DNA of 64,000 bases, taken from the NCBI GenBank assembly GCA_024704765.1, contig JAKMXF010000354.1:295690-359689 (forward strand), written 5' to 3'. The notes beneath the pieces were generated by a model. That model was not told the DNA's origin. It worked only from the letters and a program-made list of their open reading frames with translations, and made no database searches. A program made the position numbers and the translations under genes. Shown here piece after piece: positions 1 through 64,000 of the stretch (its first letter is position 1; every line of letters starts with the position of its first letter). Source of the stretch: Oopsacas minuta (lineage: Eukaryota > Animalia > Porifera).

Positions 1-3000
1 AAAAAGTAGAAATTCAACCCATTAATTGTAACACCGTTAATAATTATGTTCTTAACACGATCAATGACGTCAGAACTCTTAAGCGCCTCTCCGTGTTCTT
101 CTCTGAAAGCTAAATTCAGGAATCTCTCTTTCGGGAATTTCCTATAAAGTCTGTTACGTTGAGTAAATACAGATTGTAGAGGAATTACAGTAGAGGGAGT
201 TACCATAGCACACTCGATGTAGCAATAGTTATCATGAGAAGAGGCTGGGCTAGATAGAGGGTAGTCTTTGAGAGTGTCCAAATATTTATCGAAAGAGCTC
301 TGCAAATCAAAAAAGTAATAAGTTGTATCTTTACATCTCAAGGATAGAAGATAAGAGAATGTTTTAGACAGAGCCCTAATAAGAGATAAATCTGCTACAT
401 AAATCTCCTTAGTAAATTTACGAATAGTTTCTTCAGGTAGACAAATATTTCTTATAGATTTTAATACATAAAATTCCCATAGACAGTCTTGCATTTCTTT
501 ATCCCAGTATAGAGAATTATCTGATAAAATTATTGCCTCAGTCTCCATGGAGGTACACTCAATAATACGTGAATCATATACTGGAACAGATAGAGTATTT
601 GGTGAGTGGAGAAATATCCATAATTTACTCCAATTAGACGTCTTGTATGCAAGTGAGATCCCGAAGACAGGAGACTCTCCGAAGAATCTCAGGAATGAAC
701 AGTTATCACATGACAACATTTCTCCAGATTGAGATAGGACTTTAGGACAGAAGGAAAGAGGTAGGTATAGCATGACGTCATTCTCTCTCCAATCAGCTAG
801 CATAAATAGAAAGATAGAAGCGAATGGAATCTCAATTGTCAACCGAGAATCTGCCTGGTTACGGATAGTTATGTGTATGGTGCGGTCAGATGAGAGTTCA
901 AAAATTCCTTTCTCTCCGAAAGTATTCGCTTCTAATTGCTCAGTTACCTGAAAAGTATGTTTATCGTTAAATTTTCCCCATGAGATCTTATTTACAGTCC
1001 ACTTTGTTTGATATTTCATTTCTTTATCTAGAGGTACTCGAACCCTTGTCCACACCTCAGGACCTCCGTTTCCGATAGAGAATGACCACTGCACAGTCAA
1101 GAGTTTGTAACGCTCATAAATGTTTGGTTTTTGAGTTTGCAAACCCAAATTTAATAGAGAATCTTCGAATGGGAATATTCCATTAGATTTCCAACGAGAA
1201 TTACAAGCAGCTTGTTCAATACGCTTAACTTTCAAGAAATATTTTTCAAATAGAATTTTAGCAATATTATCCTGAATATCGAATAATTCATGTGTTCCTG
1301 TTAAGTAGAATTCGACTGCACATTCTGTCGATGACAATATGTTACATTTCTGACTGTGGTCAGAGCAAGAAACTGTATTTTCAATATCTTTTTGAATATT
1401 TTCTATGATATTTTCTGTGAATGGAGAAGGAAATTTAGTCTCTGAATGGTGTTCTTTTAAAACAGATTTTACAGTATATTCTTGAGCTTGGATTTCTTCA
1501 AATGTACGATTCTCATCTTCAGATAGAATCAAAATAAACCTGCTATTATCCCATTTTCTAGCTCTCCCTTTACTCTGTTTATAAGAAGTTAGAGATTTTA
1601 AGCCATTAAATCTGATAACGACATCACACACAGGGATATCAAGACCTTCTTCCAATACAGACGTGCTAACCAGGAGATTACACTTCCCGTTACGGAAATT
1701 CTCAATTATTTCTTCCTGATCATTAACCCAGTTCATACCAAATGGTCCTGACTGTCCAACTATTTTCAAAGGAGAAAATTTCTGATTAACCTTCTGGTCT
1801 TCCTTCAGAACAGTAGCTAAAATAGAAGCCATACGGCGGGTCTCAACGAATATAATAATTTTAGAATTATCAGAAATTTCATTGAGGATATTAAACAGCT
1901 CTTGTAGTCTTGGAGAGAAGCTCGGCTGATGATCCAATCCCTCAAATATATCCATATCTCGTAGCTTCTGGTGAGCATATGTAACTCCTAACATCTCTGT
2001 AAGATCTAGCATCTTACATATCCTCTTCATGGATGTAACGTATTTATCAATGTCATTGTGATGTAGTTTTAATTCGTATAACATTGTAATCAGCTGACTC
2101 CTGTATTTCGCATCCTTCCAGTCAGTTTTGTTAATCAATTTCTCTTGAGAGCAGTTATTTATGCAACTAGCTAGTTGGTATAATCCTCTTTCTAGAGTTT
2201 CTGAATACTGAGTAATCATATTATTAACCGGTTCTGTGATTATATTCTTTTGAATAGAAGCGTCATCACGTTGGTACTTTTTAATAGACAGAGTATGACA
2301 TATTGGAGCGTTAAAGAAGTTCTGTTTAAACTGTTTTAGTAATTCTATAGTTATTTGAGTCTTTTTCTGTGAAGAAGGAGGAGATGCTGTTAATCCTAGC
2401 ACTCGCGGACGCGATGGTTCACATTCTCTTATTTTGTTAAGAATTGTGACGTAATTATGACTTTTGACAGCATGATGACATTCATCAAATACCACATAGC
2501 AGAAATTATGCAAACCAACTTTATTCTGAATAGCAATATATGCACCAGCTGTTGACACCAATACATCGTAATATCCCTGGTTCAATCTCACATGTTTTAA
2601 TCTAGTATTAGTCTCACTTGTCAAAGTACAGACATTCAAATGAGTGTCAATACTGATAGCTTCTCCCTGTTGGAATACTAATGGGACTCTCTCAACTATA
2701 AATAGCACCATATGGTTTGGATTAAGTTGCTTCATTCTAGCAGCAGCCATGCTTGCTACTAATGTCTTTCCATAGCCAGTAGGCAGAACCAGAATAAAGT
2801 CTCTCTGTAGTGCCTCTATATAAGCTATAGTTTGGTAATCTTTTGGAATTAAATCTGATTTTAATATGTCGTTATATTGGAAGTGAGATTCATCTTCAAT
2901 TTGTGGTAGAATTATTTCTCCGTTGGTATTTTCTGTAGAGAGTTTAATCCTCTTTGAATCACTGGTCACATTTGGTGTCCGTGTATGTCCCAAGAAGCTA

Positions 3001-3344
3001 TCATCATCTCTTAATACAATCTGACTGAAAGGTGCATTTTGATATACTAAACCCCAACGGGTTTTCTTGTCCAATGATTCGCCGTTTATAGTTACCTTAT
3101 CAGCTCCAAATAGCATTATTTCTTCTCTATTCGGACCAATTCCAAGTTTCTTTCCAAGGTAAGCATCGCATTTCAAACATTTTATGATAATCTTATTTTG
3201 CTTCTGCTGATCAATCGTAAATCTTTCTTCTAAGAAGGTAGCAGACTCATATCTAACCATGAGATGAACAGAATTATCTTCTTTGCGGTAGAAGCACAAG
3301 TTTTCTAGCGGAAATTCGTTCTCTTTACAAACTATACAATTCAT
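1..3344 (-). CDS. Zn-binding (RLR-CTD-like) + DExD/H helicase (Dicer/RIG-I type) + eukaryotic RdRP fusion; 3'-partial, continues off the left edge
   Basis: Manual translation from ATG 3344 (in-frame TAG 3 codons upstream) is stop-free to base 3 (1114 codons). N-terminus MNCIVCK...KCLKCDAYLG. Helicase motifs: LPTGYGKT (~2764-2787), DECHH (2472-2486), LGLTASP, IIFVETR, STSVLEEGLDIP, QSKGRAR (~1557-1579). The last codons read MVTPSTV...QRNRLYRKFPKERFLNLAFREEHG...IDRVKNIIINGVTINGLNFYF, matching the entry to the cellular RdRP domain (VTPT...NR..R...FLRV.F.DE...GI.I.GR.Y.FL). Confidence 0.88.
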   Translation of the reverse strand, partial: MNCIVCKENEFPLENLCFYRKEDNSVHLMVRYESATFLEERFTIDQQKQNKIIIKCLKCDAYLGKKLGIGPNREEIMLFGADKVTINGESLDKKTRWGLVYQNAPFSQIVLRDDDSFLGHTRTPNVTSDSKRIKLSTENTNGEIILPQIEDESHFQYNDILKSDLIPKDYQTIAYIEALQRDFILVLPTGYGKTLVASMAAARMKQLNPNHMVLFIVERVPLVFQQGEAISIDTHLNVCTLTSETNTRLKHVRLNQGYYDVLVSTAGAYIAIQNKVGLHNFCYVVFDECHHAVKSHNYVTILNKIRECEPSRPRVLGLTASPPSSQKKTQITIELLKQFKQNFFNAPICHTLSIKKYQRDDASIQKNIITEPVNNMITQYSETLERGLYQLASCINNCSQEKLINKTDWKDAKYRSQLITMLYELKLHHNDIDKYVTSMKRICKMLDLTEMLGVTYAHQKLRDMDIFEGLDHQPSFSPRLQELFNILNEISDNSKIIIFVETRRMASILATVLKEDQKVNQKFSPLKIVGQSGPFGMNWVNDQEEIIENFRNGKCNLLVSTSVLEEGLDIPVCDVVIRFNGLKSLTSYKQSKGRARKWDNSRFILILSEDENRTFEEIQAQEYTVKSVLKEHHSETKFPSPFTENIIENIQKDIENTVSCSDHSQKCNILSSTECAVEFYLTGTHELFDIQDNIAKILFEKYFLKVKRIEQAACNSRWKSNGIFPFEDSLLNLGLQTQKPNIYERYKLLTVQWSFSIGNGGPEVWTRVRVPLDKEMKYQTKWTVNKISWGKFNDKHTFQVTEQLEANTFGEKGIFELSSDRTIHITIRNQADSRLTIEIPFASIFLFMLADWRENDVMLYLPLSFCPKVLSQSGEMLSCDNCSFLRFFGESPVFGISLAYKTSNWSKLWIFLHSPNTLSVPVYDSRIIECTSMETEAIILSDNSLYWDKEMQDCLWEFYVLKSIRNICLPEETIRKFTKEIYVADLSLIRALSKTFSYLLSLRCKDTTYYFFDLQSSFDKYLDTLKDYPLSSPASSHDNYCYIECAMVTPSTVIPLQSVFTQRNRLYRKFPKERFLNLAFREEHGEALKSSDVIDRVKNIIINGVTINGLNFYF

Positions 3345-3732
3345 GGGCACCTAGCTATGAGAATAAATTATATATACAAACGTCATGATGAATTTCTCTA
3401 TTCTTGCTACCAAGGTGTTATAGAAATAAGATCGTACACACGTTACGCTACGAAACACTTTCAAATTTGTTATTAGAATCAAAATACAATTTTCCGTATA
3501 ATTATTAATTGAAAGCTATGGTACAAGGTATTTTCCCTGAACACTGGTTCTCAATCTTGCATCTAAGAATTGGGATTGCAAAGCAAGTCCAAAGAAGCCA
3601 ATTATTACGTACTCTTATAATACGAACGAATTCTGTCGTACCTTACTTACGTATTAAATTATGAATTAACTAAGCCTACTGTATTGACATTTGTTGTGTA
3701 TACTCGTATATTTATATCATAGAGAAGAGATA

Positions 3733-6700
3733 ATGGCAACAGGTTGTCTACACAAATGTTTTCCACTACATCTCCCTCCTCTATTGGAAATCAAAGAAGT
3801 GATAGAAACAGCAATGAAGCCTCAATACAAGGAGCTTAGTGTTGAAGTGTGTGACTGTCCTGATCTTACCCAGATGCCATGGGACATGGCCTGTGGTGGA
3901 CTGGGAGGGGATACAGCTACATTTCACTTTGGAGGTGTACCTTACTTACTGCCTGTACCTGACAAGAGCAAAGTCTACGACATGCAAGAGATTATAAATA
4001 TCACGGGAGTAAAGAATCCGTTTGTTATTGGACCAGGTGCTGCTTCTAGAGAACAAGTGGGAATAAATTCAGAGCTGATTGCTAACCTCAGGGTGGGGGA
4101 GGTTCCTGTCAACAAGTCACGAGCTAGTAAAATTGAGGCTGGGAACTGTAAGCTAGAGATGTATCCGAGTACAAAGACGGGTCCTATCGCAGACCTCTTC
4201 GTGAGTGAGGGAACACCTGGTCCTGTGCTCAAGATACACGCAAAACAACGACTCGGTAAATAAATAATAAAGGCCCTATTAATGAGAAGATTGTTTCAGC
4301 TCCACATGATGTCTACCTAAGCATGCGGGTCGGGCGGCAATTCATTTTAATAATCTCGTTATTTATAGGTTATCATAATACAAAGTGGCCATTTCATAGA
4401 AAATTCTATGACTCAACTTACGAGTAGAAATATGTTAATTAAGTTAAGCGTGTTAAAGGTCTGTGAAGATAAAATCACTGCTATCCCGCTAGTTAGGAAA
4501 TACATTGTGAAAAAAATGGTGGAATGATTACAATAATTCCAATAATAACAATATTCATGGTGGGGCAGATAAACTGTATTCGGGTGGTAGAGCTGAAACA
4601 AGTTTCCAACTTAACATCTCCAATAGTAGCCAGGATGATTATTGACAACTAGCACCTTGGGTTAATGCAAATAATTTTTAAGATACAATCGAGGTATCGT
4701 AAATATGAATACAACGTAGCCAGTATTGCCTCCAAAGTGAATCATCCTGTTTATTCCACAAATTCATTTCCAGATTATATGTACAAGTAATCAACTAAAA
4801 TTACCAATTATCTATGTACAAAATTTTGTTGATATGTTTATACGTTTATTTCCTACTAAGCAAAACATTAGCACATTCAACCCATTTTTTGATGTCCTGG
4901 ATATACGACATGTATTTTTACCCGAATAGATATACGTACGCTACATATATTTATTCGGGTAAATGTTTATGAATTGCATAAACGTGTATATATTTATATC
5001 GCAAGATCCATTTTGAGGCTATTACCCCAATGGGGCACACCCCTGTCTGGATATCTATCATAGAATTACAGTAGATTTAGGATATTATATAACCAATATA
5101 CCTCTAGGACAAACATCACGATATCCAATATCTGTACGTAGCAGATATAGGATATCGCGATATTTTGTCAGTTTCGATATCAATTTTATATGTAGGACAA
5201 TCCTACAACTCTCATAGAGTATTTAGCTACTTGTCCCTAGCAAGTAGAAACCAATTCAAAGTTTAAAATCTATTAAATAATACAATTGCAATTTGTTCCT
5301 TTACTAACTAGTACAGTATTGTAATATAGAAATATAACAACAATAAAGAATATATATATACAATACAGCATTCAATATACAAATATTATCAAATACGTAT
5401 ACAGTTACATCAGGTAGCAAATAGTAATATTATGTAGGGGCGGGTACCGTTGTTAAAAAGTATGCAAGTTGGTTTGGAAATAGTATTAAATTATAAAAAT
5501 GCCTTTGCTACAGAGTCAAAGTCCTCTTAAAACTCCTTGTTGCTACTGAGTCGCGGCAAGTGTGAGAAAGATATTGGTTTGGCGTGCTCGCGAATAGATC
5601 CAGCTGCGTATGATAGACTTGGTCCTAGCTGGGTGTAATCTTTCTTGGATGTAGTCTCCTTCTTAGCGTTATCAAATTCCCCGTATCCGTAATTCTTGTT
5701 TTTCACTTCAAATCGTTGTAAACTTTGAGTAAAGTCTTTCTGTGATGTCTGCATCTGTGAGTAACGTCTGCCCTCGTTATGCGATACCTTGGTCAGATCG
5801 TAGTAGGCGAAATCTTTCTTCGGCTTAGAGGAAGGTACCATTGCTTGAGGAATACAGACAGAATTGTGTCGCAGATAAGCGTCTCTACTCACTTCTAGCT
5901 TATTCTTGCTATCTAACATTTCCTTGTTACTGGACATCTTACCGCATACTATAGGATGTTCATTCATTTTGCTATTACAATCTACTTTACCTGTCTTGAA
6001 GTCATGATAGTCAATCAGTGAGGTATTGAATGGAGCTATGTGTTGCTCTTTAGTGTGGGGGAGACTACTGTGAGAGTATCCAGACAGGACACTAGTGGAC
6101 CCACTTGAGTAGGTGGAGGCAGGAGCTTTGTACTTGGGGAGAGGACGTGTCTTTGCCTTACCGTCTTGTACCCAATCGTGTAGAAGAGCCTCATCGGGTG
6201 TCATCCTGAGGTTAGGATCCCATGTGAGAGCACGTTTAATAAAGTCGATAAATCTGTGATCATCTGTTTTGAGAGCAGTGCCGAGTAGTTTGGTGCTGGG
6301 TTTACGCACCTTCCCCTTGCTGTTTGTCAGCTGTCTGGGGTTGTTACTCTCATCAAAGAACACTCTCTTCCTCTGAGCATCTTCTAGTAGAGCCATGGGA
6401 GGTACACCCATTATTTCCATGATACAAGCTAGCTGTTCGTACTCATCATTACCAGGGAATAGAGGGTAACCGGTGTGAAGTTCCGCGAGAATACAACCGA
6501 AGCTCCACATGTCAATAGGGATACCATATGCTAGACCAAGGATAACCTCAGGAGATCTGTAGAACCTGCTCTGTATGTATGTATAAATCTTCTCCTCTTC
6601 GTAACAGCTGGAGCCGAAATCTATCACTTTTATACTATACTGGTTCCTAGCTCTCAACAATATATTCTCAGGCTTGAGGTCACAGTGGATTATCCTTTCT

Positions 6701-8384
6701 CTATACAACAGCCGTAGACAGTGTAGCATTGATATAGCTAGCTTTCGAACCAAGGATAGAGAGAAACCTTGAAATTGGTTCTTCTTTATCATTTCATATA
6801 GATTGATAGAGAGCAATTCAAACACGATACACAGATGATTACGGAAGTAGAAATGCTCTAACATCTGGATTATGTTATGTGTTCCATCTTTATCTTTTCT
6901 CTTCAAATGATCTAATATTTTAACTTCCACTAGAGCTTGATGATGAAACCGCTTTTTATTCCTGATGACCTTTATCGCCACGTTTATGTGAGCACGATGA
7001 TCATATGCCTTCACTACTTGTCCGAATGAACCCTTGCCAATAGTCTCGAGGGATTCATATCTGTAAGCTATATGGTCGTTAGTTACTTTCCTGTAACTAC
7101 CGTTATCATCATCAAATCCATTATTGAATGGTTTACCAGGCTCAGCCTGTATCTTCTTAGCGTCTCCCCCGAAGAACCAGATCTCAGGATACTTCTCAAC
7201 CTCTTTCTGCTCGTAAGCACTAATCCTGTCTTTATACAGCTTGAGGACTGTAGATGGTGCGTAGGGGAGGCAGATCAAAGTATTGTCAATAGATGAGGTG
7301 GAGAGTTTGTGGAAAGGAGCGGGAGATGTTCTTAGGGGAGTAGGTTGGTGAAGTTGTGGAGCTGTTCTTCCAATCTTACAAAGGTCTGTGTCGCTAGAAG
7401 GAGATTTCTGTGATGGGAGATAAGACGGCTTAGTAGCACAGGGAAACGCTATTGCTCCCGTGCTGTTCTTGGATGGCCTGTTAGATTTCGTGGAAGGTGA
7501 TGTGTCATTTTCGATGGTTCCAGTGGATAGGAGAGGAGGCTTGTAGGATAGTGGATGTCCTCGCTGTATTTCAGGGTACTTAGACTTACTCTGAGAACTG
7601 GAGTAGCTGTTAGAGGCTACAAGTCTAGCGTCATGACTACTGCTATGTCTGTATGGAATACTAGGTCCGTAGTACGTTATTGGTGAGGATATATCTGGGG
7701 GTTTCCCGCCGATACGAACGGGAGAGATACCGCTCTTAGTCTTGTCACTGTTATTCTTGATTCTTAGGATAGAAGGGATGAAACTTCCGCCTGTTTTAGA
7801 TCCTGACTTCCCGCCTGTTTCATAGGACATAATCCTAATTGTTACAAAATAAACTCAAATTAATGAATGAATTAAAGTATAATTACATAACATTGCTTAT
7901 CAATATGTAGTTACTGAGTAGGATTAATTATATGTGCGTAGTGATAACAGTGGATGAATGGAATTCAGCATTTATGTATTGTTATACAGGTAAGGATGAC
8001 TTTATCACTGGAATAAGAAAAGCATTGACAATTCACTACGGGGATAAACCAGTTGGATTAGGCGGGGTATTTCAAATAGTAAATGGAACGGCTAGGCTGC
8101 ACATCATGTCAGAGTTTTGTGATTACCCTCTTGAAACTATGGATAAGATCAACAACTGGTTACAATTCTTTCATATGAAAGCACCTCTCATCTGTTTGAG
8201 TGCTATGGTGAGTTATGACGCAGGAGAGTTCGGGATTCGTCTGGAGCACACACATTGCTTCAGTCATCATGGAGAAGGAGGTCATTACCATTACGACACT
8301 ACCCCTGAAGAGGTTGAGTATTTGGGATATTTCAATCTGGCTAAACAAGTGTTTCAATACGACCAGCCACCTAAGTCCACCTGA
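3733..8384 (+). CDS. C11orf54: Ester hydrolase C11orf54 (DUF1907) homolog; exons 3733-4255 and 7990-8384, 305 aa
   Basis: Two ORF-track fragments join in phase 1 (CTCG|gtaaat ... atacag|GTAAG) to give HAKQRLGKDDFITGIRK. Family motifs VxDCPDLTxxPW, GGVPYLLP and RLEHTHCFSHHGEGGHYHYDTTP are present. Confidence 0.92.
5527..7830 (-). CDS. Class 2 DYRK kinase (closest to DYRK4), intronless, nested in the C11orf54 intron
   Basis: DH box FNNGFDDDNGSY..DHIAYRYE, GKGSFGQV, HCDLKPEN, DFG, YTYIQSRFYRSPEVILG. EQLACIME resembles DYRK4 more than DYRK2. Confidence 0.93.
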   Translation of the reverse strand: MSYETGGKSGSKTGGSFIPSILRIKNNSDKTKSGISPVRIGGKPPDISSPITYYGPSIPYRHSSSHDARLVASNSYSSSQSKSKYPEIQRGHPLSYKPPLLSTGTIENDTSPSTKSNRPSKNSTGAIAFPCATKPSYLPSQKSPSSDTDLCKIGRTAPQLHQPTPLRTSPAPFHKLSTSSIDNTLICLPYAPSTVLKLYKDRISAYEQKEVEKYPEIWFFGGDAKKIQAEPGKPFNNGFDDDNGSYRKVTNDHIAYRYESLETIGKGSFGQVVKAYDHRAHINVAIKVIRNKKRFHHQALVEVKILDHLKRKDKDGTHNIIQMLEHFYFRNHLCIVFELLSINLYEMIKKNQFQGFSLSLVRKLAISMLHCLRLLYRERIIHCDLKPENILLRARNQYSIKVIDFGSSCYEEEKIYTYIQSRFYRSPEVILGLAYGIPIDMWSFGCILAELHTGYPLFPGNDEYEQLACIMEIMGVPPMALLEDAQRKRVFFDESNNPRQLTNSKGKVRKPSTKLLGTALKTDDHRFIDFIKRALTWDPNLRMTPDEALLHDWVQDGKAKTRPLPKYKAPASTYSSGSTSVLSGYSHSSLPHTKEQHIAPFNTSLIDYHDFKTGKVDCNSKMNEHPIVCGKMSSNKEMLDSKNKLEVSRDAYLRHNSVCIPQAMVPSSKPKKDFAYYDLTKVSHNEGRRYSQMQTSQKDFTQSLQRFEVKNKNYGYGEFDNAKKETTSKKDYTQLGPSLSYAAGSIREHAKPISFSHLPRLSSNKEF

Positions 8385-10662
8385 ATTACGATACGATAGT
8401 TTTATAGGACTATTCTAGATTTTTAGTACATATATATGAAACACTCTATATTTATATTTATACTCTGTATGTTATTATGAAATTAGATACATTTGTGTGG
8501 TATAAAAAGCAACATTTGGTTACATAGATATTTATGCAGTAAGGTTGAGGTTGAAGTTGAGGTTGCGGATATATTGAAATTGTTTAGAAGCAGTATTTTA
8601 CCTCATCAACCAAATTGCACGTAGACATTGTCGGTAGGCCAACATTCAATAAATTTATCACCCGTTAGGAAAAATTATAGGATGATGACAAATATAATGA
8701 TTACTTATAGAGAGAGAATGAAAATGTAGTCTCGTGATGTTTAGTGACACATTTTTGTAAAAAATACAGTACTATGTTTAACATCTAATAGCAGTTGATA
8801 GCTTTAAATAGTTTCTCCAAAATGAGCCTTCAATTGAGTTAATGAGAACTAAACATTTTTTGCCAGAGACATTAGTGAATTGAAAGGGTAACATAGACAA
8901 TTCGGAGTGATAATGTAGTTATAACAGATACATGTAGACGTATTGTGCAAGGCATAATATACAAAATATATTGAGCCACCAAATGTTGGTTCGGTTGAAA
9001 CCTGACCGACCGGACCGTCTCCTACCCCTACGGCCATGTAATACTATAATTATAAATACAGTTGAAACTGTATAACGATCATCAAGGGACTGGGCTGGTA
9101 AAATTGGCATGTACTCAATTCAAATATAGTCTGTTATATGGGCTTTAAGATTGTTGGTAACCACATTCTGCTGTAGTACTTAGTTTACGTGTAAGCAACT
9201 GACTTATCAAGAAGTTTCCGGATTTGCACATAATTTGAGATAATAAAGCATGGGTAAAGATTAGTTTGGCTCACGAAACAAGAAAATGGTCAGCAAGCAA
9301 TACATTGAGTATTATTGCATACAATTTTGTGGTCAAATTGCCATATAGTCATATAACTTAAATCACTGATATTATCTCAAACAATAAGATGGTAGATCCT
9401 TTTGTAAGTATTGAAATCATACCTGCCTTGCTGTACATATAACATTATCCTATATCCCTACAACTAGTCATTCTCATTGTTATAGGAAAAATCCAATTTG
9501 TAACAATACTTCAGTTGGAATAGTGAACTTTCTTCAAGGATTTCTGAAAATAATTCATCGTGGAAGTATTGCTAAATAGTAGGCTTCAGTGGTGAGAGCT
9601 CTATAAAGTATACCTCATTTTCTAAAAGGCTATTTCACCAAAAGAAGCAGGAGTAAACACTTGCTCAATATAATCACTTATCTGATATTATATACCAATT
9701 ATTTCTGTTTATATATTATTTGAATTCGCTTGTGTAGCCAGTGACTATTAGTCTTACCACAAGTTAATATACGAGGCCAGCGAATCAACTAAGTCTTGTT
9801 CCATTGTGTAGCTATTGAATTATTAGACAGACAATATAATAATTAAGGTTTGCTAGTTGGAAGTGGACTATCAATACCTTATAAATGTATTGATAATAAA
9901 TATATAAAATTACATTACGTAGTATTATCGTTTGCTTACAGATCTGTAAATATATTTGGTAGAGAAGCTAACTGCATAAATATACGTGAATTGGGAAATA
10001 AATTATCAAATTCGCCATTTCTTTCGAATAATGATAATTGCGATATTTCACAATTTCCTGCGAATATTGAATAGTATTATGCCATAAATTTAATAATAAT
10101 ATACATGTAGAAAGCATATCGTGTAACTTAAGGAGAATTTGTAGGAATCAATTATGATAATTTCATATCGTTTAATTATTGCTCGGTTAACGTGCACAAA
10201 TTGAGTGATTTATAATATTTAAGTCGAATTATCATGCCAAACCACTTCGGCTTAATAGCAAGCTTGTTAAGTAATTATCAAACTATAATAAACTATTATC
10301 AAATGGTTACTATTGTTTACGAATCAATGTTAACAATATTACATTTTTGGTTATAATTTCAAGATAAATAGATAGTAAAATTATTAATTTGTCTGGTCCA
10401 ACCTCTTGGTATATGTCCTAGACAACCTACATGAGTGTAATATGTAGGAGGATGTGATTACATCCAACTCATGTTGTGTAATGTATACAGCACAGATGCA
10501 AACGGGCCCACTCAAATTACAATCTACTTATACCAAACAAGTTTATCCCCTATATGAGAGAACACTTATTGTAAATATTGCTTAGTAACTTCGTTCTCAT
10601 TTTAATTATGTAAACAAATTACCATATATGTATTTCGAATATATCAACATAAATTTAAGCGA

Positions 10663-12330
10663 TCATGTTGTATGAGATTTAACATTAGGAGTGTGTTTGT
10701 AACAAGTGAAGTAATTACCCGGTATCAATCCCTTTCTTCCCTTACTGTTCATAGCATGCCACCAGATACTGTCGTTCTGTGAGCTTCTCTTCAAGACACG
10801 GAGTTGATCTGCTTTCTGAAAACTCAGTTCATCTTCGTGCTCTGCTGGATAGTCATAAACAGCGTAAACTTTTCCTCCATTAATAACACCGATCTCATTC
10901 TGTACCTTCAGTAAGAAGTGCAGACATTCGGTAGCTGTAGCAGAAGAGTATTTGTCATAGAATGCTCCCCCTACTTCATGCAGAGCTTCACACTCATCAT
11001 AAGCTAGTTTTAGAGGAGTATCCGCGTCATCATTCGGTGTGAATAGAGATGATCCATTCAGCACCAAGTGACGTACCATGTCTGGGTTAGAAACAGATAC
11101 AGCACAGTGTAATGGTGTCCATCCGTCTGGATCCTGACAATTAATATCAGCTCCTTTCTCTAGCAATAGACTAACCACTTGAGCACTACCTCTGAGAGCA
11201 GCCTTGTGAAGAGCAGTTAGTCCACGTCCTGATTTAGATTCTATGTCTACTCTACCCTGACGTAAACAGGTACGAACTACGTCGACCTCTCCTTCCAGGG
11301 CAGCGTCTAGGAATACCGCCTCTGCCTGGAAGTGCACCCGCCTCTGAGTATCACAACCTGCCTTGAGAGAGGTATCTAGATCTATTCTGAGAGGAGAATT
11401 GGACAGGGTTTGACTTGTGTCCTGAGGTTTATCATGAGGGGAGAGGGAGAACTTCTCTGTCATCTCCTCCAACACCTCCTCGTCCTCTGTCTCATCAGAC
11501 ATACTAATCGGATCTTCATCTTTTTGTCCCTGTTTGTGTTTCTTGTCTAGAGAGGTCAGGTCTGAGTACGTGTTATAGATACCCAGTTGGATGTCTATTG
11601 ACTTGTGTTCTGTGTCTGCGGGTGGGATAGAGGGAGGTGGTTCCTTAATAGTAGGAACAGGTTCCAACTTCTGATCCAAACTATGCCACCGTTTATACTT
11701 CTCATCGCTAACAGATTCATCTGTCACTCTCCAAAGACTAGGCTCTCTATGCTGCACGAGGCGAGTGACGTCATCAGATGAATAGCTATGTAATTGCTTC
11801 TCACTGGTAACAGCTGGTGGTGAGTTATTGGTGGATATTCTTACTTGTGAAATACTCTTGCTTAATTGATCCACATAAGCTGATCTTTGTTGTAGTCTAT
11901 CTTCAGTTTGTCTCACTTGTTGTAGTAATGATTTTATAGTGCTTTTTTGTGCTTTTTCACACCTCTTAGCCTCTTTGACTTTCCCCTCCAGCTGTCCTAT
12001 TTGACTGTGTAGTGTTGTAAGCATCTGAGGTGCTTGATCACTGGTTTCTATCTCTAATAGCTCGTTAGTGCTTTGGAGTGAGGCAAGTTCAGATAACAAT
12101 TTATCTCTCTCTCTCTTTGCTTCTTCACATTCACTTTCTGTCTCTTCACGCAGTTGTAACAGCTGTTTTTTGGTAGAAGACAACTGGGACATTCGTGAGT
12201 GACAGCTGAGACAAGCTTGCTCCAATACCAAACATTGCTGATAGAACCTTAAGCGAGATGAATAGTTCTTGCTAGGACTCGCGTGTTTCTTGTGTTTATG
12301 TTTAGCAGACAGAAATGTGCGGCTTGGCAT
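10663..12330 (-). CDS. ASPP-family protein (coiled coil, RVxF, ankyrin repeats, SH3)
   Basis: RRVHFQAEAVFLDAALEGE parallels ASPP RVKFNPLALLLDSSLEGE. Ankyrin repeats GLTALHKAA and GWTPLHCAV are followed by a C-terminal SH3 (VYDYPAEHEDELSF...WW...GLIPGNYF). First ATG is at 12330; the ORF track starts at a TTG. Confidence 0.85.
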   Translation of the reverse strand: MPSRTFLSAKHKHKKHASPSKNYSSRLRFYQQCLVLEQACLSCHSRMSQLSSTKKQLLQLREETESECEEAKRERDKLLSELASLQSTNELLEIETSDQAPQMLTTLHSQIGQLEGKVKEAKRCEKAQKSTIKSLLQQVRQTEDRLQQRSAYVDQLSKSISQVRISTNNSPPAVTSEKQLHSYSSDDVTRLVQHREPSLWRVTDESVSDEKYKRWHSLDQKLEPVPTIKEPPPSIPPADTEHKSIDIQLGIYNTYSDLTSLDKKHKQGQKDEDPISMSDETEDEEVLEEMTEKFSLSPHDKPQDTSQTLSNSPLRIDLDTSLKAGCDTQRRVHFQAEAVFLDAALEGEVDVVRTCLRQGRVDIESKSGRGLTALHKAALRGSAQVVSLLLEKGADINCQDPDGWTPLHCAVSVSNPDMVRHLVLNGSSLFTPNDDADTPLKLAYDECEALHEVGGAFYDKYSSATATECLHFLLKVQNEIGVINGGKVYAVYDYPAEHEDELSFQKADQLRVLKRSSQNDSIWWHAMNSKGRKGLIPGNYFTCYKHTPNVKSHTT

Positions 12331-12781
12331 TACTAATTGAGCTTGTATAATGTAATACAAGTAAGGGATTTATCATATCATTAGTTAATTACTGTAGAGA
12401 AAGCTTTTTGTGACAAGTATTGTTACGTAATCATTGTGTGTAGAATATTATAACTGATTTTACTAATTTGTATAACTCAATATTTGTTCGTTGTTCGAAT
12501 TAATTGGATAGGTAAATTTGGTAGCCGATTCCTTTTATACTAGAGTGTAACCTCCACAAACAGGGTGCCAGGGGCGCCGAAAACGCTAACCGATTTCCCT
12601 GTTTGTGGAAGTTTGTTTGCATGGCAATATGATTCGCTCTCCGTTTCCAGAGGTCTCGTTTGTTTGTGGAGGCTATACTTTACGTTTCGTTTTCAAAGTT
12701 ACGAAAAATGTATTTACAGATATACAAACATAAGAAATAAACATCTATTTGCATATACGTTAGGTAGTTATAAAATATTCA

Positions 12782-14479
12782 TTAGGGAGGTAGATAATGT
12801 AACAGCATGTTATAGATACGGGGTTGTCTATTCAAGATATTAAATGGTACTTTCTTCCTAACGATAACATTAGCAGCTAATGTAAGAAGGGGGTATGGTT
12901 TGTTAAGGATAACATACTTGTCCCTGGTCCCTTCGTATGCTTGTCTGGCAGGCCCTATCCTAAAACTGTAAATAATACTGTTTATCTGATCGATGAATGA
13001 ATTACCCTCACTGTCCACTGTAAATGGACTAGCTCCACTTTCTATTAGCGTCTGTACCATGTATATGTCCCCGTAGAGTAACCAATGTTGTAATAGAGTA
13101 CGTCCTGTATTTGCATTCCTTACATTGATGTCATTATCAAAACGAGCAATGAACCCAGATAATTCTCTCTTATCAAATGAGTGGCAAACTTCGTTAACGT
13201 CAACAAATGATATCTTTGAGTTATAAAAATGGGAAGCTGGAAGATAAACAAACACTTTATTGAGAGAAATAGAGAATACTTCTAGCTCATAGTATGGAAT
13301 CTCACTGAAAGTCCCATAATACGTAACTAACAGCTGATGCATACTAAACAATAGCAATACAAACACCTCTATTGACTTATTTACCATATTTTTATCCTTA
13401 TTTACAAGTATAACGTCAGGTGTCATATTTACAAAACTACTCAATAAAGAGAAATTTATTACAGCCATCAAATCTTCTTTCGTTATTAGGTACTTCGTAT
13501 ATTTGATAAAAATATTTAAAAGTGTAGACAATAATGTATAAGTATATTCTGATTGATAAGGCTGTACTTTTAGCCATGACGTAATCAATAGTTCGATTAT
13601 TAATTTGGTACGTAAATAATATCCATGTTTGGTGCTATTCTCTATAATAGCCGTTATCAAGGGCAAATCAAAAGCAATACTGAGAGGATCGTTAAAGTTC
13701 CATAAGTGTTGCCAAATATTTATCATAAACTCTGTATGCTCGAACGTACAATCACAAGAGTTTTCTGTTTGAGTGCAATAACAAACACTAGTACGAGAAT
13801 CAGAGAAATTAGCAATACGAGGCGTGTTACTGTTATTAACAAATTCGAAACAGTTTTTAAAGAGATAGGAAAATGGAGCAGTGATACCTGTGAAATAATT
13901 GTGAGCTATTATACCGTGTTTAACAAATAGAGCTATCACATGACAATGCTGATCCACGGGGCCCCATTTGCTATACGCTACTTCAGGATAATTTCCATTT
14001 ACCGATTTGAATCTGTGATGCACTAAGTTCCAAACAGAGAATCGAATACTATTATCAATATACAGATCCACAAAATTGATGAGAATATCGATCAGCTGTA
14101 AACATGGATTAGTACCAGCTGAGCAGTAATGTAAAGCTTCTATTGGATTTAACATTCTATCATCTTGAGTTAGACGAGCTCCTCTCTCACAAAGGATAGC
14201 AATAATGTCTCTTATATTATCAAGCTTGTTATGATCGCTATTAAATAAAAATTCGTAGTATCGTTCTGCATGGAATGTTCCAGGAGGTTTAGGTAAAATA
14301 GCTAAGTGCAATAGTGACAACCCTTTTTCACCTGTCTCGTTAATGTCGTCTGTTTCAGATAACAGGCTCCTTACTTCTGAAGCCCGTTTGTATAACACAG
14401 CTCTCTGGAGAGAAAGATAGTGAGAGTAAGGTTGTAAATTTGACTTAATTGTTGAAATCTTAGAATTATGATGGCCCAT
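12782..14479 (-). CDS. Divergent ankyrin-repeat protein with FEM1-like C-terminal BC/Cullin box
   Basis: Ankyrin-like GLSLLHLAIL and TGRTLLQHW...GASPFTVDSEGNS. C-terminal PLLTLAANVIVRKKVPF resembles the FEM1 terminal box. First ATG 14479 gives MGHHNS. Confidence 0.55.
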   Translation of the reverse strand: MGHHNSKISTIKSNLQPYSHYLSLQRAVLYKRASEVRSLLSETDDINETGEKGLSLLHLAILPKPPGTFHAERYYEFLFNSDHNKLDNIRDIIAILCERGARLTQDDRMLNPIEALHYCSAGTNPCLQLIDILINFVDLYIDNSIRFSVWNLVHHRFKSVNGNYPEVAYSKWGPVDQHCHVIALFVKHGIIAHNYFTGITAPFSYLFKNCFEFVNNSNTPRIANFSDSRTSVCYCTQTENSCDCTFEHTEFMINIWQHLWNFNDPLSIAFDLPLITAIIENSTKHGYYLRTKLIIELLITSWLKVQPYQSEYTYTLLSTLLNIFIKYTKYLITKEDLMAVINFSLLSSFVNMTPDVILVNKDKNMVNKSIEVFVLLLFSMHQLLVTYYGTFSEIPYYELEVFSISLNKVFVYLPASHFYNSKISFVDVNEVCHSFDKRELSGFIARFDNDINVRNANTGRTLLQHWLLYGDIYMVQTLIESGASPFTVDSEGNSFIDQINSIIYSFRIGPARQAYEGTRDKYVILNKPYPLLTLAANVIVRKKVPFNILNRQPRIYNMLLHYLPP

Positions 14480-14643
14480 TTGACAAATAATAAACTCTAA
14501 ATTGAAAGTGATCAGTTGTCTTATTAACAATAAAGTTTGTTTAAATAATAAATAGGTAGTACGACAAAATTCATATATTCAAAATCTCTGATTTAATGTA
14601 CATACATTCAAAATATATTTACCTATGTCAAATATATAAAATT

Positions 14644-15468
14644 CTAAAAGATAAAACAAATTTTCCTATTTCCAGGGCTGATCCAATGACCACCCCGTCC
14701 TCTCCTCACTTCTCTTGTCCAACTGGGCACAAAGCTGTAGTTGCTACCAAATATCCAAGGACCACTCCATCCTATCCTCACTTCTCTTGTCCAGCTGGCC
14801 ACAAACCTGTAGTTGCTACCAAATGATCTGAAAACTGACGCCAGACAGAGTAGAGGTTGGAAACTGTTAGAAATAACGCTAGCAATCCCTCTCATAAATA
14901 TTTTACTTATATTATTACCCCAATTCCAATTACCCCAATCAACCCAATTATCCCAGGGCGTTGGAACTGTAGTTGGTACTTGCAATGAATTCCTATATAA
15001 AGCGAAAGTTAGAACAGCAATAGCTACAATCAAGAATATATTCGTGAAGCTAAGCCAGCTATTAGCTTGATAACTAGAATGAGAATAATCATAATCAATC
15101 TCATACTCCAATCCACAAGAATCTTTCAGTATGTAGGGATCCTCTGAGTGTTCATATCCCTCACAAGACACCTGGATACGACCAAACTTGTATCTTTGAT
15201 CAAAATCTGCTTCACACTCCCATCTAACGTCTTGTCTTTGTGATCCAATGTTAGAACATATCACCAAGTTAGGCCTGGGGGTAGAACTACAACCAGCTGA
15301 TCCACCCACACATCTCAGCTGAGGAATAGGACTGACGCGACGTGAATTTGTCAATTGTCCCTCCCTCAACACGATGGAGTCTACATTCTGTAGCAGAATC
15401 CTATCAAAATGAGATTGAGCATAACAGCTGGTGGCAATAAACATAACCAATGCCAATAATAACTGCAT
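14644..15468 (-). CDS. SARAF: SARAF (TMEM66) paralog B with divergent cytosolic tail, 274 aa
   Basis: Signal peptide, luminal domain SRRVSPIPQLRCVGG...VSCEGYEHSEDPYILKDSCGLEYEID, one TM segment. The tail lacks the terminal GGTxKR motif. Confidence 0.8.
   Translation of the reverse strand: MQLLLALVMFIATSCYAQSHFDRILLQNVDSIVLREGQLTNSRRVSPIPQLRCVGGSAGCSSTPRPNLVICSNIGSQRQDVRWECEADFDQRYKFGRIQVSCEGYEHSEDPYILKDSCGLEYEIDYDYSHSSYQANSWLSFTNIFLIVAIAVLTFALYRNSLQVPTTVPTPWDNWVDWGNWNWGNNISKIFMRGIASVISNSFQPLLCLASVFRSFGSNYRFVASWTREVRIGWSGPWIFGSNYSFVPSWTREVRRGRGGHWISPGNRKICFIF
14689..14832. repeat. Two imperfect tandem 72-bp units inside the SARAF-B tail
   Basis: accaccccgtcctctcctcacttctcttgtcc... (14689) and accactccatcctatcctcacttctcttgtcc... 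(14761). Confidence 0.85.
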
Positions 15469-15881
15469 CTGTTGGTAACGAATACTCTGTTTAATAATCG
15501 AGATAGAAATATTACAGCCCTGACCTTGCTGCTCACAGAATTTACTCCTGGCTATTTATACGGGAGTCCAATAGGATGATATCTTATTATCTAGAATGGC
15601 GACGTGTTACAAACTTTCAACATAAATACGTAGTTAGTTAGTCGGCGAATTACAGTACACCTTGATTATTAGGACGCTTTTGACAGATCCCAACGAGTCT
15701 GGATAATCGAGGTTGCACTGTATTAGTATTTACACAGCAATTGTTAGCGATAAATATTAAATAATAATTCATAAGTCATAACGTATTTAATATAAAGAGC
15801 AGAGTAAATAGTTTTTAGTAATAGCAATACTTTTCAGTTAGCTGAAAATAAGGGATATTAACATGTAATAGTGTATATTTA

Positions 15882-16808
15882 TTATCTCTTGCTAGTACCT
15901 CCAAACGCACTCTTCCTAGAAGTGCTTCCTCCTCCTGAGGAGAATCCAGAACTACCCCATCCACTCCCCTGATACCCTCTCCTTGCTCCACCTCCCCAGC
16001 CGGACATACCCCCATGATGATACCCTGATCCATAACCATAACCAGACCCATACCCGCGTCCATAACCAGACCCATAACCAGACCCATACCCGCGTCCATA
16101 ACCAGACCCATAACCACGCCCGTAACCACGAAATGGAGATGTGAACATGTTAAAAATTGAGTTAACGATTCCTCCAATAAACATTCCGCCCAAAAAATTA
16201 CCCCAAAACCCTCCAGTGTTACTAGGGGATGTTCCCCCCGTAGAAGGTGAAGCTGTGTGTCCAGTGGGTGTGCCTGTTGTATCTGTACCTCTCCCATCCA
16301 AGGAATTCTGGTAGATAGCATATATAAGAATACCGATAGCAGCAAATATGATTATATTTGTAAAGCTAAACCAGCTAGATTGATTATAAGAGTAGTCTTG
16401 ATTATATTGATGACTAGAATGAGAATAATCATAATCAATCTCATACTCCAATCCACAAGAATCTTTCAGTATGTAGGGATCCTCTGAGTGTTCATATCCC
16501 TCACAAGACACCTGGATACGACCAAACTTGTATCTTTGATCAAAATCTGCTTCACACTCCCATCTAACGTCTTGTCTTTGTGATCCAATGTTAGAACATA
16601 TCACCAAGTTAGGCCTGGGGGTAGAACTACAACCAGCTGATCCACCCACACATCTCAGCTGAGGAATAGGACTGACGCGACGTGAATTTGTCAATTGTCC
16701 CTCCCTCAACACGATGGAGTCTACATTCTGTAGCAGAACCCTCTCAAAATGAGATTGAGCATAACAGCTGGTGGCAACAAATATTACCAGTGCCAATAAT
16801 AACTGCAT
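15882..16808 (-). CDS. SARAF: SARAF (TMEM66) paralog A, full length
   Basis: Same luminal domain, TM segment, Gly/Tyr-rich tail ending FGGTSKR (human ends GYGGTRRR). ATG 16808 aligns with the paralog B start at a 1340-bp offset; an upstream ATG lies at 16826. Confidence 0.92.
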   Translation of the reverse strand: MQLLLALVIFVATSCYAQSHFERVLLQNVDSIVLREGQLTNSRRVSPIPQLRCVGGSAGCSSTPRPNLVICSNIGSQRQDVRWECEADFDQRYKFGRIQVSCEGYEHSEDPYILKDSCGLEYEIDYDYSHSSHQYNQDYSYNQSSWFSFTNIIIFAAIGILIYAIYQNSLDGRGTDTTGTPTGHTASPSTGGTSPSNTGGFWGNFLGGMFIGGIVNSIFNMFTSPFRGYGRGYGSGYGRGYGSGYGSGYGRGYGSGYGYGSGYHHGGMSGWGGGARRGYQGSGWGSSGFSSGGGSTSRKSAFGGTSKR

Positions 16809-18128
16809 CTGTAGGTGACGAATCATTGGAAATAAATAAAATGTATATTAGTAATAGGATGTGTTTTTTTGCAATAGAATATAGTAATATAATTTAGATA
16901 TTGTATCTCACAAGTTTGTGACTATATTTGATACATAAATTGAGTAATTTATTAATTTCTATTTATACATTGGAAATGATGCGATAAGACAGGCCTTATA
17001 ATTATCTATGGAGCATCCGTTTGAAAACTTTCAATGTGGATGTTCCACGTGTCAGATTAGAATTGGATGATATTAGTAATCAATGTTGATAATATTTGTC
17101 TGATATTTTTTGTATACATTAACTATTGCATAAGTAATTTTCTACGTATATGCCACAAATTAAAGTTTGTCATAAAAAAAAAATTCTGAGTAATAATCAA
17201 TTGAGTATAATTAGAGTATATGTGACCTACATTATAAGACATAAAATTTCTGCTCATTCACTTGACATCTTGCTAATCTCAATAAAATTATTTACTGAAG
17301 AAGTGACCTAACACTGATTTATGCAGTTAGTAGAGTCACTAATGCAAATGAGCTGACTATGAATTACTTAAGTGAATTCGTTAACTAGAAATAACCACCA
17401 CAAATGTGCGTAATTCAATTCATTTGCAAACTTATTTATTGCATTAAAGAAGATATTTTTGTCTAGTCCAGTTTAATCGTATGAATTAACGTGGTATGGC
17501 ACACAATATAAATCAAGTTTCCATTCTAGAGACTACAAAGGAATATATATTGACAGATGAATTGGTTAAAATTTGCAGCCTACGAAATAGCTACTTGGAG
17601 AACTGATAGTTATGCCATCTAACTGTACTTAAATGGTGTTTATACCCACTGGAGTCGAAACGATTTTCACCAAGTGTATGCTCAACATATGGAAACGGAA
17701 ACAAATGTGCTAACTTGTAATCACATGTATTTATCCAAATGGAATCTAGGGGTTCTAGCAACCAACACTTTTAATAAATACGAGTATACAGTGGATATGA
17801 ACTATGTATCAAGTAACATTGTACTTATTCATTGATCTTTCCAATCTGAAATTATGACATTCGTACCCCTAAATACATAGCTAAAACGTTCATGGGAAGT
17901 TACTCACCCCCCGATAATACCCATTAGAGATATAATATTTCAAACAAGAGAGTCATTACTAAATCATGTAACCAAGCTTCATATATATATATATATATAC
18001 AATAAACAATAAATTATTACATCACTATACATCAAATAGTAGGAGCACAAGCCCAACGAAATAAAATCTCATACTTATATTGCTGTATGCCGAGAGATCT
18101 GAATAGGTAAAAACACATAGCAGTATCC

Positions 18129-18173
<45 letters not shown>
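18129..18173. repeat. (AAT)15 microsatellite
   Basis: Direct reading, just downstream of the ASAP stop codon. Confidence 0.97.
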
Positions 18174-18174
<1 letters not shown>

Positions 18175-18194
18175 GCTTAAAAACTCTGGTTTCA

Positions 18195-21100
18195 TTAAGT
18201 TGCACTAGGAATTTTGTGTCCCTCTACTCTCTCAGCATAACAGCTGGGGAAGACGCCTACTGCATTTCTATTACTGATTAGGAAACCACGCCACCAATCT
18301 TCATCAAGGATTTGTGTTACTACAATGTTATCTCCTAAAGTGAATGAGAGTTCATCTGTGTAGTCAGCTTCACAGTCGTATAGAGCTCTAGCTAGGAATG
18401 CCTGATGGGACTCAGGACGTGGTGGGATAGGAGGATAATTCCCCAACGGAGGAGGCATCGGTTCAGCCATGCTACCTCTGTTTCCTTCGCTAGTTTTCTG
18501 TCCTTTAGAACGTCTTGGAGGAACAGGAGGTGTTTCACCCCCTGCGTCAAGACTACCAGTGTAAAAAAGATCATGTCCATGTATAGGGGGTGTAGCCTGA
18601 TCCTTCTCTTCAGCAGTTAGCATCATACAAAGAGGGAGTTCATATAGTCCCTCTGTACCTACTTCAGATAATCCCCAGTCTATGTCATCGAATTCTAGTG
18701 ACATCTCTATTCGTTTGTGTTTACTTTCAGATAGTAGATCTACTATATCTTCGAAATTACACTCCTTAGCAATATCCTTTGGAGTTTTGTTATCTGAATT
18801 CTGGAAGTTGAAGTCCCCAGATGTTTTCAGTAGTAACAACTTCATACAGTTTAACTTACCATATCTAGCTGCTACATGTAGTGGGGTATTACCATCTATG
18901 TCCTTTTGAATGACATGCTGACTGTTACTAATCAGGAAGTCTACGATGTGTAGAGATGTATTGTCCTCCTGTTCTATAGCGAAGTGTATTATAGAGGTAC
19001 CATTCTGTACAGTGGGGAGAGGAGATGAGAAATCTGCCTACAGAATTAACGTACATAAATACAACTACGTAAATAATATGACGTCATTACTCACTCTCTC
19101 CCCAAATGCTTGTAACATTGTCGGCATGTGTCTATTGACAACAGCATTCTGTAGCATGATTAGCAGCTCGTCTGTTTGTTCCTGTTCTGATGCTTCACTT
19201 TGAGCTACATACTTCCTATCTATATACTTCCTTTTGATATACTGCCGTCTCTGGTCCATGTCAGCACTAGGATCTAGCTTCTTATCTCCTGGATACATGG
19301 TCAGTCCTGCTTCAAAAGTGTCATTGAATGTATCGTTACTCATCATGCGAGATGTTAGCAGCTCTGAATTCTTAACGTCATCTAGCTCAAGACTACGAAT
19401 ACGTGACATCTAGTAATAACATGTAAATAATTGAGATTCGGCACTGTATACTCCAGTTAAATAATCACAACAATTAAGCTATGTTAAAGGTACTTTTAGC
19501 ATTGTCAACTCCGGTTATATCAAAGCTCAAGGGAACCAGGATCGCGATAATTCCTACTATATAAACGGAGTTCATATAACCGAGGAATTTATGTTCCTAA
19601 TTTTACAATTCCAAACTTCGATATAACGTGAGTTGGCTGTACTATTGTCCTGAATGTTTGAATTGTAGAATAGCAAGCAATACCTGTACTCCCATCTCTC
19701 TGTGCAGGCCTGAGCACTCAATACACACAAGCACACCTAAATTGACTGAGAACCATGCTGGTTCAGGACAATTACAGTCTGCACATATATTGTTACCAGG
19801 TAGCTGTCGTATGGTAGAGATGACTCCTTTCACAATTCGGATCCTCTCATCAGGTCTGTTGGTCCTCCAGGGCCTAGTTACAGATTCTACGTCATTCCCA
19901 GCACTCTTAAATGCCTCTTCCATACACTTGTTCTTTGCATTAAGCAATACTGACACCCATTCTTCACACTCTTCTTTCGTATCACAGCCAAATACTATTG
20001 TCTTGTTTGACGTTATCATTTGGAAAGCAAACCTCTTCAAATCAACTTCTCCCAGATGATTGACAGCACATGTTAGCATAGGATATACTGTAGGAGCTGT
20101 ACGCGCATGATTAGGATCTGATAGCATGAATACTCCTGCTTTTATCTAATAGAATATATAGAGTACATGTTAGAACAGTTTATAAATTCCTATTTGAAAT
20201 GAGTCAGAGCTCGTAATTTCTAAATCAACAATGACTCACTTCACAAATCCTCTTCTGCCAGATCTTACGAACAATCCCCTCACTCCTCTTAAACAGCTGT
20301 CCTTGTTTCTCTGTACCGTGTATGGAGTCTCCCTTCATTACGTGGAGCTTGTACTGATCTCTCAGAGGCTTGTCTGGGGGCTGAATTATATGATCTCTGA
20401 GTTTACCATTTGCCTTTTCTAATTCTCTCTGATCCATTTGAATAACCTAATAACATAATAAGTTACTCAAATAAGCTTGTATAATATAATACAAATAGTG
20501 TACCTGCTTCAGCGCTGCTAGGTCAGTAGATTTCTTCTCCGACCATTCATTCAAAGCTTGTAGGAACTCAGATCCGTCTAAGAAATATCGTTGTAAAATA
20601 TGAAAGTAGTTGACTAGTTGAGAAGCAAACTCCACCTCTTTTTTTAGATTGACGTCATTAGACCAGTGCCAAAATTCTACCAATTCATACTGTACCTTTC
20701 GTCTCTCCTTCAATAGCTCAACTGTGAATAATTCTCTAGGAACTGATACCTTAGGCATACCTGTCTTCTTCAGTTGTTTGTTTCTAGCAGATTCTAGACT
20801 ACTACGAGCTTGTTCGAAGTCATGATAGCTCTTGTCAACTTTCCTCTTCCTGTCTTGTTTCAGTAAATTCTTCTGCATACTAAAGCAGCATATTAATAGT
20901 TAAAAAAGTGTGAATGATTTTATAAGACCACGGCCTGTTCATAATAAGCGATTCTGACTGTAATGCAAGGCGGATTGGGCACCGGCAATGCTCGGTAGGC
21001 CGATGAACATGTGACTAGTGGGTTGACGAGATGGTTTCGGAATATTTGTCAGAGCCGTTTTAGTCCCCAGATCACCCCTGCTTAAATAAATTCCTATCGA

Positions 21101-22020
21101 GCGGATTTACTATATTTATTCTAATTAAATATTTGTTAAATAAAATGAACTACTGGATTAGAGTAATGTATGTTACCTATCTAGTGGGAACGTTAACATG
21201 TTATTGAGATGTTGTATCAGTGTTCTAGCCAATCGTGCCATTTCCTTGAATACAGTAGAGAAAGTAGTAAATGTATTTCCTATTTGATTTCCCTTACTAC
21301 TGAGATGAGCACCATACTCCACTAATGTCTGACTAAACTGATCAGTAGCTTTGCTATAGGAATCTCCCTTAGATTTCATAACCTTAAGATTGTCGACAAA
21401 TTTTTTGATAAAGTCTTTCTCAGGAGCAAGTTCCTGGTCTGCTTGCCCAACAGCATTCTTGAATCCATTCATCTTTTTGTGGAAATCACACTTAGTCTAT
21501 GGAATACAATTTGGTTACATCAACAATTCAACATCTAATACATACGTAGCAAATACCCATCATGCATCCATAGATCATCATAACCGGCATGGGACAGGGG
21601 TACGGATGGTGCATTGAAAACCAAATAGCTCACTATATAGGATGTATGTATATTTCACTTTATAACGGGGTCTCGGGCCAGGACTAAGATATTTATTCGA
21701 TATTAGAGAGAGAATATTACAAAATAGCGAATTATGGGAGGAGGCAACAGCCTTATTGTAGCTGTTATCGAACCCGACTTAACTTAGGTCTAACATTCTA
21801 GAGAATATATAAACAAGAAGAACAAAGCTAAGAAAAAAATAACCTTATCCATATCTAGAGGATCAAAATCGGTCGTGTCTGTGAGACTTCGAATCTCATC
21901 TAAGTCTATATCTAGATCTTTATCAACTTGTTGTAGGAAATGTTTCTGAAAGAATTCAGCATTTTTCTTGTCTTGGAAAGTTAACATGACAGATTCCGGA
22001 GGTTTATGTACTTCAGTCAT
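18195..22020 (-). CDS. ASAP: ASAP-family ArfGAP (BAR-PH-ArfGAP-ANK-Pro-rich-SH3); exons 22020-21844, 21496-21177, 20879-20504, 20446-20240, 20145-19684, 19409-19095, 19037-18195; 899 aa
   Basis: All six junctions are GT-AG and phase-compatible (total 2700 nt). PH GQLFKRSEGIVRKIWQKR, ArfGAP CADC..x16..CIECSGLHREMGV, ankyrin GNTPLHVAA, SH3 ALYDCEADYTDELSF...WWRG. Confidence 0.92.
19500..19641. mobile_element. Degenerate pogo/Tigger-like MITE in ASAP intron 5
   Basis: Right end ttcgatataacgtgagttggctgTA is an imperfect inverted copy of left gtcaactccggttatatcaaag. A related left-end fragment lies at ~51733. Confidence 0.55.
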
Positions 22021-22740
22021 TCTTATTAGGCAATTCTAATTCTGAAAAGTAATACATGGAGACATGGTAGTAATTATAACATATAAATATGTACTCGAGC
22101 TCTAATAGAAAACCTATTTACAGCTGTGTGGCTAGAATGGAGTTTCGCAGTGGGCATTTAAAAGTACGAACATCCTGATAAAGAAATTGAGGAAAACGTT
22201 TACTGTTTGCTTGTAATATGATTAAAACTAATAGATTTGATTAGTGTATGCATAGTGTATGCATGGTAGCAAGGCTCAGAAAAAATATATCACACCATGA
22301 TTTTGGATATTTACAAAAACAATCTGGTAAATTTTAGCTGAAGGATTTTCTCATACATATACTGCGATATGTACCTGCGACATAAATTTTGTGTTTTCTA
22401 ATCAGAAATTAAATATATATCCGAGGTAATAGGTGACCTCGGGGATCTCCCATACAGTCAATAATTTTGGTGCAGCTATATTTGAAATATCTTCGTTTCT
22501 AGAAATCATCTTCCACCAGGTTTCCAACTTTACATGGTAGTGCTGGTCTTGCAGCTTCTCTGAATATATTGCGAGAAACTGTTTCAGAATTTTGAAAAAT
22601 ATCAAAAAAAAACTTCAATTACGATAACACAATGCATATTGGAATTAAAGAAACTTTTTGAAAGATTTCATATTAATGAGCTAATGAACAATAGAAAGAA
22701 AAGGCATTGGTTATAACCAGAAACATTAATAGCTGATTAG

Positions 22741-25700
22741 TCAATCAATAGGGAGACTTTCATAAGGGATTTTCATAGAAGCCCCGCCAATTTCTGGACT
22801 TGGAACAGAGATTGAGGTGCTGTAACCAGGATTTGTGATTACTTGAGAATTGTGTTTTTCTTTCTTATTTTGGCTCTGAGCTTGTCTTAACGAGCTCTCA
22901 ATTGTAACAGGTTCAAGTTGAATCGCCAAGAAGTTATTTGCCTCACTACTTTGGTTAGCACTGGGACTCTCGGTGTGTCCTTTCCTGTTTATTCGGAATT
23001 TGAGAGCAGCTGGTGGTTTGTTACTGGTAGGGTTAGAACCAGGATTTGTATTGGAGGCAATTGGAAACGAACTAGCCTGATGAACTGGTTTCCATAGGAA
23101 TACATACATGACAATCTCTGGGGTACGGAACGGATATAGAATTGTAAATATCACCCCTTGTAGCCCCAGTACGATTGTGAATATGAATGCAGTCGCTGGA
23201 GTAGGGACAGAGGCGAACACTGAGAATAACCAGGGAAGACCAAGAAGTGGAGCTAGAATAAATGTAGCGAGTAATACACTACGTAGTTGTACAAATAAAT
23301 TTCCTTTTCCTTTTGAAACTTTGAACAAGACTATAGCTGTAAGAACAAGAGCAACAAAGTTTGCAAGTGTAACTATTACCATCGGTATTATGAAAGCTAG
23401 ACTGACAAATCTTGGCTCATTACTCAACCAGCATACTTCATCAATATCGTCTATGATATATTCGTGTGTAATGGAGGGGGTGATTATCAGAAGTGGGATG
23501 GGCAAGCTCCAGCTAAGAATCACTAAGTAATGCCAGAAACGACGCTCCACCCCCCAAGCAAATATCTTAATAAACAAATATAAACCGATAGAGAAGGATG
23601 CAGTGAACACAGATAGCCAGAAATAGTATTGGATTATAGTCAGAGCAAGGCAAATTGGCCTATTGCTATACGCTCCAGCTGAAAAGATAAAGAATAACAG
23701 AGCTAGCAAGAGAGCTACAGCGAAGTTAAAATGTAGAATCGTAGCATCTTTCTTGAACAAAGAATTAGCTAGCTTTCTAGTCCTGATCCATAGAATGATA
23801 TAAGATACCACTGATATTAATAAAAATATGATAGAGAGCGATCCTAATAAATAGGATAGAATTTCTATGGCGAGATTCTCTTGTGGAGTTAGGTTCAAAG
23901 AAATAGCTGAAACTAACACTGCAAAGTTAGTGAGATGAGATACAGAACATTGAGCTGGACCAGGAAGAACCTGAGGAGAATTGGATAGAGTTGTTCCACT
24001 AGTTATCCACCCTTGTTCAATACTCTGAGTAGAAACACAAGAGTATGATATGGCAAACTTAATACTGTTATCTAACAGAGGAGGATCAAATAACAAACCG
24101 AATGATAACAATATATCTTCATTCAATTGTTCTACCATTCCTATTCCTCGTGTGAATATATTCAGATTTGAGATAGCTGTAGCAATAGAATCATTAATAC
24201 TCGTCTCTCTGGCAGTCCGACTAACAACGGCATCTACTTCTCCAAGTAACAGAGATAAACTCGGAAAGACAGAAAAGCTAACCTCAACTCCATCACCAGC
24301 ATCATTAGCCCGTACAACATTAGCAGGAATAGATACTGATGCTTGTCCTCGTGACAGAGCAGACTGATCACCAATAGAAGCAGGGCCAATGAACACTGCA
24401 TCAACAGGATCACTCACAACAGCAACAACAAGTGCTACATTCCTCTCTTCAATCAAAACACTAGAATTGACAGGGATTACTGAACCAAGCAGTTGACCAA
24501 GTTCCTCAACAGTGGTTACTATACTCGATATTTCAGTTTCAGTCTGTGTCTGTGGAGATTCTAAGAAAGCTATTCTATTCTCACTCCTGAATACATTAGA
24601 AGCAATAAGGACTATGTTATCTTGTACTTGAGCTAGAGTGTTAATAAGCTCATTCCCAGTAAGATTCATCAGAGAATCTCTAATAGCTTCTAACGAGGAT
24701 ACAGTTTGCATAATCTCGCCAGGATATAGAACCCCACTAGTAGCTGATGCTAGCTGTATTGATTGTATTATACTCTCTTCTGGTGTAAATGGGCCCTGAC
24801 CATTGTTTTGTAGAGACAGGAAGGAAGCACTTAAACAGTTTTGATAATTTGTTTCTTCTCTAATACCAGCAATATTGCATCGTTTGGAAATTGTGCCAAA
24901 CAGAGTGCTGTCTAGTTGTGTGCAGGGTATTATCGAATCGGAGTCCAGGGGTGTCGCCGGGAAGGTCAAGTCAATACCAAACTCATTTGACTCTGTAAAA
25001 GAAGCACACACAGAGTTAGATATTGTTGAAATATTGCATGTCCTTCCTCCAAAGAATGGATCACAATCACATACGTAGTTTTCAGGTGGAAGTAGATTAA
25101 TGCATATACCGTTAACACAATTGTCTGGTAAATTACATTCGTCAATATCAACACACTGCCCGTTTATTCTGGTGTAACCGTTGAAGCAGATACAACTATA
25201 ACTTCCCTCTGTATTCACACAAGCTGAGTTTGTACATGGATTAGGGTCAGCACTACATTCATTGATATCCGCACAGGTTATGCCATTGAATTCATAACCA
25301 CTAAGGCAATCACAGAAAAAGGAATTGTTCGAAAACCCTTCTGAACACATTCCTAAACTCCCACAGGGTTGTTGTGATGAGCAGATCGATGAAGTAATAG
25401 GAAGAGGATTGAATGCTAACTGTGGATTACTTCTTACGCATCGTTCTGGTCCGGGATGTAAACGTGTAGGATCGTAATTGAAGTACAAGTATACTTCATA
25501 TTCTGTCAGAGATTGCAGAGGTTCAATAGAGTAGAATCCTAACTGACATGCAACAACTATACTAGCATCAAACTGAGTGGAGTAGGTGAATGATATCGTA
25601 GAATCAACACAAAAGGATGAAGTTATATCCCAATAAATTTGGATAGAACTAGATGTCACATTGTATGTTAGGTTTAGAGATTCTAATAGAGTATAAATCG

Positions 25701-28700
25701 CACTAAGCCTTGAACCAGCCTCTGGTCTATATGCTCTCAGACCTCCGCTGTATATAGCTTCAACAAAGAAGTTATAGTCTAAGAGTGGAAATAATTCGAT
25801 ACTACCCTCAAGTGAAGAAGAAGATTCCTCACAGAAATAAAAGTTCGATGTATCACTAGGACATATATCAATCTGAAGGCCACTAGTGATAAGGGGAGAT
25901 ATAGGCCTACCTAGAAAGCAGCCTGGAAATATGAACACCGGACATTCTTCAGTCATGCTAAATGTTGTGGAAGATGGCAGAGCATACAGTGTATAAGACT
26001 CAAACTGTTGTGCGATAGGAATCAAGGGAGAACTGGTCCATTCTACTTGATATACGTTTGAACTTAAGTTAGTTGGAAGTAGAAAGTCAGTTATAAAGGG
26101 AGCAGCTGCTTCAGGGAGAAAAGAAAATACACCTCTAGTAGAGATAGCTATGTGAGTAGGATCAAAGAAATTTAGTACAAAGTTGGATCCTGGAAACTGT
26201 ATTGGTTGATATGGGAAGATGAATAGCACTACTGGATCTGTGTTATTTGGCATTTCTAACAGAGCGGAGCTGTTGAAACAAGATTGAACTCTAAATATTT
26301 TGCTTATTACATTATCATCACTGTAATGAAATACAGTCCTACTGCCGTTGGTACAAATCTGAGAATCGTATTGGAAGAAGAAAGTTCTTGCAAATCCAGA
26401 GATCGATATTAAATCCAGAATGAAATCATCCGGGTATACAGAATCAGAAGTGTGATAAAAGGTAGCACCTTGTAGCTCGTAAACAACAACAAATTTGTAT
26501 TCATAGCCGGGTATAATGTTAAGAACTGCATTATCGAGGGTTGTAGTAAGTATGGAACATGTTAGTTCAGCACTACCATTAAGACAGTATTGGTATAAAG
26601 TTTCTATAGGGAATTCTAGCGACTGGGTAAAGTCTAAAGGGAAGGGAAGTAGACTTGTAGAATACACTGAGTTTATTTGATCAGTGAATGCAGTGACACC
26701 TGTCGGTATTCCCATTAAAGTATAAGAGGATACTCCAGGAACAATATTCCATTTAACTTGTACATTGGCGAAATCTAAAATTTTAACTTCCTGAATGAAA
26801 TCAGGTGTTGTTACTTCATTAAAGGAGATTTGGAATGTTGGGCAAGATGAGATGAATGTATTTGAATTGAAGAATATTTCTGCATCGATACAATAGGTAT
26901 TCGAATAATTAAGATTATTGATTACATATGAACCTACTACACATTCCAAAATGACTATCTTGTAGCTAGGAGAGAGTGGGGTATCTCTCCTTCTCCTAAG
27001 CTGAGGGGGAGGTGTCGTAATAAATGGGAATTCAATTGAGGGGTTACATTGATCCCAATAAAGATAAATATACGAGTCAGGCGGACAGTAGAAGTCAGTA
27101 TCCCATTCTACAAGAACACTTGTATTAGAGATGAGCTGTACGCTTGTATAGAGGAGTGACTGTTCATTGATAAGATCGGGATCATTAAGATTGGGAATAC
27201 CGTCAAGAGCAGACTCAAATATTCTAACACTGTTTGATGAATTCACACGAATAGCATGATCGAATCCTGGGAGAACATTAACAACAAGATTAAGAGTCCT
27301 CTCAACAGTTATGCAAGTATAATTGGACGTATTCTCACAAGGAAGGAGAGGCATGTCTACCAAGCTAAAAAATTGTATAGGTGACGGGGTTAGATTGATG
27401 AGTTCAGTATCATTAGTGATATTCGGACACTGAGTAATATTGTTCAATTGGAATTGATTGACTCGGTAGGGTAGGAAATATATAGTTGCAGGTTGATCGA
27501 ATACTCCGTTGATAGCAATGCTTAGAGAAATGGTGTTGTAATTGAGATATGTAAATTCTAGTACAGTACTAGATGGGAATGCTCCAAATCTAGAGATTTG
27601 GTTAGATTCGAAACCGCTTAAGCATGTGCTACCATCTGTAGTTACCGTATCAGTGAATATATAACCGTATGTGTCGAAAGCAGGTGGAACGACTGTCAAC
27701 AAAGTGGGAGTAGATTCACAGGAAATAATTTTATTCCCAAAAAATAGCGATGCAAAAGGAAAATTTTCAACTGACGAACGGAGAACTAAAGTATTCTCAA
27801 ACACTCTGAAAAAAGTGAAAGAGATGGGTAAGCAGAGATTACTACTCCAAGAGGCTTCCTGATAGCTAAGTCCTTCTATTCTTCCGAAACTGATATCTAA
27901 TGCTGAGTATATTGCTGGATAGCTCTGTACCTTAGTTAATATACCAGTCGCCGCGTTCAGTAGTACAGCTTCTACGATTATACCGACAGCATAAGTAGAA
28001 TCAATTGGAACAATCAGCTGTGTATGGTTGCTAAACAAAGAATAGCATTGATAGGGAAGAGAGGCACCGGAAATGAGAGGACATGAGAGATCAAACTGCT
28101 GAGGAGCATTAACACCGTAATTATAATATTCAGTAGGAAATAGGCTGAATTCTTCTGCATGTGTTTCTGAATCCAAATTGTTACAAGAACTGCCGTTATA
28201 CCTCAGAGCATATACAGGGAAGATATACACGTTAAAATAGTCATCAGGAGTGACTACAATTGTTGACCAATCAATTGCAATGTTTTCATCAAAGCTACTT
28301 ATTGATCGGATAACAGGGATATCTATATTCTGAATAAAACCCCCAAATGCTTCTAATGTAATCCTAGTGTATCCACATGTGTTGTCAGGGATAAGATTTG
28401 ATGGGGAAATAAATCGAATATCTGTGTATACGTACACCAACTCATTAAATTCAGGAGTTGGTATGTACAGATAAACAAAATCACCTCCACACAAAGTATC
28501 GGAATCTATTTCGATATTGTGTAAGAATTTCCCCAAAATGGATTCTGTGTAATGGATTGTCATTCTATGCTGTTCACAAAAACTGATGTCAGGGGTAATC
28601 CAGCTCAATAGGACTCTATTTCCAATTGCGAAAGGAAACGAAGAGTTATCAAGAATAAAATTATCATAATTTTCCTCAACAAAACCATTACTAAAAACTG

Positions 28701-29898
28701 TCAACCTCAAAAAGTCTGCATAAAACTCAGATATCAACAAACTATTGCAGGAATCCATGAGTATGGTTATATCAGTGTAGATTGTTTGGATACAAATAAA
28801 CTGATCTACTCCCACGAATATGTCTACAAGCAAACTCAGATCACTCGTAACATAGCAGAGATAATCACTCGAATTTTCACAAGGAAGAGATTCGTTGATA
28901 TTCAATCTAAAGTACATTGTGTTCAACTGTACTGCATAGCCAGGAGGGTACTCACAACTTCCATGATAATAATCAACTTTCTTAGCATAAATGAATACTT
29001 GATAATACACTGAATCGCTTGGACGGAGGTTAAATGGAGCAGAGAAAAAAACATTTGCTTGTTCGTAACCAAAAGGAGAAACGAAAACCGATAATGTATT
29101 AACACCCCAATCAGACAGAGAGAATTGTTTGAGTACAGCGATGGATAAAAAGTCAGAAGTGAGACTTAGATAATTTCCGAAAACATCTGAAAAGCTACCG
29201 CCTGAAAGCATAAGGACACAAGGACATATATCGTTAAATACAGACACCTCAGTTACGGTAAGAAGAATTGTATAAGTCTCAGAAGCTAAGCCAGTTTCAA
29301 TAGTAAATACTCCATTGGTGAGATTTGATATCTGAATAGATTGATCCGCGGACTCGATGGAACTTCCAGAATTGTTAAAGGAATCAAGAATAATGGGTTC
29401 ATTAAAGATAAACATTAGCGTCCCCAATAGTAAATCAATTTCTACTCTAGTCAATAGAGGAGGAGTTGTATCAGGGATAACATTTAGCTGAATAGGTACC
29501 GATAGGATGGGAGAGATTTGTAGGAAAGTTGATTCGGAGCTGGTGAGACATTCAATACTAGGATTATTGCTGATAAACAACTTTATTTCTGTGGAATTAG
29601 ATGGAGTTAGTATAAATGTATGTACAAATGAAGTTACAGGTTCGAATATGAAAGACAAAGATGGAAAAGTACAATTAGAGCTAAAGTTTGCGTCATTGGA
29701 AAGTGTAAAATCCTGGCCTAAGAAGCATAAACCATTTACTGATTCATTGAATGCGAGGATGATACTGATGCTTGCGCCCTCAAACGAGAGAGAAGTATTC
29801 TCGTTAACAATAGAAGATGGTAGAAGATCGAAAGCAAGGGGACCACGAATGGATGTGGATAATACAACGAATATAAATAATGCTATGAGAGTTCCCAT
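22741..29898 (-). CDS. Adhesion GPCR 1 (2385 aa): signal peptide, FN3/Ig-like ectodomain, EGF-Ca repeats, HormR-like, GAIN/GPS, 7TM
   Basis: EGF-Ca DINECSADPNPC and DIDECNLPDNC; GPS CSVSHLTNFAVL; secretin-class 7TM (LHFNFAVALL, YYFWLSVF, CWL, LLGLPWLF). Coding region intronless. Confidence 0.93.
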   Translation of the reverse strand: MGTLIALFIFVVLSTSIRGPLAFDLLPSSIVNENTSLSFEGASISIILAFNESVNGLCFLGQDFTLSNDANFSSNCTFPSLSFIFEPVTSFVHTFILTPSNSTEIKLFISNNPSIECLTSSESTFLQISPILSVPIQLNVIPDTTPPLLTRVEIDLLLGTLMFIFNEPIILDSFNNSGSSIESADQSIQISNLTNGVFTIETGLASETYTILLTVTEVSVFNDICPCVLMLSGGSFSDVFGNYLSLTSDFLSIAVLKQFSLSDWGVNTLSVFVSPFGYEQANVFFSAPFNLRPSDSVYYQVFIYAKKVDYYHGSCEYPPGYAVQLNTMYFRLNINESLPCENSSDYLCYVTSDLSLLVDIFVGVDQFICIQTIYTDITILMDSCNSLLISEFYADFLRLTVFSNGFVEENYDNFILDNSSFPFAIGNRVLLSWITPDISFCEQHRMTIHYTESILGKFLHNIEIDSDTLCGGDFVYLYIPTPEFNELVYVYTDIRFISPSNLIPDNTCGYTRITLEAFGGFIQNIDIPVIRSISSFDENIAIDWSTIVVTPDDYFNVYIFPVYALRYNGSSCNNLDSETHAEEFSLFPTEYYNYGVNAPQQFDLSCPLISGASLPYQCYSLFSNHTQLIVPIDSTYAVGIIVEAVLLNAATGILTKVQSYPAIYSALDISFGRIEGLSYQEASWSSNLCLPISFTFFRVFENTLVLRSSVENFPFASLFFGNKIISCESTPTLLTVVPPAFDTYGYIFTDTVTTDGSTCLSGFESNQISRFGAFPSSTVLEFTYLNYNTISLSIAINGVFDQPATIYFLPYRVNQFQLNNITQCPNITNDTELINLTPSPIQFFSLVDMPLLPCENTSNYTCITVERTLNLVVNVLPGFDHAIRVNSSNSVRIFESALDGIPNLNDPDLINEQSLLYTSVQLISNTSVLVEWDTDFYCPPDSYIYLYWDQCNPSIEFPFITTPPPQLRRRRDTPLSPSYKIVILECVVGSYVINNLNYSNTYCIDAEIFFNSNTFISSCPTFQISFNEVTTPDFIQEVKILDFANVQVKWNIVPGVSSYTLMGIPTGVTAFTDQINSVYSTSLLPFPLDFTQSLEFPIETLYQYCLNGSAELTCSILTTTLDNAVLNIIPGYEYKFVVVYELQGATFYHTSDSVYPDDFILDLISISGFARTFFFQYDSQICTNGSRTVFHYSDDNVISKIFRVQSCFNSSALLEMPNNTDPVVLFIFPYQPIQFPGSNFVLNFFDPTHIAISTRGVFSFLPEAAAPFITDFLLPTNLSSNVYQVEWTSSPLIPIAQQFESYTLYALPSSTTFSMTEECPVFIFPGCFLGRPISPLITSGLQIDICPSDTSNFYFCEESSSSLEGSIELFPLLDYNFFVEAIYSGGLRAYRPEAGSRLSAIYTLLESLNLTYNVTSSSIQIYWDITSSFCVDSTISFTYSTQFDASIVVACQLGFYSIEPLQSLTEYEVYLYFNYDPTRLHPGPERCVRSNPQLAFNPLPITSSICSSQQPCGSLGMCSEGFSNNSFFCDCLSGYEFNGITCADINECSADPNPCTNSACVNTEGSYSCICFNGYTRINGQCVDIDECNLPDNCVNGICINLLPPENYVCDCDPFFGGRTCNISTISNSVCASFTESNEFGIDLTFPATPLDSDSIIPCTQLDSTLFGTISKRCNIAGIREETNYQNCLSASFLSLQNNGQGPFTPEESIIQSIQLASATSGVLYPGEIMQTVSSLEAIRDSLMNLTGNELINTLAQVQDNIVLIASNVFRSENRIAFLESPQTQTETEISSIVTTVEELGQLLGSVIPVNSSVLIEERNVALVVAVVSDPVDAVFIGPASIGDQSALSRGQASVSIPANVVRANDAGDGVEVSFSVFPSLSLLLGEVDAVVSRTARETSINDSIATAISNLNIFTRGIGMVEQLNEDILLSFGLLFDPPLLDNSIKFAISYSCVSTQSIEQGWITSGTTLSNSPQVLPGPAQCSVSHLTNFAVLVSAISLNLTPQENLAIEILSYLLGSLSIIFLLISVVSYIILWIRTRKLANSLFKKDATILHFNFAVALLLALLFFIFSAGAYSNRPICLALTIIQYYFWLSVFTASFSIGLYLFIKIFAWGVERRFWHYLVILSWSLPIPLLIITPSITHEYIIDDIDEVCWLSNEPRFVSLAFIIPMVIVTLANFVALVLTAIVLFKVSKGKGNLFVQLRSVLLATFILAPLLGLPWLFSVFASVPTPATAFIFTIVLGLQGVIFTILYPFRTPEIVMYVFLWKPVHQASSFPIASNTNPGSNPTSNKPPAALKFRINRKGHTESPSANQSSEANNFLAIQLEPVTIESSLRQAQSQNKKEKHNSQVITNPGYSTSISVPSPEIGGASMKIPYESLPID

Positions 29899-30790
29899 TT
29901 ACCTAAAATAAAATATTAACAGTAAATTAATGTAAATATAATTTCGTCTTCACAAAATCATTTATTTACGGTATTCCCCAATTACGCGTCGGATTTTCTT
30001 CTGAATGTTATTTCCAGAAAGGCTTTTTGGTTATTGGGAAGGACGGTAATTACAGAGAATAAACATGCAACTCACCTTTCGATGTTGCTTGTGTGAAACT
30101 TTTCAGAGATATGAAGTTGAAGGTAATAAAGAAATGAATTAAATGTTGTCATTATTATTGCAATTTATAAGAGAATTATCTTCCCCATTGGTATATTATA
30201 TTTCACTTAGGTCAGTTTAATGGCATTATGTGTTGCATGAATAAAATTAAAAGATCCAAATGTATTAACGTATGGATATGATGTAAACCAAGCAAATCAA
30301 TGTTATTCCGATCAAATCACCAATTATGTACAGATTCTTATACGAGGTATCATATTGAACGGTCGTAAGCAGGTAATAACTCCAATAGATTATGATGTAG
30401 TAGAACGTAATTGAATTTTATGGTTAGAGGCTGCTGATTGAAAGTCTGTAAGCTATAAGGATAATAAGATGGATAATTATTACTGGGAATCAAAGAATGT
30501 AAGGCAACCTGAGGCGAGTCCTCAGGAATATTAATCAATACGATATATCCAGTAACAATTTGTGTTTTTATGGGACTTTAAATTTTGTTTAAAAATAAGC
30601 GTTGTAGAGAAACAAGGAAATATATATATTCAGTGTAAATATTAAGTAATTAAAATCAAATTGTAAGATTATCAATTTCATATAAATTTCCTCTATTTAA
30701 TACACAAAAATTTAATTTACAATATTAAGCCATTTGTAAGAGACATGATTTCACAATGTAGTGATAGATTAAAATTAGTAAACAGGTTTC

Positions 30791-31733
30791 ATGGCCTCTT
30801 GTAGCACAACACTACAAGATAGAGAACATATACTCGCCTCACTAACAAAATACAATCAACACCTTACAACGATTATTCAGAAAACAGCTGATGATGTCAT
30901 AATTAACCCAACTGAGCCAACAGAAGATAAATTTCATAAAATCCTATCTCAACTCATTCCTTGTCTCACTGAGTGCTACCAAGCTATAGGTGCAAGAAAT
31001 TCCTTAGAATTTTACAGAAACCTAAATATCGAGTCAGATGAAGTATCTGCTGTAATGAAGAAGATGGATGGATTAACAGCTAGATACCATGAAATGTTGA
31101 GTAAAGTTGATGACGTAATACAGAACGAAGGACCTAAGGGTAACAATAAGATTACAACAACATTTTGATAATTATAACATTTACTTCTGTTTTTAAGATT
31201 TGAGGCTCTCAGAAATTATTCTAATTGATGTACTTACAAATGAGGCATTTAGCTTTGAAACAATTCTACAACAGAAGAAATACACAATACTTGTCTTATT
31301 ACGTCATTTTGCATGACACCCATGACATGCCCATGTGTCCAGACTCAACAAGTGGCAGTCTAAATTTATTGAAAGGTGCGTGCAGGTTGTGCTAGTTACA
31401 TTTAACTCTATACATGAGGGTGCGTCTTGGTTAGAGAGAACTCCTACAGATTATCAACTACTCTCCGATACACACAAACACATCTACAAATTACTAAACA
31501 TGAAGCGGTCGTACTACAAAACTTGGCATTCTACAGCTATTCATTACTACACAGAAAAGCTGGTTAATAACGCTAAGTTGATAAAACCTCTTATACATGA
31601 TGATCTGGAACAGACAGGTGGTGACGTAATACTGGATAAGTCTTGTAATATTCTATACACTCATTACTCAGAGGCCACAATAGATAGACCTACTGCTGAA
31701 GAATTGCTACATGTAGTTAACAGTTTAAACTAG
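30791..31733 (+). CDS. SELENOL: Selenoprotein L (AhpC/Trx-like, UxxU motif); exons 30791-31139 and 31198-31733, 294 aa with Sec at TGA 31314 and 31323
   Basis: A 58-bp phase-1 GT-AG intron joins the two ORF-track pieces. The reading is LVLLRHFA-TGA-HP-TGA-HAHV, followed by family motifs LLSD...IYKLL and QTGGDVILD...DRPTAEELL. A SECIS lies in the 3' UTR. Confidence 0.93.
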
Positions 31734-31750
31734 CATTATTGCGTGATAGT

Positions 31751-31811
31751 ATAAGCTATGTGATAGTGTGGAGCAAAACCCCAAGAGCTTCACACTAGAT
31801 TTCTGCTTTTC
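31751..31811 (+). promoter_or_regulatory. SECIS element (GUGA-core variant)
   Basis: GTGA (31760-63), 11-bp stem TAGTGTGGAGC / GCTTCACACTA (one G-U), apical AAAA, 3' GA (31798-99), lower stem aagc/gctt. It begins ~20 nt after the SelL stop. Confidence 0.92.
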
Positions 31812-31947
31812 TCTAGTAAACAAATATACAATGCAATATATTGTAATGGTAAAACTATGGGCCACCCGGTGTCACAGTGGATAGTGTTCCCTATGAATAA
31901 TGTTCCCCGAGTAATGAAAAGAAACACTAAAAATTTACCACTTCCTT

Positions 31948-32204
31948 TTAACCAATTTCGCACCAAAAACGAGATTTTAGCATCTTTTTGACGTCATAAA
32001 TCACACATTTCCGGCAGTATTCGGTTAATAGAAATGCAGAGACAAAGTTTGCTATGTTTTTCCAAAGAAATTTAAATGAAATCAGCCAAAGGTCAATTAC
32101 AATAACTCTACTTTAAAAATGTAAATCTGCATGAGGAATATATAACTACCTTTGAGAGAGGATCAGGCTCTTTATTTACAAATTTTGATGTTGGAAAGGG
32201 TTAA
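31948..32204. mobile_element. Possible degenerate piggyBac-like MITE
   Basis: Right end ggaaaggg|TTAA; left TTAA|ccaatttc matches only weakly. Confidence 0.25.
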
Positions 32205-32775
32205 TTTTGCGCAAGTTCCGTATGCAGATATACTTATTTACAAATAATTAATTTATAGCTCAACTATACTATAGTACAGTTTTTCTATGTTCGAGAAAAG
32301 GTCATTTTTTGGGCCTAATGAAAGTCACCTTTTGGAATGAAGGTATTGGGTTTTTGTATTACAAAAACCTGTACTATACTATGGCTCAGCTAAACATAAG
32401 GAATCTGACTTATTTAATAGCTCCTAAAAAATAAATGTATAACACAAATCCTTAGAAGGCCTAAGTGAATAATGTAGTTTAGGTACTAAAGACAACTCAC
32501 CTATCTATTTCATTACTTCTAGCTGTTCTCAGATTATGACCAGAAGAATTCAGATAATTTTAACGTGTTCCAAAAGCAACATTCTTGCAGTAAAATTCAT
32601 CACAATGACTAAATGAAGATCTTGCTATACGTATACTTACGCATAATATCACTATCATAATACATGGTACCAAAAGGAGTATTCCTTATTCACTAAAATA
32701 TGTCAATTGGAGTATATAACATATACACCAATATTCTGGTCCTAATTTCCAGCGACAAGTTTCTAGGATATCAAG

Positions 32776-33156
32776 ATGGGAGAAATATATCCACCAAAAA
32801 ATACTTGAGGAAAAAGATAAGGAGGTGGAGCAGGCCCCCAAAGTGCCCAAATTACAGCAAGACTACAAACGTATCCAAAACTACTCACTTGTCAAATATA
32901 CAGACATGACAGAGAAATGCAACAAGATGCGATAGATGTTTGTGTGTGTGCTTGTGAGAAATTCCCTGACAATAAGGAGTCCGCATCGAAAGATGTGAAA
33001 GAACAAATGGATGCACGCTACGGGAGAGGATGGAGTGTTGTGATAGGAGAGGGAATCTCTTTTGAAATATCCTACACTATACAGAATATTCCCTACCGTT
33101 CACGTCTCTACTTATTCTTCGGAGATGTTGGTGTTTGTGTGTGGAGGTGTTTATAA
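32776..33156 (+). pseudogene. DNAL4: DNAL4-like axonemal dynein light chain with frameshifts
   Basis: DYKRIQNYSLVKYTDM is in one frame and MQQDAIDVCVCACEKF...WSVVIGEG...VCVWRC in another, with a 1-nt deficit at ~32912. ATG-GGA-GAA (MGE) at 32776 hits TGA at 32806. Confidence 0.7.
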
Positions 33157-34165
33157 CTCCACTTATACTTTGGCGACTATATTTATCTACTACTGTAGAT
33201 ATATTATCCCTATTTATGTTTATGTATACTCCTAAATTCCATACAATAATCCCTTTCAACAAATTAATGCTCATCATGGTGATTTGCTACACGTACTGTC
33301 ACTACTGTGCACTCAATTGGAGTATCCTTGGGTTTGTTCCTGAAACTTAATAAAGTGAACATATGGCGAAAGATTATTAGAACTTGCAAAACCAATTTAC
33401 GCTTTGGTTATTTATTAGATCATCGTATAATTATATAATATTTAGTGTTGAATATCACTTTGAACTTTACCCACTTCACAACCCACACAAGTTGATAATA
33501 GTCTTTATGGTGAGTTCTCTACCTCACTTACGCTCTAAGAATTGACTTGAATTCTAGAAATTCCAAGAATTGGGAATATTTTATTTGCAATTCAAAGAAT
33601 AATTCTAAGAATTTTGTGAATACGAAGTAAGAATTATTCCTAGAATTTGACATATAATATTAGTGAATACGAAACTAAGAATTCTTAGAATTTGGATTTA
33701 GAATTTTTCACGATTGTACGTATAATTCTGAGCTACTATTCGTTGTAATACGGTGTTAAGTGATGGCGGAGGCCCGCAGAGCACTCATAAGATGATAAAA
33801 CACTCTTCATACTCCATACTGAGGCATGAGTGTGTATATTATGTTATCAACACGGACCATTTACATACACTCATACACACTACACTGACTTGACTTTTAA
33901 GTGCATTCCCATTGAATTGCAGGGACGGAGCAAACGGTCAGGCCAGTCAGGCTATGGCCGGGCCTGACCACATTACAATAGTTTAAGGCAATAGCATGAC
34001 CGCTATTTAGCACCTTCCACCGCCCTTGATTGACTTGTAATTATACATGTACACTTTGTTTGATGCACGCTCGAATTTATAATATACGTACGTATGCTGG
34101 CTATAATCTAGGTTGATAAAGTATTTAATGTTCGATATTATTTTCATCAATTTATTATTTATTTT

Positions 34166-34528
34166 CTAGAAGCTTTCAGGTGACCAATCTAGAACCTTAT
34201 CAATTCCATATTTCCTTTTGGCAAACTTTCCATACTTGCCCTCAGCTTGGTAGGTGGGCAGTTCAGTCACTTTATAACCAATCTTCTGTGTGTCAGTTTG
34301 TGGGTAATTAGTTTGTGATTCTTTATTTTCTGATTCACCATCACTTTTTTCTAACACAGTCTCTTTCTTATTATTCTCTTCTTTCCCTTGAGATAAGAAC
34401 CCCCAAGTATCAGGCCACTTCTTTTGTAAGGCTAACTCTTTCTTCACATGATCCTTCCATATTTCATTATTGTGAACGAAATTACAACCTTTGGAAACGA
34501 GCTGTCTTGACCCGAGCATTAGAGACAC
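34166..34528 (-). CDS. Ciliary microtubule inner protein, C20orf85/CIMIP1-like
   Basis: NFVHNNEIWKDHVKKE...WPDTWGFL, PQTDTQKIGY and terminal LDWSPE resemble C20orf85 (QDEIWK...WPQNWGFL, PQTTQGFIGW). Confidence 0.7.
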   Translation of the reverse strand: MSLMLGSRQLVSKGCNFVHNNEIWKDHVKKELALQKKWPDTWGFLSQGKEENNKKETVLEKSDGESENKESQTNYPQTDTQKIGYKVTELPTYQAEGKYGKFAKRKYGIDKVLDWSPESF

Positions 34529-34684
34529 AATTCAGTGCATATGTGCCGACGTTTTATACAAAATAGTGTTTGAACCATGGAATATGATTGGTTGATAGGA
34601 ATTATTCATTATTACTGATAAACTAATTTACATTTAGCTAAAGTATATACAAACATACAAAACTAGCAAGCAATAGTATACCAA

Positions 34685-36361
34685 TTAAAATAGTGCTATA
34701 GTACTTGTATTCAGTTCAAGTGTAGCTCCAAGGCCATTATGCAGGACTGCATATTCACTTCTAGCAATTTGTGCAAGAGATGGAATCTTGTTTTCTAATG
34801 GATCAAATCTTTTTAATATTTCCTTTAGGACACGAGTAATGCAATGATATGATTTGTAATTCCAAGACAAGATGACTAGATACCCATATAGACCCTCACG
34901 TAAACACAGTTCGATATTTTTTACATCCATAAATGTAGCAGACACGATAGTAACAGCCATATGCAGATAACTATCCATCAAACCTCTACTGTATTTAAAT
35001 TTCCACAACGGAGCTGATTGGGGAATAAATAGCATATCAATGAATGGGAGAATTGTACCCCAGGAGGTTCCTCTCAGCTTCTCTCGCTCTGCTATGTCAA
35101 CAGCAGAAGTACAGTTTCTTTGTTGTTGAAATTTAATTTTGAAGTAACCAGGTGAGTAACCGGTTGGAAGATCAAAGGTAGGGTTACGTAAGAGAGCCAT
35201 GTAGAACATAATCAGCCCGTATGCTATATCTGAATCTGCGTTTAGAAAGAAATCTAACCTCTCCAACTTGTTACTAAGTTTCTGTACAATTCCAGCTTTC
35301 ATCATCACCAATGGAACGTTTGGATGGCTTGCCAGAGTGAATAGAAGTGTGCTAGTTATACTCATAGCAAATCTATTGGGTGTCTTAGTGAAATAGTCCA
35401 CGAGTTTCGTCAAGAATTTCTGACTGGTCCCCAGGAACTTCTGTCCAGCGGGAAACTCACCAAATCCAGCTAACAATCCAACACATCCATATTTTATTTC
35501 TGTTGTGGCTTTGGTAGAAATAAAGCGGTCAAGAGCTAGTATGTGAACCTTCTTATTCATAAGTAGAACCCTCTCTTCAAGGTTCTCTCCATAATCCCAC
35601 AACATAAGCATACAAGAGACAGCCAAGTTTTCATAAATTTCTTGATCTGCCCATTCCCATATTTCGATCACTCTATCGATCACTCCTTCATTTGTCAAGT
35701 ATAGTCTATGACAGGTGGTAGCTTCGTCTCTCCAAGGAAGTAGGACACGTTCATACATATAATCCATACTTTGCTTAAGTTCATCTACGTCATCAATGAG
35801 TTCAATATCTGTGATGGGTGGAGGCGGGGATTCAGTAGATTTTATCTTTGGGGGGTTGATATGCTTGTTGTAGAATGCTGTTATCTTATTAGCGTGCTCA
35901 AGGACCAATGGAAATCTGTCAGAACAAGAACGTCCGAAATAAATTAATTGGAGCTGATCTCCCCCTCTGAGAGAGACATCCTGAGAAAGAGATTGGTAGT
36001 CAAACAGTATCATCTCTTTGACAGACAGCTGTAGTTGACAGATGATAGGAATCTGTAATTTGTCAGAGATGAGTTGTTTCAGATCTCTAACTGTTTCTGG
36101 GAGTTCTTCTATACGCAATAGCTTATTGTGCCTACGTTCTGTGTATTCACAGTAACACTGTAGCGTTAGAGTAGTTGGTAAGCGGAGTCTGCAGCGTATT
36201 CGAGGAGGGGAAACATGGAAGGGAATGAATTGTGGACAGGATATTTGGTTAATTTTCTGTTGTTTGATTTCACCGGCGTATTGTAGTGATTGACTGATAG
36301 TGGAATTTCGTAAAGAACGTTTCCTACTATTACTTACAGTCATTTGCATAGTATCAATCAA
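34685..36361 (-). CDS. Uncharacterised 558-aa protein: ubiquitin-like segment, ARM-like helical region, C-terminal BC-box-like motif
   Basis: Intact intronless ORF. ETVRDLKQLISDKLQIP..QLQL...L.D..SL...LRGGDQLQL fits a UBL pattern; terminal IPSLAQIAR. Confidence 0.75.
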   Translation of the reverse strand: MIDTMQMTVSNSRKRSLRNSTISQSLQYAGEIKQQKINQISCPQFIPFHVSPPRIRCRLRLPTTLTLQCYCEYTERRHNKLLRIEELPETVRDLKQLISDKLQIPIICQLQLSVKEMILFDYQSLSQDVSLRGGDQLQLIYFGRSCSDRFPLVLEHANKITAFYNKHINPPKIKSTESPPPPITDIELIDDVDELKQSMDYMYERVLLPWRDEATTCHRLYLTNEGVIDRVIEIWEWADQEIYENLAVSCMLMLWDYGENLEERVLLMNKKVHILALDRFISTKATTEIKYGCVGLLAGFGEFPAGQKFLGTSQKFLTKLVDYFTKTPNRFAMSITSTLLFTLASHPNVPLVMMKAGIVQKLSNKLERLDFFLNADSDIAYGLIMFYMALLRNPTFDLPTGYSPGYFKIKFQQQRNCTSAVDIAEREKLRGTSWGTILPFIDMLFIPQSAPLWKFKYSRGLMDSYLHMAVTIVSATFMDVKNIELCLREGLYGYLVILSWNYKSYHCITRVLKEILKRFDPLENKIPSLAQIARSEYAVLHNGLGATLELNTSTIALF

Positions 36362-37255
36362 TACAGAAAGCTTGTAGTGGCACTAAAGTAATATTATTTT
36401 GAATACGCCACTGTGCAAAGTGCATTTACAAAACTAATGTGCACTACAGCCATGTAATATGGTAGTGTTTCAATAGCTTAGAACAAGAAATCAGACTTGA
36501 GGACGAACAAGCTGTATGAGGTTACATTTCTTTGTTCTAGGAAATCACAAAATTTAGAATACCGAAAAGGTGAAGATAATGTAAGGATTTACATTAACTA
36601 AGCATTTGCCTATTTGATTAATTATAAATAATTATCTATCTAAGCGTTAATTCAATCAAGGTTGCAACAGAATAGTTCAATGTTCGGTTACCAACTGAAT
36701 ATCATCAGTGTTCGGTTGGGCAAACTGAATAATATCAGTATTCGGTTAGGTTACTATTCATGAATACTGATATTCGGTTCGAGCGGTTTCAACCTTGAAT
36801 TTAATTAATGCACACAATAATCGTATTGGAATAAATGTTAGAAGTTTCATAGGTAGAGGTCGCCACGGATTTTCGGCCCGACGCATGCATACTAGTGCAT
36901 AGCATAGAATATTTTATAGAAACTGAATGAAAAGGTAATAAACCAGAGCATTCAGAAACTGTGATGAATAATAATTTCAAAGTTGATCAGGGAATTATAT
37001 AGTAAAAGAACAGTCTATTCGGGACCCTAAAGTAGAGACGCGAAGACTGGTTTCTAATCTTGTGGGACGAGGGCATTGGGCATATAAAACACTTCCTAGT
37101 TGCTGAACTAATCATTATGCAACTACAAGGATTTAAATATACAATTCTTTCTCCGATAATATCAACAAAATAAATACACAACTATGATATCTCAATTAAA
37201 TGAAAAAATTGTGAATAAAAAATAAATCTCATGGTGCATGATGAAACAGCTGGAC

Positions 37256-38806
37256 TTAATGAGAAGGTAACTTCTGTAAGTTAACATACAAACCTCCTTC
37301 ACACTTGGTGATAACTTGGGGAATACGTACAATCTTTTTAGGGACAGATATCAATTCAAAATTATTCAGAATCTTGCTAATAGCTATCACTTCTTCGTTG
37401 ATGGCAAACTTCTGCCCAATGCAATTCCTAGGGCCCCCAGAGAATGGAACATACGCGAAAGGATGTCCCCCAGGAATTTCCTCCTCGAAACGATAAGGAT
37501 TGTACTTTTCGGGATCTTCCCAAATATCGGGTCTCCTATGACATAAAGTTATGGCCAATATAAGCCACACTCCTTTGGGAATGGTGTACTCGCCTATAGT
37601 CAATTCTTCTGTCAATAGTCTATGAACAAAGGGTACAGGTGGATATATTCGCATTGATTCCTTAATACACATGGTAGTGAACTTAAGATTACTGACGTCA
37701 TCGTACTCAATGAATTCTCTCTCCTGCAATAGATCACGTATCTCTTGTCTACATTTCTGCTGGTACTCAGGATGAAGTCCTAACAAGTACAATGTCCAAG
37801 ATATTCCAGATGATGTCGTGTCATGACCTTCAAACAGGAATGTATCCATCTCCTCCATAATGTCATTATCAGATAATTGTGCGCCGGATTGATCTGTAGC
37901 TGTCAAGAGGATGTCAATGAAATCCTTCTTCTTCTTACCAGAACTAAGAGCGTTCATATCTTCCATGAAAGCTCGCCTCCTCGCTTTAATAACTTTCAGG
38001 GAATGGTCGTGTATTATCTTACAACATTTACGGAATTTAAAGCCTTCAGGAGACATATGGAAAACCGATCTGACTTGATAGGGTACGTATGTGATTTGAG
38101 AATTAGAACTGATATTGTTGAAATATATAGCATCAATATACTTTCTGTCAATTGAACCAGATTCCTGACAATTCGAACTATAGGAGCATGCACAGCGTAG
38201 CATTACATCTAACGTCATTAATCCTATGTCATCACCTATCTCCAGCTGAGATTTCCCTTCCTGTAGTGAGCGCTCCCACTTCCCAATCAAACAATCAACA
38301 GCTTCATTGTATATTGAAATATAGCTATGTAGTATCTCGAAATGGAATGCAGGCGTCAACAGACGTCTCCTAGTATGCCATTTTTGGAAATTTGAGATTA
38401 GCAAACCTTCGCCTAAATAAGGTTTAACAATGTTGTATACCTTAGCTTTAGGGGCTGTATTCGCTTTCATTGTTAAGACACGGCCAATAACTTCAGGGTG
38501 TGTAAGCATAATAGCGTATAAGAACGGACCCATGCGTACCCTGAAGAATTGAAGCCTTATATTATCTCTCACGAATTGTTCACACCACAGCAGACCTTGT
38601 TCAGTGGGGTTGAAGAATCGCATTGTACCCCAAAATATTTCGACTGGAGGTCCGGGAAGTTTATCAAGGATGTTTTTATTCTTTGAGAGATAAACGAACG
38701 CCTCTAGCACATAGAGCTGGTAGATGAGAAGTGCGAAAAAGATTGGAATTACTACGTAGATGAAACAGTCCCAGAGGAGAAGAGTTACATTTTCAACTGC
38801 AAACAT
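37256..38806 (-). CDS. Cytochrome P450, CYP4 clan, intronless
   Basis: I-helix EEMDTFLFEGHDTTSSG, ExxR (KESMR), haem motif PFSGGPRNCIGQKFA, N-terminal membrane anchor. Confidence 0.95.
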   Translation of the reverse strand: MFAVENVTLLLWDCFIYVVIPIFFALLIYQLYVLEAFVYLSKNKNILDKLPGPPVEIFWGTMRFFNPTEQGLLWCEQFVRDNIRLQFFRVRMGPFLYAIMLTHPEVIGRVLTMKANTAPKAKVYNIVKPYLGEGLLISNFQKWHTRRRLLTPAFHFEILHSYISIYNEAVDCLIGKWERSLQEGKSQLEIGDDIGLMTLDVMLRCACSYSSNCQESGSIDRKYIDAIYFNNISSNSQITYVPYQVRSVFHMSPEGFKFRKCCKIIHDHSLKVIKARRRAFMEDMNALSSGKKKKDFIDILLTATDQSGAQLSDNDIMEEMDTFLFEGHDTTSSGISWTLYLLGLHPEYQQKCRQEIRDLLQEREFIEYDDVSNLKFTTMCIKESMRIYPPVPFVHRLLTEELTIGEYTIPKGVWLILAITLCHRRPDIWEDPEKYNPYRFEEEIPGGHPFAYVPFSGGPRNCIGQKFAINEEVIAISKILNNFELISVPKKIVRIPQVITKCEGGLYVNLQKLPSH

Positions 38807-39136
38807 ACCGCCTATTCACTATTCACAAAGTAATCAAAAAATTGTACAAAAATATAATTAGAAATTAGTAAACTTTAAAGTATGTATCGATTGTCAGTAT
38901 TTCTTCATCCAACATTACTGTTTTAGAAATTTAACAGAATTAACAATTTTCAAAAGAGTAAAACGCGGAGTAATCTGATCAATTGCAATATTTACAAATG
39001 TAACAAACGCAAACAATTATTAAAAATCTATTTTACTAACTAACACATCGTATATTTGAGTAATTAGAAACTAATTTAAGTGCAGTCGAATGTATTCGTA
39101 AATAAAACTACAAATTTTAGTTAGAAAAAGATTAAA

Positions 39137-40648
39137 TTAAACTGAAGGTTCGACTGAATAGGTATTCGTAGATAAATGAAACTCCTCTACATCATTAAGT
39201 GTTGTAATGACATTATAGTGTCGATCATCTTCTGCTGAGATATTAATGATTCTCTCATTAGGATAATTTCCTGGAGGGTAATAAGTGATGAAGTCCTCCT
39301 TACCAAAGGAGGAGATACGATAAACTCGTATCTGCATTCCTAGGGTATAACCCAATAGTACCATCTCAATCTATTAACATTTATCTAGTGATTAATGTAA
39401 TATGAGATTTAATACAAAAGTACAAAAGCAATTACCATTTCTAGTCCGCCTATACTTCCTACATTATTTAGATGATTAATTAAGAAGTCTTCAAGTGATA
39501 GGGAAGTCTCTCTCAGAAAAAAGTGCTCCATCCCATTTGGGAGTTCTTCACCCGTCTGCGACAATTCCCAGAACTCAGCAGATTTAACGAACATGTAAAA
39601 TTTAATGGCTTCCATCAAAGAGAAGTCAAAACGTTCCGACGGATTTGAGTTAAGATTGTGTAAGAAGTAAACTCTTCCGTCCATCCTAGTAGTAGCTGTC
39701 CTAACTTTATTTAACTATCAAAATAGGAAATAATAATAATACACAAGTTTTACACTAAATAAAATACCGATTAAATGCTTACTTCATAAGCTAAGTTACC
39801 TACACACATCTTCAGGACACTGATTGCATCTCCGAGTTCATGGAATTCTTCTTTGTTAGCAAACGACCACTTCTCCAAGAATGGGTATTTTTCAAATATT
39901 GGTCCAACACACTATATGACAAAGTTAGTGAGTATAGTATTTTATCCAATTAGTTGATTATAAATATACTCACTAACTTCTTGTACTTTTTCTGGACATC
40001 CCATTTTAGCTAGGAGAGGACAGTCAGTCAAATTCTCTATTGAAAATGTCTGGAATAGATTAGAACGAATTGCACAGTAGTTATCTCCACGGATTTGCAG
40101 CAGATGAGTATAACCTAAAACTCCCAGTTCATTATACCCCTATAAACAATTGAGAGAACATATCTATTGGTGTACATGCATTGGACAAGCTCCACTCATT
40201 ATATTGAGGACAGTCTAACATTATTAAACTTTTCAATGCCTAAAACGAGCTATCTCTCGCAACAAACGTAATAATACAATAACTACAGTAGTAGCTCTCA
40301 TTTTGCTTAACAATATTTCGAAACGAATTTAAAATATTTCCAATAATATATTTCCAATCTAACAGTACGTATTCAATTCCTGTAATTATGAATGGATATT
40401 ATTAAAACACATTAATCAGTGTGCTACTAGAAAATCTGAAAGTGAATGTTATCATTACAGCTAACGATGTTTGTAAATTCACATAAACTCACTTTCCTAA
40501 TCCGATCTGCTGTGTCAGTTTTCCCTAACCATTCTTGTGCTATGTAATTTTTGAATGTGATTGGATACCCAACACTGAGGCGTGGATTCACTGACGGTTC
40601 AGTTAAGGGAAAATCAGTTGTTTCTTCTAAGTGATTAATGCTAGCCAT
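39137..40648 (-). CDS. OTULIN: OTULIN (Met1-linkage deubiquitinase); exons 40648-40493, 40139-39978, 39911-39804, 39714-39436, 39370-39137; 312 aa
   Basis: Catalytic RGDNYCAIR and AEDDRHYN, plus FSLMEAIKF and HLNNVGSIGGLE. GT-AG junctions are phase-compatible (939 nt). Confidence 0.9.
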
Positions 40649-41111
40649 TTACATCTAGTGTGCGGAATGAGTTATATACATTTATTTATTATGTGTTGGA
40701 ATAATTACAATAAACAAAGCTGTGTGGCCTTGTACATTTCATAATCTGAAAAGTTCAGAAATTTATTCCACGTACTGATTAATCCTGACATACACATGTC
40801 ATTTTGACATCTCGGAGTATTTGAGGTACCAATCATAAATATAGAAAGAATTAATTACATATAAGGCCAAGAAGAACTTGTTACTACATGACATCCTGCT
40901 GAACTATGGGCTGGCGGTATTTCTTAAGCATTAGGTCATTATAATATGACTTAGAGATAAATTTGATACGAGAACACGCTAAACGAAGCATAACCAATTT
41001 TCTGTAAATGTATTAATCGTGTATTGAATCAAACTGAGTAATGATAATATAGAGTAGCTAAACATATTGGAGGTGCGGTGGAGTTGAAACAAGTCTCCAA
41101 CTAATAGAGAC

Positions 41112-41378
41112 CTGTTGTATGATATTTTGAGGCACTGTATTATAGTACCATGGATATTCAATATCTATAATATTTTGAGGCAGTTGGAATCCATAGAAAT
41201 TTGTGCGATTAATTTAGTTCCAGTTTGACTTGATGATAATCTCAGTTATTACCAGATGTGTATTATTACAACTCATATTACTAACTCCTCTTTTTCCATT
41301 ATTTCAGTTATTTTCATCCCCAACTTATTTGAATCAATAATATAAATTTACTAATCGATAATAAAGTTCATATATAAT

Positions 41379-41443
<65 letters not shown>

Positions 41444-41634
41444 TCCTACACAACAGTACGTAGGAGTCGAGTCTCATAAATAGAAAGGTTAATCGAAATC
41501 AAGAGTAATTTGGTCAACGACGACTCCAAAGGTTGGTGTAGGGTTGTTCACCAGTGAAGTTACTGCCTCAAAATATTATAGATATTGAATATCCATAGTA
41601 CTATAATACAGTGCCTCAAAATATCATACAACAG
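41112..41634. repeat. 73-bp inverted repeat pair (41112-41184 / 41562-41634); foldback/MITE-like
   Basis: 72 of 73 bases complementary; each arm contains two copies of atattttgaggca. Confidence 0.85.
41381..41441. repeat. (AC)30 microsatellite
   Basis: Direct reading. Confidence 0.97.
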
Positions 41635-41667
41635 ACCTAACCTATAAGTGAATATAAGTCTCAAATA

Positions 41668-42117
41668 CAGTGGAAGCCGCTTAATCGGGACAATGATTAG
41701 GGAACAAATTTTTTACATAGAAAAATCACCGGATAATTGGGACATCGAATTGGTTAATCGGGATTTTTTATCCCGATTAACCGAATATGAACTTTATTTC
41801 GCTTAATTAGGATTTTATCCCAAATAAACGATTGTATATTTATTCAGAATGATTGTAATATGGTTTGTTTATAAAACTAGGAATTTTAATATTCTACAAC
41901 GATAACAATACAACACCGATACAATTGCAATTTACAAACTAAGATTATTAACTCTGCTCACTCCCTATATAATCAAGATTTAGTAGTAGTGTAATATGAT
42001 ATTTCTGGTTATGATCTGAGACCATGGAAACTAGTTTGAATACTTAAATATATCATAATCGGTTAGTCGGGACAAAACATTGACTCCCGAGCTGTCCCGA
42101 TTAAGTGGCTTCCACTG
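41668..42117. mobile_element. pogo/Tigger-like MITE, 450 bp
   Basis: 25-bp TIR CAGTGGAAGCC(G/A)CTTAATCGGGACA (24/25 match), TA on both sides, internal aatcgggac-like repeats, no ORF. Confidence 0.9.
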
Positions 42118-42458
42118 TAATACGAAATTAAATTCCAAACATGAATTACTGTGAAACACAGATTACTCTTGTACCTCATCAGCTAATTGCACAACAAAAG
42201 ATACAACGTTACAGTAAATGGAATTAAATTGCATAACTAATTAATAATATACGATATAAACCAAAATATCCTTACTAATCAAAGATTAATGAAATATTAT
42301 AGATACTACGTGTCCTAATGCCTAATAAGGCTAACATGTCTACGAGAAAGTATCGAGAAAGCAAGCTATATATAAACCAACTTTTACAGCTCAGGAATAG
42401 AAATTAGTGATCTTCGATAAGTTATAGCAAACTTCGCTGTCTCAATAATAAAGAATCG

Positions 42459-45400
42459 ATGGTGAGTTAAAAGTGTACATTATCCTATTATGTGTTCTCG
42501 AAAATAAAATAGCCGAATAGAAATATATTTTTGCTAATATTCCATCCCAAAATAACTTTGTTGTGTTGTATCAGATATTCGGAAAATCTATATTATTAAA
42601 TTGCAATTTTGTCTGTCTGTTTGTTCGTTTGTCCGTTGTCAAGGAAGGATTTATGGAATGTTGGATTGAATTCGAATTTCTCAATTCTGGGATGTCGCAT
42701 AACTCTACACATTTATCATATTTAGAAGGAAGTAAACATAATTCAATAAAACATGACTAAACATATCGAATATGCTGAATCTGAAGTTCACACTTTTTAA
42801 CTAATCATATGTAAATTTATTGCTGTTTTTATGAATATAAAGTAAACAAATAATTGAAATCTTGAAACAATCGTAGAGACATGCTCCCAACAAATATATG
42901 GAGTAACAAAGTAAGCTGAATCCGAATTTCGCATATCTCTTGTGTACAAAAGGAATGAAAGTATGAAACTTCCGATAAATGATACGAACTAAAGTACGAA
43001 AGTAGAAATTATTCATATTTGCATATTTACAGGGGAAGTTGAGGATCATAACTATAGCATGTTTACTGCTAATACAAATAATAGGCAACTACAATGTAGA
43101 ATGCGGGATAATACAACCACCAGCAGAGATAACAAATGGTAACCTCAGTTTCAACAATGAACAACTCGTCATTACGCTTTCCTTTAATACATCAGTCTAT
43201 AATTTCCTATTCTTCCTTGAAGGAATATCTCTCTCCAATTCAATGAGTTTCGATTCTCCATGTACATTTACTGATCTTAACATCTCTGTCTCCTTTAATC
43301 TAACGCGGTTAACTCAACATAACTTAACAGTATCTATATCAGATAGTGAAGATATTATAAGGTTTATAGGGGATTACCAAGATTTGACGTGTCTAGAGGA
43401 TATTAACTCTACTTTCATACAACTACCAACAGATTTCATAACACCATCACTGCCGCAAACAATATATCCACTAGAAGTAATACCTGATACCACGTCTCCG
43501 TTTTACATCGTTAATAGCACAATAATAGATCTCAGATTGGGATTTATTCGCAGTACATTCTCTGAACTAATAGTCCCTAATTCTTTCAATATTTCACTAT
43601 TGAGTTTATCGCCTTCAATGGGACCAAATACTTCAGAAATTCTACAACTCTCAACCTTTATCAATTCTCAAATCATGACAGGTGTCAATAGAACCTATTC
43701 TATCAGACTAGAAGTGTTTGAGCTACCATATGTGGCTGAATTTTGCGATAACTCGTGTTATTTACACATTGGTATCGGTGAGGTTGCAAGTGACGTATTC
43801 GGAAATCCGATAACATCTGATGGTGTAGTCGTATCAGCTGAATTGATAAACTATGAACCAGAAATATTTGAAGGGAATTTGTTTACAATTCCATACAGCG
43901 CCACACAAATATCAGTCAGTATATCCCCTCCTATCGAACGTGTTGAAGATGTACTGGGATATCAAGTATACTTATTCCCACTTATAGTTAGTTACTACAA
44001 TGGGAATTGCAATTACAGTCGTGCCTTCCAATTCCAGGAGGGGAAGAATGTCACACAGTGGATTGCAGAAAATCCACTCTTTAGCGGTAGTTTTCCTCCT
44101 TGTCTTAATACTAGTGACTATAGATGTCATTACTCAAACGGAGAGAATGTAACAATTGACATATTTCCAGGGTATGATTTCGCTAACATACTCATCACTC
44201 TCTATCCTCAAATTATGTTCAATTATACTAGCAATTTTTTCTTAATCGATGACTTTTATGATGAGGTTTTGGATATAAAAATTTTCACAAATGATCCTGA
44301 AAATCAACAACAACCTGGAAACGAAACAAATATTCCTTTACCAAAGGGAAACGAAACAAATATTCCTTTACCAAAGGGAAACGAAACAAATATTCCTTTA
44401 CCAAAGGGAAACCAGGTTTTGATGACATGGAATGTAGATCCTAGTTTCTGTGATCAGCATCAACTCACAATCAAATATGGATTACAAGGACAAAACGAAT
44501 ATAAAAGAGGGATTGGGTTTGTGCCAACACAAAATTTCAATTCGTATATTTCTCTGGACAGACAAACAACATGTGTAGACCAGTATGTGTATATCTACGC
44601 TAATTCAAGGGTGATTCAAATTGTCCCAGAAATTAGGATCAATTCATCTCAAATTCACGTCCCTGAAGGTAGCTGTACCTACGTTGAACTGGCATCGTTC
44701 ACTCCATTCATCCCACTGTTCCCTTTTGAATTAGATAGACCAGTAATAACAAGCGCGATAGATAGGTCTAACAGTATCTCACTTACTTGGATTGGCTACG
44801 AACCGGAACCTGGATTTGAAATAGATTTCTACAACGTATACAGCTTTCCAATATTCAATATGAAGTATAATGGTGGGTCTTGTAATGACGTCACATCACA
44901 GACATCACCGAGAGAGTTCACCTTCCAACCCACTGAATACTACATACACAGTGTTAGGCTACCTCAAGATGATTTCCCACTCACATGTCCTCCAAAAGAA
45001 GTAGCTAACATTCCATATCAATGCTACTCAGAATTGTATGTTCCAAGATCAATTTCTATTACTTACGACGCTAGGTATGCATATGGTATTATCGTGGAAG
45101 CAGTTACAAGACACAACGTAACTAATGCAGTGCAGAGGGTTGGAAGTTTCCCATTCATCTTTGATACATTTTCAGTGTTTGGAGCTAACAATGGTCCCTT
45201 TCTGGAAATAGACTGGAATACACAACTATGCCAAACAGAATCCTCATTCATATTCTTCCATTACTTCTCTCCTGGAAATACTGAGTTCAGCCCTCTACTT
45301 GAGCTAAACTCGATAGTTTCCCCATGTTCTGATGGAAAGCTTCTGAATACTGAGATTCTAGAACCAAATTACCCCTATTACGTAAACTATCTCTCAGAGG

Positions 45401-48400
45401 TTTCTACTTCGAGTGGAGTAGAATGTTTACTGAGCTACGAATCAAACGAAGGGATTACATTTCTGCCTCCACCAGGAAACCCACAGAGTGTGAGTTTTGA
45501 ATATCTGAATTCTGTATCAATTTTAATCAGTATATTCAATGGACAAAATTTTTCACTACCAGCAACTATCTATACTATCCCTTTTCAAGCACTGAGGTTA
45601 AGAGTGTTCGGAAGTAATACAGAATTTTGTCCGTCAGGAAACCAAGATTTTCCTCCCTTCTTTGTGCGGACCTTCACATCCAACTACTCGATTGTTGATA
45701 TGGCTAATATGAACAATCTCACTTGTGAAATTTCGAGTGACTATTTTTGCACATCGGTCAGCAACACAGAAAACATTATTCTCCCCATTATCCCAGGCTT
45801 TGATTCACTCATCAGGGTAGAGTTTGATGGTTCGCAACAGAATTCATTTAACATCATTCCAGGAGAAGACCACAACCTATTTTCAATATTGGATTTTCCA
45901 TTTTTCATAGACGTAGGTGAGGCGAATTCACAATCAACTCTAGATTCAGTAAACAATATTAAAGTAGATTGGGACGTGAAATTCTTTTGTGCGCCAGGAT
46001 CTTACATATATATTGAAGCTGTCGGGTATTCAATACTCAGTGAAGGTCCAATTCAAAGGAGGAGGAGAGGTGGATCAGTAATACCAGATCACATCAGCCC
46101 TCCAATGCCTTGTGATATCGGTACATACACACTGGTAAACCTAACTTTCGACACCGATTATCAAATTTCAGGAAATGTGTTCTATAATTCAACGGCACAA
46201 TTCTTTCAAACATGCCCTGTGATCAACTTTTATTTTCCACCAATAGTAACGCCTCCTCTACTTGAAGATATTAATGTCATAGATTTTTCAACCATTCAAG
46301 TATTTTGGAAACCCATTCAACAAGTAACGTCTTATACCCTCCTGGCTTACCCATCAAATGCGTTCACAATAATAGAATCAATAGGAGATACATTCTCAGA
46401 ATCTAATTACACAGTAGATTCCATAAGTGCTAGTTCCTACGAAAATCCTCCACAATTCTTTCAAATGTGTTTCGATTCAAGTCCAAACCTTACCTGCTCT
46501 AAAGCTACATCAAATGAATTGAATGCAATCATTACAGTTATTCCCGGCTATGAATATGAACTAGCAATTGCTTACGAAGTGATGGGGGTGATGCAAATCA
46601 CGTTATCCAGACCGTATAGACCATCATTTTCCCTTGAAGAATTAATCTACGTATCTGGGTTCGATTCTATTCTGTCATATTACTATAGAAGCACATTATG
46701 TACACCTCTAGCTAGAACAGTGTATTACTATTTTAATGAAGGAAATGGTAATCCTCAATTCCCAGTCAACCAATGTACTGACAACGAATATGCAATTAAT
46801 GCAAGTGATTTTCTGAGCCATGACCTTACACCTCGAGTAACATTTATATTTCCATTTATGGATGTCATTGCACCTGGACGCAATATAACCTCGCCACCAG
46901 CGAATCTAGCTGTCACAATAGATATATCATTTTACTTCGTACCAATCAGCGCTTCACCAATGATAACCAACGTAATTCTACCAGCTGATTCAAATTCAGA
47001 TGTCTATCAAGTCTACTGGAACCTTCCAGGAGCAAATCTACCTAATTCTCATGAGTTTGAAACCTTTGTGTTATACGTATTTCCGAAATATAGGGAGTTA
47101 GACACCATACCATTGGCTATTCCTTGTCCTAGTAACTACACTGAGGATGTATTCGAATCAATAAGTATAACTATAGATTATGGACAGATACAGTGCCCCC
47201 CACCTCCTGATGAGACATACTTCTGCAGAGAGTACTCCACTAATTCAGGAGAGATACAACTCTATACTTTCTTAGATTATGATTTATTAGCAGAAGCTAG
47301 ATACATAGGAGGGCTACGTGTTCATCATTTAGACTACAGGTACCCAATTGGAGCAGCTCAAAATATATCGTTATTGGATGTAACTACCCAACCGACTCCC
47401 AATTCAATCATTTTTACATGGAACTCACTGGTATCTTTCTGCGACCATAGTAGTTTCATTTTCGGAGATGTAATAGCACCATTATCAAATGCAGTGCAAT
47501 GCTCTGATGGTATATATGAATTAGGATCATTAGCACCTAATACCACCTATGACTATGTATATATATTCCAATTCAATGTGTCTGATATCCAGCCTGGAAT
47601 AGAGAGCTGTATATTAAGTCCAATTTCCCCTGGAACTCCAGTCACTACAACTTCATTCTGTACACCCATAAATCCTTGTGGATCAGTGGGTGTATGCTCA
47701 GAAGGTTTTAAAAACAGTTCTTATCATTGTGAGTGTAGTATTGGGTATGGATTTGATGGTAACACTTGTTTAGACATAAACGAATGTTTAATGATGCCTA
47801 GTGCATGCACAAATGGAGCTTGTCTCAACAACCTGGGTAGTTTCACGTGTACATGCTTTCAAGGTTACTCCAAGCTACTTGACACTCTCTGTATCAACAT
47901 AGATGAATGTCAAATACAATCCACCTGTGTTAACGGTAATTGCACTGATCTGCTTCCTCCAGAATTCTACCGATGTGATTGTAATGCAGGATTTGAAGGA
48001 TTGAGCTGTACAATCCCAATTGGGACTCCAACCTGTCCTTCTATTAGTGAAGTAACTACTCTCAGCATTAATAACGTTACATTCCCTGTCACGGAATACG
48101 GAGTTATTTCTATCGTGCCTTGCTCCCAATTAGACACTACGTTGTTTGGTAATATTACAAGACAATGTCTTGATACAGGTGAATGGGGACCAATTAACGT
48201 TGATAATTGTCAGAGAAGTATATTCGTTGCAGCGGAGGAGCTAACAAGCGAAAGTGAGACTCGTATCTTGACTCCGATGGAGAGTGTCACACTCACAGAA
48301 ACCTTAGTTACTGCTACACAGGAGAGTATGGGGATTCTGTTCCCAGGAGAAATATCAGTTGCAGCTGTGGGGGTTAGTGCTATTACAGAATCGTTAGCTA

Positions 48401-50328
48401 ATCTGAGTGGAGATGCACTGAGAGAGAATCTGGAGATGATTCAGACGAGCGTAGTAGAGATAACGTCTAATGTCCTTAGGATAGAGAACTCTGCTGCTTT
48501 TGATTCAACCACGCAATCAGAGGCACAGACATATGTAAACAATCTGGTAGATGGAATTCAAAATCTCGGTATTCTAATCGGAAGCGTTGCGGAGGAGAAT
48601 GCTACCATAGTGATAGAAATAGAACAACCAACTGTAGCACTAATCGTAACGTTAGAACGGGGCAGGGTAGAACCATTGGTACTAGGTTCTAATCTCTCCA
48701 TGCCTGTTGGGGACAATACTTCTGCTGTGATGGCTGCTCAAACTTCTGTAGTAATTCCTGCTTCTATATTCCCATTGGATGAGACCATAGCTGTGAGTGT
48801 AGCTCTCTTCTCAACTATTCAAGAATTGGTTAGTGACGTATTTGTTAATGATACCAGTGAGCCAGGGAGTAATCTGGTGGTGGAAGACATTCTGGCTAGT
48901 GCAATAACTAGCATCAATCTATTCACGAGAGATGGGGTTCGTATCACTGTGTTGACAGATGAAATATCTATAACATATGTTCTCAATTCAACTGAGATAG
49001 AAAGAAATTCAGGACCAGGAACACAAACACGAATAAGGTGTGCATCTGCACGCGTTTTGTCAGAAGGCTGGGGCTTCCAATATGTCACTCTGGCCAATAG
49101 TGATGACGTGCCTTCCGAACCTGCTATATGTGTCGCCACACATTTGACACATTTCGGTGTTCTGGTATCAGTGACGACAATACCACTGACAGATGCAGAG
49201 AAACTCGCTTTGGAAATTTTAACATACATAACCTGTGGTCTATCCATTATAGCTCTCATATTCTCAATCATTGCTTATCTAATTGTTTGGTGGAAAACCA
49301 GGAACAGACAAGAAGGTCCATTCAAGAAAGATGCAACAATCCTACATCTCAATTTCGCCGTTTCACTGCTGCTCGCTCTGACATTCTTTCTCCTCTCAGA
49401 CGCAGCTTATAGCAATGAGGGTGCTTGCAAAGCTTTTACAATTTTTCAGTACTACTTCTGGCTTTCTGTTTTCACTTCTTCCCTATCCATAGGAATCTAC
49501 CTCTTGATCAAGATATTCGCTTGGTCCAGTCAGCGACGCTTTTGGTTTTACTTGGTACTACTCAGCTGGACTCTCCCCCTCCCTCTGATTATAATCACTC
49601 CAGCAGCAGCACGGGATAACCTCATTAACACGAGTGAAGGAGTTTGCTGGTTCAGCAAGGAGCCTTCATACTCAAATCTAGCATTCATTGTACCTATGCT
49701 GGTAATCACTATTACTAATCTAGTTATACTGATTATAACAACAGTCGTTCTGTTCAGGATATCAAAGGGAAACAAGAGCATCTTCCCACAGATAAAAGAA
49801 GTTCTGATAGCTACTTTCATTCTAGCACCAATCCTTGGTCTACCCTGGTTATTCTCTATAATAGCTACTGCACCTACATCAGCTGTTGCATTTATATTCA
49901 CAATTATACTGGGACTACAAGGTGTTTTATTCGCTATACTCTATCCACTGAGAACTAAAGAAGTGATTGATTATGTTTTCAGATGTAGATCTCCAGCCAG
50001 TACTGCTATTAATAAAATGGTATCAACCACCTCTGGTAATACTCGTAACCCTCCCTCTGCACTCAAGTTCAAGATCAATAGGGCAGCTAACAGTGTAAGC
50101 AAGTCTACCTCAGTCACTAAATCAAAGACAGACGAAATTTCTGAATTCAACAGCCAGGATATTCGTATGGAAGCCCCCCGAAGTCCCAAAGTACTAACCT
50201 CAAATGAAGCTAGAGTACCATCACCAGAACCTTACTACATAGCCTCCTTTCCTGAGGATGGGGGTACAAAATCTGTCTCCCCGCCCCCATATGGGCAACT
50301 AGGTGATGAGAATGAAACTCGTGTTTAG
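42459..50328 (+). CDS. Adhesion GPCR 2 (~2432 aa), paralog of GPCR 1; predicted ATG-only first coding exon (42459-42461), intron 42462-43032, exon 43033-50328
   Basis: The ORF track starts at a TTG with no ATG in the signal peptide. An acceptor tttacag|GGGAAG and an upstream ATG|gtgagt give MGKLRIITIACLL. EGF-Ca DINEC and NIDEC; GPS CVATHLTHFGVL; 7TM closely similar to GPCR 1. Confidence 0.9.
44317..44412 (+). repeat. In-frame 30-bp tandem repeat x3 (GNETNIPLPK)
   Basis: Three identical ggaaacgaaacaaatattcctttaccaaag units plus a partial unit; absent from paralog 1. Confidence 0.95.
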
Positions 50329-50729
50329 TTATATTTAGCAGTCAGTTTTTGTATATGTTTACAAGAAATTGGTTAGCCTGATGCATTGAATGCTATGATA
50401 TATGTATATTATGTGGTAATATTCTTCCCCCATTATACTTGTGTTATAATATGTGATCCTCAAATTATTTATCCAGGGCCATAAATTATAATGCTATGTC
50501 CATGCTTCTGTTTGACAGAAATTGAAACAAAAGTATACTACTACGCACACATATTCAAGTTTCTGAAATAAATTTATTGCTCAACCGAATTTGGACAACC
50601 AAATATGCACGTAAGTATTTGTTTGCTAACCGAATGGACCCCAGGACACACTTTAAGAAGCACTGTGTTAGATAATTGATTGGGGTTCATACAGAATTTG
50701 CTGGAGGGGCGTAATAATTTAACCATATG

Positions 50730-50957
50730 TATAGAGGGTGTTATATAGGAAAATTATATCTAGGACCCTAGGGTCCTGCATCATTCTCAGGACCTTAGGG
50801 TCCTAGAGTGTAATTTCGCTCTAGGACCCTATATTTAGTGTATTTTAAAACTCATTATATCAGTCTAGTATATTTTGATTTTGATTTGTTTCAAACAGGG
50901 TCCCAGAAATAATGTTAGGACCCTAGGACCCTAGGGTCCTGAGAATAACCCCTCGTA
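50730..50957. mobile_element. Mariner-like MITE with repeated internal 16-bp palindromes
   Basis: Ends tatagagggtgttat and ataacccctcgTA (TACGAGGG-type TIR). AGGACCCTAGGGTCCT occurs at 50762 and 50925, with a one-mismatch copy at 50789. Confidence 0.6.
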
Positions 50958-51120
50958 TTATATATACGTATATAGATATAGATATAGATATATTCAGAGA
51001 TTTTCGATATATTACATAAAATTTCTAAAATTAGGTATCATTTTGCCTGGAAATGATACTACTGTATGCTGAATAGAATAAACAAAAACACAAATTCAAT
51101 AATTCTCTCAATAAATCTGG

Positions 51121-51693
51121 TTACTGTAAATGCTGTTTTAACAAAGTAAGAGCTTTAGAACGATGTGAAATAGCGTTTTTAGAATCTCCATCTAGTTCAG
51201 CAAATGTTCTTGAATAACCAATTGGTTTGAAGATTGGGTCCCAGCCAAATTTATTATCCCCAGCAGCAGGTACAATGGTACCATCAATCCTTCCTCTGAA
51301 CAACATGATCTCGTCTCCTTCTTTCCCAGAGTGAAAGGAAAATGTACATAAAGCATAAGCTGATTTATCTTCAAACCCTGCCAACATTTTATTAAGGCCG
51401 TCATGTCCAAGTTTATCTAGAAACCATTTTATATACGGACCGGGTAGACCGTTGAGAGCGTTGAAACAAAGACAAGTGTCCTCAATTATGACGGGACCTT
51501 TAACCTTCTCCATGGCTATCTTACACTTCTGAATTGATATTTCATCTGGTTCTCCCTGGAATTCAGGTAGATCTAGCTTAACCGAAACAAGTTTCCAAGG
51601 CAAATCTTCTCCGAATATTGCAATCGCTTCTCTGAGCTTTCCAGGATTTCCAGTTACAAATGTCAATAATTTTCTTGCTCCTACACTCGCCAT
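51121..51693 (-). CDS. ITPA: Inosine triphosphate pyrophosphatase (HAM1 family)
   Basis: [52 protein letters not shown]. Confidence 0.97.
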
Positions 51694-51732
51694 CAATAGG
51701 CTATCGTATTATTCGTATGTAAAATAGTATTG

Positions 51733-51800
51733 CAGTCAACTCTCAGTAGTATATAGAAGCTCAAGACACCGCGACGATTACTTCGATTTAACCGATTAAC
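51733..51800. mobile_element. Truncated MITE end related to the 19500 element
   Basis: cagtcaactctcagtagtatatagaagctcaag resembles gtcaactccggttatatcaaagctcaag. Confidence 0.4.
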
Positions 51801-52349
51801 TTTATGTTAATTTGATTTGTATACTTTGGTCTTTGGCCATATTTGTACAATTTAAGACTTTGATAGTTCGATTAAGCGAGTATTTCAATAAGATGGGAGT
51901 TGGCTGTATATTTATCATACAAGTTACTAATGGAAATATATTCGTGCGGTACTTGTATGTACAATGTCGTGCATACAAGTACGTGCTACAATGTGTGATG
52001 TGGTCACGTGGGTATGCTAGTTGGTTATTAAGAAATGAGCAGATAAAATGGTCCAAAAATTTTGGAATACCACACGTTTTGTATGATTAAATATATCGCT
52101 TATATACATATACGGTAGCTTTAACTGGGAATTGTTATTTGATAAAGCGACCAACATCTTTCTCATTTAACTTCAAATACAAGAGTAAAGATTAATTCAT
52201 ATCATATCTTCTTCCATATATTATCTCCAAAATCCCATAGTGAATAGTTGCTGCTATAAATAATAGTGTGTTAAAATACATATACGAATTAAGATATAAA
52301 TATTAAAGCTTACTCAATAGGAATACAACTTCATAGCAGATGAATTAGA

Positions 52350-55300
52350 TTACTGTAAATCTCCTTTGAATCTACTCTGATTCTTAATTCTGTATCCTTC
52401 TTGAGAATTAAATCTTTTACCTCTTTGTCGTTTCTGCTGTTGCCTTTCTTTCTCCATTTCAGCTTGCTGCATAGCTATGAAGTTTATTAATGACTTATTC
52501 TAACATGTATTAGCTATACATTTCTATCTCCTCCCAACACAAACCAGTTGAGTATTCGGAGGATTTAAATTCGATTTTAAAATGTACAAACACTCACCTT
52601 GGTAGTCTTCTTCGTTTCTCCTCTTTTCATAACTGAGTATCATTTCTTTCATCTTCTCATGTTCTGTCTTCTCAGCCTAAATATCAAGAGAAACAAAGTC
52701 ACAACAACGCAATATTCTTCTACAGGTTCTATTAATTCGTATATATTAACATAATACCATTATAGTCTTAAGTATAAACTAATTATTAGATCACCTGTCT
52801 CTGCTGCTTAATAGAAGCTGCTAAGGTATCTGTTGCTGGGATTTTCAGCTCTTTATACTAAAAACCGAGGTATTTTGTAAGAACATGAATAAGTATCACA
52901 ATATTTTATAATTATGAACTGTATAATACTTGTGACTTGTGTCCTTTCTTCATCATTAGTGTGAATGTCAAATGCTCTTCCTCTTTATGTTCTGTATCCC
53001 CACCTGAATAATACATCGTAAATACTGAGTAGTACCAGTACAGGAAGTATGTATTTAATTAAAGTACCTGGTTTGAAGTTAGATCCTTTCAGCTTCATAG
53101 GAATAGCAATATCAGCAACTGGAATCTTTGTAGCATCAGATCTTCTCCCCTAAAATAGAGTAACCTTCAATCTATAATATATATTTAATATTAGCTTAAC
53201 CAGTAAATAGAATTCGGTTAGTACATACTTTTCTATTATCACTTAATTATTGTCTATAGTGGAATCTCCCTAAACGGACACTCCGAGAAGCGGACAATCC
53301 TGTACAACGGACAAACCTCCTGGAACGGAATGAATTAGCAATCATATATGTAATACTTTACCAGTCTCCGAGAAGCGGACAACTCCCTAAAATGGACAGA
53401 AGCGATGCCCCCAACGTATGTTATTTGGGGACTCTACTGTAATCCTATAGGGTACCTCTTATCCGAGTTTACTGTATATAATATGAGAAATAACCTGTAT
53501 GTCATCTGACATAGCCTTATCTAATGCATTAATGAACTCGTCATCTTCAAGACAGGTTATATGTTTAATCCCACCAGATAGAACAACCTAAGAAATATCA
53601 AAATAATTATGGTCTGTAATCTATGCCAAATAAATGGGAACATTAAATTACATCATCTTGGTAGTCCTCTTGGTTATCAGATGGTGATGTATCCTCATCT
53701 GAATCCTAAAGTGATCACGTTATGGAATTAGGAGACATATCATATGTATAAACTACTCTCTACAATCTACATGACTAACAAATGACAGAAATATTCATTG
53801 GATATGTATTGATGACGTTGGTTGGAAACTGTTTGAGTTCCATTATCAACAATCAAATAATTAATTAAATACACTCCATTTCGAGTCAATTTTTCACTGT
53901 ACTTTATCTTGAAATGTATAAGACTCATTTCAAATCAACTACATGCTATACTGGAATGAAGATTTTATCAAAATTAGCAAATTACAAGTTCATCCTGAAG
54001 TTCCTCTGTGCCAGGTTTCTCCTTACTCTTATTACTAGTACGATAGTACTCGTCATCCTCTTCATCTGACAGAGATTGTTTATTACTCACATTAGTAACA
54101 CCGTTAGTAGGTTGGACACTAGCATCTGAGCTAGAAGTTAGAAATCCTATACACAATAACATTATACGTAAGTTAATAAAAGATATCGTTAATACAATTA
54201 TGTAATAATAATACTATATGCTAAATCTAGCATAACATGTGCTTACTGAGAGTTTTATCAAACTGAGATTCCAGCTCTAAAGCAGCTTTCTGCGCTTCTT
54301 CGTAACTCTCATAATAGAAAATATCAGGTCTCAAACTCTCCATCATGTCAGTAACACTAAACTCTATTAGAATTGGTAGTGGTCGTTTCTTCATCCAAAC
54401 ATAACACTATAAACAAATGAAAATAGAAGATATTCAGTCGTGTATTACGTAGTTTACGATTCAGCGTATAGTCTCATTCAGCTGAATATTTACCTGAAAG
54501 AATATAAAGAAGTTATCAAGCTTTTTCCTGCTACTTCCGTGATCAAAGTATTGTCCACAAGTCTCCAGCAGAGTGCAAATTATTCTAATACGGAAGTAAT
54601 TGTCATTCGGATCCAGGGAAGATGGATCTAGAAATAATTATGTAACTATAATTGGGCACAAAAAAAGAGTGAATTTCTTACTCTCAGGGGAACTCGTAAA
54701 TCCGAAGTTTAAAAACATGTACAGAGTGCGAAATATAACACTAGCTTCTACTAGATTGTAGTTGTATAACTCTCCTAGGAATTTTACTGTAGAGAGTCTC
54801 TGTTGATTCATTGTAGGGTCATTTACCTCCATTCCAAGTCGGATTTCCTCCAAGACATTATCTACAACTCTAATTCCTACTTCTTCCTATAAAGTGTAAA
54901 ATATCAATATACGTATATGACAGAAATATAATACAATTAAATAACCTGATACGCTACCAATCCTCCAATCAGATCAGCTAGCCATAGAACGTTGTTATAC
55001 TTCACTTTCCAAGATCTGCTAAGTGCTCTCACGGCAAACTCGAATACCTAAAATTTAGAACACATAAATAAACTAAATGTAGATATTTATTATAAAACAG
55101 AATGAAATTTACATTTTCGTCTTTCCAATTTAGTTTCCTCATCTGCTTTAACACCTACATATCATAGCAACCAGATAATAATATAGAATGTTAAATATTC
55201 CATAAATCACATACCTTGTCTTTATTGAGTTTATTCATATCCTTATACAGAATTTTTTCAATATATAAAAATAGTGGACAGATATCTTTCTCTACTCGCT

Positions 55301-58300
55301 ATAGGACAATTGAATTAAATATAATCATAAGGTGTAAGCTGTAATAGCTTATACCTTAGATTGTTCAGACGGCACTGTATAGTAGAACGCATTCTCTATC
55401 ATGTTGTCGTAGTGGGCATCTAGGTGTAGTGAACTCTTGTGACGTAGCATAATGTCCTACATAGAATCAGAAAATAATACAATTATTTATAAAAAATAGT
55501 TTTAATACATACTACAGACCAACAATACTTTAGTCCTAGGTTGTGAGTCAGGAGAGTTATATAGAAACCTTCCACAATTCTCAAGGAGAGAACAAGCCAT
55601 TTCTATGTGATGATAGCTGAAGTCGTGTGTGAGAATCTAAAGATATTAACAACAGGTATATTTGGTACATATGACAGTAATTGTAAGGTAGACGAAATAT
55701 CAAACCGATAGACATTTGAGAGCTTGTGCTTTCTTGCATATTCTGAATTTGGTCAGTTCTCCTAAGCGTAGAGAGATTATCATATTAATGCAGAATTCGG
55801 AACATATAAGTCCTCACACAGTGGCCCAACATCCTCGAATAGGCAATATATTGACCCTCTCAAATCGTTTCGAAACCATCATAATCGTGTTCAGCGGTGT
55901 CGCACGATAATTGATCAAGAATACTCAAATATTGTAAAGGTACGTATTGTATGGCGCATACAAAAGTTCCAGGGTAATGAAAAATAGTCGGCTGTTAACA
56001 GCAAGCATTGTTAATGACGCCTTCTATTTCTTAGGGGTGATTACCTATACCCAAATAATATATTCCATATAGCTAAGAGACATAAAAATACCTATCGACG
56101 ATAATCGCTGTTCTAGGCCACTGCGGCTTATTCTTACCAATAAATCTGACATTCTTTATCTTTGATTCAATATTTATTTGATCTTTTTTACGAACCTACA
56201 AATAATATTATGAACTAATACATACAAGCAAATGGCTGATCGATCAAGTAAAAAATATGAATAACAAAGTTAAGGAACAATACAGCCATTAATACTCACG
56301 TGGTGGTAAAATTCCCTCTCGAGAGAATGAACTATGTCAGGACCAATATCAGGAACACAAGGAGCTAGAATACCAACCAGTCTAGCATAGAATGACAGCA
56401 AATCAAGCCTGGAGAAAATATAATACCGAATTATTTAGATTAGTAATATTATTCTAGGTATAATGGGAATATATAATTGCCTGTTTCTAGGTACTCTGAG
56501 TAGAGTAGATAAGAGCTTCTTCCTGTTGCCTTTGTTATTAAAGTTAGTGATGAACTGAGTAGCAGCAGTGTCGATCAGCTGTCTATTGATGCAATTAGAA
56601 AGATTTGAGAGAAATCCATCAAATGTTGTAACAGATGTAGGAATAGATCCTATAGTCTGTTCTGAAGGAGAAGTAGGAGGATCATCTTCTTCAGATTTCC
56701 CTACAAAATCTTCAATATGAATATTATGATCAGCTGTAGGATTTTAGAATATTTTCATTTGTGTGTGGTTATAAACACATATCATACCTTCTAATATAGA
56801 ATCATCTGTATCCTCACTTTCTCTGATTTCCTGAAGGAGCTTAGCAGGATCTATTACAATAAACACAAGTATAATAGGAAATATAGTACGTGTCTAAAGA
56901 CATATATAAAATGAAAATTATTTATACAAATATACAATCAATCTGTGTATTACTAGTATATATGAAATTTACATAAATTCGTTACCTTCTTCATTAGCAC
57001 TGATATTCTCAGGGAGTGGGAGCTCTGTAGTCCTCGAATTTGAATCGAATAATATCTATGATTGTAAGAGAAGTCAATCTTCCAGAAATAATTGAGACAT
57101 GATATAATTAATAATTGGGGGGAAAAAAATTTTAAGCTGAATAAGAGTTGTGTCAATTAACATAATCGTAAACTCACTCCAGGCATAGAAGCTTTGAGAT
57201 CTGGTAGAGATTCGTAGAAAGAGCGTGCATCCTCATCCATCCATAAGTTAGAACTATCTGTACTCCCTCCCATTGTAGTCAATCCGCAAAATACCTCAAA
57301 TCCTGAATTGGTACCTTCTTCAGTATTCTGTTGATCAGGGAAACTAGGCATCTCCTCATCCAATAGGTCCTATCATATAGACCAGTATATGATTAATTAA
57401 TAAATATAATATGAATAAATATTGTACTGACAGCTAAGCCGGTTAGAAATTGAGAGATCTTATCAAAATTCTTTTGAGATTTCTCAAATTCTTCTCTCTT
57501 ATCTTCTGATATTTCTCCCTTCATCTAGTAAACAAAAATGAAAATCTATAATAACTAATCTCAATTGTCTGTTTGTTTGTATCCAGAAATACGTATCATG
57601 GGGTTTATAGAATTTAAAATCATGAGGGGACGGTACTAAGTACAAGGACAGCAAAGAGGAAATTGTTAGAGAATTTACAACGCCAAGCACAAGAGTCAAA
57701 TGCTCGATTATTAATTAACTCTAAAGTGGGCACTATTTCCATTACTTGTAGAGCATGTTTATTCTTAGCTCCCATCTGTCTTATCTCTTTATGCAAGAAG
57801 TCGAGACGAATCTTTTGAGATACGAAATAGTCTCTGAGTAGAGTTAGAATTTCAGCTTGAGATTCAGCTGGAATTAACTAAACACAAACATCGAAACAAA
57901 ATACTAGAATATCGTGAATATGAAAGATACAATATTTACCTCGGATTTTGGGAAATCCAGATTGTATCTTTGTGAATACAATCTGTAGGAATATACATTT
58001 ATAAACATACATACAAATACAAATAATTAAATAATAACAACATGTTTACATGTATTTCTTTGGTGCAATGCCTGCGATATCTTCTCCCAAGTGTTTGGTG
58101 AAGCTGACTATCACAGGAAGAAATCCTTGAACAAACTGAATACCATTAGTATAAATTATATTATTACAAGAGAGTTGAATAATAAACAAAATCTAACCTT
58201 GTCAGCAATGGTAATATTCTTGAGGATAGTGCCGAGTAGGTTAATCCCTAGATTAGCAGGGAAGATACCAGCTAACGTAATCTAGTTGGAGTTAGCAAGT

Positions 58301-59339
58301 AATGTCTATAAAAGATATTTTAACTATTGAAAATGTAGCTTATAACTCACCTCTCCTACGATTCGTAAACCTAGTCTATACTTAACGAGTAATTGTTGCT
58401 AAATAATAGAAGTATGTAAGAATCAAGCATAGAAGGGCTGTATAATGTATTACCTTGTCATCATCTTTAGATATGGCAGGAGAGTATAGCTTAGCTAGTT
58501 CTGAATAGAGTAATCCTGAGTACTCACCATAGCGCATATGAAATAGGGAACAGATGTAGACAACAGAGCCGATATCATTAGACTTAAGATATGCAAATTG
58601 AGTATAATACTAAAGATACATTATTTAGGGAGGATTTTACCTTTGTTTTTGCTTCAGCAATTGCATTAGCCTAGATAATTTGTAAAAGTTACATAGAATA
58701 GAAAATACAAATATCTTTCCTTAATCGCTTCAAATGAGACGTTTAAATTATATTTATCTACGTGTATTTATCTTACTGCTTCTTGTAGATACTTTGATAG
58801 GTTTAAACCTTCAAACTCTGTTGCGAGCGATTCCTTCACAGATTCAGTGATTGTTCTCTATAAAGCACATTTATAACATAATCATATTACACTAATTAAA
58901 GATAAATATCTTACTAGTTTCTTAACAAAAGATGTATTCTTCTTCAGAGTAGAATCGAGTTGTTTGAAAGATTCTGGATCTGGTCTAGTGTCTAAGGAAA
59001 TAAAGTACTTGTAATTATGCTATATGTGATAAGAAACGAATATTTATCTAAAGTTGATGATAAAGTGATGGCAGGCTATTACTACCAACAGGTGTCAAAA
59101 ACGGCAGTTGACAGGCAAAGAATGACAGGGGTACATATTATTATAGGAGGATTACTTTTCGCATTGAGGTTACTGTAAAGAAAATCTTTCTTAGCATCAT
59201 ATTTGTAGATAGCCTCATCTAAACATTCTTTCGCTTTCTAAAGATAAATCAAATTTTATATCTATCAAAATTCAAAATTAGATATCTAACTGACCAATAC
59301 ATTCTCATCTAAGAACTCGGATTCTCCGTTTTCAGTCAT
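52350..59339 (-). CDS. UPF2: Nonsense-mediated decay factor UPF2, about 35 short exons
   Basis: Traced exons give LDSTLKKNTSFVKKL, WMDEDARSFYESLPDLK, LLRVPRNRLDLLSFYARLV, EEIRLGMEVND...QQRLSTVKFLGELYNY and EKRNEEDYQ. Putative ATG 59339, stop 52350-52352. Exon count was done by hand and is approximate. Confidence 0.92.
53257..53439. mobile_element. pogo/Tigger-like MITE in a UPF2 intron
   Basis: TA|tagtggaatctccctaaacggaca ... ttggggactctactg|TA, with internal repeats ctccgagaagcggaca. Confidence 0.7.
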
Positions 59340-59726
59340 CGAAGTTGTAATATTAGCTTTTAACAGAAGCAGATGCTCGATTGCAAACTATAATGCTTAG
59401 GACAGAGCTGTAGTTTCAATTCTAACAAAATATTTTTAAAACATTTTCTTATAATCCTTATACTACAAGTGTTTGATAGAAAAATACATTAAACTGCGTA
59501 GTAATCAGTAAATCTGTACAAATATCTTGCAACAACTTTAGTAACATAATTGCATAACGAAAAAAGCAATTGACAGAACTGGTATAAGAAGATATTTTAG
59601 AAATAAAGTAATAATTAACAGTACAAAGTAATATGATCAACTTGTATATCTTGCATATGTGCTGGGAACTTGAGATCCTTGTGTAATGGAGAATTGTATA
59701 ACTTCCAAAAAACGCGAGCAATCAAA

Positions 59727-61208
59727 CTACCGCATGTAGCAGAATTTAGAAATTAACTGGAGATGATCTGAAGAGTGAAATTTATTCGGCAGTGGACCAA
59801 ATTTCTTCAGATCCATTCTAGGTGGCATAGAGTACCTTGAAACAAGTTTGAGTCGTCTCGAGGCCTTATAACCTCCTTCGTCATCAGTCTCTAATTCAGG
59901 CGATGAGTAGAATATATAATCAACATTCTCAAAAGCAAGGCCATGGAAAGTAGACACAAGAGATGGTTCTGTAATAGAATGAGGATAGACTGAATGAAAT
60001 GTATAGGGGTGTGATAAAACGTAAGCTTTGTCAATTTCCTGAATTGTAGTTGTAATATCCGAACTATTATGATCATTAATTTCAAATTTCGTATCTGAAA
60101 TGTGCATCTTCTTGCAGGCAGAACTGATACCTATTTCAGGTGGTATAAGAGGGTGAGGGATAAGAGCTGAAGACCGTCTCTTATACCCGGCTACCTCGGT
60201 ACGACACAGGTATTTATAGTTGAGGTAGCCTGTACGTACAAAGTTATATAGACAGGAATTAGGTAAGAAGTTAAAATCACCACATATAACTACTGGGTGT
60301 GTGTCTTTATCCTGAATAGTTAGCTCTCTTAACTCCGCGAATAACGTACACAATTGAGCTAGCTTAACATCGCCAGCTTTAGGGCTAAATATCAGATGAG
60401 AAGTAGCTACATACAGATAATCATCTGTAGTAGATGATGTACTGTTGAGTAACTTTAGTTTAAGAATGATTGCTACATTGTCTCTATCAAGTACAGGACA
60501 TCTACGGTTAAACTCTATAAGTTTGTAGGAGATAAGTTCAAACTTGTCCATTCTGAAGAAGATAGCTACTCCATCATTATTATGACCTGTTCTACACTTA
60601 TACGCACCATTGTAGTTATTCTCCTTGAGGTTCGGACAAAAGAATGAATCATATGCTGACCTCTCTACTTCTTGTAGGCAGAGTATATCAGCTGATGAGT
60701 CTATCAGCTGTTCCAACAAATAATATTTTCTATATTCCCATTTGGAATACACAAGATCACAGTGAGTATACAAATCTTCATGCATATCCATTAGGTTTTG
60801 CGCCAATATGTTATATGAGAGAAGAGAGAACTCTTGGACCTCACCGTTATCCTCTTGACTGGATTGGGACAAGTTCTCACTCTTATCCTCTTGACTAGGT
60901 TCGGATAAATTAACCCAACTGCGGTTTAAAACCTGCGTGTCACTAGTCAGCTTCGTAGCGTGCTTCCTTCGAGTTTGTCTCCTACGATGCCTCTGTTTAG
61001 CAGTAGGTTGTGGGGTAGGAGAGTGTGAAGATGATTGCACATTAGAGGGAGGTATGATAGGGTAGAAAGGGTTCCATGGGTACTGAATGAGAGAGGGGGT
61101 ATAGAGCGGTTGACTAGGGGGAAGAAGCCATGAAGGGGGTGGAGGAAGATAGTTAGGGTGCGGTGGATATGTTGGTACATAAAGAGAGGTTAAACGCGTC
61201 GGATCCAT
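59727..61208 (-). CDS. ANGEL: Angel homolog (CCR4/nocturnin EEP family, 2',3'-cyclic phosphatase)
   Basis: SYNILAQ, DILCLQEV, DRDNVA, GDVKLAQL, ICGDFN, VDYIFYS, SSDH; Pro-rich N-terminus; intronless. Confidence 0.9.
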   Translation of the reverse strand: MDPTRLTSLYVPTYPPHPNYLPPPPSWLLPPSQPLYTPSLIQYPWNPFYPIIPPSNVQSSSHSPTPQPTAKQRHRRRQTRRKHATKLTSDTQVLNRSWVNLSEPSQEDKSENLSQSSQEDNGEVQEFSLLSYNILAQNLMDMHEDLYTHCDLVYSKWEYRKYYLLEQLIDSSADILCLQEVERSAYDSFFCPNLKENNYNGAYKCRTGHNNDGVAIFFRMDKFELISYKLIEFNRRCPVLDRDNVAIILKLKLLNSTSSTTDDYLYVATSHLIFSPKAGDVKLAQLCTLFAELRELTIQDKDTHPVVICGDFNFLPNSCLYNFVRTGYLNYKYLCRTEVAGYKRRSSALIPHPLIPPEIGISSACKKMHISDTKFEINDHNSSDITTTIQEIDKAYVLSHPYTFHSVYPHSITEPSLVSTFHGLAFENVDYIFYSSPELETDDEGGYKASRRLKLVSRYSMPPRMDLKKFGPLPNKFHSSDHLQLISKFCYMR

Positions 61209-61315
61209 TCATGAAAAGTATAAATACTGACGGGTATAAATTAACAGAACAAATATACGAATTGTTTTGCAAATTATAATTTAAAATCAGCATTACATTA
61301 CAATGTCCACTATTA

Positions 61316-61448
61316 CCCTACACCCTACACCCTACACCCTACACCCTACACCCTACAGCCTACAGCCTACACCCTACACCCTACACCCTACACCCTACAG
61401 CCTACACCCTACAGCCTACACCCTACACCCTACAGCCTACAGCCTACA
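61316..61448. repeat. Heptamer tandem array, 19 units (13 CCCTACA + 6 GCCTACA)
   Basis: Parsed unit by unit. Confidence 0.97.
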
Positions 61449-61941
61449 CGATACAACTTGTGCAACGCAATAAATGTCCATTTATGCAACATTCAATATA
61501 CAAGTTACAAATTCGTTAGAATAATATTAAGATAAGAATCGGTACATTATACCTGCAAGGTTACAATAAAGTCAAACATTCTGTTGCAACTTTGCTAATT
61601 GGAAATATCTCGGATCATGACATTATTCTGTTGAAGATGTAGCAAGTACGACAAAGTAACCGATGAATTATGTGTTTAATAGATAAATAATTTCGAAGAA
61701 AAGCAAATACATCTTGAGACAAAATCCGATTTTTATTGTACGAAAAGTGAAGGGTAATCCGAAATTCATTCACATTTTTACTTATGAATGTGAATGAGAT
61801 TCAAAAAACAGCATCACTACCACCGCGAACTCCCAGCTCCACGTAATGATCCATAACAACGCAAATATCCATGTGTTATGGTTAGATGATTGATGATTGT
61901 ACGCGAGGATATCTAATTATCCATCTTACAATAATCTAGTG

Positions 61942-62663
61942 CAGTGGTACTCAAACTGGGGGCCGCGAGGAGGTTGCAAAGGGGCCGCGGAATGGCTATG
62001 GAAAGTGATTTACGAAATTTTATTCTTTAAAGTTTTAGTTATTCCCCACAACTTCTACGATAATATCTGAATTCTTTTTGCTTTCCTCGAATTGTAAACA
62101 AATTACACTTATTCCACTTCCCAGAATGCTATTTAGAATTACGTCACCCTGCAATCATATAACATAGAGCGTTAAATACAAACAATCGTCCTGTTTTAAG
62201 AATAGGTAGAGCTTCCATTGATATTGTTTAAATAGATCGTACCTTTGCTAATATCTATTAATATTTTAGTTATTAATTTGCTATCGTTGAAAAAGAAATT
62301 TATGGCCAAACGAAAGCGAGGACAATTGGATACTTACTTACCTTTGTGAGATGGGGTTTTTCAACAATGAGCATTATCAAAACAAAGTATAGGAATTCTC
62401 TGGATGTCAGATCTCCACTACGTGTGGCACTTCAATCGAACCGAGGCTAGATAAGCTCGTCAAATCGAAGCAAGCACACAGTTCTCATTAGTATAATTAA
62501 TCTTATAATTATATCACAATATACCTCTTACTACTTAACACTGATATAATACAATAATAAAAACAAATTTTATTTACTAAAAATGAGACCAACAAGCAGG
62601 GGTCCGTGGAATTGTAATGGAGAAACTTTGGGGCCGCGACATAAAAAAGTTTGAGAAGCACTG
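61942..62663 (+). mobile_element. Non-autonomous hAT (Buster/Charlie-type) element, 722 bp
   Basis: TIRs CAGTGGTACTCAAACT / AGTTTGAGAAGCACTG and a perfect 8-bp TSD ATCTAGTG with central TA. A frameshifted transposase C-terminus at ~62336-62491 reads TYLCEMGF/STMSIIKTKYRNSLDV..LRVAL/EPRLDKLVKSKQAHSSH*. Confidence 0.93.
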
Positions 62664-63289
62664 ATCTAGTGGACATTACAGACTTCTCCCAAAACTGAAG
62701 ATCTGGAAGATATCAGGAGAGATATCTAATTAAAGGAATAACCATCGCATCCTCCCTCATAAATCAGCTTAAGATACTCGTACAAGCACGTAAAAATAGA
62801 ATGTAGTTTTCGACGTATGACTTATAAAACTGAATGAATGATCTTTAACCAAATATAGTAGCCTTGATCCAAAATGGCGTTGTTAGAATAAATTACTAAT
62901 TTTCAGAAAATCAACTAAAATCCTCTAAAATTGAATTTGAAACAAGATTTGCTATATGTATTGCAATTCAGAGCACCCAGAAAATATTAATAAATAACCA
63001 GCCAACAAGTGTCATAAATATATTAGCATAGATAAACACACGCTGTAGCATAACAAACCACGAATTGGACTAGGTCCAAACAACAAAGACAAGAACAAGT
63101 GAGACTTATTATACTTAGAATGAATTAACAAAATATACGAAATGTATGCTAGAATTGTAAATAATTGTCTTTAGTAAAACATATAGTATTGACCAGCTGA
63201 AAGTGCTATTCTTTAATACAAACAATTTTAACAAAGTGTGTCAGCAGAAGCCCAACTAATTATTCTAAAGGATTAAATCATGAAGAGAA

Positions 63290-63988
63290 TCATTTGCTCA
63301 TCGACTGTGACTCTAAGAATTGTTTGTACCTCTTAGCCAGTTCAGCATGTATTTCATAACCGTCAATGTGTCCTACTTGGCCCTTTAGGTAGTATATAAC
63401 TTCCATAGCATTTTCATGTGTATCCACATCTATAAACACTATAGGACTTCCTGACCTAGTGTCTGGTACAATATTTGTGACATTGTCGTGGAAATCTTTG
63501 AGGATATCAACCATTGTTTTGTTGACAACAGAAGGAGGATGGTTCGAGAAATATTCACACTTGAGATAGAGACTAGGGAGACATGTGTATTGTCCAGCTG
63601 GACCTCTAGAACGGGGATAGTCACCCTTCCAGGAATCGTTTGTTCTCCAGCTTTGCCCTCCCTGACCTCTATTGTACCTATCCTGATAAGATTGATATCG
63701 GTTTTGCTGTTGATGCTGGTATCTACCTTCCCTCTGGAAATCGTTATCCTGGTCACGAGATTGGATTCTGTTCGGATAAGCGTGCCTAGTAGGAGCACCG
63801 CTGTAATCAGAGGGGCGGCCTGATTGCTCGTGTCGTTTCTCGTTGAATTCTTCTGAATGTTCCGGTTGTTGTTTGAACACGGGATGTGTCCGCTCAGCCC
63901 CTGCAGAAGAGGAAGGGAACGGATGTGTGTTTTCTGGAGAACTTGGACTCTTCATAGCGTCTGCCCATGACTTGTTAGTCAGCTCCAT
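63290..63988 (-). CDS. Orphan protein with Q/R/G/Y low-complexity region and a degenerate C-terminal RRM-like domain
   Basis: SLYLK...IVFIDVDTHENAMEVIYYLKG...GYEIHAELAK follows RRM spacing. The frame stays open to the window edge, so the start may lie further upstream. Confidence 0.65.
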   Translation of the reverse strand: MELTNKSWADAMKSPSSPENTHPFPSSSAGAERTHPVFKQQPEHSEEFNEKRHEQSGRPSDYSGAPTRHAYPNRIQSRDQDNDFQREGRYQHQQQNRYQSYQDRYNRGQGGQSWRTNDSWKGDYPRSRGPAGQYTCLPSLYLKCEYFSNHPPSVVNKTMVDILKDFHDNVTNIVPDTRSGSPIVFIDVDTHENAMEVIYYLKGQVGHIDGYEIHAELAKRYKQFLESQSMSK

Positions 63989-64000
63989 ATCAGGGACATG

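Follow-up and report, generated by a model that had tools for sequence, protein, structure and literature searches.

An open reading frame at the window edge

The window analysed here is a stretch of 64,000 nucleotides of Oopsacas minuta DNA (GCA_024704765.1, JAKMXF010000354.1:295690-359689), and its first 3,344 positions raise the question whether the long minus-strand frame running off the left edge joins a Dicer/RIG-I style helicase to a cellular RdRP, and what such a chain could do. An initial annotation of the window had proposed a fused sensor-polymerase module in an early-branching animal, encoded by a frame of at least 1114 codons. The host is indeed such an animal, the glass sponge O. 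minuta, and translation confirms the frame: 1,114 codons run without a stop from position 3344 to position 3 on the minus strand and continue past the left edge. The probability of such a run, given the base composition of the window, is ~10^-34. The frame is missing from the ORF list only because the listing skips ORFs that reach an end of the source; on the plus strand of 1-3344 the same listing holds no ORF of at least 80 aa. The first ATG of the frame (3342..3344, minus strand) is preceded three codons upstream by an in-frame TAG (3353-3351), and the motif M-x-C begins exactly at this start codon in 18 of the 23 aligned N-termini and one residue further on in 2 more.

The window's own contig, L001, is identical to the window across 13,344 nt (0 mismatches; window position = 13345 - L001 position) and completes the frame as a single exon of 2,606 codons with zero internal stops. 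The protein encoded in the window is identical to the full-length protein, P0035, at 1114/1114 residues. The window thus carries, at 1..3344 on the minus strand, the 5' 43% (aa 1-1114) of an intact single-exon glass-sponge gene for a zinc domain, a helicase, an RdRP, a nucleotidyltransferase and a conserved tail; the remainder lies to the left, at L001 13345-17821. Helicase and RdRP do share one frame, as had been proposed, but the picture of two modules was incomplete, with the zinc domain and the Cid1-type nucleotidyltransferase overlooked.

Helicase

A DECH-box SF2 helicase of the Dicer/RLR/Hef group occupies aa 163-640 (1425..2858, minus strand), as assigned from Pfam matches (DEAD/ResIII, aa 170-327; Helicase_C, aa 482-595) and from a phmmer search of the PDB. 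It is formed, all on the minus strand, by Hel1 (2355-2858), an insert at the Hel2i position (1920-2354) and Hel2 with the segment that follows it (1425-1919). Motif I (GYGKT, aa 190, 2763-2777), motif II (DECHH, aa 287, 2472-2486), motif III (LGLTASP, aa 316, 2379-2399) and motif VI (QSKGRAR, aa 590, 1557-1577) are all present on that strand. The last three had been described earlier as being in the Dicer/RIG-I style, and the PDB matches to Dicer and RLR helicases bear this out. The best of them, the AncD1D2 Dicer helicase (2.3e-43), aligns unbroken over aa 163-630 and is followed, in this order, by LGP2 (9e-30), DCL1, Hef, Dicer, MDA5 and RIG-I; similarity to the DRH-3 and DRH-1 helicases is weaker (~51 bits) than that to Dicer or LGP2. 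The AncD1D2 alignment also passes through the 145-aa insert (aa 331-475), where similarity is weak. A DECH-box helicase with an insert at this position is likewise found in RIG-I, MDA5, LGP2 and Dicer.

Unlike RLRs and Dicers, the sponge protein lacks CARDs, RNase III and PAZ, and its chain also includes two polymerases. No CARD match appeared when the window protein and P0035 were scanned with Pfam, and no other signalling domain was found; in P0035 the same scan gave no tandem RNase III, PAZ or Dicer dimerisation domain, whereas the true Dicers retrieved alongside have PF00636, PF02170 and PF03368.

RdRP

The region between the helicase and the RdRP domain had been taken for a linker of ~400 aa. 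The gap itself exists, but ~310 residues of it belong to the polymerase. Its first part, aa 641-739 (1128..1424, minus strand), is a spacer that has no PDB match by profile and lies beyond the hhalign match, and the rest, aa 740-1047 (204..1127, minus strand), is the N-terminal accessory region of the RdRP: the family profile aligns with the N-termini of 13 animal RdRPs that carry no fusion, at a probability of 98.8% (hhalign, E 5.4e-17, 292 aligned columns). The catalytic domain (PF05183) begins at aa 1048, and its first 67 residues (aa 1048-1114; 3..203, minus strand) are truncated by the window edge. Scanned alone, the 100-aa end piece scores 26.3 bits over model positions 1-75/582, above the curated cutoff of 23.8 bits, which agrees with the RdRP entry originally read at this place; the score falls to 22.2 bits when the same residues are scanned inside a 474-aa piece.

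Extension of the contig to the left, proposed as a check in the initial annotation, gives a full RdRP domain. The PF05183 match in P0035 covers aa 1048-1631 and positions 1-580/582 of the model (E 1.7e-106), and the catalytic motif DLDGD lies in the same frame and the same exon at aa 1472-1476 (L001 14414-14428, outside the window). All three profiles suggested for the check (RdRP, DEAD/ResIII and Helicase_C) are matched. The RdRP is complete with its usual N-terminal accessory region, from aa 740 to ~1810, and its catalytic signature is intact.

N-terminal zinc domain

The first 120 residues (2985..3344, minus strand) are predicted to fold into a zinc "beta-tent" domain with four cysteines, similar to the C-terminal domain (CTD) by which RIG-I-like receptors bind RNA ends. 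The CxxC pairs are encoded at 3327-3338 and 3168-3179, and the cysteines C3, C6, C56 and C59 are near-invariant in the alignment of 23 sequences. The AF2 model of residues 1-120 has pLDDT >90, and its Foldseek matches 1-23 are all RLR CTDs, with the CTD of DRH-3 (6m6r/6m6s) as the best one (prob 1.0, TM 0.47-0.50), at E-values that are modest, 5.6e-3 at best. By sequence the sponge domain alone finds nothing significant in Pfam; its sole match is Yippee-Mis18 at E 0.12. The zinc domains of three relatives pass the curated cutoff of RIG-I_C-RD (PF11648, 25.6 bits), namely P0101 (32.1 bits), P0093 (32.8 bits) and P0142 (27.4 bits), and the copies from Bryopsis, Brachionus, Rhopilema and Nematostella score 18-20 bits against the same cutoff. 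These best matches suggest an RLR-CTD-like zinc domain with a putative role in RNA-end binding. It is separated from the helicase by a poorly conserved spacer, aa 121-162 (2859..2984, minus strand), which is predicted to be disordered (pLDDT ~50 for residues 121-140; identity 12-60%).

Terminal nucleotidyltransferase and C-terminal tail

Downstream of the RdRP and outside the window, the chain carries the signature of Cid1-family nucleotidyltransferases, FGSVSKFLCELESDLDI, at aa 1863, with the third carboxylate at D1952. The catalytic set G1864-S1865, D1876, D1878 and D1952 is invariant (G, S, D, D, D) in the 23 sequences aligned. A profile search with the transferase matches MEAT1, CutA, GLD-2, Cid1 and Tailor. 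The AF2 model of the C-terminal region (pLDDT 79) gives 140 Foldseek matches at E<=1e-3; those to the transferase include Cid1, TUT7, MEAT1, CutA, GLD-2, URT1, TUT1 and mtPAP (E 1e-5 to 6e-7, prob 1.0, 300-430 columns), and RESC1/2, which have a nucleotidyltransferase-like fold, are also among the top matches for the region. Against Pfam the P0035 transferase scores 18.7 bits, below the cutoff of 27, and the MTPAP-like/NTP_transf_2 cutoff is passed in the relatives P0002 (27.4), P0009 (41.2), P0016 (44.6), P0052 (41.5) and P0055 (34.2). Residues ~1850-2200 are therefore predicted, from motif and model, to be a Cid1-family terminal nucleotidyltransferase. It shares the hG[GS]…DxD…D signature and the two-domain fold with Cid1, TUT4/7, GLD-2, MEAT1, URT1 and mtPAP; unlike them, it is placed C-terminal to an RdRP and is followed by a conserved tail of ~400 aa (aa 2203-2606), for which no recognisable relatives were found.

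Relatives and phylogeny

The same architecture and length are seen again in more than 40 independent sequences. The catalytic signatures of all three enzymes are kept, invariant or near-invariant, in about 40 relatives; these comprise cnidarian and sponge-like sequences together with members from green algae, a rotifer, a dinoflagellate and a relative of fungal type. All four modules of the sponge protein recur in Nematostella LOC5511133 (P0055). O. minuta itself has three paralogues, and one syntenic single-exon orthologue exists in another genome, with 54-78% identity in each module, the tail included. A MULE/FLYWCH transposase-derived gene adjoins this orthologue. A search of 2.9 million viral contigs returned no relative. 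The RdRP-domain tree places the sponge genes in a separate long-stemmed clade with a jellyfish, a dinoflagellate and other sequences, and not with the anthozoan fused RdRPs. Over this tree, which contains no Dictyostelium or oomycete sequences, the fused genes fall into three groups and the fusion label needs at least 3 changes.

Comparison with known systems

Cellular RdRPs of fission yeast, Tetrahymena and C. elegans act in RNAi together with a helicase and a Cid1-type transferase. The RDRC of S. pombe consists of Rdp1, Hrr1 and Cid12, and the RDRCs of Tetrahymena contain Rdr1 with Rdn1/Rdn2; in C. elegans RRF-1/EGO-1 are accompanied by DRH-3, with the nucleotidyltransferase RDE-3/MUT-2. The sponge ORF joins covalently, as predicted activities, the same three that the RDRCs hold as separate subunits. 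Hrr1 belongs to a helicase family different from the Dicer/RLR type; the likeness to RDRC therefore concerns which activities are combined and does not extend to homology between individual subunits. In the nematode module the helicase is also of the Dicer/RLR group and a Cid1-type transferase also accompanies the RdRP, but its components are encoded by separate genes, and the CTD of DRH-3 stands after the helicase whereas the CTD-like domain of the sponge protein stands before it. The same permutation of order distinguishes the sponge protein from the RIG-I-like receptors, with which it shares a four-cysteine domain of the CTD type. The gene can be regarded as a natural "Rosetta-stone" fusion, in which the RdRP, helicase and transferase that are separate in fission yeast, ciliates and nematodes and serve there in small-RNA amplification are covalent and an RLR-type domain for RNA ends is added. 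As such it gives independent support for the view that RdRP, Dicer-related helicase and 3' tailing are functionally coupled, and it offers a single polypeptide for biochemistry and cryo-EM of this coupling.

Fusion of a helicase to an RdRP is not new in itself. The DEAD-helicase–Helicase_C–RdRP architecture was published for Dictyostelium, peronosporomycete oomycetes, Hydra and Nematostella (Bollmann et al. 2016, PMC4791657). The Dictyostelium RrpA/RrpB/RrpC and the oomycete, Hydra and Nematostella RDRs likewise have DEAD/ResIII and Helicase_C before PF05183 in one polypeptide, and share the GxGKT, DE[C/A/V]H and DxDGD motifs with the sponge protein. In the portions of the published descriptions that were available, sponges, an N-terminal RLR-CTD-like domain and a nucleotidyltransferase are unmentioned, with the exception of one figure legend that gives a PAP_NTPase domain for two amoebozoan RdRPs. 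The sponge protein is a further member of these already published fusions, whose full architecture is under-described. Intact, multi-copy helicase–RdRP genes are hereby documented in a glass sponge. Set against the model demosponge Amphimedon, reported to be without any RdRP (PMC6211395), they broaden what is known of RNA silencing near the root of the animals.

Proposed function

By analogy, we lean modestly towards reading the protein as a one-chain counterpart of RNA-directed RNA polymerase complexes, whose subunits are separate proteins elsewhere. An RNA end, plausibly one with a 5'-triphosphate as for the DRH-3 CTD, would be bound by the zinc domain. The helicase would use ATP to move along the template-product duplex or to remodel it, the RdRP would synthesise RNA complementary to a target transcript, and template or product would receive untemplated 3' nucleotides from the nucleotidyltransferase. 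The resulting dsRNA or small RNAs may serve RNAi-type silencing directed at transposons, viruses or genes. Roles in RNAi and retrotransposon control are described for the Dictyostelium helicase-RdRPs (PMC3661229, PMC7192593), and the induction of Nematostella RdRP1-3 by poly(I:C), taken up below, belongs to the same context. Several observations weigh against this reading: the Nematostella siRNA result and the lability of animal RdRPs discussed below, the sub-cutoff Pfam score of the sponge transferase, the lack of a significant Pfam match and the modest Foldseek E-values of its zinc domain, and the presence of RESC1/2 among the top matches of the C-terminal region.

A broader version, rather doubtful at present, would make the sponge protein a representative of an ancient pan-eukaryotic one-chain silencing amplifier that senses ends, unwinds, copies and tails. 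An RLR-type zinc CTD would then have been combined with a DECH-box helicase before animals arose, and the animal RLRs and nematode DRHs could derive from the N-terminal half of a fused RdRP of this kind. The same N-terminal zinc domain is present in members outside the animals, those of green algae and a dinoflagellate among them, and the RIG-I_C-RD cutoff is reached in one EukProt sequence that clusters with the green algae. This raises a testable idea on the origin of the RIG-I-like-receptor sensor module.

It is possible, but distinctly unlikely, that the protein is a dedicated antiviral sensor-amplifier, in which the helicase and the CTD-like domain would detect viral dsRNA or 5'-ppp RNA and thereby activate the fused RdRP, which would then amplify antiviral siRNAs. 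An RLR-type domain stands beside a Dicer/RLR-type helicase, the best structural match of that domain is a CTD bound to 5'-ppp RNA, and poly(I:C), a dsRNA mimic, induces Nematostella RdRP1-3 (PMC8476169). Yet the order of the two domains is opposite to that in RLRs, the Pfam scans found no CARD or other signalling domain, the conserved nucleotidyltransferase is left unexplained, and nothing in this analysis links the sponge gene to infection. Moreover, in Nematostella, which has four RdRps and a fused relative of the sponge protein, secondary siRNAs were not detected after dsRNA injection (PMC12768352). The RdRP-amplified RNAi or antiviral defence implied in the initial annotation was an inference only, and this observation tells against it.

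The same lack of detectable amplification, together with the argument of Pinzón et al. that what RdRPs do in animals is labile (PMC6396948), would suit an RNA-surveillance or tailing machine, to which we likewise assign a low probability. It would be a tailing and unwinding unit of the TRAMP type, with an RdRP that makes dsRNA or has a role outside RNAi, or with some modules serving as scaffolds only. With its Zn domain, SF2 helicase and non-canonical poly(A)/(U) polymerase the sponge protein is similar to TRAMP in make-up; pseudo-transferase folds of RESC1/2 are among its top Foldseek matches. Against this stands the (near-)invariance of the catalytic residues of three enzymes in about 40 sequences from distant eukaryotes, which argues against modules that are scaffolds only. 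In addition, the known partners of cellular RdRPs in fission yeast, Tetrahymena and C. elegans are precisely a helicase and a Cid1-type transferase, and they work in RNAi.

Genomic context

The gene lies on a 1.1-Mb contig, where its neighbours are of animal type (adhesion GPCRs, Ank-SH3, a kinase, P450), and its GC content of 0.354, against 0.363 for the window, marks it as compositionally native. An artefactual or non-host origin (misassembled or misannotated fusion, pseudogene, contamination, virus- or transposon-borne gene), which the very patchy taxonomy (sponge, jellyfish, dinoflagellate, green algae) and the transposase-derived neighbour of the orthologue might have suggested, is effectively refuted by the unbroken 2,606-codon frame in these surroundings, its recurrence in independent sequences, the synteny kept in another genome, the native GC and the lack of any relative in 2.9 million viral contigs. 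Gene calls on L001, mapped onto the window, leave 388 bp of intergenic DNA (3345..3732) upstream of the start codon, and the promoter of the helicase–RdRP gene is presumably within it. On the other side of this interval, a DUF1907 gene runs divergently on the plus strand (3733-4263).

Gene extent and genomic setting

The gene lies on the minus strand of the window at 1–3344 and runs off its left edge. The uninterrupted frame described in the initial annotation is real: 1,114 stop-free codons follow from the ATG at 3344, the chance of which is about 10^-34 at the base composition of the window, and an in-frame TAG is located three codons upstream of this ATG on the same strand. The frame is absent from the ORF list because the lister omits ORFs running off the end of the source. 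On the opposite strand of 1–3344 no ORF of at least 80 aa is listed. Exhaustive HMMER search with aa 641–1114 as the query gave 21 relatives, the best of which are 2,570–2,660 aa long and aligned at the same offset. The full-length protein of the window gene (P0035, 2,606 aa; numbering of residues refers to it) was retrieved by a further search that started from a full-length relative. All 1,114 residues of the window ORF are matched identically in P0035, whose gene is located on a 1.1-Mb contig of GCA_024704765.1. The fetched locus L001, containing the whole gene, overlaps the window by 13,344 nt with no mismatch. Extension of the contig leftwards, proposed earlier as a check, shows that the frame continues as one uninterrupted exon of 2,606 codons.

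The neighbours of the fused gene are of animal type (two adhesion GPCRs, Ank-SH3, a protein kinase and P450), and its GC content matches that of the window (0.354 vs 0.363). At least three paralogues exist in O. minuta, a hexactinellid sponge; one of them is named as Oopsacas minuta by NCBI and lies in GCA_024704765.1.

Domain architecture

The protein consists of an N-terminal zinc domain, a Dicer/RIG-I-type helicase, an RdRP, a Cid1-family nucleotidyltransferase and a tail. Thus, the helicase-RdRP fusion claimed initially is borne out, while the nucleotidyltransferase and the zinc domain had been missed.

The helicase motifs quoted in the initial annotation were all found (DECHH at aa 287, LGLTASP at aa 316 and QSKGRAR at aa 590), as was GYGKT at aa 190, and Pfam detects DEAD/ResIII and Helicase_C domains in the window protein. 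The nearest solved protein to the helicase is the ancestral Dicer helicase (2.3e-43, a single stretch of aa 163–630), followed by LGP2, plant DCL1, Hef, human Dicer, MDA5 and RIG-I. A Pfam match to Enterotoxin_a within the helicase core (window 2493–2669, aa 226–284) was discarded as noise (E 0.14; 12.2 bits against a cutoff of 21).

The last 67 residues of the window frame, where the entry motif of the RdRP had been noticed, correspond to positions 1–75 of the 582 positions of the Pfam RdRP model (26.3 bits against the curated cutoff of 23.8, with a 100-residue piece scanned). In P0035 the match covers the full-length model (aa 1048–1631, E 1.7e-106), and the catalytic motif sought beyond the window edge is present in frame as DLDGD at aa 1472. 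The segment between helicase and RdRP had been regarded as a linker of ~400 aa. A family profile of aa 640–1050 aligns with the N-terminal regions of 13 unfused animal RdRPs (98.8% probability, E 5.4e-17, 292 columns); therefore aa ~740–1047 represent the accessory region usual for RdRPs, leaving aa 641–739 alone as an unassigned spacer. The same profile has no PDB match. The sole PDB matches obtained by phmmer for aa 641–1114 are to HicB and are spurious (E about 0.2).

About 200 residues past the RdRP, full-length relatives are matched by the MTPAP-like/NTP_transf_2 palm models, several of them above the curated cutoff. The Pol-beta-type signature (G-S, D-x-D and a third aspartate) is invariant in the alignment of 23 C-terminal regions; in P0035 its residues are G1864, S1865, D1876, D1878 and D1952. 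The best solved relatives of the C-terminal profile are MEAT1 TUTase, CutA, GLD-2, Cid1, Tailor and mtPAP. The AlphaFold model of aa 1773–2606 (mean pLDDT 79) gives 140 Foldseek matches to Cid1-family enzymes (E<=0.001, 300–430 columns). The tail (aa 2203–2606; L001 16607–17818, outside the window) is 67–70% identical between orthologues, and no PDB or Pfam relative of it was found by sequence. It contains invariant H, W, Q, P, G and Y residues and the consensus motif KTRFGxFY, and is predicted to fold into alpha/beta and beta-rich domains.

The N-terminal zinc domain (aa 1–120) harbors two CxxC pairs which are near-invariant across the family. Its model has pLDDT >90, and C-terminal domains (CTDs) of RIG-I-like receptors (RLRs) occupy all of the top 23 places among its structural matches. 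The top three are the CTD of C. elegans DRH-3 with bound 5'-triphosphate RNA (probability 1.0, TM 0.47–0.50); the E-values of the structural matches are modest (5.6e-3 or worse). By sequence, Pfam does not recognise the window's copy because of its divergence, but the corresponding domain passes the RIG-I_C-RD cutoff in three proteins: one from Acropora, a relative whose RdRP domain shares 61% identity with that of Nematostella, and a EukProt protein. In Bryopsis, Brachionus, Rhopilema and Nematostella the matches are near-full-length but sub-threshold. The RLR-CTD-type (RIG-I_C-RD) domain is usually treated as animal-specific. Given its counterparts in dinoflagellate, green algal and EukProt relatives, the domain may be older. 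An RLR-CTD-like domain together with a DECH helicase and an RdRP is seen in Effrenium voratum (P0009, P0024, P0025), Bryopsis (P0118, P0123) and EukProt P0142, the N-terminal domain of the latter being above the RIG-I_C-RD cutoff. The transferase motif is kept in P0009 and P0118, whereas scanning P0123 and P0142 for the motif gave no match.

Conservation, distribution and phylogeny

The active-site signatures of the fused protein are intact, and it is under purifying constraint. In ~40 full-length relatives the CxxC pairs, helicase motifs I, II and VI, DLDGD and the transferase motif are kept almost throughout, according to regular-expression scans. The fused gene in L004, a locus from another assembly, is an orthologue, since it is also single-exon and shares the neighbours of the window's gene (Ank-SH3, two DUF1907 genes, MGAT4 and a bromodomain gene). 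The kinase of the window's locus is missing from L004, and a FLYWCH+MULE transposase-derived gene lies there directly upstream of the fused gene (L004 8346–9620, minus strand).

The fused architecture occurs in Cnidaria (Nematostella, Acropora, Montipora, Dendronephthya, Stylophora, Desmophyllum and Rhopilema), the rotifer Brachionus, the ulvophyte green algae Bryopsis and Ostreobium, Paramicrosporidium and the dinoflagellate Effrenium. Two fused genes of Acropora millepora, P0100 and P0101 (LOC114966061/62), have consecutive locus numbers, each being tied to a longest contig of 21,761,158 bases, which suggests a tandem duplication.

The RdRP-domain tree, built from 45 sequences by IQ-TREE with SH-aLRT support values, places the window's gene in a clade of 14 sponge-like sequences, a label based on synteny for P0036 and otherwise on grouping with three O. 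minuta paralogues. This clade is nested in a fully supported, long-stemmed clade with Rhopilema, Effrenium and further sequences. Anthozoan and green-algal fused genes cluster with animal RdRPs that are unfused. A minimum of three changes in the fused state is required by this tree. Horizontal transfer may account for the pattern, as may an ancient paralogy followed by losses. As to a viral origin or vector, no relative was found among IMG/VR viral contigs.

Proposed function

In fission yeast (Rdp1-Hrr1-Cid12) and in Tetrahymena (Rdr1-Rdn1/2), the cellular RdRP partners with a helicase and a Cid1-type nucleotidyltransferase. In C. elegans RdRPs work with the Dicer-related helicase DRH-3, templates being marked by the transferase RDE-3. 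In contrast to these partnerships, the sponge protein carries all these activities on one chain. By analogy with what is established for the component families, we consider it somewhat probable that this single chain produces dsRNA or small RNAs for RNAi-type silencing. The zinc domain would hold an RNA end, which, by comparison with DRH-3, may be the 5'-triphosphate on RdRP products. The helicase would use ATP to move along, or to remodel, the template-product duplex. The RdRP would copy the target RNA and the transferase would tail the 3' end of template or product; the resulting dsRNA or small RNAs would then feed RNAi-type silencing.

The narrower reading of the initial annotation, an antiviral sensor-amplifier, agrees with the induction of Nematostella RdRPs by poly(I:C) (PMC8476169), but the protein is devoid of any signalling domain and no secondary siRNAs were detected in Nematostella after dsRNA injection (PMC12768352); this role seems unlikely. 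A role in surveillance or tailing that involves no amplification is equally doubtful, as are modules serving as a scaffold only; both are disfavoured by the invariance of the catalytic residues. An artefact, a pseudogene or a mobile element is effectively excluded.

Comparison with known systems

The fused sponge protein is not an RLR because its domain order is different and CARDs are missing, nor is it a Dicer because it has neither RNase III nor PAZ. Helicase-RdRP fusions of early-branching animals have been published before: the architecture was described for Dictyostelium in 2002, and oomycetes, Hydra and Nematostella were added in 2016, the RdRP-linked helicases forming a clade separate from Dicer helicases (PMC4791657). 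Porifera are listed among RdRP-bearing groups (PMC6085071), and Amphimedon was reported to have no RdRP (PMC6211395). A figure legend of a preprint assigns a PAP-type nucleotidyltransferase domain to two amoebozoan RdRPs. The full four-module architecture is under-described. In the searchable open-access literature we found no description of the sponge genes (Oopsacas with RdRP), of an RLR-CTD-like domain in fused RdRPs or the pairing of PF11648 with PF05183, of a helicase-RdRP-transferase fusion, or of its reading as a single-chain RNA-directed RNA polymerase complex.

Other features of the window

A DUF1907 gene (3733–4263, plus strand) is divergent from the helicase-RdRP gene, with a gap of just 388 bp. 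Together with a second DUF1907 gene (7974–8384, plus strand) it flanks a gene for a 767-aa Ser/Thr protein kinase (5527–7830, minus strand). The 558-aa ORF at 34685–36361 (minus strand) has no Pfam match at E<=0.001. Two giant single-ORF adhesion-GPCR genes are located on opposite strands at 22741–29898 (minus, 2,385 aa) and 43039–50328 (plus, 2,429 aa). They are paralogues with 35% identity over essentially the whole length; both contain EGF_CA and 7tm_2, and the first also has GAIN. The 493-aa ORF at 59727–61208 (minus strand), which may be either a host gene or a remnant of a retroelement, bears an endonuclease/exonuclease/phosphatase domain.

Follow-up and report, generated by a model that had tools for sequence, protein, structure and literature searches.

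We describe a long-form selenoprotein L (SelL) gene in the glass sponge Oopsacas minuta, in which two in-frame UGA codons (residues 156 and 159) are, we are confident, both recoded to selenocysteine (Sec) by one GUGA-type SECIS element. With it, a hexactinellid SelL is examined for the first time. The gene lies within an AT-rich stretch of 64 kb (the window; about 36% G+C), and the genome searched held 61,460,524 bases on 365 contigs, in line with the published O. minuta genome of 365 scaffolds, about 61 Mb and 36% G+C (PMC10280926). There is no mention of selenoproteins in the Oopsacas genome paper (PMC10280926). SelL, a small redox enzyme, is characterized by a UxxU motif and by one SECIS for both Sec residues, and has been reported in aquatic animals including fish, Ciona, amphioxus, Nematostella, Trichoplax and the sponge Amphimedon (PMC3473315, PMC3316567, PMC2397514).

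Gene structure

Read base by base in the window, the SelL gene consists of 2 exons and 294 codons on the plus strand. Exon 1 (31 kb into the window, 30791-31139; 349 nt) begins with ATG, runs for 116 codons plus 1 nt and ends in CCT AAG G; the helical N-terminal domain of the long SelL form comes from this exon, which is present in a single copy in the genome. The phase 1 intron (31140-31197; 58 nt, gtaac...ctgtttttaag) is bounded by GT and AG and splits a codon, G|AT, for Asp. Exon 2 (31198-31733) encodes a beta-strand leader, the U-H-P-U motif and a peroxiredoxin (Prx)-like C-terminal domain that ends at a TAG. Within it the split codon is followed by 38 codons, LRLSEIILIDVLTNEAFSFETILQQKKYTILVLLRHFA, and then by the first in-frame TGA at 31314-31316 (Sec at residue 156) and the second at 31323-31325 (Sec at residue 159), so that the motif region reads ...LLRHFA-TGA-CAC-CCA-TGA-HAHV...; from the second TGA, 135 further codons lead to the TAG at 31731-31733. 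An in-frame TAA at 31194-31196 straddles the 3' end of the intron, and because of it exon 2 is unable to start independently.

The initial annotation of this locus, made from the sequence alone, had proposed the 58-bp intron and the frame LLRHFA-TGA-CAC-CCA-TGA-CAT-GCC, and both can be read base for base where it placed them. Its gene model with two Sec codons has likewise survived comparison with other loci, with the TGAs present in 6 loci and the phase 1 splice sites in the three contigs L013, L014 and L015 described below. The exons and pieces of the gene served as the units of all searches and alignments, and a relative, P0009, was folded instead.

With regard to the surroundings of the gene, a single 2,385-codon ORF on the minus strand (22741-29898) encodes an adhesion-type GPCR, with EGF_CA and 7tm_2 domains in its orthologue; it stands head-to-head with the SelL gene, the ATGs of the two genes being about 900 nt apart, and has a syntenic counterpart in L013. 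Downstream of the SelL gene there is a 79-codon ORF on the plus strand (32917-33156). In L015 a called gene with a match to the dynein light chain family PF01221 lies between the SelL and LLC1 genes.

Conservation and selection

A word-indexed protein search with the C-terminal piece returned only four close relatives, which are 70-79% identical to it and whose public records are incomplete predictions of 104-119 aa. Their contigs, from four other glass-sponge genomes, are L013, L014 and L015 (ENA assemblies) and L022 (Logan). The three ENA contigs are syntenic, with an LLC1 gene downstream in each; the upstream neighbour on the minus strand is a 2,384-aa adhesion GPCR (by Pfam) in L013 and a cut 1,265-aa gene in L014, and none is listed in L015. 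Orthologous exon-1 ORFs occupy the same place in all four contigs and are 49-58% identical. The K-G|GTA donor and the AG acceptor, which follows a pyrimidine tract, stand at the same codon position and in phase 1 in L013, L014 and L015, with introns of varying length, and in L022 a gap likewise separates the exon-1 ORF from exon 2.

Both TGAs are found at the same codons in L013, L014, L015, L022 and a further relative, L023, and the arrangement TGA-x-P-TGA (H-P or Y-P) is kept in the first four of these. L023, which encodes the 313-aa protein P0009, is a 1,479-nt transcript-like contig in which the N-domain, TGA-CTx-CCx-TGA (L-P) and the C-domain follow one another in one unbroken frame; it too carries a GUGA SECIS. 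Estimates of dN/dS were 0.23-0.44 for exon 1, 0.21-0.38 for the segment just before the TGAs and 0.08-0.14 for that after them, with dS of 0.6-1.8 overall and above 1.5 downstream of the TGAs. Purifying selection of this strength past the TGAs means that translation must continue beyond both.

Family assignment and predicted fold

The piece that follows the TGAs matches Pfam PF13911 (AhpC-TSA_2) at E=1e-11, and for exon 1 and the 38-residue piece before the TGAs Pfam gave sub-threshold noise only. An exhaustive profile (HMM) search gathered 925 relatives. Many of these are fragments of about 130 aa that begin just past the motif, and those of roughly 300 aa read RH[FY]A-W-x-P-W-R, where W is a TGA translated as Trp (codon check: L023). 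Public full-length SelL predictions (P0007, P0009, P0025, P0026, P0031 and P0060) give the TGAs as Trp, as WLPW or WDPW, and these calls presumably come from genetic code 4. The record P0162, ‘selenoprotein L [Biomphalaria glabrata]’, skips the stretch with the UxxU motif entirely. The name ‘selenoprotein L’ occurs among the relative clusters and the family search for Biomphalaria, Mugil and Symphorus, and other members of the family carry the wrong label, either ‘prostamide/prostaglandin F synthase-like’ or ‘peroxiredoxin-like 2C’. Because of its two internal TGA codons, SelL is overlooked or cut short by gene finders. The initial annotation had anticipated that callers would split the gene, and orthologous loci are indeed split into two small ORFs or have TGA called as Trp.

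Against the SelL family profile, which includes Trichoplax and fish members and retrieves proteins named ‘selenoprotein L’, an alignment centred on the window protein reached a probability of 99.95% in hhalign (E=1e-37), with the alignment starting directly past the motif; BLASTP to the Biomphalaria ‘selenoprotein L’ gave 2e-24. Exon 1 is co-linear with the N-domain of the family, at weak significance (hhalign E=2.8e-4, probability 41%), and it matches the N-terminus of full-length P0009 with a BLASTP E-value of 1e-6. In a maximum-likelihood tree the two SelU paralogues of O. minuta split from everything else with 100/100 support, and the window protein, its orthologues and P0009 fall inside the SelL clade. 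The initial assignment to SelL is thus upheld by the profile match, by the separation from SelU and by the position of UxxU at the CxxC of human PRXL2B.

The last of these points comes from the SelL family profile, which places UxxU over C44-x-x-C47, the catalytic motif of human PRXL2B; the first TGA corresponds to C44 and the second to C47. A sequence search of the PDB with the C-terminal piece alone returned chance matches only, and the alignment required the family profile. As modelled by AF2 (pLDDT 92.6), P0009 consists of a four-helix N-domain and then a thioredoxin fold, with the motif between a strand at 160-165 and a helix at 172-182, that is, at the beta-1/alpha-1 junction. In the PDB it comes closest to human prostamide/PGF synthase (PRXL2B), and BCP/PrxQ peroxiredoxins rank next.

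Across the family the two residues between the Sec positions are HP, YP, LP or DP, with only the Pro changing little in the Sec forms compared; this variation, with Pro kept in those Sec forms, is new. Fish Cys forms read CLLC or CLFC, with Cys at both Sec positions. The initial annotation had singled out the His between the two Sec as a noteworthy variant: the His is there, but it is less special than was implied, being one of several residues that are found at this position.

The SECIS element

The SECIS of the window gene (31753-31808) begins with a helix I in which 31753-31756 pair with 31805-31808, followed by the core GUGA at 31760-31763 opposite GA at 31798-31799, a helix II of 10-11 bp (31764/65-31774 with 31787-31796/97) and an apical loop at 31775-31786, AAAACCCCAAGA. 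It thus has the N-UGA/GA non-Watson-Crick quartet, helix II, the unpaired AA and helix I. The element sits about 20-30 nt past the TAG (29 nt for the element with its GUGA core, and 20 nt for the beginning of the helix I stem) and folds with an MFE of -21.8 kcal/mol (z = -2.2). As a search pattern we used a generic SECIS description from the literature, independent of the present element, which calls for [A/G]UGA, a helix of at least 9 bp, a loop starting with AA 9-13 nt after the UGA, and then GA. Over both strands of the 64-kb window this pattern matched once, at 31760-31799, compared with an average of 0.19 matches in dinucleotide shuffles, and the match therefore exceeds chance. This sole match sits downstream of the stop, which leaves one SECIS for both UGAs. 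The earlier suggestion of a SECIS some 20 nt beyond the TAG is accordingly confirmed by the stem from 31753, by the single match against 0.19 expected and by the conservation of the core.

A GUGA SECIS is found 25-40 nt beyond the stop in L013, L014, L015 and L022, and the core U-GUGA...AAA...GA-UUU is invariant across the window gene and these four contigs. Helix II is 97.5% paired in four species and contains one compensatory pair (a G-C to A-U exchange), and in the quartet, next to the pairs U.U, G.A and A.G, the fourth pair varies between U-A, C.A and U.U, as expected for SECIS. We built a covariance model from the five orthologous elements and ran it over 92 kb without filters; it matched the SECIS of the distant SelL L023 (E=0.018) as well as those of both SelU genes of O. 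minuta (E=3e-5 and 0.0095), and found nothing else significant within the window. The Rfam model SECIS_1 (RF00031) did not report the SelL element even at E up to 10. With the same cut-off the model reported none of roughly ten glass-sponge SECIS elements, including those of GPx, SelU and the orthologues, in L007-L022 (35.6 kb, eight control loci), and its miss on the SelL SECIS is uninformative because it misses every other SECIS examined in O. minuta.

The GUGA core had also been flagged by the initial annotation as a noteworthy variant. GUGA is present as described, but it is less special than was implied, as GUGA elements are common in the sponge Amphimedon, including in its SelL (GUGA_AA pattern; PMC3473315). 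Within O. minuta, GUGA is specific to the gene: AUGA is the core in the SECIS elements located for SelU and GPx, as it is in the candidates next to two short SelL-like genes, and the SelL SECIS has retained GUGA in 6 loci. This gene-specific use of GUGA in O. minuta is new.

The selenocysteine machinery

The absence of Sec machinery from the genome would have spoken against the gene model put forward in the initial annotation, and each component that was looked for was found. The O. minuta genome contains a tRNA-Sec (77.4 bits; anticodon TCA according to ARAGORN), SepSecS (E=2e-129), exons of SPS/selD, an eEFSec with both eukaryote-specific domains (PF21131 and PF21208) and a candidate PSTK that is distinct from KTI12 (L025). 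It also contains two near-identical tandem GPx genes (C303:27282-29637; L020 and L021), both of which contain the classic in-frame TGA (NVASE-U-GLT) and, 41 nt past the stop, a SECIS.

Proposed decoding and alternatives

Judging from the sequence, both internal TGAs are almost certainly read as selenocysteine. We propose that the one type-1 SECIS, with its GUGA core and within a very short 3' UTR, recodes both UGAs, and that it would be read by the eEFSec and tRNA-Sec of the sponge. The resulting protein would combine a helical N-terminal domain with a peroxiredoxin-like thioredoxin fold and is predicted to carry UxxU where strand beta-1 ends and helix alpha-1 starts, the position that the catalytic CxxC occupies in PRXL2B. 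A diselenide redox centre has been reported for zebrafish SelL (PMC2397514, PMC3316567), and the redox centre of the O. minuta protein may, by analogy, be a reversible diselenide or a selenol pair.

Alternatively, the TGAs might be true stops, in which case the locus would encode a 155-residue N-domain protein followed by the decaying frame of a pseudogenised Prx-like remnant. TGA does act as an ordinary stop elsewhere, since in the window it ends the exon-1 ORF when this is left unspliced, and in L013 it ends a frame upstream of exon 2. We nevertheless regard this as highly improbable: the strongest purifying selection lies past the TGAs (dN/dS 0.08-0.14 with dS above 1.5), both TGAs are invariant in 6 loci while neighbouring codons change, a conserved SECIS lies past the final stop, and fish homologues have Cys at both TGA positions. 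Just as improbable, in our estimation, is an arrangement of two separate genes, one for a helical protein (the 30791-31168 ORF) and another for a Prx-like protein with an internal start (e.g., GTG at 31335), with neither splicing nor Sec. ORF-based callers give exactly this result, and the orthologous public predictions consist of a 120-129-aa ORF and a 104-119-aa ORF, but a product from the internal start would have neither strand beta-1 nor any of the redox motif. The splice sites are moreover in phase in L013, L014 and L015, the segment of exon 2 that precedes the TGAs is under selection yet has no ATG, and L023 and many family members hold both domains in one frame.

It could also be that UGA is read through without Sec (e.g., by near-cognate Trp or Cys), or that Sec is inserted at one position only. 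When selenium is limiting, other selenoproteins are known to receive a mixture of Sec and Cys at UGA, and UGAs three codons apart may decode inefficiently. We consider such decoding very unlikely given the conserved SECIS and the presence of the Sec pathway, and one SECIS is known to serve both Sec positions in SelL (PMC3316567). Selenocysteine at both positions of a single spliced gene is thus the reading that we adopt.

Other PF13911 genes in glass sponges

The O. minuta genome contains six PF13911 genes: the long SelL, two SelU and three short SelL-like genes on contig C298. The SelU genes are L009 (C66:602116-602436; RRPG-U-G-L-C) and L011 (C233:204216-204512; RRPG-U-F-L-C), with AUGA SECIS elements 27 nt and 33 nt past their respective stops. 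The short SelL-like genes form a tandem cluster (C298:426501-430268) with the motifs U-L-P-U (L007), C-M-F-S (L012) and U-P-F-U (L010); they encode about 190-200 aa and have no N-terminal domain. SECIS-like elements with AUGA are located about 22 nt past the stop of L007 and about 56 nt past that of L010. The AU-rich SECIS candidates of these short paralogues were read by eye, and both a strict scan for a perfect helix and a scan with an energy threshold missed them. The U-P-F-U copy (L010:1790-2017, minus strand) has what looks like a 1-nt frameshift, located between ...DDSKNT and LFVFLRH; the related genes of another sponge (L037) keep their frame, and the copy is either a young pseudogene or affected by an assembly error.

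That other sponge, a related glass sponge (L037:795-4381; ENA ERZ25072730), has a similar cluster with the motifs U-L-P-U, U-I-F-C and U-N-P-U, intact frames and SECIS-like elements, one of which has the core UUGA. The SRR2064712 data likewise contain both a short U-L-P-U form and the long form. On balance we are inclined to think that glass sponges possess, in addition to the long SelL, a tandem cluster of short (about 200 aa) SelL-like genes that is specific to their lineage and lacks the N-domain, and in which one or two genomes span the motifs U-L-P-U, U-N-P-U, U-P-F-U, U-I-F-C and C-M-F-S.

Discussion

The UxxU motif of SelL, its single SECIS and the GUGA core of sponge SelL have been published already, and the O. 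minuta gene adds a new SelL copy to these. Like other SelL genes it specifies a protein of about 300 residues that opens with a helical domain and continues as a Prx-like thioredoxin fold in which UxxU takes the place of CxxC, and it has one SECIS in the 3' UTR; like the SelL of Amphimedon, its SECIS is of the GUGA type. Most long SelL forms that we compared have U-L-P-U or U-D-P-U, in contrast to the U-H-P-U of O. minuta and the U-Y-P-U of two of its relatives, and compared with known SelL the O. minuta gene also stands out by a SECIS only about 20-30 nt past the stop and a strongly diverged N-domain.

Among solved structures, human PRXL2B (PDB 9us9, 9usa) is the best match in both structure and sequence, and its C44xxC47 aligns with UxxU. 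Unlike O. minuta SelL, however, PRXL2B has Cys in place of Sec and is without the N-terminal helical domain, and the two share only 17-20% identity; prostaglandin synthase activity cannot be inferred for SelL. SelU/PRXL2A (L009 and L011) resembles SelL in its membership of PF13911, in its compact SECIS placement and in SECIS elements that are matched by the SelL-built model. It differs from SelL in its one Sec (U-x-x-C in an RRPG context), its AUGA core and its long branch, set apart with 100/100 support.

To our knowledge, SelL is the only natural protein family reported to have a diselenide motif, and we know of diselenide chemistry from one fish protein only. Shchedrina et al., in PNAS in 2007, are said to have described this reversible diselenide in zebrafish SelL. 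While the O. minuta copy leaves the known SelL mechanism unaltered, it extends the range of SelL to glass sponges, and the gene model presented here fills an annotation gap. Screens based on Rfam would label glass-sponge genomes as free of SECIS elements. The gene-specific GUGA of O. minuta runs counter to the published idea that the organism, and not the gene, sets the core pattern. If the tandem cluster proves to be a feature of the lineage, hexactinellids would have more diselenide-motif proteins than any other animals, and the short genes would represent a natural series for Sec/Cys/Ser exchange at one active site.
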